In this document: positions 1 through 64,000 of the stretch, piece by piece
Layout of the letters: the number at the start of each line of letters is the position of its first letter
Position numbering within the stretch: the first letter of the stretch is position 1
NCBI GenBank assembly: GCA_021613535.1
Contig: CP075492.1
Coordinates: forward strand, 19,592,001-19,656,000
Length of the DNA: 64,000 nucleotides
DNA from: Adineta vaga
Lineage: Eukaryota; Animalia; Rotifera
Direction of reading: 5' to 3'
Notes under the pieces: generated by a model
The model's database searches: none
What the model was told of the DNA's origin: nothing
The model's input: only the letters and a program-made list of their open reading frames with translations
Program-made: the position numbers and the translations under genes

Positions 1-1
1 T

Positions 2-1165
2 ATTGAGTCAAAAGGTTTAGCGATTGGAGATTTCAACAATGATACTTACTTGGACATTATTGTTTGTAATTACCGTTCTACACATATGAGTATTTTCCTT
101 GGCTACGGCGATGGTTCTTTTGCTGATGAACAAAAGTTTGTAATAGGAACTGGTACATGGTCTGTAGTTGTCGGTGATTTCAACTATGATAGTCGACTAG
201 ATATTATCGTCTCAAATTTTAGTATCAGTACTGTTTGTGTCTGTTTTGGCAATGGTGATGGATCATTTACCAATCCAACAGCATATGCATCCGGTGGAGC
301 TACATACTCTATAGCACTTGGTGATTTTAATCATGATAATCTGTCAGATATTGTCACTGCCAATTATGGCTCTCATGATATCAGTGTTCTTCTCGCAAAC
401 GATGATGGTATTCTTTCGAAGAAGATATCATACTCCATTGGATCATATCCACAATCAGTAGCTGTTGGTAAGTTCAATAATGATGATTATCTTGACCTTG
501 TGATTGCGAATTCTGGTGATAACAAAATCGCAGTATTTTTCGGATCTAATAACAAAGTTTTCATTAAAAAAACAACATTAATAACTGGTAATAATTCTCA
601 ACCAACATCATTCGTTATCGGTAATTTTAACAATGATAATTACATGGATATATGTGTTGCTAATTCGGGTACACACAATATTGGATGTTTTTTTGGTCGT
701 GAAAATATTTCATTTACAAATCAAACTATATATTCAACTGGTCCATTATCATCTCCATTCTCATTGGCTATTGGTGATTTTAATAATGATAGTTGCTTAG
801 ATATCGCTGTTGCCAATAAAGATGCTGATAATGTCGGTATTTTCTTAGGATTTGGAGATGGTACTTTTTCAAATCAAACAATTTATTCGACAGGTTATGA
901 TTCCGATCCATATTCTATTGCTATTGGATATTTTAACAATGATAATATCTTAGATATAATTGTTGCTAATTATCATTCCAATAGTGTAGGTATATTCTTA
1001 GGACAAGGTAATGGTATATTTAATAATCAAATCTCATTTCCAATACGCTACAATTCCAATCCATTTGCCATTAACGTCGGTGATTTCAATCGTGACAACA
1101 AACTTGATTTTGCTATAGCAAATGAAGGTGATGATAATTTAAATATATTTTTACAAACTTGTTAA
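2..1165 (+). CDS. FG-GAP/VCBS beta-propeller repeat protein (5'-partial, runs off window)
   Basis: Repeated GDFNxDxxLDIxVxN...xxxxFLGxGDGxF motifs throughout ORF 50-1165; the frame is open back to position 2. Confidence 0.9.
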   Translation: MESKGLAIGDFNNDTYLDIIVCNYRSTHMSIFLGYGDGSFADEQKFVIGTGTWSVVVGDFNYDSRLDIIVSNFSISTVCVCFGNGDGSFTNPTAYASGGATYSIALGDFNHDNLSDIVTANYGSHDISVLLANDDGILSKKISYSIGSYPQSVAVGKFNNDDYLDLVIANSGDNKIAVFFGSNNKVFIKKTTLITGNNSQPTSFVIGNFNNDNYMDICVANSGTHNIGCFFGRENISFTNQTIYSTGPLSSPFSLAIGDFNNDSCLDIAVANKDADNVGIFLGFGDGTFSNQTIYSTGYDSDPYSIAIGYFNNDNILDIIVANYHSNSVGIFLGQGNGIFNNQISFPIRYNSNPFAINVGDFNRDNKLDFAIANEGDDNLNIFLQTC

Positions 1166-2329
1166 TATTTTTATTTGAATATTTATATTTAATCTATTCT
1201 TATTTATTATTTATTTCTTTTTTAAAAATAACAAAATTTCATATGATTTGTATAATGTCTAATTTCGTACTTTTATCTTCAATAAACTTTACATTAAACT
1301 TATCTATAAACTAATCATCTCTTCATAGGGTGTGAGTGCTTTTCTCTTTTTTACACTCATCTTAATAAAATGAAATTTTTAAAAGAATATAAAGTACGTG
1401 AATATTGTTATTGAGGGTATGAGTATCGATGTTCATATAGTAAATGCTCAACATCACCACTTACACATTTTTTTCTTCGTCTAAAAGAAATATAGAGATA
1501 TGTCATGGATATAAAATAAATTCATATTTTTATTTTGAGATTTTATTATTATGATGGATGATGTTAAGTGAATTTATATGAACGTGTCATTTCTCATTTT
1601 TCATATTCTTTTTTATTAAAAGAAAAGTTTTAGAAACACAATATATTTTTAATATTTCTCATTTTCTCGTTATTGTTCAATGATAGATTATGGAACTATT
1701 AGTAATATATAAGATTATATATCATGATTGATCAGATAAGAAATATTTTTATAATTTTTCAAATATATTTTGTGTTGGATTATAAATAATATGATTTTTA
1801 ATTGGTGTTTCTAATCTTTTATATGTACTCATATATTAACAAAACATAAAATAAATAACAATCTATATAGATTTATATATTTAGTCGATTTATATTATTT
1901 CATCGATGAATAGAACAATTTTGGATAGTTTTAACAAAAATTATCATAAGAATTTAAAATACTACATGTACAATTTGCGATTCTACAAGAATTTAAAAAT
2001 TATATTAACTAAATCGATAATTATTCGAGATCATTGACAAATATTGTTAAACATTGTAAATTGATGTTTGATGGAAAACAAAAAGTGAACAAACAATTTC
2101 TGATCAATAAAATGACTATGTATTTTGTAGATATTTTCGTTGAATTTATAATATAATATGAGAGAATATATATATATGAACATTGAAGAGATTTGTTATA
2201 ACGACAATGAAATTATTTTGAAATTGTTTCACTTGGATTTTCTATAGTTTTTATATGAAATCGTATAGTGAAGATATTTACAAGTAATAAACGTATAGAG
2301 AAACAAAAATAATAATATCAGTGAAAACA

Positions 2330-3100
2330 TTTAGTTTTACAAGAATAGAATGAACGAAGCAATTGTATTCAAATGAAATATCTTATACCTTCTTCTTGTT
2401 TGTCTACGATTGCACATTGCGTACCATTGTTGTACTGACTATAGATTCGAAGTTTTTCTGACAATCATGATCAATTGACCATATATACTAAAAATATATT
2501 TTTGTTAATATATAAAAAAGATTTACACGTTGTTCAACTGAATATTGATAATTGATGAATGAACAAATTCTATAATAATTAGAAGTTGAAGAAATCATTC
2601 ATATGACATTCAAGATTCGATACGATCAAAAAATGTAATACGTAACAATCATAGTAAGAAATCCTGAAATATCAATGCGTATGGAGATAAATTTTTATCA
2701 TAAATTTCATCTTAATTGAAAATAAAATAGATCATCATAGAATTGCCTTTTATCTTCATAATTTGTGGTCTGAAAACACCAACAATAGTCTTTCCAATAT
2801 CTATTTGAAATATAAATTCATCCATTATTATCTATTTTGAACACGTCAGTTGTTTGTACAGTTGATAGAAGTTATTCATCGACGAAACTTTTCAATGACA
2901 TTTCGTTGACGCTTAGAATTCATTGATATGTAAAATATCACTTTCAGAAAGATTCAATGTAATAGAAACAACGTTTCAGACAGCAAAGATAATTGTTGAG
3001 ATTGAAAATATTTTCAAAATAGATGGTATTAGTCATTTTTTTTTAAATTACGTAAATGTGCTTGAAGAACATATTAGAACAAAGATTTACTATCAATTTC
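2330..3100 (-). pseudogene. Possible degraded remnant of an F-box/LRR-like gene
   Basis: Minus-strand fragments such as GTQCAIVDKQEEGIRYFI*IQLLRSFYSCK loosely resemble the C-terminus of the F-box/LRR protein at 58731-60384 (LGIQCEVLSIQ...YLVKKMKNLRALCVKC). Many stops. Confidence 0.2.
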
Positions 3101-3623
3101 ATACTATAAATGAATATGAATATTTGTTAGTTATATTTTGAACAATGCCGAAGTCTCTACGGGTTTTTCTATTCATCTCATTACACATAGTTTCAGATGA
3201 GAGAAGACTGTAATTCAATCGATGAAGTGGATCTACTGCCGAAACTAAACTATACATATTATATGATGGACAATGAAATTTTCTCTAAACATCGTATTAA
3301 ATTGTACGAGACTTTGCTACAAACAATACAGTTTTGTTCATGTCGATACTTTCTCGTACAAACCATATTAGCGAATTACAATAAAAATATTACCTTTTTA
3401 TAAAAAAAAAAGTCCTCGATTTGACGAGAAATTTCATGCGAGACATATATTAGGATATCTAATAAGAAAGATTAATTAATATAGAAAAATCATTTTTAAA
3501 CGAGAACATGAATTCTATTTTGTCAATCTCAAGTACGAAATATACGTCTTTGTTTAATTGTAGCGTAGAAGTAAATGACGAAAAATAGATTAAGAAAAGA
3601 AAAATAAATAATGATCTTTTGTT

Positions 3624-6600
3624 CTATGATCGTCGTCTTTTGCAAATTCGAAAAAATGATTCTTTGAAAGTTTCTTTATAAGAATTCGACGGAATGACGA
3701 ATACAACAAAGATAAGTATCGATGGTGTGAATGAAATAAAATAAGCAGAAATATATAACCATGTATGATTAGATACATCTGTACATCCAGATAACAAAGA
3801 AATGATAAGACGTGGTAATGACAAAAGAAGTAGAATCGTAGGACTAATGATAAGTTGTTTATGTTCATTCCATTGTTCACGAATATGTTGTACATATGTT
3901 TGCCGTTTTTGAGCTTCTACTCGTCGTCGAGCACTTCCAATGATGATGAATAATGAAGAAACAAGATTTGCAATGAATGGACCAAGAAGATGAATGAACA
4001 AAGTGGTTGTATTATAATCTTGAATAGATTGAGGATAAGAAGTTACACACCAATTATAACTATCTATCACAATTTCTTCTGTAGTTTTTGTTTTATATTC
4101 AATTTCTTTTTGTTCTTTTATTTTACGTTTGAAAACTTGACGATATAATGGTTCATGAATAATTGTACTCATAATTAGAATTGGTAAGATGAATATAATC
4201 CATCGAGCAAATCTTTTACTTTTCTCTTTATCAAAATTCACTCCTTTGTAAACACTCATTGCACGTTCAAGTGCTATAAATGCATTGAGCCAAGCATCCC
4301 AATAGAAGAAAAGTTTAAGAATAGTCTCAATTGATTTACAACCAAATTGAACAATTGATAGATGAACAATTATATTCATTTGTGTAAGAACAACAAACCA
4401 AAACTTAATTATAAACATTGTTATTGTCAAAAGAGAAGTAATTGATGATGCAAAAAGATACAATCCACATCCAACTGTTCGTGTCTTTTGATTTTGAAAA
4501 GTTAAAATTGAACAAAGACTATTGATAATACTTACAACAAACATTATCACAGTCAATGCACCACTAATTTTGAGAAGAAGTGGTTGATCATGTAATGCCA
4601 TATTTCGATTAACTTCCAATCGTAAAATATCATCAAGTGTAAGACCAATACTTTTCACTTGAGTATTACATGGACCACCAACATAACAATAAGTTGAATT
4701 ATTAACTAAACAAAACATTTAAAGTTAAATAATCTCAAAATCTATATAAATTATTTGTATAGTCAAAAGTATTAATAATTCAAAAACTTGATTATTTATG
4801 TAATCTCAGAGTATTTTATTACATACTATACAAGGAAGAATATTGTTAAGAAAACAAAGAAAGTTTTTGCAATTCACAATTCATAAGGAATATATTTATT
4901 TATCTTAATATCAAAAACATGTCTAGAAGTATTTCAGAGTATGATATTCAAAAAAAAGAATATCATTCCACAATTGTTAACTTAGAATGAAAATAATATT
5001 GATAAAAACTTTTCTTTTTCACACGATTTTGATATATGACTGGGAATGTTAAGTAAAGAAGTATTTTCATCATTTGAAACCTTTATTGTATATTCTATAG
5101 AAGCGACTCATAATGATCATCTTTGATTGTAATTTCCATCAGCCATTTCACTTTCTCATTTCTTTTCTAATTTATTATCACTATATCAATGAACCAAGAA
5201 AAAAGGATGGCAGTGTAACATATTGATGATTTGAGTATTAGCCTAAATCATATCATCATAATAAAAGGTATGTACAGATCAATTATAGAAGCTAATTCAA
5301 AACTAGACTCACAAATGTGTCTTCTGTTCTGAGGAGATTAAATATAATTTTGTATGTGTTCAGTATTGATTACTTATCAAATGTTATTGATACTTACTGA
5401 TACGTTCGAGAGTAATATTTGTTGTACCATATAAGCTGATTGAGAAGGGTTTTGTAATTAATGAATCAAAAGTTGTCACAAGTAATATATATGTGATATC
5501 AGATCGAAGATAACGTGTATATTCTACTTCACCATTCGAATTATAACATGTGCTCACACCCCAATCCGAAATTAAATTTTGACTTGGATTTAATGCATCA
5601 AAATGATTTTTGTAAATATTTATTTCTATATTAAAACGTCTACTAGTTGAAATGACATAATATGCATCAATGGGTAAGGTCATTCGTAGAGTTTCATAGT
5701 AATAATATGAACGAAAACAAGTTTTATCATAGATTTGACTATTTGTTGTTAATTCCGATGAATAGTTCACATAATTAGCTGATGAAGCATCTATTCAGAA
5801 AAAATATTAGATTTTGATTTGAGATACAATTTAAATCAAAGATTCTTCAGAATTTGTGTTTCTCTAATACTACTACTACTAATCATAAAGATTACAGACA
5901 TTACTCACTTATACGTCGAAAATTGACACGATTTCTGCCAGCTATCTTGACCGAGAAGTCCCATGTTATATTTTGTGAACATGCTCTCACAAACAATATG
6001 TATCGAATTTTGCTTAGAAGTTCAACAGTAATTTTAGACTGATCAGATTTAAGACAGGCAACACTTTCTACGAGTAAATGTGCTGCTGGAATAAGTGGAT
6101 AAAAATCATGTTTATAGATACCAAATGGGATACTCATGTCCATCTTGTTTGTGTTAATAATATCATAAAAACCACTTTCAATTACTTCTATTTGTATTGC
6201 TTCATAATAATATCCGTTGGTTCTATCACAGCTCATAGGAAAATATATCTCATGATCTTTTGTCAATGTAGATGTGTATGTTGAATGAATATTTCGTTCG
6301 GGATCTTCAATACAAAATCTAACTATAAATCGAATATTCTCTTTAGTCATATTTATAACTCACTTCTACGTCCAAAACGAACTTTATTTGAACCGAATAT
6401 GATGATTGAAAATAGACCTGTTATATTTGGTTTATACGTTGTTACAATCAAGATATATTGCGTGTTGGCAAGAAGTTCAAGTGTGAATTTGAATTGATCT
6501 TTATTGCAACATTTGCCATACCATGCAATTAGGTTTTTTGTAGGATTGAATCGATCGAAACTATCTTTGTATAGATGCCCGTAAAGATCAATACTACTGT

Positions 6601-8023
6601 TAGCAGTGAGAGTGTAGGAATCGTTTTTACTAACAATGAATTCTATGAATTCATAATGATAATTTGATTCATTCAAATTAGTACGTGAAAATGTTTTATG
6701 ATTTTTTGTTAAGTTTGTTGAATATGTTAGTTGCATCGTGGGGGAAATATTCTCTTAATGAAAAAAAATGAATCATTATATAATAATGAATATCAACAAT
6801 ACTTACTACAAGATTCTTTCTGTAAATCAAATTTTTTAATTTGACTATTACCATCATAGATAAAAATATTTCCATAAATATCAAAGCTAAATGAATTTGG
6901 CGATACTAGTTTATCAGATTCTTCAACATTTCTACCACATCCAAGCAAACATCGAAAACCATTTGGTCCCGACGCAACAATACGTTTATTTGAAGTATCC
7001 AAAATGAAAAGATATCCGCCAGCATCTAATATAATTGAGTCTGGCTTACTGAGTGCAATTGTAATATCTGATGCACCTTTTCCTGCGACTGTTTGTCCAT
7101 TTTTTTCACCAAACGGAAATAGTTGAATTCGACCATTAAACCAATCCGCCACATATAAATCCAAATTTGTATCAACAAAGATTCCCTTAGGTAAGTGTAG
7201 TTCATCCGGAGCTGAACCCCCTTTGCCTGTGCCAGCTACAACGATCTTCCCCTTCTCATCGTCTAACCATGTTTTTACAACTATATGATTCATAAAATAT
7301 GTGCAATATAAATAATTATTAATATCGATAAAGAGACCAGAACATTCTATTGTAAACTTCATAATGTTAACAGAACTATTCGTACTTGGCTTCCATTTAA
7401 TAGTTCTACTAGTATTATATAAAGAAATATAAATTTGACGAATGTCGGAAACAAGTAACGCTCGTCGTGCCGACTCACTCAACCCTTGACTGTGGAGAAA
7501 AGGTTTTTTTATACTATCTAAACTAATATAAATTTCACCAATGTTGGAAACAAATATTGATACAAAGGGCGTCCAGTCTTCTTCATGGATTATCATGGGC
7601 TGAGTATTATTCTCATGCCAAACTAGAATTTGACGTTTTTCATTAGCAGCAACATAAATTGTATTGTTAGTATTAATAAATATTTTACCACCTTGCCTCC
7701 CCAATACATCTGAACCGAAGAAAGTGGTTGCATTTCTACTCCATTTTACTGTTGGACAGAATTTTGGTTGATTGAACGAAAGTGCTATACAATGAAAACA
7801 AGAAGTTTAGTGACAAAGTCGATAAATGTCGAAAATCAAATATAAATACGAAGATGATGAATACTTAAAAACTTTGCCTATCACAATCATTTAGTTTTAA
7901 TTCATTCTCTCATTCCAATCGAATGGTAGATAAGTCTGAACAGAAATGATTACCTGATATTCCATTGATGTGAATTAGCAGAAAAACAACAACCATAGAA
8001 AAATAATAATTTTTTATCAACAT
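3624..8023 (-). CDS. Multi-exon receptor: signal peptide + NHL beta-propeller + three tandem ~120-aa modules + rhodopsin-like 7TM domain
   Basis: Approximate exons: 8023-7954 (MLIKNYYFSMVVVFLLIH), 7784-~6804 (SFNQPKFCP..., NHL repeats PKGIFVD...LYVADWFNGRIQ), three homologous exons (~6740-6361, ~6308-5908, ~5791-5397) each ending at a GTRAGT donor, and 4705-3624 (seven hydrophobic segments, LER motif). Joining into one gene is inferred from compatible splice phases. Confidence 0.7.
7451..7482 (-). repeat. 32-bp dispersed repeat, copy 1 (inside the NHL exon)
   Basis: Reverse complement TTGAGTGAGTCGGCACGACGAGCGTTACTTGT matches 11040-11071 at 30/32 positions. Confidence 0.8.
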
Positions 8024-9647
8024 ATTCAGTAGAATGTCTAAAGAAAAAATGACTTCATTCTTACCTTCTTCAATATTTATATCTCACTTTTCTTTGATTA
8101 TTGACAATATATATGTCTTTCTCTCTGTCGAGTGAAAAATAAAAGGTGAAAGATGAAGAATAGAAAGTTCAAAATCCTAAAATCGGTGTTCGTGCACACA
8201 ATAAATGCTTGACTGTCTCAATTAACTGAAAATTATTAAAAAAAACTCTAAGAATTTCAGAGAAAAATAGTCGTGCAGTTCGTATGGGTACTCGTTAGTG
8301 AATAAATATTCTCTTTTATCACGACTAAGTTCAATGATATTCTTTGTTTTTCTCTTGTATTCATAACAATCTTAAAATCAACATCAATTCTTGATTTGTA
8401 GTAGACAATACTTTTGAAGAATATTTAATATGAACACAAATATTTTCAGTAAATAAGAAAAGTCATAGAAATCTTTGATAGATGCAAATAAAATATTTGA
8501 AGAATAATTTTTCTTTTACATGTGAATATCACTGAATGAGCATGTTCTCTGTCCCTGGAAATTAGTATGGCATGATTTTTCATCGTTTTTTGCTTGAAAG
8601 TTATATTCTAATAATCATAAAAAAAAGATGAAATATTAGTATTATTTGAGACTATAGACTAAAAAGAAAATATATCCTTTGATTTATGGTGGATATTTTG
8701 TCCGTTTTAAAAGATTGACAATTGATCAATATTATTCTTGTGGAAAATATGATGAAGATCTTATTACATTCTTCGCCACTTACACATCATATTAAGTGAA
8801 TTTTATTTGCTTCAACTGGATGAATTGAAACAAAATGTTTTAGAAGTTTTGCGAAGCATCGGTGTTAGACGAGGGAAGGCAATAGAAAATTATTGCATTC
8901 ATACTAATTTGTAATAAGGAATGGAGAGAGAGAAAGGAGAGTTTTCTATATAAACTGAATAGATACAAATTTTGAATATGATCATATATTGAGGATGTGG
9001 TGTGGGTGCACCTGCCATATGTCACCCAAACCCACACCCACCCTTTCTCTGAAACACTGCAGCTGATTTAGATTATAGTGCAATAGCGCTCAGTGTTTAT
9101 TAAATCACTTTTTGAAAGTAAGTTAAAATGTTCTGAAAATTGAATTTAGAGATTTTGGATGATACTCTTTCGTTTAAGATTTAAAAGAAAGGGGTGAACA
9201 TTTTGAGAATGTAACTCTTGTAAATAATTCTCGATTTTTTCATGAATTGTCTCGTATATAAAATGATCATATAGCAAAAATATCATATGATACGAGGGAA
9301 AAAAAGACTTTATGAATAATAAAATACATCATCCGACTTCACTTTGCTTCAAATACTGTTTAAAGTAGATGCAGTCTTGCTTTCCCTTCTTTGATATAAC
9401 ACCATATTTTATCAGCAGATAGTGCTTTCAGTAATGACGGTAGAAAGTTTTTTGTTCTGTTTTTAATAATTATTAATGTTGTTTTATAGAAGGTAAATGA
9501 GAAGTACTTAAGAGCCTTCATATTCGAATATTCTTTTTATGTAAAAGGTATTTTCCTAATTATTTAGATAGGAAATTGCCTGTGAGAAAGTCTTTTTTCT
9601 TTTTCTACATAAATGAAACACATACATTACATATCATATTAAGTTAA

Positions 9648-10653
9648 ATGAACAAAACAATGTTACCAAATATTGTTTTTACGATCATTTCTATAATAAG
9701 TACTAGTCTTACAATACTAATCACTCTTTCTATTATAATTATTCTCTTCATTCATTTACGTCATAAACGTACTGCTGCAATTCTTCTGTCAACTAATACA
9801 TATGTGAATATATTCATATTTTCTATCGTACTTCTATCGGCAAATATTATTGTTCTTAAAAGAGATTTATTTGGTCGAGATATATTAACTAATCATGAAT
9901 TAACTGCTTGTCAATTTCAAGGTTTTTTAATCTATGAACGATTTGGTTGCTGTTACCTAAGTTTTGTTCTTCAAGCAGTCTTTCGATTATTAAAAGTTTT
10001 ATATCCAAAACGAATATTTTTTCAAGTATGTTTATTTATTATCAATAAAATGAGAATAAATAGATGTTGTACAAAGAGATCTTTCTTTCCTTTTTTACAT
10101 ATTTTAGTCATTTATATTCAATTTAATTTGTGTTATATCACAATGGATTTTATGTTTTCTCTTTGTTTTACCATCGTATCTATGGCGAGATTTATTTTAT
10201 TCATTCTATGAATTAGATTATTATTGTGGTATTCGTTATGAGAAATTATTTTATCTTTGGTATGTTATTTTAAATATATATGTATTACCTCTTGTTTATA
10301 TGACTATAATTTATATTCGATTAATTTATTTTATACGTTATAAAAATTTACAATTATTACAAACACAACGAGGACGAAGAGCACAACGTGATTATATTGT
10401 TACACGTCGTATTTTATTTACTATGGGTATTCTTGCTTTAGCAGGATTACCAAATGTAGGTTTAGTTTTTATGACACATATTAAGCCGAATTTATCAGGT
10501 GATTATTATATGTATCGAATTCAATGGATGGTTCCAAGTATAACAATGTTAACTATTAGTATAGGACTTATATTTATGACTCCACAATTAAAAGAGATTA
10601 TAATCAATTTAGGACGTCGAGAAAACCATGTTATACATAAATTAATTAATTAA
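9648..10653 (+). CDS. Rhodopsin-like 7TM receptor, 2 exons (9648-10025, 10108-10653), ~307 aa
   Basis: Removing the GT-AG intron 10026-10107 joins the two ORFs in frame. The product has seven hydrophobic segments, a Cys at TM3 (ACQFQG), a QAVFRL DRY-like position and a YYCG ECL2. Confidence 0.8.
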
Positions 10654-11039
10654 TTAAAGTTTCTAAATGAGTACTTCATGTATTTTGATTGTTATATTTT
10701 ACAAATGAATATATTGTTAGGTTAAGAGATGATCTCAGAGTCAACATACACTAATATGTCCTATTTGATTTGATATCTGTAATATTTCAATAATAGTCTG
10801 AAACAATTTATGTGTCTTTATGCACATCTTTGGCTTTTTTGAGGGTGTGGGTGAGGGTATGAGCATGATTGTTGAATGAAATTGATTTCACGAAGAAAAG
10901 AAAGACTGTTTTGTTTTCGAAAGTTAATAGATATTTTAGCAAAACCACTGGAACTCTTTCCTCATACATAAAGTTGTGAGATCAATTCGTCTCATTATTG
11001 GTAGATTCAGAAAATACTTGTCATTCGCGCAATCGAGGA

Positions 11040-11071
11040 TTGAGTGAGCCGGCACGACGAGCTTTACTTGT
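11040..11071 (+). repeat. 32-bp dispersed repeat, copy 2 (intergenic; possible transposon end)
   Basis: TTGAGTGAGCCGGCACGACGAGCTTTACTTGT, 30/32 identical to the reverse complement of 7451-7482. Confidence 0.8.
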
Positions 11072-11699
11072 CTTTTAGCGCCTTTTGTAATAAATCTTCT
11101 GGCATATTCATATTCAATATAAACATTTAATAAATCACAATTATCTCTTTCTTGAGGGTGTCAGTGGGTAAAGAGAATAACGTTAGTTTCATCCTCACCC
11201 TCACACAGTTTTTTAGAACTCACCATTCGTTTGAATATGAATCATGATCTGAGAGGACAGACAAAATTTCTTGCGTTTTATCTTACTGAAATATTTACTC
11301 ACCTTATATTTTGACTGAAAACTACATAATCAAACAACAGGTTTTTTTCTAGAAGGTATGTGAAGATGGGTGTGGGTGTGGGTCATTCCACTAAATTCAT
11401 TGACATCGATTTTGAACAGTCAAGAAGATAGGATGTAGTTTATAACATATCATCACTTACCACTTTGTCTGCCGGTCCATTGAGAAGCGGACGTCGATCA
11501 ATATAAATAGCCACAAGCGAAGGATTAGTAAAAATATAAGAAATGAAGAGTAAATGAACCAGTGACAGCTGTCGATGGTTTGGTAGAAATTCTCCCGAGC
11601 CTCTACTCATTCTACGAAGTTGTTAGTCATTTCGTTAAAGCTATACTGAACTACTTACTAGCATACAGAACTCATCATAGTTTAGCGTAAATTTTCTCA

Positions 11700-12082
11700 A
11701 GCCTTGGACGGTGATAGGAAACCGTTGATAGTTTCGTATAAATTTCACCAAACCATGAGGGAGTTACGGAAACATTGATAGTTTCGAAGAACCTCTGCCA
11801 AATCTTCATTCTCTGCACGGATACCTTGACAGTTTTTCATAAATCCTACGAAACCTTAGGCTCGTCTATGCAGCTATTGGTAGTTCGTAGAAATTACACC
11901 GAACCATCGATGCTACGGTGTAAAATCTCCTGAACTATCAATGATTTCATAAATCGCATAGAAAATCTTCAGATGGTTTTTGTCAACTGCCGAACCTTCT
12001 CGACCCTACTGTACTTAAAATCGTTCAGTGATAGTATGGAGAACCTTTCAGGTTCGATAAAACACCATTTGGTTTTACAGTG
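11700..12082. repeat. Degenerate ~51-bp tandem repeat, probable non-autonomous DNA transposon remnant
   Basis: A TTGAYAGTTT...AAA...CCGAACC-like unit recurs at 11725, 11775, 11826 and 11877. The region ends in TTTTACAGTG (a CACTG-type terminus on the minus strand); no matching left end was found. Confidence 0.4.
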
Positions 12083-14036
12083 TATTGGAAGATATCGATT
12101 ATCCCATAGTCGATGAGGGTCATGAATCATCGCTAACAGGCGTGAGTCACAGCTCATTTTCGAGTATAAAAAGAGCTTGTTCGAAGCATTCATCCTTCAA
12201 TTCGATCAACTTTCTCGCATCAGTTTGGAACACAATGAACGTAGATCGATTTGATGTGATACTATTAAAGATCTCTTATAGTGTATGAAGAGAATCAGTT
12301 ATTTGTTCAACAGTCGCTTATAATATTGTTTTGTCTAACATAATCAAATTATATTGACATCATGATTTGTCCTGTTTTTTTATGACTAATTAATTATTTT
12401 GTTTCTCATGAATTGAGCGACTACAAAATTGCAAAAAATAAATGAAGAACAGATTAAAAACGACTGTGTTCACAGGGAAAGATGGTCGTTTTTCTATCAT
12501 AAATGCAGAATGAAACTTAGTAGCCTTTAATCATTAATTTTTTTACATACATAGTTTCTCAGACAATATTTTCATGCAAACCATTAAATCTTTCTTTTGT
12601 ATAGATTATTTACTTGCATCGTATATACATTTACAATAACAAGAGAAGTTATCTTATTCGTAAAATCGAACTTTCACAATGGCATCTACTATTGAATTTA
12701 ATAATAATGAATATGTATTATTGTTCAAATATTTTTTCATTTCTTAACATACTTTAGTTGTAGATGAGTGTACCAGTTTCTATATTGATACCAATCTCGA
12801 TTATAATGCTCCCAATTTCATTTTTACTACCGCAATATGTTGTTCAACAGAATGTTCAATGTATATATTGTGGACAAAAAAGTCAACCACCTGTAATTGA
12901 AAAAGAAGTAAAACATACCAATTCAGATATTCAAAGACGACATGAAAATGAATGAATTATTTGAAAAATTCGATACTGATAAACGTCATTTTTATCACAA
13001 TGAAAATATTTATTGCAATAATTATTCGCTGATTTCAATGTTCGATATTGCAGATGCAGAAATAAAACCATCATCTTTTTATGAATATCAAGATCAATTT
13101 TTAGATAATCTCATGGGAAAATGCTTCGACGATATTGATGAAGTCGTTCAATACTTAAAAGAAGGCATAAATTTAGTTTGAATATAAGAAAAAATGAAAC
13201 TATGGATAATCAAATATTATGATATATGAGTAAATATATGTTTATATGTATTAGACATCATTTATGGTAAAGATTTCTAAAACAAATTTTCCATAGCAGA
13301 TATTGTTCATATCTAGTGTTCTTATGTAATTAATACAAATTTGTTGATACAAATTTAGAAATTTAAAATAAATTCTGTACATTCTTTTTCAAATATAATT
13401 TTTAAATCTTTTTTTCTAGCATAAGTTGGCCTATATTGCTATTGAGAAAATGTTCATTCAAGATAAAGAATGTCTATTTTATTTGATCGGTTAGCTTGCT
13501 CCATCATGATTCATTCTTGCACGAAAGAAAAAAGAAAAGATAAGCTGAAACAAACAAGAATTGAACTCAACGAAAGAGAGAAGAAAAGAAACAGAAAAAG
13601 GCAAAATCATATTTGATTAGTTTCATAATAAAAAAATTTGTTGAAATATTCCTATATAGATATATCTTTTATTCAGCCATCAGAACGTTTATACATTCAT
13701 CCATGTTTTAGTTTTGACGGATTTTCAAAATTGTGTGAAGCATATAAAACTTCTCTTTTCAAATGCTATTCTCGTCTTCTACCGCTGAACACTGTCTACT
13801 ATGATGCAGATTTTGGATTACTTGATTACGAATGATACAGTCAGACAGTAGGCTTGAAACGTACATTCAATTATCATGAGAAAAGTTTGTTCAAGGGTAA
13901 AATATTTTAGAATGTAAAATATAACATGTGAAATGTATATGGGTGATTTACTTTGGTTCAAGAAACGTTTCTTACGGTAGAAAGTCGAAATGAATACAAG
14001 AATAAGACATTCGTGCGCACTGTAAAATAATTTAAA

Positions 14037-14560
14037 ATGAATCTACCAGTTCGTTTCTCATCAGTTTTATGGCTAAATACAATTGATTTTTCTAAGTTCA
14101 TCATTGCCAGTGGATGTATTCTGAATTGTTTATGCAAATTACCATTTCCCGACACCAAAGACCAAGATGTTAACTTAATCTATTATACAAACAATCTATC
14201 TGATTTTGAAATAACTGTAGAGTACGATCGATCGTTAAAACAAGCCTTTTTCAAAAACTCAGCAGACACGATAAAAATAGATAAAGTACCGTGATCATTT
14301 TGTTACAATGTGTTTTTACTCTGCAATGTGCGACCTACTTTTACGACAAGATTTGTAAGATATTCAAAAGAGTCCATTTTACATATTCTCCACAATTTTG
14401 ACATAGATGTTTCTCAAGTCGTATTTATTGATATTTTTTTTCTTTCGAACAATTGTTGGTTCTCACATATGCATCATCAATTTATGTAGGGGATAGAATT
14501 ATTTGTACATGTCCATTTTTACAAGCGCTTGCAACACAATCACTTATCGTCTGTACTCTT
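14037..14560 (+). pseudogene. Possible highly degraded protein-primed family-B DNA polymerase fragment
   Basis: SSIYVGDR...LIVCTLYPES resembles the PolB YxGGR...DxxSLYP region and is preceded by DFSKF...LNCLCK...EYDRSLKQAF. Catalytic residues are not intact. Confidence 0.2.
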
Positions 14561-16144
14561 TACCCTGAAAGTCCAAAACATCTCTACATACGTATAGACA
14601 ACTATTGTAATAGAGTTTTTGATGATGATCTTGAATCCATGATGGAACAGGAAGAGATTCCATTGTATCGTATTGAACATAAAAAGTATATTGATGATGA
14701 AGGAGAGTTTTATACTGCTACGATAGAATCGCATCGAGATTTCGCACATAATATTGACACATTTCGACTTCAAGGAAAATTCATGTCTAGTGTATGTCCA
14801 AATTTGTTAGAATACAAACAAATAAATGTTTCATAATACGATTTATCATTATCTATTGAGTTATGCAAGATACTGTGCATTTTCTGGCGATACGTCTATC
14901 TGTATATAACAAGACTCAATTTCATGCTGATTTTTTTCATAATTTTGATAAAACTCATAAACAACATTAGTTGCACTAATATCTCTAAAATATAATTAAA
15001 TATTTCCTTATAATTTAAGTTTACTAAGCTCAGAACAACACTACGTATTTATTGCAGATTTACTTCGTACGTTTCTACGCAAGATAATCGTTTGTCGACT
15101 TGGAAGATGTCTCAATCATCAAGTAGGAACTCTATATTTCATCAATTCTCTAAGATTTTAATCGATTTTGAATTCGTAACGATAGACTCGGGATTCGATA
15201 TGACTATTTTCTCTCAAATTTCAAATATTGTAGCTGATAATAAGGTAAAAACATTATGTGATATATTGACATATCTATATAGGTATATTTCAGATAAACA
15301 TATCAACAATTGAACGTGCACTTAAGCGATCAGCATCTATTGAACTTAGAAACTGAAACAAAAAAGGCAATGATAGATTATTCAAAAGACGAAAAACAAG
15401 TTTCAGATACTGTTTCAAAAACTACTGATGAACTTAAGTTTATTAGTGCACGTATGATGATTAGTAGTACAACCACAAATGCTCAAACAAAACCTACATT
15501 ATGATCTATAAACAAAATCTCTTTTTTGTTGCATTTGATTGTATTATTGTATAGTACATAGCTTTTCATACTATCGTATAGCTCTTTGTTTTCTATGTAG
15601 TTACTTTCTATTGTTCATCGTTTGATCGCTATAGTATTATTAAGAATCTGATAGGAATTCTTGTTATTTCTCTTATTCAATTCATTTTTATTCTAGATTA
15701 TAGATCTTAATTAGTATGAATGAGCTAGCTGAATCTACTACAGGAAGAAATGATTAATGAAAATTTTTGTAAGTACAATATTAAAAAAATCTATTATTTA
15801 TGAAATCAACCATGCGTTTCTCAGACATCAAATCATCTACTATCAAAACAAAAATAATATTAAAACTAATTTGAATTTGTACATTCATTAGACCAATGAT
15901 AGAACATTGAAAGAATCTTTTCAAGAAACTGTATTCACATTTTGTTCAATATTCCACTTCGAGATAATTTACGTTTACAATTGTAAAGCATATCAAATCA
16001 GTCAATTAACAAAGAGCCCTGCTAGTTAAGTTTATTTTGTTTTATGAATCTATATTCTTCGTGTGTGGTATTCAAAGAGTATCCAATGTTTCAAAGAAAA
16101 TTATTAGAAAAAGAGGAATATTATATCATATTGATCAAAATATT

Positions 16145-16168
<24 letters not shown>
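16145..16168 (+). repeat. (GA)12 microsatellite
   Basis: Directly visible. Confidence 0.95.
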
Positions 16169-16175
<7 letters not shown>

Positions 16176-16484
16176 GAGAAAAAATTCAGAATGTATAAGA
16201 TAAATATATATGTTCGTTAAAGATCATTCTGATACAAAAGCAACACATCTTAAATCTAAAAATACGTTTAATACCTTAATACGTATGTATAGTATCGCAA
16301 ATATATCGTTTTATTCATGAGAATCAAGAACATTTATTTGTTTAAAAAGAAACAAGACATGTTTATAATTTTATAGGAATTATTCGGCTATTCTTTTTAT
16401 TTTTTGGGATATAGCGAGTCTTTCTATTATCATCATGATCATTTAGAGATAAAATATTTTTGTAGAAAAATGTTAATTGTTTTA

Positions 16485-19400
16485 TTACTGAGATTTAGGT
16501 TTAGGATGTGAATATTGTTGACAATGTTGTTTATCATTTTTGCTTCGACATTCTAAACCCCATTTGCAAGGTATTTGATTAGTAGAATGACGCTCTTGAT
16601 TTCTTGCTTGTTGATTCGGTTCATGTCTTAAATTATCTGATAAAATATAAACTACATATAAATATATCTTTCTATAAACTATTTATTACTTACCTCTTGC
16701 ACCTCCTAAATTAGAGTTTGTAAATACTTGTTCTCCATGTGAATATCTTATTCGATGTTTATCTGATTTATCATCACATTTTTGTTGAAATCGACAAGGA
16801 ATAAGATAATCAGACCAGCCTGTGTGACGATACTTTGCACGATGAAAAGGATCAACAAGTTTCTTGCAATTTTCATCTTCATGACATGTTGATACTCGAT
16901 GTGGTTCGTGTGTTAAATTTGGTTCATGATTTCTACATAGTTCAGAAAAACGACATGGATGACTATATTTAGAATTATGTTCTTTTTCTTGTGATAATAA
17001 TTGAAGAAGACAATTAACATTTTCTCGACATGGAATCAAAGATAAATCATGACTATTATCTTTGAATTTTTGTGCTTGAGCAGAAGATCCAATTGACTTT
17101 TTAGATTTATCATGAGATGAAGGTGATAAGGATCGATCATCATGTTTATGTTGTTGTTTAATTGGTATACTAGAAGATTCTTCTTTATTTAAGTTTGAAT
17201 CTTTCTTTATATTTATATCAATAGTTGGATGTAAATCAGTTTGTTCTTCGAAATAGATCATCACATTTCGAATTGGCACTGGATTATCACCAGCACTAAC
17301 ACGAATATATTCCAATGTGATTAGATCAAGTTCAGTTTTTCCAAAAATATGTGAAATAATTGTATGATTATAAATTGAATTCGATGCAACATGCGAAAGA
17401 GTAATTTTACCAGTTGAACGTTGAATTTTTAAACAGAATGTCATAAAATCATCAGTATTACATCCAACATAGAATGTATTTGAACCTGCTGCATATGTAT
17501 CATTATTGATATATGTATTATGATCATCTGTATAACCACTATTTAAATATGAAATATTTTCATGATACGAACTATTATCTATGACTGGTGTTTTAGCAAT
17601 ATAACAAATAAAAGAGCGTGAGTTTGCTGAATTTTTATCTGAAGCATTCTTTTCATTTGATAGAGTGAGCATCATATCTCCGCTCATTGCTTGCCAATAG
17701 ATAAACATTGTATTGTCTTTCGAAGATTGTGCACGATCAGTACGATATTGAGTAAATGCTTGTGATATTGTTAAAGGTAAAAGTAAATGTGTACGAAATT
17801 TTGATGATGGTATCGTAAATGTAAAACCTCGAATAGATCTTGATATTAAATCTTCGTCACTTTTACTAAATCGTTTATTTAACTGATTGTTAACGAAATC
17901 TTGGCATTTAGTTGAAGATATTGATTGTGACGATGAAGCACTAACGAACGGAATTCGAATAATAGAATCTTTAAAAAGAATATTAATTATTTGTTGTGTA
18001 TTCTTATCTAATAATTTTAATATATTTTCTGGTATATAAATTTGATCAATATAGTTAATTGGAATAAGTCCAGGTAAATTTACTTCAATACCTTTGTATA
18101 GTTTTTCTTGAGTCCATTGACGTAGAATGGTTTCCAGACTAACATTTGTTGGTTTTACATTGACGCAACGACTAACGGTCGCCATCAACTCTAATGCAGC
18201 TGCATATTCATAACCTGGAATAGAAACATGTAATTTTTCTTTATGACATTGTTGAAGTATTTCATCTTTTGTAATTGGTTTAGGAATAAACCATGGATAA
18301 CGATCATATACTTCTCCTTTAGCAATTGATATTGCGCTATGAATAGAAAAATTTGTATCAGGATGATGTAAAATTTCTCGTTTAAAAACAATAAATATAT
18401 CTCCAACATTTTGTTCTAAATTTTGTCCGAGAATACTGCGAATGGTCTTCTCATTGTTCACAAATCCATTAGATGTATGTTTATTATCGGTTAAAGTTGA
18501 GTACAATTCAGATGATAATCTTATCACATTTCTTGTTATATGTTTTATTGTATTGATGTTATCATCAGAAATCGATTGGAGAAGATTCCTCTCCTTCTCT
18601 CTACGAATATCAATCAATGTATTTTTTGATTTCGAATTAGAAGAGACATTTGATGAATATTCTTCTTCGGCTAAGGCGATTATATATTCAGTAACATCTT
18701 TTCTTATCGAATCTTGTTTTAAAAAATTCATAGATCGAATTTCATTTTGTCGAAGAACGGAATCGGCAATGAAAATTGGTTCTTTGACTTTTTTCATATT
18801 ATCTTGACTGATAACTTGTTGATGAAGAAGAATTAATTCAAATACATTTTGATTACATCGATAAACAGGTTGAACAGTACGAAACCATTTTAAAATATCA
18901 TTCGGAGGAACAATTGATGAAGATAATTGTTTTCTAAAATAATTACTTATACGTTCAATAATTTCTTTTTGATTTTGAACAAAATCAATATTTGTATTCA
19001 GATCAAAACATTTAACAATTTCCATATTTTCACGTCTAATACGATGACGATACTTAATATTGTGATCAGGATCAGAATGAAAATTACAAAACTTGTTCAT
19101 ACAGAAAGGTCGTATATCAGGAATATTTTTATGTGTAAATGAATTTAAATGATCTTCTTGTACAATTTTTCTACATTCACCACCAAAAGAACAAATCTTA
19201 CGAGTTATATGGATGAAATTTCTAATATGTTTCGCGGTTGTATCTGTACAGTACTGTCCCTTCCAACACACATGAGAAAAGTGTTGTAAATGTAATTCAT
19301 CTTCATGAGAGACTGGATCATTCTTCAGTTGTTGTTGTAGAAATTTATTATAAACTTGACATTGATATGGAGTAAATGGACACGGTAGATTAAATGGATG

Positions 19401-22106
19401 TTGACATTCATTTAAATGCTGTACATTATGAAAACTATTACAATTATTTCCATGTGGACATACAGGTTTACAATGACGAAATGAATCACAATGACGTTTA
19501 ACTTTTTTCTCAAAATCTTTACATTTATATGATTCTGGACAGAGAGGTAAATGACGATAATTTCGTAGATGAATTTTATCCATATTTGAGCAATCATCTC
19601 CATCCAAACAATACGATGGATGTTCAAATTCTTGACGATGTTTTTCATTGTCAATATCTAAACATTCACCACCATCTGGACAACGTTTTAAATGTATAAA
19701 TGACTCCATATGAACTATATCGGATGATTTTGGACATTTATTTTGACCAACTTGTAACGCACACAATGGTGGATGAGAAAAGTTACGTGTATGATCTGGA
19801 TCACGAATATTACATAAAGCTCCATATGAACAAGGTGTCGAATCAAATATACAAACATCACTAACAGTTAATCCATCTGAAAGAAGACGATATGGACCAA
19901 TTATTGTATTTGGTATATTCATATGATCTACACACTTTACATATTTTCCATTTAATCTTTCGAATGGTTTAAAGTTACCCTCTCGATTCAAATGACGACC
20001 AGTATTATGATCATCGATAATAGCAAATACAATACATTTAAAGAAACCTGCATATTGTTCAATAACTGAATAAAATAGTTGTGCAACATGTTCAGGTGGA
20101 TTTTTAAATGCACCACAACCAAATGCTGATAGAACAAGAGAATCATGACCATGATGATATGCAATAGAAAAAATATTTTCAATCTTTTTTCTCATTCCTA
20201 CAGAATATTTAGGTGATAGCATATTATCTTCTAATGAAGGTTCACGATAAGCAGCTATAGCTATTGCACAAACATTCTCTAATGGTTTTTTCATGTAAGC
20301 ATAACCTTCATCTTCTGATCGACGAAAAATTGTTAAACCCGATGTATAGATTGCACCAAATTCATCCATTGGATAGATACGTTTCTGATCAGGTATAGGT
20401 TCTAATTGACAATCAGATGTACAAAGAAAACGTTTAGCTCGTTGTTGATGATATTCATCTAATTCCATATCAAGACTTCGAAAATAATCTGATCGACGAA
20501 AAATATTTTCTTCTTGTGCACCATCACCTTTCTTATAACCACCACCTGGAGTCGTTGCATTTGCCATATTTAATAAAAGTGGATAATAATTCTTATCGAC
20601 TAAATCTTCATATACAACAAGACAATCTTCTTGTCGAACAATAATTTTTGTTTCTGAATATTTAATCATTTTCCATGGTATTTTTTCACATTGTTCTAAT
20701 TTCGATTGATGATTATAGATAATTGTCTGTAATTTATCATCTAGATTCAATTTTATCTCTTGATCATCGATCAAATAACTTTTTTTCCATACAGTACCAA
20801 TCGTATTTAACATCACAGTCATTCGAAGTAAATGACGTGTTTGATCAGGTTTTGAAGATTTTTTTGAGCGTGAAGGAGCATGATCTTTGTCACCAATGTG
20901 CGATTGATGTGCTGATTTATCAAACTCATCGAGCCATACTTTGACATTCCATCGAGAATTGAAAATGAAATGTTTAGGATTACCAACGAATTGCATAATA
21001 TCAGGTTGTATTTGAGTCATTTCTGTCTTATACCATGTAGAAGCATCAATTACGCGATCGTCTGAATTTTGCGAATCATCATCATCATATATGTCTATGG
21101 TAAAACGAATATCATCAATGTGCACTGATCCTCGATTTGAGCATTCGGCGAATGCCTTTTTATCGATCATCGTTAGAATAAGGTTTTCACCAATTTGTTC
21201 ATAATGTGTTACTTTTCCAACGAACAACTGATGATGAAGGATGCGTTCTATATCAAAATCTGGAGGAATTCGATGAATACACAAACGATTAGGTAAATTT
21301 GTTCTTTTCTTTAATATTTTATTATTACTCATAGACAGATGTGATTGTCTTATCCATTTCCGAGCATCACCAGTAACAATAATACATGCATTACGTGTCT
21401 GTTCATTTATTTGAATATAGAGATGTATTGGCGAAAGATTTTGTTCATTAATAGAAAGTTCAATTGCTCTCTGTATGTGTTTTTTAGTAATTGATTCTGG
21501 AACATCTTCCAAAAAACTGCAATTGGCAGAGATATATATTTGAACAGAAATACCCTTGATGTTCAAGCTATCAAAAATATTACTCAAAAATATTTCTGAG
21601 AATTCGAATATGAGACGATAAATATTCGAAAATTGAGCATCAAGTTGAACGCATGATTGTGGTTTCTCTCCTATATAAGATTTAATCCATTTGCTCATTT
21701 CTTCTATTGTTGGCAATCGACTAATATTCTCTTGATCTTTTACATCCAATACAACATATAAGACAAGCTCAAGAGTTTCACTGAATGAAATTGTTATCGA
21801 CTCTTTTCCCATCTGCAATTCCATCTTTTGGACTTTGTCAACAAGTTGACGTTTTATTTCATTGTTCGTAACATAAATAATACCAAAACCAAGATTAGGA
21901 AAGCTTTGGAAATCGTCGGAGTGGATGTTTACAATCTGTTTGAGATTCTGATAAATATTTCTTTCAAATTCAGCTTTATTTTCGATATTTGATGGTATTT
22001 CTGGAACATACACTATATTATTGCTTGATTGTTCTACAAGATAATTTCTTTTTAGATAGTTTTGAAGATATTTACTGTTAAAATGAATAGTAAGATTCTT
22101 AGTCAT
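16485..22106 (-). CDS. Paralog A: RRM-like N-terminus + bacterial-type PARG macrodomain (TIGR02452/DUF2263-like, intact signature) + PBZ-like Cys/His finger array + divergent ART-like domain + C-terminal PBZ-like fingers
   Basis: LNMANATTPGGGYKKGDGAQEENIFRRS (GGG-x7-QEE at 20508-20546) and LVLSAFGCGAFKNPP. Repeated CxxGxxC...HxxxF/YxHP fingers. The last exon (~16638-16485) encodes PCKWGLECRSKNDKQHCQQYSHP. The true 5' end is uncertain. Confidence 0.85.
16721..17039 (-). repeat. Inverted near-identical copy of 28415-28733 (gene-conversion tract)
   Basis: 16838-17039 is the reverse complement of 28415-28616 (202 bp), and 16721-16813 is the reverse complement of 28641-28733 (93 bp). A divergent 24-bp patch separates the two tracts. 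Confidence 0.9.
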
Positions 22107-22404
22107 ATTAGTTTATACGTGATTTAATATGCTATTTATATTTACTTTTCGAAGTCTTTTGTGAAGACGTTGCTCCTTGATGATTGTCGCCAATGTAAGA
22201 TGATGATTTTGAGATTGACATTTGTTTACTCTATGAAGATGACGATGAATGCGTTTTATTCTAGAAAAAAGAGATTCAGATTGAGGGTGGAGTAGACCCG
22301 AAGTATAGCGGGACTATGCATGGACTGAGGTGAAATCCTAAAGCTCATATCTCATCCGTACTCCATTCGTACCTTGAGTCACTCCAACCTTACTCCAGTC
22401 TACT

Positions 22405-22502
22405 CAAGGGAGAAAAGGAACTCCAGAATCCCAATACTCTGGTCTGGAGTACAATCTAGAGTACCGAAGTATATGGGATCCTGAAGTGTTATTTTCCCTT
22501 TG
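22405..22502. mobile_element. Small imperfect inverted-repeat (MITE-like) element in the divergent intergenic region
   Basis: Left end CAAGGGAGAAAAGGAACTCCAGAATCCCA versus reverse-complemented right end CAAAGGGAAAATAACACTTCAGGATCCCA. The upstream flank is rich in GGAGT/ACTCC. Confidence 0.4.
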
Positions 22503-23924
22503 ACTCTTTAGAGTTACATATAAACTTATGCACTATTCAACATAAGAATATTATTTTCGATTTTGTCGTCGAAGAATACAATGACTATGCAAGACTGGTA
22601 CGAAAGTAGAAATTTTCGAAGAAAAAAAACGGGACACTGAAGAGAAAAATAAATCAGAAAGGTGTTCTTCACTCACTCAACAAATACAGATTTCAGTTTC
22701 TACCAACTAAAATGTTTTCACTTAATTTTCAACCAGTCTGTGTTGCTCCGTGATGTATTCAAACAAAAACTTTCTTACATTCAATTCAGAGAGAGAAATT
22801 TTTAAATCATTTTTTCGCTGAAGAAGACGACTTGAGTTAAAAAGAAAAGAAACCAAAAGTTGTTTACATGTACGTGAAATTTATTCACATTGTTGTTGCT
22901 CATTGAGAAAGAAAGAATTTTACATTCATTTAAAGCCTTCATTTTCGTCGAAAAGCGCGGTTACGTTTTTTTATACTTTCTAAAAAAATTGGTGCGCTAC
23001 TAAACCTTTTCAAAAACTTTCACTCTTACGAAAAAAGTCTCCAAATATGTTCAAAGTTTGGAAAACACAATAAAACATTTTACAAAATTATCAAGAATGA
23101 TTTCGTAGAATTCTTTATTGCGTTTCTGAAATCGTGAACGTGTCCGGGCTCTTTTTCATAAGGACAGAACCATTTTTCGCGGTTCAGTAGAGCACCAGTT
23201 TGTTTAGAGTGTACCACCATCCTTAATTTTACCAAACACACACGTTCATATTCCCACCCATGATTTCAAACAAGCCTTCACTGATTTTGTTTTAACGTTG
23301 AACAAAAACCCACAGGCAGACGAACTACATTTTTCATGTGACGATCCTTAAAGTCGAGGGAACTAGGTTGATGGAAACCAAAAAACTTATTGTGAGCATT
23401 GAAAATTGTTGAAACCCTGACATTTATATCTCTGTTAAATAATGGATGGATGTGTGCCGTCCGTTACCTGCGAATGCACTCACACCGACACTCTCATCCC
23501 TCCTCTTCAGCACCCTTTGAAGATATTTAGGCCGAACTTTCTTATTATAGATAAGGTGCCTCTCTAGGTCGAAACTTTTCAAATAAATAATATGTTATCA
23601 AGAAAATATATTCACACAATAACTTAAAGACTATGTAAATAGTTTGTTAAATAGACTTTCAAATCTTCTTAAGATACTGATGCATTTACAAAAAAATTTT
23701 AGAGAATCGAAAATCATATAATATCATTCTTTTTCCTTTGCTGCACTCACAAACGGAGTACAGACGGTGGTTCTGTTGCTGAATTTTACTGTGATGTCTT
23801 TTGTGACTTTCTTTTGATGAATGCGATTAAGGCATATTAGTTGTTATTGTAAACTTTTCAATTTGTTTTATTTCGAAAATGAAAATGAATTTGACTTTTA
23901 GATTAAACAAAGTTGCCGTATCGA

Positions 23925-26900
23925 ATGGATGAATGTTCTATATGTAAAAATTCATTAAATTCTGAAAAACTCGATGAAATCACAACTTCATGTGGTCATA
24001 CATTTCATCGTGAATGTGCTCAGAAACGTTTAGATAAGTTTAAAAAAACCAACTGTCAAGTTTGTCGCCGAGAGAATACTCTTGGTGATGCTTTGAAGAA
24101 ATATAAAATGGGAGCTTCATCGAAAATATCAAGCTCGAATTCTTATTCTCGAGTTGCAACAGGACGTGTAGGTTACTCGATTATAGTCGTATAAATGTTC
24201 ATCCTCGCTCGATTTTATCTTTTTAGGAGAGAAGAGAACTTTCTCCTGTTGCTTCTGCTCGACCTCATTCGCATCATTCAAAAGATAATAATGAAAACAA
24301 ATGGTCATGTAGAAAATGTCAGAAATCAAATCATAATTCTTCAAAACAATGTCGCTCGTGTGGTACATACAAAAGAGATGACGAAGACCATTCTCATCAA
24401 CAACAAAAAAGTAAAAAACAAGGTCAGTTTTTCTTCATATTCTCTTAAAACGAACATATTTAAGTTACTTATCATTTTGATAATTTAGAAAGTTTAGAAA
24501 TCAATGCAGAAACTTGGTATGAAACAGAAATGCTTCGTCATAAACCGAATATCGAACCGTTTCTACAGAATTCTGAACATATTATATTTCATTATAAATG
24601 GAATCCTTATATATGGCGCGAACAATTTCAATCTTTAAAGTCTGATAATGATCGAACTCGTCAATTATTGCGTATGACAGTAATGTTAAATACAATTGGT
24701 ACATTATTCAAGAAAAGTTATATAGTACATGATCGTCAAGTGAAATTGAAATCAGGTAATACAATAAAATTAATAATTTATGATCATCAATCAAAATTAT
24801 CACATGGTGGAAAGATACCAATATTAGATACACCATATAAATCAACTAATATTGAAGTAATTAAAAGTGATGGTATTGAACTTTATGAACGTCTAGTTAA
24901 AAATGGTAGACGACCAGTTCTTCTTCAAATGACACATTGGAAATATCCTGGTAGTGAATATAAAAAATATGATGGAACACAAGATGAAAATCTTTTTCGA
25001 CAATCTGATTATTTTCATTGTCTTAATGTTGATCTTGAACAACATCAACAAGATCGACCAAAACGTTTTCATTGTTCATCTGATTGTCAATTAGAATCAT
25101 TATCTAATCAAAATAATATACAACGAATAGATGATTTTGGTATTATTTATACATCAGGTATAACTATATTTCGTCAATCAGAAGAAAGTGGATATGCTTA
25201 TATGGATAAACCATTAGAAAATGTTAATATATTAACAATAACTTCTTATGAAAATCCATCTTTAGAAAAAGATATGTTATCTACAAAATATGCCATGGCA
25301 ACACGAAAGAAAATTGAAAATATATTTTCAATTGCTTATCATCACAAACATGATTCACTTGTTTTATCAAATTTTTCTTGTGATATAAATAAAAATCCAG
25401 TTGATCATATTGTTCAATTATTTTCTTCAGTTATTGAACAATATGCTGGTTTTTTTAAAACAATTATATTTGCAATTCCTGATAATAATGATCAAAATCA
25501 TCGATCAAATTCAAAACAAATTTTTCAATCATTTGAAAAACTTGAAGGCACAATAAATGCAATTACACTTATTAGAAAATCAAATACAATCTTTGGTCCT
25601 TATAGAATTTTATCTGAAAATGTACAAACGAATGATATTGATATTTGTGATTTATCACCTTGTCAATTTGGAGCGAAATGTCGTGAACGAAATAATGAAG
25701 GACATATAGGAAAATTTTCACATCCACCTTTATGTTCCAAATCTTGTCTTACAGGTAAATGTGATCAAACAAATAATATTGTTCATATGTATTCATTTGT
25801 TCATCGTAATCAATGTCAATATGGTGGAGAATGTCGTCAAATTGATGATGATAAACATTGTCAAGAATATGAACATCCACCATCTTGTTCTGCTGGTGGT
25901 ACTTGTAAAAATACAACAGTAATTCATCTTCGAGAATATCGTCATTTACCACTTTGTCGACATTCACAAAATTGTATGGATTTAAGAAAAGGAAATGAAA
26001 AACATTGTAATTTATTTCGTCATTGTGCACTTATTTGTTCACATAGAAATTATTGTGCTGATTTTCATGATAAAAATCATTATAATGAATTGGAACATTC
26101 GTTTCCTCCTCCATGTCCATTTACTCCGTATCATTGTTCTCTTCATAATGAATTAATACAAGCATCAGCAACTCAAAAACCTTCAAATGAAGCTCAAAAA
26201 CATTGTCTTGATTTCAGTCATGTTTGTCGATTCGGTAGAAATTGCAGAGATTCAAATTCATTACATATGGACAAATCGATTCATGTAGCTCGATATCAAT
26301 GTCCAGATGGTAAGACATGTACTAGATTGAATCAAGAAGAACATTTAAATTCATTTACACATAATAATATTCTCGATATTCGACTTCTTTGTCGACATTC
26401 TAATCAATGTCATGATCGACATAAATTGGATCATATTATTAAATTTCGTCATAATCTTTATTCAGATGATAGTGGTGTTGTTCGTTATTTTGGTTTAAAT
26501 AAAACAATTGATTTTGTTTATAATCATAAAGAAAGTATTGAACGTATCAATAATTATATTGAAAATGAAAATTGGGAAAAATTACCATTAGGAACTATTC
26601 CAAATGAAATTTTAAATTTTATTCAAACTGTTCAACCAGTTCATCGATGTAATCCAGTTATATTTGAATCAATTATTCTTCATGGACATGTTATGAGTCG
26701 ATCTTATATGGAAAAATTGAAAATACCATATTATGTCGCTAATTCAGTATTACAACATAGTCGTATAAGAAAAATAAAATCTTTAAGTATCAAAGCAGTA
26801 GAACAAAAAGCTAAGGATTATGTTATTGCGTTAGTTCAAGATGAATTTGAAAGACAAGGATTTATACAATCGGATAATAAAACAATAGATCCACTTAGTC

Positions 26901-29052
26901 ATACAACTACAATAACTGTAGCATCATTAACAAATCAAATTAAAGTCAAAGAAAATCTTGTTTCATCTTCGATTGAACCTAATGATATGGAAGCATTAAA
27001 ACGAATAGCAATTGAAATTGCTCAAGCTTGTATTAATCTTCATACAAATCCAGCTGGAATTGGTTATGTAGTAGATAAAGATTTAGGAACTGATAGAACT
27101 ATTTTTAGTGTTCTTGGACCACATTTAGGACATTATTATGGTGATATTGTTATTATTTTTAAACGTGAAATTTTACATCATCCCGATGCGGAATTTTCTG
27201 TTCAAGCAGGAACTTCATTTGCTAGTGGAAAAGCTTATAGTTGGCGTCCATGGTTAGGTGATGATCCAGATTCTCGTGATGAAAATATACAATTATTTCA
27301 TAATTCTAAAATACATGCATCAGTTCCAGGATATGATTATGCAGCAGCTTTAGAATTAATGGCTATTACTAGTTGTTATCTAAATAAGAATTCAATGAAT
27401 ATAGATATGAATGAAATAATAGAACGATGGATTCAAGCTGATTCACATCAAACAATCGAAGCTCATTTACCTCAATTAGTTCCACTTGATTATATTGATC
27501 ATATTTATATGCCAAAAAATATATTTGAAATGCTCAATCCAGCAACACGTAAATCTATAGAAGCAGTTTTTAGAAATCGTATTACTATCACTCCACATGA
27601 AGGAACTGATAAACCTGATTTTTCATTTGGTCCGACACCTTCTACAGATGAGCGAATTGAATATCAAAATTTTATTATCAGTGAATTATTGAAACGATTC
27701 ATAGGTCGTACTAAAAATTCATTATCAAGACCTATTCAAGGTGCCATAATTACAATACCATCATTATCGTTCAATGATCATTATGTATTACCATTAACAA
27801 TTTCTCAAGCTTATAAACAATATTGTAATGATGATACTAAATCATTAACAGATGATACTATATTTATTTATTGGCAAGTTATGAATGGAGATATGATGTT
27901 AACACTATCAAACGAACAGATTAATCTACATGAAGCACAACCAAATATTTCTTGTTTAGTTTGTTATGTTGCTGAAACACCAGAAGTAGAAAGTAATCAT
28001 TATCATGAACAATATTCCTATTTAAATAATAGTAAACCATTTTCACATGATGTAATTATTAAAAATCGTAAATATGTTGCTGGTTCAAATACTTTCTATA
28101 TTGGATGTAATACTGGTGATTTTCTAACTTTTTGTCTTCAATTACAACCATCAACTGGAAAAGTAACATTATCTCATGCTGGTGCAAATTCAATTTATAA
28201 TCGTCAAATAATTACTTATACATTTAATAAATCACAACTTGATTTAACTAATTTAGAATTTCTTCATGTAAGTTCTGGTACACGTATTGTATCAATTCGA
28301 AATGTGATGATTTGTTTTGAAAAACAAATGAATTTACATCCAACATATGATCTTTATTATACTAAAAGTACAGAATTAGTTGATGGCATTTCTTCATCAT
28401 CAAAATCTGGCTCATTGATTCCATGTCGAGAAAATGTTAATTGTCTTCTTCAATTATTATCACAAGAAAAAGAACATAATTCTAAATATAGTCATCCATG
28501 TCGTTTTTCTGAACTATGTAGAAATCATGAACCAAATTTAACACACGAACCACATCGAGTATCAACATGTCATGAAGATGAAAATTGCAAGAAACTTGTT
28601 GATCCTTTTCATCGTGTTAAATATCGTCATACAGATTTACCTGATTATCTTATTCCTTGTCGATTTCAACAAAAATGTGATGATAAATCAGATAAACATC
28701 GAATAAGATATTCACATGGAGAACAAGTATTTAACACGACAATAATATCATCATTATCTGACGGTATTTAAAAATCTCTTTTTAAATAATATCTTTATCA
28801 AAACTATTTTCTTTGATAGAATCAAATGAATCATCTTCTGATGATCGAATTCCTTGCAAATGGGGTGTAAAATGTCGAGATATAAGAGATAGTCGACATT
28901 GTCAAAGCTATTCTCATCCTGCTATTGAAAAACTTGTTGATCATCGAATTCCTTGTAAATGGGGTGTATATTGTCGAGATATAAGAGATAGTCGACATTG
29001 TCAAAGATATTCTCATCCTCAAACTTTACAATCGGATGAAGATGATGATTAA
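23925..29052 (+). CDS. Paralog B: RING-H2 + RanBP2-type Zn finger + degenerate PARG macrodomain + PBZ-like finger array + putative ART-like domain + C-terminal PBZ-like fingers
   Basis: Exon 1 encodes CSIC...CGHTFHREC...CQVC. Exon 2 encodes WSCRKCQKSNHNSSKQCRSC (24302-24362). The large exon from ~24489 is colinear with paralog A, and its PARG motifs read PGSEYKKYDGTQDE and SNFSCDIN. The last exon has two RIPCKWGVxCRDIRDSRHCQxYSHP copies. Confidence 0.85.
28415..28733 (+). repeat. Inverted near-identical copy of 16721-17039 (gene-conversion tract)
   Basis: Two identical tracts of 202 and 93 bp in otherwise clearly diverged paralogs. Confidence 0.9.
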
Positions 29053-29976
29053 TAGGACTTTATTTTGACACTTTCATACATATTTATATATGATACTAAA
29101 CATCGCTTTACATCAGATCAAATATATGAAAGAAAACGAATTATATTTCAAAGTTTGAATGTGAACATATAGCTGATAGTATTTCTTGTTATTTATATTA
29201 ATACTCATCATCATCATCCACACCCTCAACAAGAATGAGAATAAATTATTAATTGAAAGAAAACGATGTTTTATTAATAGAGTAAAAGAAATACAGTGCT
29301 TTTTCGAGAAGAGAGAATGTTCGTTTTCTACAAAAAAAACCCAGTAATGTTTATTACAAAGATAAGTTGAAATTTATGTCAATTTTTTTGTCTTTGATAT
29401 ATTAAGTTACTTTCTATCGGTTTGATCTTATAGTCGTTATCATAAAACACAGTTATAAATTTTATGAATTATGATCGTTGAGTCATTAGGGAACTTCTTG
29501 TTGCGATTGTTGTTTATCACAGTGTGCATACTATAGTTACAGACGAAGAAATTCATTGAGCATCTCAATACTATACATTTTGCCTTCACAATATATTAAT
29601 ATTCTCAATGAATTTACATCTTAAAATTCGTCAAAGATATAAAATATATTATTTTGATTATTGAGAAAACCGAGAAGATATGGGTCGTGGGAAGTGAACC
29701 AAACAGGAAAGCCGAAGAAATGTGGTTCACTTCATATAGAAAGAATGGACCAATCCAAATACGAGCTCTTACTGAATCACAACTTTACAGATTTCATACG
29801 AGCAAATATGACGTCATCTAAGGAATTGAATGTCAATGAAAATGAAGAATTTACGAATTATTTTTATTCAAGAATAGACAATGTACAATTACAACAGAAA
29901 TGAGAATAAATCATCGATTTTGACAACATTTACTTATAAGTTCAAAGTTTGATAAGATTTAATAGAAAAATGAAGT

Positions 29977-31266
29977 TTAATTACGAAAACGTTTAAATTT
30001 TTCTTTAATAACAATATTAAATTGATTTCTATATGTTTGTGATGGTAATACATAAACAATAAATGTCATCATTGATGGTAAAAATGAAAGAAGATAAGCA
30101 GATAAAAATAAAAAAGAATAATTTGGTGATTTCATACAACCACTTATAAATGATATAATAAGACGAGGTAATCCTAATATAACAAATATAAATGATGCTA
30201 TAAAATGATGATTATGTTCTTTAAATTGTAATTTTAAATGTTCAATATAAGATAATCTTGGTTGAATTGTTGAACGATGATGAGCTAATGATATTATTAT
30301 TATTATTGTTGAAATAAAATTAATTGTAAATGGTATTAAAAAATGAAATAATGTTATAAATGAATTATATATATTAATTATAGAAGAATATTGAACAATA
30401 CACCAAATACGTTTTTCATCAATATCAATATCTTCAATTAATTGACGATGAAATGGATCATGAATATGACTAAGAATTGTAATAAGAAAAACAATTAAAA
30501 TAATCCATTTTGCTATTTTTTTACTTTGTTTTTTATTAAATTTAACACCTTGTTTAACTGTTATAACACGTTCAATAGAAATACATCCATCAAGCCAATC
30601 ATTTATTGTTAAAAGAATTCGAATTAAAATATCTAATAAAATACAATTAAAATTTAAAATAAAATAATTATTATAAATATTCATTTGTGATAAAAGTAAA
30701 TGAATAAATTTAATTAATAAAATAAATATAATTAATAATGAAATCCATCCAGATATTAATAAATAACTTCCACAACCAATAGTTTGACTTTGTTTCATAC
30801 GAAATGTTACAATAGAAAATAAAGCATTAATAAATCCAAAAATAAAAATAATAATTATTAAAATTAAACTAATTTTAATAATAATTGGTTGATAAATCAA
30901 TGAAATATTTGGTCTAATATGATAACTAAGAATATAATCAAGTGATAAAACAAAACCTTCAGTTGTTAATTGACATCTTGTACCATAAAAACAACCTGAA
31001 CAAATACATTTAATTGTACTTGAACATGTTTGATTATTTAAAAAACATTTTCCATTATTTTCACATGGATTTTGTGTTTGATTACAATTAAATGTTAAAT
31101 TTCGATTAAATAAAAAACAATTTGAAAATCGATCTTCATCACAAATACACATATAAATTTCATCATAAAAACATTGTAATTGTTTATTTTCTCGACATAA
31201 TAATGGATAATATTTAATACGATGAAGATACGAATATGTTTTTAATGTTTTATTTAAGAAATTTTC
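29977..31266 (-). pseudogene. 3' part (EGF + 7TM) of an LDLRa-EGF-7TM receptor gene disrupted by transposon insertion
   Basis: EGF motif NPCENNGKC...CICSGCFYGTRC followed by 7TM (WLDGCISIER). It joins in frame to 43675-46800 after removing the element and one TSD copy: ...NQCLFIENF|LNKTLKTYSYLHRIKYYPLLCREN... Confidence 0.9.
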
Positions 31267-31311
31267 GAGGGCTGCGCAAATACAAATACAACTTGTACTT
31301 TACTTTTTATA
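31267..31311 (+). repeat. Left terminal inverted repeat
   Basis: GAGGGC-TGCGCAAATACAAATACAACTTGTA-CTTTACTTTTTATA; the 25-bp core 31273-31297 is the exact reverse complement of 43644-43668. Confidence 0.92.
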
Positions 31312-31325
31312 GCTTTTATACACTA

Positions 31326-31901
31326 TCATGTATTGACCCTACTTTCCCCTTTTCAGCTAGAATCGGTTGTCTTGTATTCTCATGTATTGCCTTGTATTGC
31401 CATGTAGTGACCCTACTTTCCCCTTTTCAGCTAGAATCGGTCGTCTTGTATTCTCATGTATCGACTCTACTTTCCCCTTTTCAGCTAGAATCGGTTGTCA
31501 TGTATTCTCATGTATTGACCCTACTTTCCCCTTTTCAGCTAGAATCGGTTGTCTTGTATTCTCATGTATTGACCCTACTTTCCCCTTTTCAGCTAGAATC
31601 GGTCGTCTTGTATTCTCATGTATTGACCCTACTTTCCCCTTTTCAGCTAGAATCGGTTGTCATGTATTCTCATGTATTGACCCTACTTTCCCCTTTTCAG
31701 CTAGAATCGGTTGTCATGTATTCTCATGTATTGACCCTACTTTCCCCTTTTCAGCTAGAATCGGTCGTCTTGTATTCTCATGTATCGACTCTACTTTCCC
31801 CTTTTGTGCTAGAATCGGTTGCCTTGTATTCTCATGTATTGCCATGTACTGACGCTAATTTATCCTTTTGAGCTAGAATCGGTTGTCATGTATTCTCATG
31901 T
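31326..31901 (+). repeat. Left subterminal tandem array, ~10 copies of a 54-bp unit
   Basis: Unit TCATGTATTGACCCTACTTTCCCCTTTTCAGCTAGAATCGGTTGTCTTGTATTC with minor variants and no unique spacers. Confidence 0.95.
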
Positions 31902-32525
31902 GTTTGCATACACTGTCTATACTTGTGGGTGTGTAGTTTAGAACTGGTGAACTTTAACCATCATGTGCTATTGTGTAGTGTATTGACACGATTTTGGAGG
32001 TAAAAGTTTGAAGTAGTTAAGGTATACTTTTATATACGCGCCTGTGGCGGTTCTAGTTTTGGTATTAAGCGGAATTTATGCTTCTCATGATGGAAGTTTG
32101 TTTTTGAATATTATGATGAGTGTCGTCTTAGTAATTGGTACTACTATGAAAGAATATGTTTGAAACCAACATGACCAAAATTATGAATGTTAAAGAAGAT
32201 ATAATGGTACGAGTGAATCTTTTGTGACTCGGAGTGTTGTTGTAGTTTAGATAGGTTAGAAAATTGCTCATATGCATTTTTCTTTAGAAAAAACTCGATT
32301 TACTTTAAAATAAGTGTTAATTTTTGTAGTTGCGTGTTTTCGGATATATTGATTTTGTGTAAAGATTTTTAGAATTGTTTTATTGTGACGATATGAATAA
32401 TAAATCACAAGAAAAAGAAAGACAAAAAAGTAAAAGTCTGATGATGTAGAACAAACTACAAGAATTTTGTTGAGATAATGAATTTTATTGTGTAGATGAC
32501 GAGAAAATAAAACGATGTAGTTGTG

Positions 32526-34838
32526 TTAATCGGAAATTGTATTGAATGAATTGTCATTGGCGGAAAAGTTGCCTTGAGCATAATTTCGATTGTATTCGAA
32601 TTGACCATCACACATGTTACGCTCGGCATTCATTAAATGAAATAATATTAAGTAAGTAATACGAATCTTTTTGGAAGAATATGAGGATAAGGCATTTTGA
32701 TATTGCTTCAATATACTGTTTCGTTGTTCAGCAGCTTCAGTATTGATTTTGATTGCTCCTTTATATGCATAGTCGATGTTTCTTTCTTTTTGACACATTG
32801 GTCGTTTGTGATTTTGTTGATGAAAACGATCAATAAAAAATAAACATCGGGAAATTAAATTTGATGATGGTGTTTGTAAAATACGTCGATTAATCTCAAT
32901 CTTGTCATAACGATTCCAAAATAAGTATATAAACTGCAAGCATTATCATAAATCAGTATATTTGGTAAAAATTGATGATGTTGATTGTCAACTAGACTAA
33001 TCATTCTGAATAAATGCCACAAAGCTATATAACAGGATTCTGAATGATATACTTCATCAAAGCCAATGATTATTCCACATGGAGATAATGTATATATAAT
33101 ACCTTGTGAAATTTTCTTCTCCATATCGACGAAACTAAAAGTAAAATAATTATTAGAATTAAATCCGTACGAATGATCAAACTGTATTATTTTATATTTC
33201 AATTCAAAGAATAATATCACATCTATATCTTTGTAATCATCATTGTCAAGCTCATCAGTACAGAATTTCTTAAATGATGGAATAAAATCAATTTACCAAG
33301 AATAATCTAGTTTTTATTTCAGAAATAATATGAGTATAATTATCATATTTCTAATTCTCTGTACTTAAATAATAATAATAAAAAAATCATATTGATAAAT
33401 GTTAGTAGATCTGTAAATTTCCTCTTGATGTTTTCTGAATCAATTGTATGCAACTTAAACTGAATGATAATGAAACAGATTCAGTGATTAACATTTTTTA
33501 CGTACCGATCTTCTCTTGATACATTGCAGCCAGTTGTTGGATCATCATAGATACCTTTGTCATCATTGGTTTTCAAGTATGTTTCATTATCGTGTATTAT
33601 TTCTTCTTCTTTACAGCGTTCACATAAACCAGATTTTGATTTGGGCGTATTGCCACATCCGACGTAGATGCCATCAGGAAACTCACTGGTTACAAGCATT
33701 TTGTTTTTGTTATTACAGATTACTCTTGCCACTTTTTGCATTCCGTCTACAACAAATGCCGTCATGCAATCAGCACCTTGGAATTGTTTTGTAGAATCAC
33801 ATGGATGGGTTCGATGGTGTATTGCCCAATGGTTTACAAAATCACTGTACCATTGATCATAGTTAACATCAAAAAATTTATAAATTGATAAATCATCGAG
33901 TAACTTTGGTATTTCAAGTTGCAAAGTATCATTCATAAAGAAGGTAAATAAACATAATTGATAAATGAACCAGATATTTGAAAAATATTCACGACTAATT
34001 TCCGACATTATTTCATTCGACTAAAATATACAACAACATTAAAATAGATGAAATATATATGACATCCGTTTCATTGTTTTTCTGTTATTTCAAAACTGTG
34101 AGAAATTTCTAAATATTTTTTGTTTCTGATGTCATAAATGCTTACTGTATGGGTATTTGCAGATAAAGTAATATATTTTTTGATGGTTAAATTGTATGAA
34201 TTCTGAAAGTTTTCAAAACCAGAATATTGTCTGAGAAACGCCGATGTAAAATGTATCAACAATTCTGTAGAGTAAACTTTCTTTCCACCAAAGTAAATAT
34301 ATTTTTGGTTATAGATTGATGCTGGTGTGACAAATTTTGCACCAATAGTGATATGTTCATAATAATTTGGATAATATTTCATTCTACAATTGTTGCAAGA
34401 AGAATAATAAACACCACCTTTAATGATCGATCCCATATTATAAATTGTGACATATTGATTAAATGAAATTTGAAGTTCCTGTTTACAGGTTAGACATGTA
34501 TTTGTAAATGGTTTAAGACAACTTAATGTTGCGTTGGTATCAGATATTGAACTTGCAATATAATTAGTTAGCAACTGATCAACATCATAGGAGTGAAAGA
34601 GCTGTTTCAACTCTCCATTATTTAATCGATTAATTATTTCATTTACTGTTGTAACGGATAAATCAGTATTAAACATTGTATTAACCATAATTTTAATATC
34701 GGTCACTCGAGTTGGTATATCATGATCCATACGATTATTCAGATCATTTATCAATTGCAGAACATTGATTTTGAAGTGTCTATGTAATGTAATGATGTAA
34801 ATTTCTTCATTATCTGTCAGTAAATAGTTAGATGACAT
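32526..34838 (-). CDS. KDZ-family DDE transposase with CxC5- and CxC6-like cysteine clusters (multi-exon; one apparent frameshift)
   Basis: CxC5-like LKPxxxxCxxC...CNNCRMKYYPNYY...GFENFQNSYN; VVDG (33742-33753); CGNTP...CERC; SPCGIIIG...SES; LIYDNAC; IDRFHQQNH...C; NTEAAEQRNS. A 1-nt frameshift lies in the A-run at 32918-32921. Confidence 0.85.
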
Positions 34839-35527
34839 GATAATGTCGATAAAATAAAATAAAATTATGCAGTATAAATATATCTATAAGAAATAAATCA
34901 CAAATTTCCAGATTTTTATCACATATAGCTAAAAAATATTATGTAATTCGTCACTCATTTTGTAGTCAAATGTTGAAATTATAAAGAGCTAATCGTTTTA
35001 CTCAATGTATAATAAAATTTCACTTTCTCCTTATTGATGACAATTACAATTTCATTATCACAGTTCAATTTCATATTTATTCAATATGATGCAAGCAGTA
35101 TATGTATAACAAACAAAAAATGAAAGCAAACGAGAAAATGTATCTGTTCGAACAAATAATTACTAAGCATGTCAGTTATTTAACAAAACAGAAAACGAAA
35201 AAAAAGAGTTATTTTCTAGAAGATCATACGAATGTTCATTAAGATGATATGAATTGCATATGATATGCAATATAAGAACAAGATAAACAATAAAGACTAG
35301 CATTAAATCTCTTAACTTGATTAAATAATTTTCAATTACTAGACCTACACGTAAATAGGAAAACAAGAAAAACAGTTATAAGAACACAAGAGTATCAAGT
35401 ATAACAAAAAGTAAACAAAAAAAAACAAGAATAGTTCACAATAAAACACAAGATGAAGCAGAAATAAATGGCTAACACACAGACAAAACAAACAAAGCAG
35501 AAATTAATACATCAAACAAAGATAATT

Positions 35528-38500
35528 TTAATTTTCAATACGTCGACTTTTTGACCTTGTTCTGATTGGACTTATAAGACGTCTTGTTCGTTTTGGTGTT
35601 GATGAATTCGTTGATGCTGAGGCATTCGATGAGATATCTATAATATAAAAACAATCATTTTAATAATACGTTGTTGACTGCTATAATCAAATATTTCAAA
35701 CGGCAAGTTGAAATTAATAATATTTATATACTGAACTCTGTATTTAAGTATCTCGAATAATGTCAAACATGTGAATGATTAGATATCAAGTACTCAGATA
35801 ATTCAACGATAGATTGTACAATTCATGTGAATTCAAACTACCCTATTTTGAAAACTTCGTCGTTTTTCTAAACATATAAAAAATAAAGAAATGTTAAAGC
35901 TTGTTACCTGTGGTGACTGAGTTCAAATGAATAGTTTGAATTTCATCAGAGGATGGACTAGTTGCAGCAGCTTGAGATGGAATCACAGCAGTACTAGCCA
36001 AATTTGCAGCACTTGAGTTTGAATCTATAATTTTAAAATTCTTATACAAATCAGCTCCAAAAGGAAGTATATTGTTTCTTTTTAGATGCTTTTTATAAGA
36101 TAATTTTCTCACTGAAGCAACTTTGCTTATAAAATAATAAAATTCCGATAAACTATCCATCATACAGTGTATTGAAATGAAATTAGTCGATAAATCTAAG
36201 TATTACCTGAATCATCTTGAACTAATGTAATATTGGCGACATTATCTAATGTTAGATCAGGTTCAGCATATTCTAAATATTACAAAAAACAGTCATACAA
36301 ATGAAAATGCTTATACAGAAAACTTACCAACTGACATCATCGAAACTGATGATTCTGATTCATTAATGGTCGGATTGCGTACTGGTTCCGGTATGTTCAA
36401 TGTTTCTGAATCTATAAAGACAAAAGATTTACATTTTTTCAAAAATATTCGACGCATTACTTTTGCTCTTCTTTGTTAATACGATAGATTCGTCCATGAT
36501 GAAACCCACATCCTGGTATGGTTTGGATCGGAGAATTTCAGCACCTTCTTTTGATATTAATGTTGTAGCGTTGTTATGACCAAATTCGATTTTTTTGAAC
36601 GATGACGCATACTGTTCCCATGTTATACCAAATATATCTAATTTTTTTTGTTGAAAATTCAATGTAATTGCTATATTGGTGGAATCATTTGGTAATATTT
36701 TAATCCAGCTGAGATAAGACTTGGTCGCAGTAGTTGTAAATTGCCCTTCCAACAACAGTTTGGCATGGAATAGTAGTTGAACGGCTGATTGACATAAATC
36801 GGAATCGCCGCCAAATCGACGATTCCAACTCGTTTTTGTTATGATTGGTGAGCCGAATAAAAGCATTTGTTTGCATTTTAACATAATTCGTCGTGGTATA
36901 GTTTTTGGATCTTCTAATGCTCGTACTGGATCAAATGCATCCAATGCATTTTTGGAAGACGATGATGAACCTTCAAGATTTTTGGATTTGTTGCTGTCTA
37001 AAATCAAAAATATTTGCTAAGTAATACATATTATAAGTATATCTGAAAATACCTTCACGGCTTAAGTTTTCCTTTGATGATATTTCACTTATTTGACTTC
37101 CATTTGTTGATGCTGAACAGTCCTTGTGTACATGATCCGATTTTTCATTGCACTGTCCGCTAGCCGGTATTGTAATATGGTTTGGTTGATTACCTTAATG
37201 AGAGATGAAAAAAGTGTATTGAAATACAATATATAACTATACTATTAGAAAAGAATTCATCAGGTGTTGATGTAATATGAACATGAGTTTTGAATTGCTT
37301 ATAAGTTTCGATTTCTAAACAAGAAAAAAAAGAATTTTGTTGGTTAATACAAAAATAAGAGCGACATATTTTAAAGAAAAATAGATAAGCGGAATACCAT
37401 GTAAAGGAAGATTATCTTGATTGATCATTTCAGATTGATGCTGCACAGCTAATGATAAGGTTTTTGATGCATGATTTTGTTGAACATCTGTTTCATCTTG
37501 TAAAATCGACGAATCTTGACTAGTTGATCGATTTTTTTCTAGAATACATGCACAAAATAAGACAAAAAAGGACATATAAATAATATATTGCAATTGATGA
37601 CGATTTCTTTCTTTTCAGCCTACCAGTTTCTTTGTATGCAGGTGTTGAATTTTCATGATTGACTGATGTATCAATAATATTTTGTAAATTATCCAATGAT
37701 GCTGATTCTATAAGACGCAAAAAGAGAAAAGAGCGAAAAAATTATGAAAATAAAAAAGTAATAATGTAGTATTTACCTTGTTTAAAAATATCACCTTGTT
37801 GTTGTACTTCCATTTCACTGATCGAAGAATCATCGTTTTTTGGTTCCAAAATAGCATGATGTCCAACTATGATGAAATTATAGTAAATAAGTAGAAAATG
37901 AATATTTTCGATTACATTATTTTTATACAATAAAAAGTCCTTACTTTTTGTTTGTTCTGATTGGTTATTGGATCGATTTACAGTACTTGTTAGTGATCGT
38001 TGACAATTGATTTCTCGATCTCCTGAAATGAAATACAGTTTTTACAATAATTATTAAACTAGAGGGTGTATTTAAAGTTCCTACCAGTATTCAGTTGTAA
38101 AATTTCGGACAACTCTGGATAATTTTGTAAAACTGAAATATCACCAGTTGTGATGTTGCCTGTGAAATGAAATAGGCGGTAAGCTACAAGAGCGAAAATT
38201 TGAAACATCTTACTTAAATTTAAAGATGGATCATCTTGTATTGCAGTATTAGTTGTTTGTTGGTTATCTGGTGCATCACTCGATGACGGATTCAACGTAT
38301 GAAGATGATGGATTGCTAAAAAAAAAGAAATTCTGTAAAAAGTGAAGGCAAAAATTTTCAAGCATTTCTTTATAACAAAATAATATCAAACCTTTCTGAA
38401 GAACACTAATATGCTTTACTTAATTACCTGTTGTCGATTCTTGTAAAGAATTTGAAGGATTTGAAATAAGTGGTGATTGACGAATTTGAGTATCGTTTGT

Positions 38501-39414
38501 AATAACACCATAAGGATATTGATTTTGCAATTCTCGAAAACCATCGGCCGTCAAAGATGTATTAGCTGGTAAAATATAGCTATTTTCGTAAATCTCTTGA
38601 TATTCTTCCCATGATACGTGATGCTTATTTAATTCAAATACTAATTCTTGTTGTTCCAATTCATTTGATGGTAAATGTTTCAAATATGATTCATATTTAA
38701 CAGAATGTTCGGATTTTAAATAATATCCTTTCTTTAAAATACCACGACGAACCATACGTTCCAATAAATAACTGATTAAATCTTTGTCAATATTTTTCAA
38801 TATACCGTCGTTACCATGTAATGTTGTTTTATGGAAGACACGATATGTAAGTTTTACAATTTTTGTTTGTAAGGTTAATTCAGATTGTGTTTCTTTTACA
38901 TCATTGTTAATACGAGAATTCATCAGTGTAAAATGTTGCGGCATCAATAAACTAAGAAATATGGATACTGATTCTTCACATGTTTGTTTGGTAATGATCA
39001 TTTTCGATTGTGTATTCGTTGCCAATGCAGTATTTTTTGGTAAATTGTTTGTTGATAATCCATATTTTAATTGAATTATAGCTTCGACCTGGTCAATAAA
39101 ATTTTGATTACATTCATGAAAATCGATATTATTAACTTCATGAATAATTTCAAGAATATTTTTCATATATTGTATGTTTGATGCAATACGCACAATCATT
39201 TCGGCACCACGACGTTCAACAGCTTGTTCGTAAGATGTAATTGCACGGGAACTAATGCCAACATGTGGTTTATTTGAGTTCAAAGCATTTAAATAAGGTT
39301 GAATGTATTCAGATGCATCGGCATCAAATGTTTGCATTTTCTTTCCTAACATGCCACGAACAGCAAAGATGTGAGTAAGTGATGGTTGTGAACGGTCCAG
39401 ATCGATTTCTTTTC
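35528..39414 (-). CDS. Transposon-encoded multi-exon protein of unknown function: two homologous globular modules separated by S/T/Q-rich linkers, basic NLS-like C-terminus
   Basis: ORFs 39352-38420 and 37007-36429 share the pattern GxLxxGxF/Y...SY/WxKxLP...xxV/IxWExY. Many small GT-AG-bounded exons lie between and after them. The last exon ends TPKRTRRLISPIRTRSKSRRIEN*. The single-gene model is inferred. Confidence 0.55.
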
Positions 39415-40129
39415 CTAAAAAATATTAAATTATGATACAGGTTTGAAACATCAAATTGAAAAAAATATATAAAATGTTCGTTTAAAAATTCTTTCTTCTT
39501 TTTGTCGACTCGATTAACGAACGGTGAGTGCAAACGTATGAAGTTACATAGACAATATGATTACAGCTTACATACAATTAAGATGTAACTTATATATCTA
39601 TTATCATTCTTCACTAAATAATTTTTTAAATTTAATAGTAGACAGATCAATATTAGAAAAAAATAACATGATCACAAGATGGAGCCACTAACCGAAATAC
39701 GCTAAAATTAAATAGATAGATGTGATTTGAAACTCAAGATACATCTATCATATTACCACGGTAGAAAATTATATCTAAAATTCTGATTTACATGATACGG
39801 ATTCATAGTATAGTGTCAAATTTATTGGACTAGGGGCAATTTTTTTCTGACAAATATTCTATTTTTATATTATTTTCTTTGGATGAAAGTTGATTAAATT
39901 TTTTTATTTTTCGAAATGATTTAATTAGTCTAATATGATTTCTAATCTCCCAGATTGTTATGAATTTTCTTCAATGCATTCAGTATCTCATGTGTTTTTT
40001 TATGATACATGGTTCAATGATCACGAGATGAAATAGATAACGTTTAAAAGTTCGAAGTTATTTTCAAAGCAAAGTTTGAAATATTCAAAAATTCTTCTGT
40101 ATCATTATGAGCAATAGTTCAATATTTAT

Positions 40130-41604
40130 TTAAGAGAAGTTAAAATATCTTTTTCCATGGCAGTTTGAAGTTTTACAGTCTGGATCTTTACATTTAATCT
40201 GGTAATTATTTGTAAATGTATCGATGATGATGCAAGTTTGATTTGACTTGTGATGACGTTGTAATCGTTCACAAAATCGAAAATCACCGCCAATATTAAA
40301 AAATAATATAGATCGATTTTTGCTACCCTTTTGACACGATTGTATGTGACCGTTCGTATGATATGTTTCTTTCATTAATTTGAAAATAAAAGTTTTATAA
40401 TATTCTTCATTGTTAGATAAATCTTGTTTGCATTTTGTCGCTGTTGCTTGAATTAAGTTATTTTGAATTGTAAATTTAGCTATTGTGCTTGAATCCGCGA
40501 AATTGTAACTAGGAGTTAATTCAGTTATAGAATTATCATGTTCATTCATCGCTACCCATTTATTATCATTATAAGATAATACTACAATATTTGAATCATC
40601 TGATATATAAGCTATTAATGAATGTTTAAGCATCGAATGATCAATGCCATCATTGTTCATAGATATATCGTATTGTTTATTGCATGGATTAAAAGGAAAA
40701 TCTGATGTTGGTAACAAAGGATTGTGTTTTCCAAATTTCGTCGATTGATATAATCTAAATTGTTGATTATTACTATAAACATTAAGATCAAAAATCCATT
40801 GATATAAACCATCTGAATCTAGCAAGAATAAAATAAAACTATATATGTGAAGTACAAAAAAATAAGATTACTTTTGAAAAGAAGTTTTTGAAAGTTTTTA
40901 CAGGTTACTTTTGTTTCAGGTATTATACAACTACAAAAATCTATATGCATTAAAATCATTTGTAAGCATTTAATACAGCCATCGAGATCATTTGCTGCAT
41001 TCATACTATTTGGTTGTACGAGATGTTCATGACATGGATGCGATAATATAAAATATGAACAATGCTGTAATAACATTTTAATAAATTTAAATACAATTTG
41101 TTGTGAATGAAATCTAATTTCTGTGTTTGTGTATATTAAATGATAGCTGTATTTTGCTTCTGTTGTTGCACATAAAACAAGAAAATGATCCCCAATTCCG
41201 GTTGATTTTTTCGTGTATTTATTAGTCCAATCCAAAATAAAACAATGGAAAAGATTTTGTAGAATTAACAATGATTCTTCAACGTTCATTGTCAACGAAT
41301 TTGTTATATGAATATCAACATCAAAGTATAATTTACAATTTTTTTTTTCACACAAAACTTCGTATAGTGTTCGTTTCGATACATCTAAGCTTTGTAATAC
41401 CTTCGATAATTCATCGAATGTTACGTTTAAAAATAAGCGTTTCCGATTTTCATGTTCAACACCAATAATGATCGACTTTTGTCCATTTTCTTTCATTACT
41501 ATTACATCGTCCAATAACGTACGAAGTTTATAGTATAACTTAGCACTTGGTAAAATGTAATGAATATAATGGGTACCTTGAGGTACAGTATAACTTGACC
41601 ACAT
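40130..41604 (-). CDS. PrimPol-like AEP primase-polymerase with UL52-type Zn finger (2 exons, intron 40819-40871)
   Basis: Motif I LYEVLCEKKNCKLYFDVD, motif II ATTEAKYSYHLI, motif III FDLNVYSNNQQFRLYQSTKFGK, and Zn finger RFCERLQRHHKSN...KCKDPDC, all matching eukaryotic PrimPol motifs. A 53-bp GT-AG intron joins the ORFs in frame. Confidence 0.92.
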
Positions 41605-41945
41605 ATTCGTAACCAAAAATAAACGATTAACACAGAAGAATCCGTCATTTCCAATCATCCCTCGTCTATCCAATAACCGCTAATCAACCATTTAAACCAT
41701 AGGGGTCGCTAACAGACCACCCAACTTTGAACACTGCTTCACTTTTCTCATCAACATAAAGTTCATTTACCGATTAAATTTTAAAAAAATCACACCTATT
41801 TAGTCAGTATTTTCCACATTGCGTCTATGGCTTGTTCAACTGCTTCCGAATTAGCAAGCTACAAAAAAAACCGATTAAAAGAATCAAAATACTATGCAAC
41901 TTTCCATCATTTGTCCGTTTTATATAACATTCCACTGTCGGAAAG

Positions 41946-42999
41946 ATCATACGAATTGTATCCTGATCTAGATCGAGGAAGATGGAAAAAAATAAAAATA
42001 ATATGATCATCATACGAATTGTATCCTGATCTAGATCGAGCAAGATGGGAAAAAATAAAAATGATATGATCATTATCTGAATTGTATCCTGATCTAGATC
42101 GAGCAAGAGGGGAAAAAATAAAAATAATAGGATCATCATACGAATTATATCCTGATCTAGATCGAGCAAGAGGGTAAAAAATAAAAATAATAGGATCATC
42201 ATACGAATTATATCCTGATCTAGATCGAGCAAGAGGGTAAAAAATAAAAATAATATGATCATCATACGAATTGTATCCTGATCTAGATCGAGCAAGAGGG
42301 TAAAAAATAAAAATAATATGATCATCATACGAATTGTATCCTGATCTAGATCGAGCAAGAGGGTAAAAAATAAAAATAATATGATCATCATACGAATTGT
42401 ATCCTGATCTAGATCGAGCAAGAGGGTAAAAAATAAAAATAATAGGATCATCATACGAATTATATCCTGATCTAGATCGAGCAAGAGGGTAAAAAATAAA
42501 AATAATATGATCATCATACGAATTGTATCCTGATCTAGATCGAGCAAGAGGGTAAAAAATAAAAATAATATGATCATCATACGAATTGTATCCTGATCTA
42601 GATCGAGCAAGAGGGTAAAAAATAAAAATAATAGGATCATTATCCGAATTATATCCTGATCTAGATCGAGCAAGAGGGTAAAAAATAAAAATAATATGAT
42701 CATCATACGAATTATATCCTGATCTAGATCGAGCAAGAGGGTAAAAAATAAAAATAATATGATCATCATACGAATTATATCCTGATCTAGATCGAGCAAG
42801 AGGGTAAAAAATAAAAATAATAGGATCATCATACGAAGTGTATCCTGATCTAGATCGAGCAAGAGGGTAAAAAATAAAAATAATAGGATCATCATACGAA
42901 TTGTATCCTGATCTAGATCGAGCAAGAGGGTAAAAAATAAAAATAATATGATCATCATACGAATTGTATCCTGATCTAGATCGAGCAAGATGGGAAAAA
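41946..42999. repeat. Internal tandem array, ~17 copies of a 63-bp unit with palindrome GATCTAGATC and an A-rich tract
   Basis: Unit ATCATCATACGAATTGTATCCTGATCTAGATCGAGCAAGAGGGTAAAAAATAAAAATAATATG; the copies are near-identical. Confidence 0.95.
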
Positions 43000-43263
43000 C
43001 AAGTGAGTAATCAATGATTTTCAATAGAACGATTTGTAGGTATTTTAAAAAACTTACTGAAGCATTCGACTGAAAATACTGATCCTCAATTTCGCTATTC
43101 ATCCTGTGAGGGAAAATTGGAATAATGAGAAAAGGTAGAACTAGATACTTAACAAGAACTAAAAAGTGCACCTCATGAATTTTTGTCATTGCTGCTTGGT
43201 TGATAAAGAGACATATCACAGCAAATTAGCCGATACTAGATATTAGGTCTGTATAAAGTGAGT

Positions 43264-43505
43264 GCATGACAATACATGACAATACATGACAACCGATTCT
43301 AGCTGAAAAGGGGAAAGTAAGGTCAATACATGACAATACATGAGAATACAAGGTAACCGATTCTAGCTGAAAAGGGGAAAGTAGGGTCAATACATGACAA
43401 TACAAGACAACCGATTCTAGCTGAAAAGGGGAAAGTAGGGTCGATACATGACAATACATGACAACCGATTCTAGCTTCACAGCATAAGGTAGGGCCAGTA
43501 CATGA
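43264..43505 (-). repeat. Right subterminal array, ~4 copies of the same 54-bp unit in inverted orientation
   Basis: CAACCGATTCTAGCTGAAAAGGGGAAAGTAGGGTCAATACATGA is the reverse complement of the left-array unit. Confidence 0.95.
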
Positions 43506-43628
43506 ATAATAGTTGTAGTATACTGAACGAAAAATGGGTAAACCTGTGAGGACGCAGTTATAAGGAAGCATCTTTTGAGGTAAATATATATGGTTTGAAA
43601 AGAATATATACTTGAAAATAATATATAT

Positions 43629-43674
43629 ATAGAAAAGGTAGAATACAAGTTGTATTTGTATTTGCGCATCTCTG
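43629..43674 (-). repeat. Right terminal inverted repeat
   Basis: Reverse complement reads CAGAGA-TGCGCAAATACAAATACAACTTGTA-TTCTACCTTTTCTATA. Confidence 0.92.
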
Positions 43675-46600
43675 AAATTTTCAATAAATAAACATTGATT
43701 ATTTATTAATAAATTTGTTTTAATTAATTCTGATTGAATATATTTTTCACGACGAATAATTAAATAATATTCTTCAAAAAAAGATATTTCAATAAAAATA
43801 AGATGAAATGGAATTATTGTATGAATTATAATACGATTATCATTATGTTTAATTTGTTTTAATAAAATATTTTCTAAATGATTTCTTGTTTCATATATTG
43901 TTATTAAATGAATAAGAATAATTGACATTGATTTTATTGTTTTTTCAGATAATATTATTTCAATTCGATTTTCAATATTTTCACATCGTTCTCCAAAAAA
44001 ACCTTCTTTACATATACATGTAAAATTGTTTAAAGTAATACGATTATCAATTGGAATACATTGACCATTATTTTTACAAGGATTTATTAATGATTGACAA
44101 GATGAATGTTTTAAATAACATTTTTCACCAAATTTATATAATGAACAAATACAAATTGATGAACTAAGACAAAATGAATCAAATGAACAAGAACAATTAT
44201 GTTTTATTTGACAATTTAATCCTGAATAACCTGAATTACATTGACAAAAATATGATGAATTTTCATTAATATATTTTATACATTTACCATAATTTCCACA
44301 TGATAATGAACATGACAATTCTATTTGTTGAGGATTTAAAGGTATTAATAAATGTGTTGAAATTCGATTAACAGGTAAAAATGGAAATAATATTCGAAAA
44401 TACCAACTTGACCAATATTTTAATGTTATTCGATTAAAAATATCAATACGTATTGAATAATTTATTGAATTATTCTTTGGACGATTAGGATAAAGTAAAT
44501 ATAAATTATATTTTATTCCACAATCACGTTTTGGAACATAAATTATTTGTTCATAATAAGGTGTTATTTCTCCTTGATCATCTAAAAGCATAATAATAAC
44601 TTGAAAAATAGGCATTTCATATATAAAACTATAATATTTTAATTGAATTGTTAAACTTATACGTTGATTTTGCCATTGACATCGTAAACCAAAATAACTT
44701 GGTGGACAAAGACATCGAATTATTTGATTATTTTTATATAAAATAGGAAATCCTCGATTACAATACCAATTATTATCAAAATCTTTATTAATTGGATTAT
44801 TAAATTCAATTAAAGTTGATTGATGAGAAACTTTTGGAATAATAACTGATGGAAAATATCCTAAACGTAATGATTGAAGAAATGGACGTTGGAAATCATC
44901 TGATATAGGAGAAAAACGAAGATGACATAATCTTTCTTTATTTTTCATAACAATATTTTGTATTAATTGAAGAGTTCGACGAAAATTTGGTATTAAACAT
45001 ATATCATCATTATTACCAATAAGAGAATGTGTTTTATTATTATTATTATATTTAATAGTAATACATTTATTTTCATTCCAAAATAAATAAGTTTTATTAA
45101 TATTATTTATATGTATAATACGTTCAATAAATTTAGTTGTATCAATATTTATATATTCTTCTACTAAATTTAATACAGATATACAATAATCTTCAGCAGG
45201 TCGACCACCTTCATCATATTCACAAAAAAGTTCATTTGATGAACAATAACTACGTGAACAATTAAGTTCATCAAGACCATTTAAACAACTTGAATATTGA
45301 TTACATCGAGTATAAGGATTATTACATGGCCATAAATAACAATCACTTTCATCTGTATCGGTTTCATTATTATAATAATATGGTAAATCTTGATGACCAT
45401 CACAAAAATATCCAAATAAAAGTTTCTTAGGTGATTCATTACTTCTCATTTGTAAATTCGAAGGAATTCTTTTTTCATCTCGAGTTGTTTCAAAACAATT
45501 TCTAAAAATATTTGGAAAAATATTTTGAAGTGAAAACCACATTGTAATTATTGTACGAGTTATATTAATTCCGTTACAACAATGAAGACCATTACGCATT
45601 CCAATATCTATTGAACAGAATAAATATTTTGGACATCGAGATCCATTAAAACATATAAAATCAGGTGTAAGATCATTTCTTGATCGATTTGTTAAATAAA
45701 TAAATTGAAAATATGAATAAAGTATTGGATATTCAGGAAAAACTAACCATTTTAATGGACAATGTTCAAGAGGAATTTCACAATGAATTTCATTTTGTAA
45801 ATGTGAAAGAAAATCAATTCGATCAGGACGAAGTAAACATAGAAGATATTGTCGACATGATAAATTTGAAATATAATCAAATGAAGTAAATATTGTCATA
45901 GTCATTTGTTTATCTCGTAAATTTCGACAAAAAGAAAAAAAAATTTGGTATAAATCTTTGAATAGATTGACCATCACCACATGAAAATGGATTATAAAAT
46001 CCAAATGATACTTCTTCACATTCAAATGTTGGAGATCTCATACAATTTTCTCCAATTAAATAATTCATTAACAATTTATCAGTACCATCAAGACAATTAT
46101 AATTTTTTTCATGATCATCAAAAAATGCTTGAGGAATACATTCTCCACTTTTTTGACAATGAAATTCATTTTCTGTACATTGATTTTGTTCTAATAAATA
46201 ACAATATTCTTCATCTTCTCCATTAATACAATCATTTATTCCATTACATATTTCACGCCAATCAAGACACATTGGTAATGGACCACGAATACAAGTTGAT
46301 AAAAATAAATAACATGAACCAATATAATAATTAACATCTAATGATGGTTCATTACGATAAACAAAAAAATCAGAAATAAGTTCACCAAATGATGGTTGAT
46401 TCATATTAATTATTCGATATTGACATTTTGAACCAAACCAAGTAGATGAACAATTATAAAAATATTTATTTGAATTCTTACCATTAATTTCATAATCTTC
46501 GGCTATATCAATTGGAATAAACCAATCTAATAATTGTAAACTTGTTATTCCTTTTTCATATAATTCTTTAAAACTTATTTTATTTTTAATATTTTCATTT

Positions 46601-46800
46601 TCATCATTTAATCGTTGACAATAAGGTATTAAATGATAAAACATCATATAACCTCCACTATCGATTTTATATGAATATAATATATAAGAATATAAACAAA
46701 CAAATGTTGATTGAAATTCTTGTTGATTAACTGTATGATAAAATGTAAAACGACAATGATATTCAATAAATAATAAGAGAAGAAAAAGAATAAATTTCAT
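43675..46800 (-). pseudogene. 5' part (signal peptide, LDLRa and EGF repeats) of the disrupted LDLRa-EGF-7TM receptor gene
   Basis: MKFILFLLLLF signal peptide; LDLRa CLDWREICNGINDCINGEDEEYC; EGF motifs CLCPPSYFGLRC and NPCKNNGQC...CKEGFFGERC. An additional frameshift lies in the homopolymer at 45935-45943. Confidence 0.9.
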
Positions 46801-49800
46801 GTTTTATTCAAAAGATATTCAAATGAAAAAGAAAGAAATATTCTTTTCTACTTTCTCTTTTAGACAAAATAAATATCTGTCTTTTTACTTTCCTCTTATT
46901 TTTATTTGAGAAGAAAAAAATAAAGATATGATCAAATACATTTTCTATACATTAATTTTGAATAAATTATATATCATAAAATTTGTATTTATTAAAATAA
47001 ATCAAGAATATATGTTTATATTTAATGATAAAATAGATTTTAAATGAAATCTTTTCTTTTATATTATTTAAATTTTAAAGAATTTAATAAAGGAAAATTG
47101 TGAATATTTCTTATTTATTTATTTCATTTTATTTTCAATGTTTTATTATACAATTACAATCTTATCTATTGAAACTTTTATTTTCTTATCAAATATTTAT
47201 TTTGTTTAACTTCCTTTTCCCATCAACATATAAACTAATTGAATTTCCTGAGAAAAAAAAAATGTAATGTATTAATAATATCTCGTAGAAATCTATATTT
47301 TAAGAATTGTTATCAAAGAAAAAGTTTCTTATTCATTTATTTACTTATATAATGTATAATTTCATAATATTTTTAAATAAACAAGGAAAAAAAAAACCTA
47401 TCACTTTTTTTTACATTCAAATCTAGATTATTTTTTTGAAAACTATTCTTATATTTTCTATATATTTATCATATATTAATTTAATATAAGAATATTTCGC
47501 TTAATAAATATATTCGTTTATTTACATTTAACAATGAGATCAATAATTGTTTGTATTTAAAATAAAGATTTTTTTATCATTTATACAATATTGTATCTTA
47601 AACAATAATTATCTCACATGTAATTACAAGTTTATATAGAAAATAATACATATTATATTATCTCTAAAGTATTATCACAGTTTTACTCAACTTCAATCAT
47701 TAATTTATCAAAAATTTATTTAAATCTTTTTATACTTAACCAAAAAGATGATAAATTATTCTAAACAATAATCAGAGGAAAATATAATCAAATCATTATT
47801 AACTGATTATTTTACTTTTACAAGTTAAGTATTTCAGATATACAAAAAATTATAATCAACGTCAATAAAGAAATTTAATCTATTGTGAAGTATGAAAAAT
47901 ACATATAAAGATGATCTACATATTATTTTCAATTCAAATCACATACATTGAAGAAAAACCACTAAAAATAGGTAATAATAATCAATAGTTCATGTAGACT
48001 TGATCCATTAGATGTATAGAAAAAAAGAAAAAGAATAATGAAAATGTAGTCACCAATAAATTCATTGACTGTGTCTACAGAAATCTATTCAACGTGATAT
48101 TCATTTGTTTTTCAGTTGACATTTCATAATTAGAAGAAATTCCATGGAAATTATAAACAAAATATGATTATTTTTTGAAGTACATCTATTCAACTAAAAC
48201 TAAGAAGATATAATAGTTAATATCATCTTTTCATCAATAATAATTTAAATTAAAACGATATTATTTAGAATATCAATAATAATTATATTAAAAGTGAAAA
48301 AGATTTCTATTTGATCAACTAAATTACAAAAGAAAACACTTTTTTCTTTCTTTCTATTAAATATATTAATTATTGGAACAATTGAAAATCTTTTCGAACA
48401 AAATCCTATATATTTGACATTTTTTCAAGAAAATATTGATTAATCAGCGTAGAAACATAGAGTGAACGATGCTTTATCGAATTATTAGAAAAAATAGAAT
48501 CACCACTAGGACTCTTGGATAACCCTCAAGTATATTTTAATTTGTTTTCATTGAATATACAATTCTAAGGGTATCTATACTTCCCAAAACTGATTATAAA
48601 TTTTTTGAATATTCCTAGATTATGTGTTTTGCTTGTGATCTTTAGTTCATCTGAACAGTTACGACTATTTATGTCGTCTGAAGAGTTCTTTATTAGAGAC
48701 AAAATCATGATCACGATAGCTACACTCACATCCGACATGATTTGTATTAAAGCAATGTTATCTTGAGTAAACATCTCTGATCAAAATTACGTAGTTGATG
48801 AAAAGACATTATTATTAGACTTCTTATAATAATCAGAATTTGTGGTATCATTTTCATTAACAATACCTGAAAGTAAAAGAAATAGAGAAAATATTATTTG
48901 TATTTGAACAAAGTTTCAGATATCAATGGATGATCAATACTATAGAAAATCGAGAAATATATTTTTTATATAAAGAAGTCTAGAATTATGATTCAACAAG
49001 TTTTTGTTTTTCTTCAATTATCAACAAATGAAAATAAAATATTACGTTGGTATAGATAATACGTGTGTATGAAGCAAGTCTTATGTAGCTTATCTAAATC
49101 ATGTCTTTTCATTAAAATTAATGATTCAGATTGATATTTTTTGATGAAAATACGTCATTGATATGAAAAAAATCTCACATTTAGAAAATAAGTTTGGATA
49201 AAAAACCACCCTTAAATTTCTTTAGTCGTGTCATGATCAATTATTTCTGATGCAAATGACATATAATTTGACGTTTTAGTTAGTATTTACGATTCTATTG
49301 AATCATATTCAATCATTCTATTCTCTGTTTATTCCTTCAATATAATACATAGGTAAAAAAGTGTATCTATTCATATTATGTTAGAAAATTACCTGTTGGA
49401 AAAAGGAAGTATGAATAATATTCAATTATCAAAACAAATCTACGTAATACATCATTACGCAATTTAATAAGAACTAATATAAAAGGATTCTATTTCTCTG
49501 CTTTAAATCATATTAAATTTTCTTTCGATGAAAGATATTTAACTTGGTTTTGTGTTATTTCATCCAACAGTCTTTTATCCGAGGAAGTAAGTACTGTGTC
49601 GAAGCACCAAATTATGCTTAAAGATACTGATGAGTCTTTGATGCTTATTTGTATGTCTTTGACTGATTAGGTTTAATAGATTTCGAGAATTTACAGATAT
49701 TTTTGTTACAATGTGATTGTTTACTTTATGTTCCTCAAATCTTTTTATCAACTTTTTCAGTTAGTCGTGTCAATAACTGACAATTATTGTCTATTCTTCA

Positions 49801-49816
49801 ACATCCGACACGAACA

Positions 49817-51605
49817 ATGACTTTCAATTTGTTTTTCGGTTTTATAACCGTATCAATGTTCATTGATATTCTATTAGTATCGGTAAGATTGTTTGCTATT
49901 GCGAAATTTGTCACTTTCTCCTTATTTTTGTGTAGAGTTTATCAACCACTCAACGAAATCCAACAGAATTGGGTAAGTTTAATATTCGTATAATCATTCT
50001 GCATAACAATCTTGGACTCATTTTTGTGTGTTACATTTTGATAAATGAGAAGAAAAAGAATAAGGACATATTCTCTAAAAAAACTCCAGAACGAAGATTT
50101 CGGCGTTCATCCCCTATTCGCACTATCTAGCGAAGAAATGTCAACAAAATATCAAGTATTTTATCTTTTTAGCCAATAAATTTGAAGGTGATATAGCATT
50201 GACAGCGGGAACAGCTGTAAGTTGATAATTAAATTCGATTCTGATCCTTCCAATCAAGTTATCAGATAGGATGGATCTAAGACGAAAACTTTTGTCCGTG
50301 TATACTTTTATCTGGAGCACCCTCATTCTGACCCCAAAATTGATGCTAATGTATTTGATATATTAGATTTTATTTCATGTTTCGACTGATCTACCGTAAT
50401 GACACTGCAAATGTTTAATGTATTTATTCAATGTTCACTATATCTAAGTAACATAGAAAACGCAAAAATGTAGAAATGCTATAGTATTTTGATTAATTCA
50501 TTTCTATTACAAGACTTATGGAAATAAAGTAGATATTATAGTGTACGTTCCTTTTATGCATATCTTCTTGATGTTTAGTCTTCAGTGTTTCGAAAGTTAT
50601 AGGAGATCAGTTACTTTTGATTCTGATTATCTGAATGACGAGAAACTTTTAGCTTACTTAACATACGAGTATGTTTTAGCGTCAACAAGCTGCTCTCCAA
50701 CAACAAGCTGCTTTCCAACAAGCTGGAATTCGTCTGGTTATGTAGTGGCGAGTGGTGGCTATTATGGAAGTCTAACTGTTGATGATGATTTTAATGTATA
50801 TGTAGCCGATGGAAATCAGTATCGTCTACAAAAGTGGGCTACATGTGCTGTACAGCCAGTCAATTTGCTAGAGGGACAATTTTCACACAATCCCTTATTC
50901 TATCATTCATCGAGTCGTTCACTTTATTATGTTGACTCGATCCTGGGCAATCCAACTGTGTATAAGCTGTTACCTGGACAAACAGTACCAGTGAAGGTCG
51001 CCTTTGGCAATGGCGTAGGAAACGGTTTACATCAATTGCAACGAAATTGTCGTGGTTTGTATGTAAATGAGCGTGGTGATATATATGTATTGGATGCTTA
51101 CAATCAACGAGTATTGAAATGGAAGGTAGATGCCAATGCCGGTGTATTGGTAGCAGGTGGAGGAGGCGAAGGAAATGGTTCCAATCAATTATCAGATGCC
51201 CATGGCTTATATGTGGATACAGTAAATGACGTCATATATGTTGCAGACACAGGTAATCATCGTATCCAAAAATACACTAGTGGATCTGTAAATGGAATCA
51301 CCGTACTTAGTGGCGCCCCTCAAACAGCTACCTCTACTATGCTGAGGGGCATGTATTACCCTCAAGCAGTATTTGTCGACAAAATTGGAAACATTTTGGT
51401 AGGTGATTGGGCTCGGATTACGAAGTGGGCACCGAATGGATCTACTGGTAGTCTTATTGCTGATGGAACACAAGGATTTAACGCCATACGAATGGACACA
51501 CCGTCGGCGTTCGGATTCGACGGAACAGGAAATCTGTACGCGCTTGACTGGACAAATCAACGAGTACTGAAGTTCAATGTCTTGTCTAAACAGTGTTCCA
51601 GTTAA
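49817..51605 (+). CDS. Secreted NHL-repeat protein
   Basis: NHL motifs (IYVLDAYNQRVLKW, IYVADTGNHRIQK, LYALDWTNQRVLKF) in the exon ~50680-51605. Small upstream exons with a signal-like MTFNLFFGFITVSMFIDILLVS are inferred. Confidence 0.8.
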
Positions 51606-51770
51606 TCATGCATCAATATCACAACCAAGACTTTTGATATAGTTTCGATCTTTTAACTTTATTTTCATATTTTATCTTTAATCAAGCTTTTCATACAGTG
51701 TTATTATCTAATCCAGAATAAAAGACGCGACTGATTTTCAAATAATTTTAGCTGAATGATAGCTAGCAAG

Positions 51771-51833
51771 TTGAGGGTGTGGGTGTGGGTGTAGGTGTGA
51801 TTCCTATACTCTCACCCACACCCACACCCTCAA
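51771..51833. repeat. 63-bp hairpin built from TGTGGG-type repeats
   Basis: Arms 51771-51791 (TTGAGGGTGTGGGTGTGGGTG) and 51813-51833 (CACCCACACCCACACCCTCAA) are perfect 21-bp inverted repeats. Confidence 0.9.
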
Positions 51834-52588
51834 GATGATCAATTGTTGACTGCAGCATTAATATATACTCGTTCATCTTTTGAACAAAGAAAGAAAAACC
51901 ATAAACAAGAAAACGACTTGGTTCTGAAGAAACAGATAGGTTAGTAAAAAATATAGAAAATTGTTGGAATTAAATTCTTCTGATTTAAATTTTAGTGAAT
52001 ATTTTCACGTATGAGTCGACGAACATTGAGAAAACGCGCTAAATGAACCTTCTTATTAAAGAACTAACTCTGAGTGAATGCACATAAAATTAAAAGATTT
52101 TATCATTATCAATCTCTTGATAATTTCTTCTCGTTAGACGAAATGTAAATTGTAGGTCATTGAAACGAATATTAAGATTGTCAAAAGCATAACAGAGTTT
52201 TTGAGCAAATGTAAATATTGTGCTTTATTAGAGGTGAGTATATCTAATCGCTTTCGGATGAGTTCACAGTGGTTGTGCGATGCACTTTACAGAAATTCTC
52301 AACTATTAAACTCTTATCTATATCGAATAAGATGAGTTGAGATGCTTTTATATTTTTTATTGTTATAAATAGTCTCTCAAATATCGAGATATTCTTGAAA
52401 AATACATTTTCTTCGTCGTTCAAACGATATGGAACTCATATGAAGTGTCATTCATAACTTCAAACCAAAGAAGAATATCACATGATGTGGGTCTTTCAAA
52501 AGAAGAAGAAAAATATGGAATAAATAAGTATATATATAGATATCACTTGTTTTATTCTATAAAAATGACAATTTTTGTTTGATGAAAT

Positions 52589-54112
52589 ATGAAAACAGTA
52601 CTTACCTTTCTGTTTCTGATTATGAATGTTATTAATATATATTGTACAACTCGTATCGGTTCGATTAGTGGTGCAAAATACGTCTCCAACGATACTATTA
52701 CTGTTATCAAATACAATAATTCTTGCTCGGAATGTCTTTGTAAGGCATTGTTTTCAAGTCTATCTCCATCTTATGTAGGATTCAACTGCTATATTAGTAA
52801 TAAAACATGTTATTTATTTGTCAATTATTCATCATCGGGAAAGGTAATCAATGATATCAATTCGAAATTTATATTTAAACAAGCACCGCCATTCCGAAAT
52901 GCAACCGAAGGTATATTAAAAACGATTTTTTTCTAAAATAGTTTCTATACGTTCTGCTAAGTGAAAATATTTTAGCTTTGACAAAAGAAAATGATGTGAT
53001 TTTAAGATATAGATAAAATTGTTTTTCGAGCTCAGGATACATTTCTCTCTGAAGATAAGACTCAGACGCAGATTTACATGTCAGATGAATGTTTGATTGC
53101 AATGAGTGGTGAAAATAAGTGCTAAAGGTTACCTATACATTCGCATCTTCTTATTTCATAACATTTTAATAAAGATAATTGTTTATTTGATACAGATTTG
53201 TTTCCATTAAGTGGGATTACTGTTGCTGGGTATGGCAATGGTTCGGCGGGAAATACTAACAACAGTCTAAAAAACCCATATGGATTGGCATTAGACGCTG
53301 CTGATTCACTTTTCGTTGCCGACTATTCGAATAGTAGAGTGATAAAGTTCCAACCAGGTTCTTTAAATGGAATTATAGTCGCTGGTACCGGAGTACGTGG
53401 TACCGCTGTCAATCAGCTTGGTTTACCTGGAGAGATAGTTGTCGACGCATCAATGAACGTATATATCAATGATGATTTGAATTTTCGAGTGATGCTATGG
53501 CGGGCGAATGCAACGAATGGTATACGATGTCGCCGGCACTGGAATAAATGGAACTACGAACGGAACTTTGAACAGTGGAATAGGTTTAGCTCGCGACTCA
53601 AAAGGAAACCTTTATGTGATCATCGCATAATGAAATGGGCACCGAATGCGACTGTCGGTACATTATTTGCAGGTACAGGTACAGGAGGTAATACAGCTAA
53701 TATGCTTAGGAATCCTTATGGTCTCTTTCTCGACGAGAATAATTCATACATATACGTTACTGATAGTGGCAACGCGCGAATTCAGAGATTCAATCTTAAC
53801 AATGGAACAATTGGCAAAACTGTTGCTGGTGGTTATGGAATAGGATCGAACAGTAGTCAGCTATATAATCCTTATGATGTTTGTGTTTCTAAAGCAGGCG
53901 ATATCTATATTGCTGATAAAGCAAATCATCGTATTCAGCTCTGGAGAGTTGGAGCAACAACGGGAATAACTATTATAGGTATTACAGGTATTATTGGCAC
54001 TAATGCAACACTGTTATATGGTCCTTCAAATGTTTTATTGAGTGTAAACGAAAGCTTTCTCTACGTGAGCGATAATGATAATAATAGAGTACAGCGTTAC
54101 AAACTTCCCTGA
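52589..54112 (+). CDS. Secreted protein with Cys-rich (Apple/PAN-like) N-terminus and NHL repeats; compensating frameshifts at ~53528 and ~53615 (possible pseudogene)
   Basis: Signal peptide, CSECLC...FNC...C exon and NHL repeats. The consensus VAGTGING...RDSKGNLYV lies in a different frame between 53529 and 53615. Confidence 0.75.
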
Positions 54113-54435
54113 CCGACTACTGTATATTCAGTGTTTTTCTGACATAAACTTTTATATTCTATATACACAAAATGTGAACGATGTTTTTTACTGATCCTTG
54201 TAAGTTTTTGATTAAAATTGATTTAAATAAACTATTTGAAAATAAATTAATATAAACATCAGCCGCTAATATGGTCTTAACAATAGAAGCGACTATATTA
54301 AAAAAAATGTGACATAATCTGAAATAATTCATTCGTAATCAAAACACGACGGTTCATCAAGATAATGTATAACAATTGATTGAGCAGTGTATATCGTAGC
54401 GATGAACGATATTTTCACAATGTTCGTAGAATTAA

Positions 54436-54759
54436 CCCTTTGACTTCCATGGTATAAAAAAAGCTACACCTATTTTTTCTTATTTCTCATAATACTATTC
54501 ATAGAATCAGCGCGTGATTTTTTGAAAAAAAGTAATAGGGGGTGTTTTCGAATCCTTTCGAAGTATCTATGTCATATGCACCATCTTCACATCTTATCTT
54601 TGCTCTTCTTCTCTTGCTATGCATACAATAACTCACGTATATATGTTGGCATTTATTTGCGGTTTAAATGCAGGCTAGTGTAATGAGTATTCGAGAATAC
54701 GCTGATCCTACTATTTACTTTAACTTAATCTATCAAACAATAATTTGGTAGTCAAAGGG
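54436..54759. mobile_element. piggyBac-like MITE (324 bp)
   Basis: TTAA on both sides (54432-54435, 54760-54763). TIR CCCTTTGACTTCCA versus reverse-complemented CCCTTTGACTACCA (13/14). Confidence 0.8.
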
Positions 54760-57700
54760 TTAAAGAAATGTACTAAATGGCGGATACAATTATAGAATAG
54801 TTCTTTTGCTATTTATAATTATTTTAAAGTTTATGTAAATGTATGTATTATTAGTCTAAAGATTTCAAAAAGAATTTTATCATTAATGTACACAAGAACG
54901 TGCTTGATCAAATAAATCTTAACAAAGGAAAATTTGTATATGAATACGAATATTAATTGAAAAAATAGAATAAAATGTGAATATCTCTTTTTTCTGCAAA
55001 TATGTTGTTAGCGCATTTTACCTTGCGATCAAGAACAGTTTCCCGCCATAGTTTCATTTCTAATTTTGACTACTTATTGGACGGTTAATATTAAGTGACT
55101 GAAGAGAATTTATATGTTAGCTCTATTATTTATCGAACCTTTCAGATAATGGCATCATTCATTGTACAAGACAGAACCGAGAAAAGAGTATTCTTGGCAA
55201 TAATAAACAACTCATTGTCGACTGTCTCTGAGTATATCTTGCGTCAGTTACGTCGAACAGAAAATCTAATGTCTATTTAGTGTTTAAGTATAAAATCAGT
55301 AACGCTAAAAGGATATCATTATCTCATCTCGATTTTCTCGATCAGATAGGATTTCTGAAAAGAAAACTACTAGTTCTCATAAACAAATAACTATATGGCA
55401 CTGAGAAATATTAGCTACTGTGATAGCTTCTCAGAATCGTTGGGAATAACTCTTGCCATGACAGAAAGACTTTTTCCAATGACTGAATCATGTTTTATAG
55501 AGGGTCAGCATTCTATTTGAAAAATTATTCCTCATAACCATAGTAAAAATCAAATTGGAAATTTTCATAAATTATCGATGAAATTATATTGATTGATTGT
55601 GAAAAGTTTAGTCATTTTAACTGTCACTCACTAATTCAACTACTTTTTAACCTTCTACTTCTCATTTTTATATATGCCAATCTCTTTCACAAATTAAGAA
55701 AACAATTATTACAGTCATATTCCCCACATACCTTCACATCTTGTTTTGTTTTCTCTCTTAGTCTTTCTGTTTCTTCCGTGTTCACATCTTCCTATGCTTT
55801 TTCTTTTTCTTCTCACTGATGACGATTTTGACTCTTTATTCAAGGGAAACGCGAACATATAGAAGAACGTCCAATAAAGATAAACAGGAAAATCGTTTTA
55901 GTTTTACACTGATCTTTATTTTACTAACTAACGCATAAGCTCGATTTTAAAATTGAATCTAAATTCACCATTGGTTAACCGTGGAGATCTTTTGAATACG
56001 GCTTTTCGTATATTTTAAGTAGTATCCGTCATTATAGATAGATACGTATTTGTAGGAGTGTAAGAAACTCTACGTTTCAGTAGATCCTGACTACAGTATG
56101 TGCTGAAAATCTGAAAATTTGCGAGCAGATACTTCATCAAGAATGTATGTCAGTGGTATTATGGTGTTGTTTTTCTTCACTTTCAGAAAACGGTTGTAAT
56201 CAAATCTATTTGTTTTTATTTTTATCTATTCTACCTTACAAAAGAATATTTTATACCAAGTGTCCTGTCGTTATAAGATAGTGCGTCTTAGCTGTATGAA
56301 TTGTTAATTTTCACTAAACTCTATTGATTCTTTTAAAGAATAGTCCGTTCACTTCAATCATTAATGCGGAAAGAAGTCATATATTACCATTTATAGATCA
56401 TTATCTATAAGTTCTGCAGTGTGCAGTGCTAGATCAATTAGTCGAAAGTCAATTCGTCGCGAAGATATAATGTAGATTAAATTAAGATTTCAATTTAAGC
56501 TGTTATTTAAGTAGGTATCTGTAATAATGGTTCAAGATCAAGTTGTTGAGCTCCTTCGTGAAAACAAATACTTTCTAAACCTGTTGCTTTATAAATCTAA
56601 GTAATTTTTGAACTACAACTCTGATGCACTAAAATAGTAGGATTACTTCTTAAGAGTTCAAAAATAATTGGAGTATTATTAATAGTTAGGCAACTCTGTA
56701 ATTCTTACAGAAGTTCACTGAAAAATAACACTCATTGATCTATACCAGAGATCTTCATCGTGGTTGAGAATGTGTCGCTGCTGCGCCGAGACGATATTCA
56801 AGAAAAAGGTACCGCATCGCTGCCGCGTTGGTATTTTTGAAAATCTCTGGTTTTTCAAGACTCTGATCTATTAGAACAGAAGTTACTGTTTCTAGTCGAT
56901 TAAGTTCATCAAGTCCCTCACCGGAGTATGCACCAACATCAAAATGATGTCTAAATTCATCGGAAATCGTCGGAACCAGGGGTGTTACTTTATCTTTGAA
57001 AATAAAGATAAAATAAAGAATATATTTATTAATCATACCCCTCAGGTGAAATCGTTCTATGATTTGAACCCAACAACAGATCAGGTTTGCCGTTATTGTT
57101 AATTACACAGTAATATATTATCGATCTTTTTCTTGTTGTCCATATTGAATTTGCCCTCAAGATTTGGCAGGTAACATCGAAAACTTGTCAACAGGTCATC
57201 GCTCAAATCAACAATAATACGATTCAAGATAATCATAATATATTGATAAATGAAGAACGTAAACTCTTCCCAAAACATGTATCGAGCAACAACATCGACT
57301 TTTTCCTCTTAAATTATCGACTCCTTTAATTATTTGTATTATCGAAGCTCGTCAAGCAAACATCGAAAAACGTGCTACACAAATCATTGAATTCAAAAAT
57401 CTGACTCCAAAAAAAAACAGTCACCTCGTTTCCAACGTACTATCATCAGTGTCACTAAAAATATTCTATTGCCGATTGAAACTCAATTATCTATGAATTT
57501 ATATCTAAAGTTTAACATCAAAATACATCCTATCTTCAATATGTATATGAAAGAGTATAAAACTTGTTATTAATACATTTCACATCTCTTCTTTCTTATC
57601 CTTTCTACACTTCTTCCTTTATATTTTCGATTCAGCAGTATGCTTAGCATATATTTTCGTAGTAAACCGTTTGTAATATATATTGATTTCTTTCATTGAG

Positions 57701-58730
57701 AAATAACTCATTCGTATTAATACAAGCCATTCCATCATCGTTCTATCCCAAATTATGAAATACTTTTGTATTATGGTAAATATACCCACACTCTCAAGTT
57801 ATCAATAATTGTGAAAAACTTTAGTTTTGTGGTAATTGTACTCACACTCTCACACCATCACACATAACTATTAAGTGTTTTTAGAAAATTTATCAAAAGT
57901 TTTAGGATGTTTCAGAAATTGATGAGAAAAACATAGATTTTGAAAATATTGAGAGCACAAAGGCGCCCTACGCCTTTATCTCTTCCTCTCTAGTCTCTGA
58001 GGCGCTCCTGTTCGTCTTTGTAAATAAACAGCTCTTGACTGGTTCTTTATCAGTTTCAAAACGTTTTAGTGAAAACTTATTTTTTGGGTGTGGTCATTGT
58101 CACCAACTGTTTCGTGGTGGCCTACTGCTGTATATGATTATAAATAACATTCATTCAACATTTTCAGATTAAAAGAAAATCTAGAAGGTGTGCGAGTGAA
58201 GACAAGACACAACCATCATCTATACTCGTTTTTTTGACGCGAAATTCTATGGACAATTAAAGGTGAATATAATAATCGAAAGCCTCACTAGTTATTTCTG
58301 ACTGAACTGAGATTCTCGATAGATGTTTTATAAACTAATGCCACCTATACATCATATCTTGGAATTTATGCATCGGTCAAGAAACTACCGATGAGATTTC
58401 GGGTACAAAATATTGAGTTTAAATTTCTGGTAGAATCCGTTTTATTGAAAAATTGAGGATTGAAACCTATTTTTGATACTCTTCATTCGTTCTACCTGTA
58501 TACTGAATGTAAAAAAGATACGATACTCTATTTACCCTTTGTGTCAGAATTATCGTCGTTCTTTTCTGCGCACTTGGGATTTTCTTTTTATGCATTGTGT
58601 GTGTTCTCTTATCATTCAAAGGGTTTTTTTTCTTCATATTGTCATCTTGGATATCTCCACCTTTTGTTTTTTAATCGACCAATACTATTTATATACAATA
58701 AGTTATATTTCATCAAATTTAAATTGCAAC

Positions 58731-60384
58731 ATGAAGCTGGAATTGTTACCAAACGAAATATTATTGAATGTGTTCAAATTTCTTCAAGATGTCGATCTTC
58801 TTCGTACATTTCATCGTCTCAATGCTCGCTTTGATAATCTTCTTTTCATTCATTTTCGATCCAGTTATCTGAATTTTAAATCAGTTTCAAAAACAGATTT
58901 TGATATTGTTTGTCAACAACATCTTCCATTAATTTTGGATCGTATAATAGGACTTCGGTTATCCGAAAACGATGAAACTCCACAACAAACACGTTGTTTT
59001 TTTGCTCATAACTTAACTCTGGATCAATTTACTCATTTACAATCACTATCATTGTATGATATTTGTGACAATGGAATAATGAACAGTATGATGAATACAT
59101 TGTGTCAAATCACATCTCTTATTCATTTGGATATATACAGATGTCCTTTTCATTATTCATATATCAACAATATTTGGGGTCTTCCTAGATTGATGCGCTT
59201 TAAAATATTGACAATTCTAAATCAAATCAATTGGACTGATGTACCGACGATAAAATCATTATCCCTCCAACATTTGTCTATTCAGGGTGATCCTGACTAC
59301 AATTTTTCTTTAGAACGTATCCTCAGATATACACCTTATCTTCGAAGTTTTCGAACGCATTTTGACCGAGACTACCATTCACATAAACAATTATCATATG
59401 ATGCTCTATCGATCGAATCTTTGCACTTGTCGTCGGATTATTCACACAATACATTGCAACATCTTTTGAAACATGTGCCGAATTTGTCTAAACTAATAGT
59501 TCAAACTGATGGTAATTATCTAGATGGACATGTATGGGAGAAAATAATTACCGATTATTTACTTAAACTTAAAATATTTCGATTGAAGATGACGTTTGAT
59601 AATCGAGCCGGGATTGATCCTGAGCAACTAGTTGATGAAATGCTCGATACATTTCGAACTAATTTTTGGATTAAAGAACATAAATGGTTTGTCCGATGTT
59701 CCTGGAGATTATGGCGAAAAAAAAAATTTTTTTAATCTTTACACTTTACCCTATACATTTTTGATGTCTACCCTTGACGATAGTTGGCAATTCAAATCAA
59801 CAGATCCTCAAGACATTTCGTACGTTCATCCTCAATCGACATGTGTTCTTTCCTTTCGCTGCTCGCACGTACGTAAACTTCATGTTTATTTACCTCTCCA
59901 TGACAAGTTATGGCCTGTAATATCATCATTTGATCGATTGTCTTCTATTAATGTTGAATCCTCCAACGATATTTTCGATATGTCTCAATTGCAAGCCTTG
60001 ATAGACAAAGCACCTCGCCTATACTCATTGACTTTTTCCGGAAAGTCATCGCCAGATATAGCAAAATTAACAAGTAAATCAATTCGTCGACTTGATTTAA
60101 GCAACATCGAGACTTATTTCAACAAACCGGCATGTATCAGCCTATGTCATTCATCACTGGGTATTCAGTGTGAAGTTCTTTCGATCCAAACGAACGATCG
60201 ACAAAACATTCCCTATCTTGTCAAAAAAATGAAAAATCTTCGAGCATTATGTGTTAAGTGTAATGATAAATCAACAAGATGCCATCTATCCGGATGGTTA
60301 CGACAACGTCTACCACCGAATTGTTCTATTTCAGACGAAGAAAACTTTGCTCCTAGTGTTCGGGTTCAATTATGGATTCGATAA
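58731..60384 (+). CDS. F-box/LRR-like protein (frameshift in A/T homopolymer at ~59717-59733)
   Basis: F-box start MKLELLPNEILLNVFKFL...LLRTFHRLNARF followed by LRR-like LxxLxL repeats; it continues in the 59632-60384 frame (LYTLPYTF...). Confidence 0.8.
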
Positions 60385-60729
60385 TACAAAACATCATTGT
60401 TTCTTTAAATAAAAAGAACTTTTGAAAATATATTCATAATTCTGAATGATAAGTTCGGAAATTTTCATTTCATCATACATTTTGTTAATGAACTTTTGTT
60501 TCGCTTAGCTGGTATCCACGTGCACACTCAAAACTGATAATCTGGTTTTAAAGTCATCATCCAAGAATATAATGCTCTGACATGTAGTTAAGTATCGAAG
60601 ATTTTAAACAAAATTAAAAAATCTAACTGTATGTAAGTTCTGAATATAGGGTGTGGGTGTGGTCTGAGTTGATTGAAAAGTCAATACCCACACCCACCCA
60701 GAGAAATCCAATTAAATCGATAGATGTGT

Positions 60730-62460
60730 TGATAACTACAAATAACTGGTGAACATTGATAAAAATAAACACTATGATTGGTTTCATTGTATATTTTTTC
60801 GAGGAAAAGTTTAGTGAAAAGTTCCACGATTTTTGTTGAGGAGGAAAACGAGTTGGGAGCGATTGATTAAGAATACCAGTGTTTATTTTCTTTGGATATG
60901 CCTGAAAGAAGAATATCTAAACATAATTGATTATAAAAACATTCTAATGTTGATGAAAATGTTGCTTGAATTGGTAAACAATTAACAATGAGATCAGTTA
61001 AAGTCGAATCAGATTTGATTTTATTCAAATCACAAATCTTTAAATTTTTTCATAGAATTGGATAAATAAATATTTCCTTTCAGGTTTTTATTAGCGCCAT
61101 TAATGAATATCTTATCTTCTTCTAGAATAACAATATAATTTGTTAATAATCCTAATATAAATTGATTTGATCGTGTCATTTCATGTATAAATGTATAGTT
61201 GATTGAATCATCAAATTTGATGCTATACTTTGACGTAATAGATCGAAAGAAGCTTGAACTTTTGTTGTTAGAACTATTTTACTCAATATCATCGTATCGA
61301 TTTGAAAGAGAGAATTGTAAAATTGATTAAGGATTTCTTCTATAACATTATTTGAGCTACAACAACAAAGTGTTCGAATCAATTTTGCCATATAGCACTT
61401 AAATTTGTTCGGATATCACTGGGCATAATATCGATGAACGATCGATATTAAACAGAAAATCGATCCATTTTTGATTAATTAAATTATTTGAACATATCTA
61501 ATGAAATTTTGGTCTTATTCAAACGAAATTACTATAAGTTATAGATTCTTTTCTACAGAAATATTGTAAATTTATATATTTATTTTGAAGATTTTTGTAA
61601 ACAATTCCATTTTGTACGATAATTGTTTTCTTCTCAGTTGGATTTTGAATTCAACTATATGTTCTTTAAATAATCAAAGATATCATTAGAAGAACAATGT
61701 ACAAACGAGTTGTTAAAATCTGCTGTCGAATAACTAATGAATCTGATGATCCGATGTGAAATACATTCCATTTTAGCCATTGACGGGCCAGCTAGGGAGC
61801 GAGAGGGGGGGGGGGGCAATTGCTCCTCCTGAAAAAAATGGTCCGGCCCGCCAATGATTACATATGATGAAAGAAAATTCTTCATCTGAATCTTTAGCAG
61901 TTTCCTTGATGAACTTGCGCAATGTATTGGTATTATTATAAATTCTTTGTAATTTTTTCCATTGACCTTTTCATGTTGTTTTCGATGAATTTTTATCATA
62001 AAAAAACAAATATTGTTTAAACTTGATCTAATCGATGAGTACGAGTAAGCATGTCTTCTTCTGTGGATTCGATATGACTAAATACACATTGAGATTTCGA
62101 ATCTTTTTCATGAAGTCTATATAATCATTAGTATCATCAAAAACATCAATATTTTTCAGAATAGTTTGTGATTGTTTCATTAATTTATGACAATTACGAT
62201 TCTCTTGATCGAAACTTTTATCTAGCTAGACTAAAGCAAAGGTTTTTGTTGGTTTGCGATTCATTACAGATCTGATTTACCTTCAAGTGTTGCTTGAGAT
62301 TGGAAAGAAATGTTAATATTGTCTAGGGAATACAAAAAAGGAACACTATTTGCTTTGGTATACTATAACGATGTCAGTTAAATATTTGCAAAAGCAGCTG
62401 GAAAATATAAAAATAATATCATGATTTTTGTCGCATGTGTTACGTTTGAGAAAATCAAGT
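60730..62460 (-). pseudogene. Degraded copy of a Cys-containing membrane-protein-like gene
   Basis: Protein-like fragments FH*ICSNNLINQKWIDFLF and LNQSLPTRFPP/IVELFTKLFLE...YFYQCSPVICSY interrupted by stops and frameshifts. Confidence 0.45.
61778..61856. mobile_element. Tiny GC-rich inverted-repeat element (hAT-like MITE remnant)
   Basis: CATTGACGGGCCAG versus reverse-complemented CATTGGCGGGCCGG, with an internal poly-G run. No clear TSD. Confidence 0.4.
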
Positions 62461-63389
62461 GGAAAATTATTTCATACGAATGAGTTACCAAGATTTTTTT
62501 ATTTCTTTCTGCTCATACGATGTTAAAATACTGGGAAAAAATGAGTATACTCTATAGTTAACATTATTAATGAAAAGTTTTCTTTTGAAACAAATATACA
62601 AGATTACATGTTGTTAGAATATTTCTTTAGTATTGGTAAATAACAAAAATAAATGACCTTTTTTCATATCCTTTGTGAAGATCCAAAAGCAATTAAAATG
62701 AAATACTTTCATATTTGAATATAACACATGGAGTATTGTGTACGATCACCTTCAAATAGTAAAAACAAGCAGGAGAGAATAACTATTCTTTTAAATTCAT
62801 TATTTATAGTTCGAATTCTTCGTATTTAAAAGAAAGTAGTGAATAAGTATCCAGTGTATGTCACTTTCAAACATTTTATAAGTATAATTAAAGAATATAA
62901 ATGAAAATCTAAATTTTTGTAATGAATTAGTTGATTTAAATAATGTCCTATAACAGAAAGTCGGTGGAAAATCATTTACAAGATTTTAAATTTAACGAAT
63001 AAAAATTCATCCACGACTATTTTGTCGCATAAAAGACATAACGAAAATTGTAGAACTATTTAACAATTAGATATATTGTGTTCCATAAGTTCTTTTTTTA
63101 CAAGTCATCTATCAATTACAGCTTTATATTTATACTGAAATTTTGTTGAATTCCTGTCATTCGATTTGGTGTGTAAAAGAACGAACGGAAACTTTGTTCA
63201 TTGTTTATTAATCTTTTAAATCGCCATAACTTTTCATTTTACTCAAGAAAAAATTGAACTTCAAGGTAATTTACGGAATTTTTGTTCCATACTATATGTT
63301 TTATTTCTCGAAACAAATACTTCTTTGTATAGAAAAGAACACATTCAATGACATTTTAATTCTTATTATCATTCATTTGTATTTTCAAG

Positions 63390-64000
63390 TTAATCATTTA
63401 TAAGTACTGAATTTGAAGGAACTATTTGATTATTTTTGTATTCACGAATCATTGATATAAATTCGATAACTAAATTGACGGCCATTAGTGAATTGACAGT
63501 GATTGAATTAGTAGAGCCCCAGAAACCGATTCCATATGAAATGAACGTCGCAACAAAAATTCCTAATATAGTGATAATTATTATACACGTAAGTATACAC
63601 CTGCAGTTTGAACACACAGGTTCAGTAACGATCTGGCCAGTATGAGTACGCTGTACTTTTACAAAGCATTTGCTGCAACAGTAGCCTATCAATAATAATA
63701 CGCCGGAAAAGACCAATTGGCAGAAAAGGATTATATTTAGAGAAGAGTAAGATGCTAACACAAAATTCATTAGAAATGATACGTCTAATTGAATACAATC
63801 TTGCTTGTAGTCAATTATTGTGAATGGAAAGTAACACGGTGCGTACATTACACGAGATAAATTCATTACTAAACGCTTAAAAAAATTAGTTGTTTTACTC
63901 CAATTACGACCAACATAGATTGCGATGATATATTTCACTATAAATAATCCAATAATTATAGTACTTCCTAACAAATATTCTAGAATTGAATATTTTCGTT
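63390..64000 (-). CDS. Multi-pass membrane protein, 5'-partial
   Basis: A 194+ aa ORF with four hydrophobic segments and Cys-rich juxtamembrane motifs; no family recognised. Confidence 0.6.
   Translation of the reverse strand, partial: RKYSILEYLLGSTIIIGLFIVKYIIAIYVGRNWSKTTNFFKRLVMNLSRVMYAPCYFPFTIIDYKQDCIQLDVSFLMNFVLASYSSLNIILFCQLVFSGVLLLIGYCCSKCFVKVQRTHTGQIVTEPVCSNCRCILTCIIIITILGIFVATFISYGIGFWGSTNSITVNSLMAVNLVIEFISMIREYKNNQIVPSNSVLIND

Follow-up and report, generated by a model that had tools for sequence, protein, structure and literature searches.

A PrimPol gene and a DUF3987-derived gene within a Kyakuja-like KDZ transposon of the rotifer Adineta vaga

Described systems related to the element

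To our knowledge, eukaryotic cut-and-paste transposons leave all DNA synthesis to host enzymes, and the self-synthesising transposons that we know of use family-B polymerases. KDZ transposons, including the Kyakuja group, are reportedly treated by Iyer (2014). The target site duplications (TSDs) of KDZ elements measure 7 bp in Kyakuja and 8 bp in Zisupton and Dileera (Kojima, 2025; PMC12730594), and the described Kyakuja families have a 7-bp TSD, CA..TG ends, no terminal inverted repeats (TIRs), and TET/JBP cargo (PMC12730594, section 3.2.1). The mobile element analyzed here is a KDZ DNA transposon of 12.4 kb, located at 31267-43674 of the A. vaga window, i.e., the whole stretch of 64,000 nucleotides under study. 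It shares with Kyakuja a CxC5 cluster, a D-D-H-E type core, the presence of cargo genes, a TG right end, and a possible 7-bp TSD, but it differs in having TIRs, inverted arrays, a left end GA or CG, a cargo of PrimPol plus a DUF3987-derived gene, and an animal host. By these features, compared with the published description of Kyakuja, the element is Kyakuja-like.

Three other described systems come close to the element. IEE, the bacterial IS-excision enhancer, is a PrimPol-helicase that acts with DDE transposases at excision (PMC9943667; bioRxiv 10.1101/2023.06.07.543989), and it resembles the rotifer locus in that an AEP/PrimPol polymerase and a helicase-type partner work with DDE transposases. 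IEE, however, is a single fusion protein whose gene lies outside the IS, and it promotes element loss, whereas the rotifer element itself contains two separate genes, the partner being MCM-like. In bacterial mobile elements, DUF3987 is fused to AEP primases, in the order AEP, then DUF3987 and winged-helix domains (PMC5862659), as in the rotifer element; the fusions described there are of the PrimPol-PV1 type, in elements that integrate by tyrosine or serine recombinases, whereas the rotifer primase, whose gene contains an intron, belongs to the human-PrimPol/UL52 zinc-finger type and is accompanied in this copy by a partner without the ATPase domain. Polintons, polinton-like viruses (PLVs), and Teratorn likewise integrate into eukaryotic genomes and possess TIRs as well as replication genes; a D5 primase-helicase is used by some of the PLVs, and Teratorn carries a DDE transposase and a herpesvirus primase (PMC11296320, PMC6431247). 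In contrast, the integrase of the rotifer element is KDZ, no D5/SF3 helicase, capsid, or packaging gene was found between its ends, and no PolB was found there among the larger frames, all of which were assigned. In agreement with the initial annotation, no description of a eukaryotic DDE transposon with a PrimPol was found in the literature searched.

Boundaries, repeat arrays and mobility

The unit bounded by a TSD and TIRs, with three co-oriented genes, that had been noticed in the initial annotation was recovered at the same positions, with all three genes on the minus strand (Table 1). The chance of an 8-mer match at the TSD is about 2e-4. The duplication itself is retained, but not its fixed length of 8 bp: it can be 7 or 8 bp, because both lengths yield an identical empty site, while 9 bp is disfavoured because base 43674 is kept in the contigs with the other flank. 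The 31267-43674 element has the 7-8 bp TSD and the defined ends of a KDZ transposon.

Table 1. Features of the element and of its insertion site (window coordinates)
Feature	Start	End	Strand	Remarks
Host LDLa/EGF/7TM receptor gene	29977	46803	-	insertion target, outside the element proper
Left TSD AAATTTTC	31259	31266	+	if 7 bp, ends at 31265 and base 31266 is part of the element
Left TIR	31267	31311	+	38/45 terminal bases match right TIR; identical core 31273-31297 (25 nt)
Left subterminal 54-bp tandem array	31329	31904	+	TRF core 31387-31841, 8.4 copies, 94% matches
KDZ transposase gene	32526	34838	-	exons 34838-34146, 34020-33506, 33134-32526; CxC5 domain
ORF2	35528	39414	-	C-terminal portion of a DUF3987 (MCM-like AAA+) protein
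Spacer	39415	40129		~700 bp; no trace of the missing ATPase exons detected
PrimPol gene	40130	41658	-	exon 1 41658-40872, intron 40871-40819, exon 2 from 40818
63-bp tandem array	41946	42999	+	16.7 copies, 96% matches; 10-bp palindrome and A/T tract
Right subterminal 54-bp array	43265	43505	-	~3.6 copies; inverted relative to left array
Right TIR	43630	43674	-	45 bp, imperfect; end ...CTCTG
Right TSD AAATTTTC	43675	43682	+	copy of 31259-31266

Both distinct repeat arrays of the initial annotation lie where it had placed them, and we can add that the 54-bp array occurs at both ends in inverted orientation. These 54-bp arrays are likely the transposase-binding sites, a putative role. The 63-bp and the 54-bp unit are not regarded as alike, since 1406 of 2000 shuffles reached as high a score, the long open frames across both arrays were taken as repeat artefacts and not as genes, and Rfam gave no match.

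The KDZ element is recently mobile and was recently inserted in the receptor gene. The empty site, i.e., the allele without the element, was seen in one DNA run, and in-silico excision restores the host frame, yielding a receptor frame of 1214 codons without stops. The initial annotation had proposed a search for other copies with the same TIR and different TSDs; in three runs the right end (43478-43674), without any difference, is joined to another flank. The runs holding this junction contain 96-97% of the interior words of the element, suggesting that the cargo likely moved with it.

The three genes and their relatives

The CxC5 domain of the transposase is recognized by PF18718 (E 3.3e-7; 30.9 bits vs a cut-off of 26.9), whereas the KDZ domain model PF18758 matches weakly, below its cut-off (E 0.046-0.051). 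The candidate motifs VVDG, YDNAC, DRFH, and NTE, which we take to hold the catalytic residues, recur unchanged among full-length relatives (58-64%). We count the KDZ domain as present because these motifs are conserved and CxC5 passes its cut-off. Of the CxC5/CxC6 pair proposed earlier, CxC5 is confirmed, and CxC6 had no Pfam match in 12 of the 12 rows scanned; by eye, the Cys/His pattern around VVDG resembles the CxC6 motif. In the window, the gene carries a 1-nt frameshift in the T run 32918-32921, a 4-base homopolymer.

The gene of the "unknown protein" is indeed present, and it can now be placed as a shortened relative of DUF3987/MCM-like helicases. ORF2, in a crude spliced model whose first three introns, products of a start-phase slip, were disregarded, comprises a helical lid and a first winged helix (exon 39414-38428), a Ser/Thr-rich linker, a second winged helix (exon 36997-36461), and a basic tail. 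Judged by sequence, ORF2 is homologous to DUF3987 via its relative P0148, which contains this domain (E 5.9e-11) and aligns to ORF2 with E 1e-23, only from P0148 residue 316 on. The Atlas feature score for DUF3987 in ORF2 is 0.91, with a low recognition value. Fold comparison of P0148 placed MCM lids among the top rows (Z 6.6, rmsd 3.7, 89 residues), all fold Z-scores being below 8; Foldseek gave no match for the ORF2 relative at E 0.001, and no PDB entry was matched in an HMM search. The Walker A/B ATPase half is absent from ORF2: three N-terminal queries against the element gave no credible match among the matches listed.

The third gene is assigned by its motifs and zinc finger to PrimPol (AEP, NCLDV-herpes-PrimPol clade). 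Motifs I-III (LYFDVDI, YSYHLI, IFDLNVY) are intact and the C-H-C-C zinc finger is complete, the match to human PrimPol has an E value of 4.7e-8, and Atlas neighbours carry PF03121. The predicted structure is poor (pLDDT 49), the top VIA row being human PrimPol with only Z 6.1, and a viral fold search with this model gave no match at E 0.001. The frame of exon 1 opens at 41658, and the relatives start at the Met at 41604. The intron is spliced in run X17, with 149 letters on the short side, and in X18 with only 23; these runs are "RNA-like" by a guess of run kind, and the unspliced run X16 may be DNA. RNA-like contigs cover PrimPol best of all parts of the element (in terms of presence only, gaps in their coverage of ORF2 and the transposase carrying no weight), and they carry one more T at a 4-base homopolymer after 40170, where the window has a 1-nt frameshift. 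The dN/dS values of 0.33-0.38 in three of three pairs, whose partners are relatives of unplaced genomic context, point to purifying selection near 0.35.

With cellular PrimPol (human, PDB 7jk1) the protein shares motifs I-III and the C-terminal zinc finger, but its motif I is DxD instead of DxE, and it sits in a bdelloid clade of patchy copies, on its own long branch, at ~25% identity to lamprey PrimPol. A near-identical capture of a canonical PrimPol was not borne out, and this copy keeps intact motifs, splicing, and a dN/dS of ~0.35. The tree departs from a grouping by host genus, although its deep nodes are weak; motif I or II is altered in 7 of the 34 records of the clade, and R. magnacalcarata and A. 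steineri have relatives that are broken or changed at catalytic residues. In these sequences the clade has a patchy look with frequent decay, in contrast to a host gene kept in single copy. No PrimPol relative was found in the viral contigs, prokaryotic genomes, or phages searched, and the TIR had no match in viral contigs. Scanning metagenomes with the PrimPol alignment gave 282 pattern matches, of which 2 were relatives; their contigs, 1.5 and 2.1 kb long, are too short for neighbours.

Possible contribution of PrimPol to transposition

We tentatively propose, giving it slightly less than an even chance, that PrimPol would serve a cut-and-paste KDZ element as an accessory enzyme for repriming or gap repair. 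The DDE transposase would bind the inverted 54-bp arrays, excise the element, and insert it by a staggered cut. PrimPol would reprime or fill gaps during renewed copying of the broken donor site, over 12 kb and the arrays, with the sister or homolog as template, or it would join the ends by microhomology; the donor would be restored and the copy number would rise. The winged-helix remainder of ORF2 may be a DNA-binding or scaffold protein, and the PrimPol-DUF3987 pair likely descended from a primase-helicase replication module, an idea strengthened by the helicase-related second gene. The initial annotation had suggested that the element may prime or copy its own DNA or repair its own gaps. 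The gap-repair branch fits better than a new self-synthesising class, and the absence of the ATPase half argues against this copy as a complete self-replicating unit. It counts against a repair role that IEE, the bacterial analogue, removes elements instead of amplifying them and is not carried within them.

A somewhat unlikely explanation is that an ordinary ORF2-plus-KDZ transposon acquired a PrimPol segment, whether from a host paralog or from a different mobile element of bdelloids, perhaps in the event that cost ORF2 its 5' half, and that PrimPol has no role in movement. Linkage in relatives, assessed indirectly from record accessions, contig sizes, and gene models, bears on this. The linkage of ORF2 with KDZ is found again in two species of Rotaria: P0105 is a fused ORF2-KDZ model, and the contigs of P0142 and P0118 are both 24,320 long with accessions 3 apart. 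In contrast, PrimPol records share no accession or contig size with KDZ or ORF2 records among those listed, which cover five KDZ clusters from outside A. vaga. For three KDZ clusters, identity between R. socialis and R. magnacalcarata amounts to 98-100%, but the PrimPols found in these close species are 55% identical, suggesting, against the repair role proposed above, that those KDZ families probably have no PrimPol and that it is not generally needed. PrimPol also occupies the place of the missing ATPase exons, the gene model of its relative P0016 instead includes RPA OB folds, and KDZ elements do take up cargo, the transfer of TET/JBP between elements being termed "passive" (PMC12730594). 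However, the state of this PrimPol (intact, spliced, best covered by RNA-like contigs, if only as presence), the patchy and decayed clade, and the adjacency of two replication-type genes in primase-then-helicase order all speak against a mere passenger.

We regard as unlikely that the element is self-synthesising, i.e., that full-length members with PrimPol and an intact MCM-like DUF3987 helicase replicate in excised form, starting at an origin within the element (the 63-bp array, for instance), and integrate by KDZ, the helicase being supplied in trans to the ATPase-less copy 31267-43674. The array lies directly upstream of PrimPol, the ATPase exons are kept in the ORF2 relatives P0142, P0137, and P0148, an RPA-like gene adjoins a PrimPol relative in Rotaria sp. 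Silwood2, and the ~15 kb PrimPol-bearing contigs of R. socialis give a hint of a longer element. PrimPol, however, is error-prone and of low processivity, the ends enclose neither a processive polymerase nor a capsid gene, no element with all three genes intact was seen, and the present copy has moved without the ATPase domain. On the other side, a primase with DUF3987 is a replicon module in bacterial mobile elements (PMC5862659). It is similarly doubtful that there is a bdelloid class of replicative DDE transposons combining a KDZ transposase, a mini-replisome (PrimPol, MCM-like DUF3987 helicase, and sometimes RPA), and an internal repeat origin without a family-B polymerase, of which the window copy would be an active, helicase-truncated member.

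It is very improbable that PrimPol is kept for post-desiccation DNA repair in the rotifer while the element hitch-hikes, since, although bdelloids mend many breaks after desiccation and PrimPol appears to be under purifying selection, its relatives are damaged in two species and its tree, weak in its deep nodes, does not follow the host genera.

DUF3987, known from bacterial primase-helicase replicons, is now placed inside animal transposons. The filled and empty alleles in a cultured animal make it directly testable whether a DDE transposon supplies its own priming or gap repair.

Boundaries and insertion sites of the element

The element is flanked on the left and right by AAATTTTC, the target-site duplication (TSD), an 8-mer pair with a chance expectation of about 2e-4 from the composition of the flanks, and its ends share 38 of 45 bases, including an identical 25-nt core. 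Excision of the unit with one TSD copy yields a stop-free frame of 1214 codons for an EGF/7TM receptor gene, as expected of a real and young insertion. If the TSD is taken as 7 bp and C 31266 as the first base of the element, the empty site is unchanged, so the TSD is 7 or 8 bp long. These results confirmed the TSD- and TIR-bounded unit proposed in the initial annotation, as well as its two distinct repeat arrays, of 54 and 63 bp, the former being located inside both ends in inverted orientation.

Features of the element and of the surrounding window
Feature	Position	Strand	Remarks
Element	31267-43674		
KDZ transposase	32526-34838	-	
ORF2	35528-39414	-	DUF3987 relative
PrimPol	40130-41658	-	
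63-bp array	41946-42999		16.7 copies
PARG-domain frame	16686-22112	-	PF10021, E 7e-20
PARG-domain frame	24464-28771	+	PF10021, E 1.4e-7
NHL-type repeat genes and 153-bp coding repeat	713-1003, 6793-7806, 50493-54112		
Second 7TM gene	3624-4718		
Overlapping frames	58464-59735, 59632-60384	+	no Pfam match for either

The right end and its flank (43478-44500) were compared with contigs of four DNA-like sequencing runs (X2, X5, X6 and X7) from four studies. In three of them (X2, X5 and X7) a 1956-nt contig is identical over 43478-43674 and then continues for 1728 letters unlike the window, which is a different insertion site. The X6 contig ends at 43674, as expected when more than one flank exists. 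Behind this position there are 3, 3, 3 and 4 contigs with loose ends in the four runs, some of which could stem from the termini of related elements. One loose end before 43674, in X7, is identical to window 31228-31257 (30/30 bases) and is the empty allele. No bridge from the element to the window flank was found among the matches listed in the four runs (147 further matches lie beyond those listed), and we infer that the window insertion is absent from them. The same runs contain 96-97% of the words from 32300-41800, hence the PrimPol sequence too, which is likely carried there by the copy at the other site.

The TIR core is also common to contigs that diverge inward (window 43644 and 43650-43674), e.g., with AAAAGTTCAG before 43644 in X5 and X2, which suggests that these ends are shared by related elements or MITEs.

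Concerning the surrounding window, both long divergent PARG frames encode a microbial-type domain, one of them with a PBZ finger, and are likely horizontally acquired ADP-ribose hydrolases. The NHL-type genes, the 153-bp coding repeat and the 7TM gene lie around the element and form a cluster of expanded bdelloid families. Candidate readings of the two overlapping frames are an intron or an assembly frameshift, as is likely in the transposase gene (see below).

The KDZ transposase and the DUF3987-related gene

The annotated transposase is identical to record P0077, labelled Adineta vaga, and has three exons; over the first, it shares 58-64% identity with proteins of Rotaria and A. steineri. 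It had been annotated as a CxC5/CxC6 KDZ transposase: CxC5 scores above its cut-off and the KDZ model matches weakly (E 0.05), but CxC6 found no match in the profile scan. Candidate catalytic motifs are kept in the full-length relatives. In the window, the reading frame of the gene shifts by one base within a stretch of four T (32918-32921), and the form of this shift suggests an assembly error. In the R. magnacalcarata record P0130 (CAF2102007.1), about 575 unrelated residues without a Pfam match are fused to the C-terminus of the KDZ model; they look reverse-transcriptase-like by eye and probably belong to a neighbouring gene.

The Atlas pointer for ORF2 is DUF3987 (score 0.91, low recognition value), and a search of cluster representatives retrieved 38 relatives. 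One of them, P0148 (Didymodactylos cluster), matches DUF3987 (E 5.9e-11), carries a Walker A motif, and aligns with the window ORF2 exon from its residue 316 on (E 1e-23). Its structure model is confident over the portion kept by the window ORF2; the best fold matches are MCM lids for residues 322-489 (6xtx_4, Z 6.6, rmsd 3.7, 89 residues) and winged helices for residues 505-583 and 737-830, all with Z < 8. No credible trace of the ATPase half of the DUF3987 protein was found within the element. In a crude model, the remaining ORF2 has a stop-free spliced path reaching the conserved basic tail. ORF2 and KDZ are neighbours in R. socialis, where model P0105 fuses them, and likely also in R. magnacalcarata (accessions 3 apart, equal-sized contig). 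Records P0052-P0076 constitute a wide, diverged family with DUF3987 and tandem winged-helix domains, whose distant members are 24-40% identical to ORF2 and which may mark further element families.

The PrimPol gene

The window PrimPol shows the motifs LYFDVDI, YSYHLI, IFDLNVY and CERLQRHHKSN...CKDPDC, and human PrimPol (7jk1) is matched by its relative P0005 at E 4.7e-8. The 53-nt intron of the window gene is spliced out in the RNA-like run X17, where the short side spans 149 letters, with weak support in X18 (23 letters). Runs X16 and X17, from one study, have an extra T after 40170 that places the tail in the frame of the relatives; thus, an unbroken version of the gene exists.

Exon 1 retrieved 12 matches (48-58% identity), the three with a species name being all bdelloid. 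The full-length search gave 8 clade matches and two distant PrimPols at 25-27%. In a tree of 20 rows, all 18 rows of the clade group on a single branch (100/100), well apart from the two rows of canonical type. Within this tree the clade is not sorted by host genus, the deep nodes being weak. The proposed dN/dS measurement (Nei-Gojobori) gave 0.36, 0.33 and 0.38 among the window gene, L001 and L002. Motif I or II is changed in 7 of the 34 clade records, and the records from R. magnacalcarata have no zinc finger. Judging from these sequences, the clade appears to behave like a mobile gene and not like the near-identical capture of a host gene contemplated in the initial annotation. In addition, the gene model P0016 (Rotaria sp. 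Silwood2, CAF3334255.1) fuses the C-terminal portion of a clade PrimPol with two RPA70-like OB folds, so that PrimPol likely has an SSB gene as its direct neighbour in another element.

Possible role of PrimPol in the element

The element combines DDE-type insertion with the carriage of a maintained PrimPol. We tentatively favour that PrimPol would work at the donor or target site, where it would fill gaps, reprime synthesis or join ends. That it travels as passive cargo is somewhat unlikely. A self-replicating element with a helicase supplied in trans is improbable, since neither a helicase motor nor a processive polymerase is present in the window copy, and retention of PrimPol for the benefit of the host is highly improbable.

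The same lack weighs against the new self-priming or replicative class initially proposed, an interpretation supported in part: the element itself and the maintenance of PrimPol stood. As to recurrence of the PrimPol-KDZ linkage, among the records listed, which included no R. sordida KDZ, no PrimPol record has a neighbouring accession or equal-sized contig with KDZ or ORF2 records. Moreover, three KDZ clusters are 98-100% identical between R. socialis and R. magnacalcarata but the PrimPols there only 55%, so those KDZ families probably lack PrimPol. The literature searched (PrimPol and KDZ, Zisupton and primase, Adineta vaga PrimPol; Repbase lying outside the search) yielded no PrimPol-bearing DDE transposon from eukaryotes. 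The element of A. vaga is a KDZ transposon variant with replication-type cargo.
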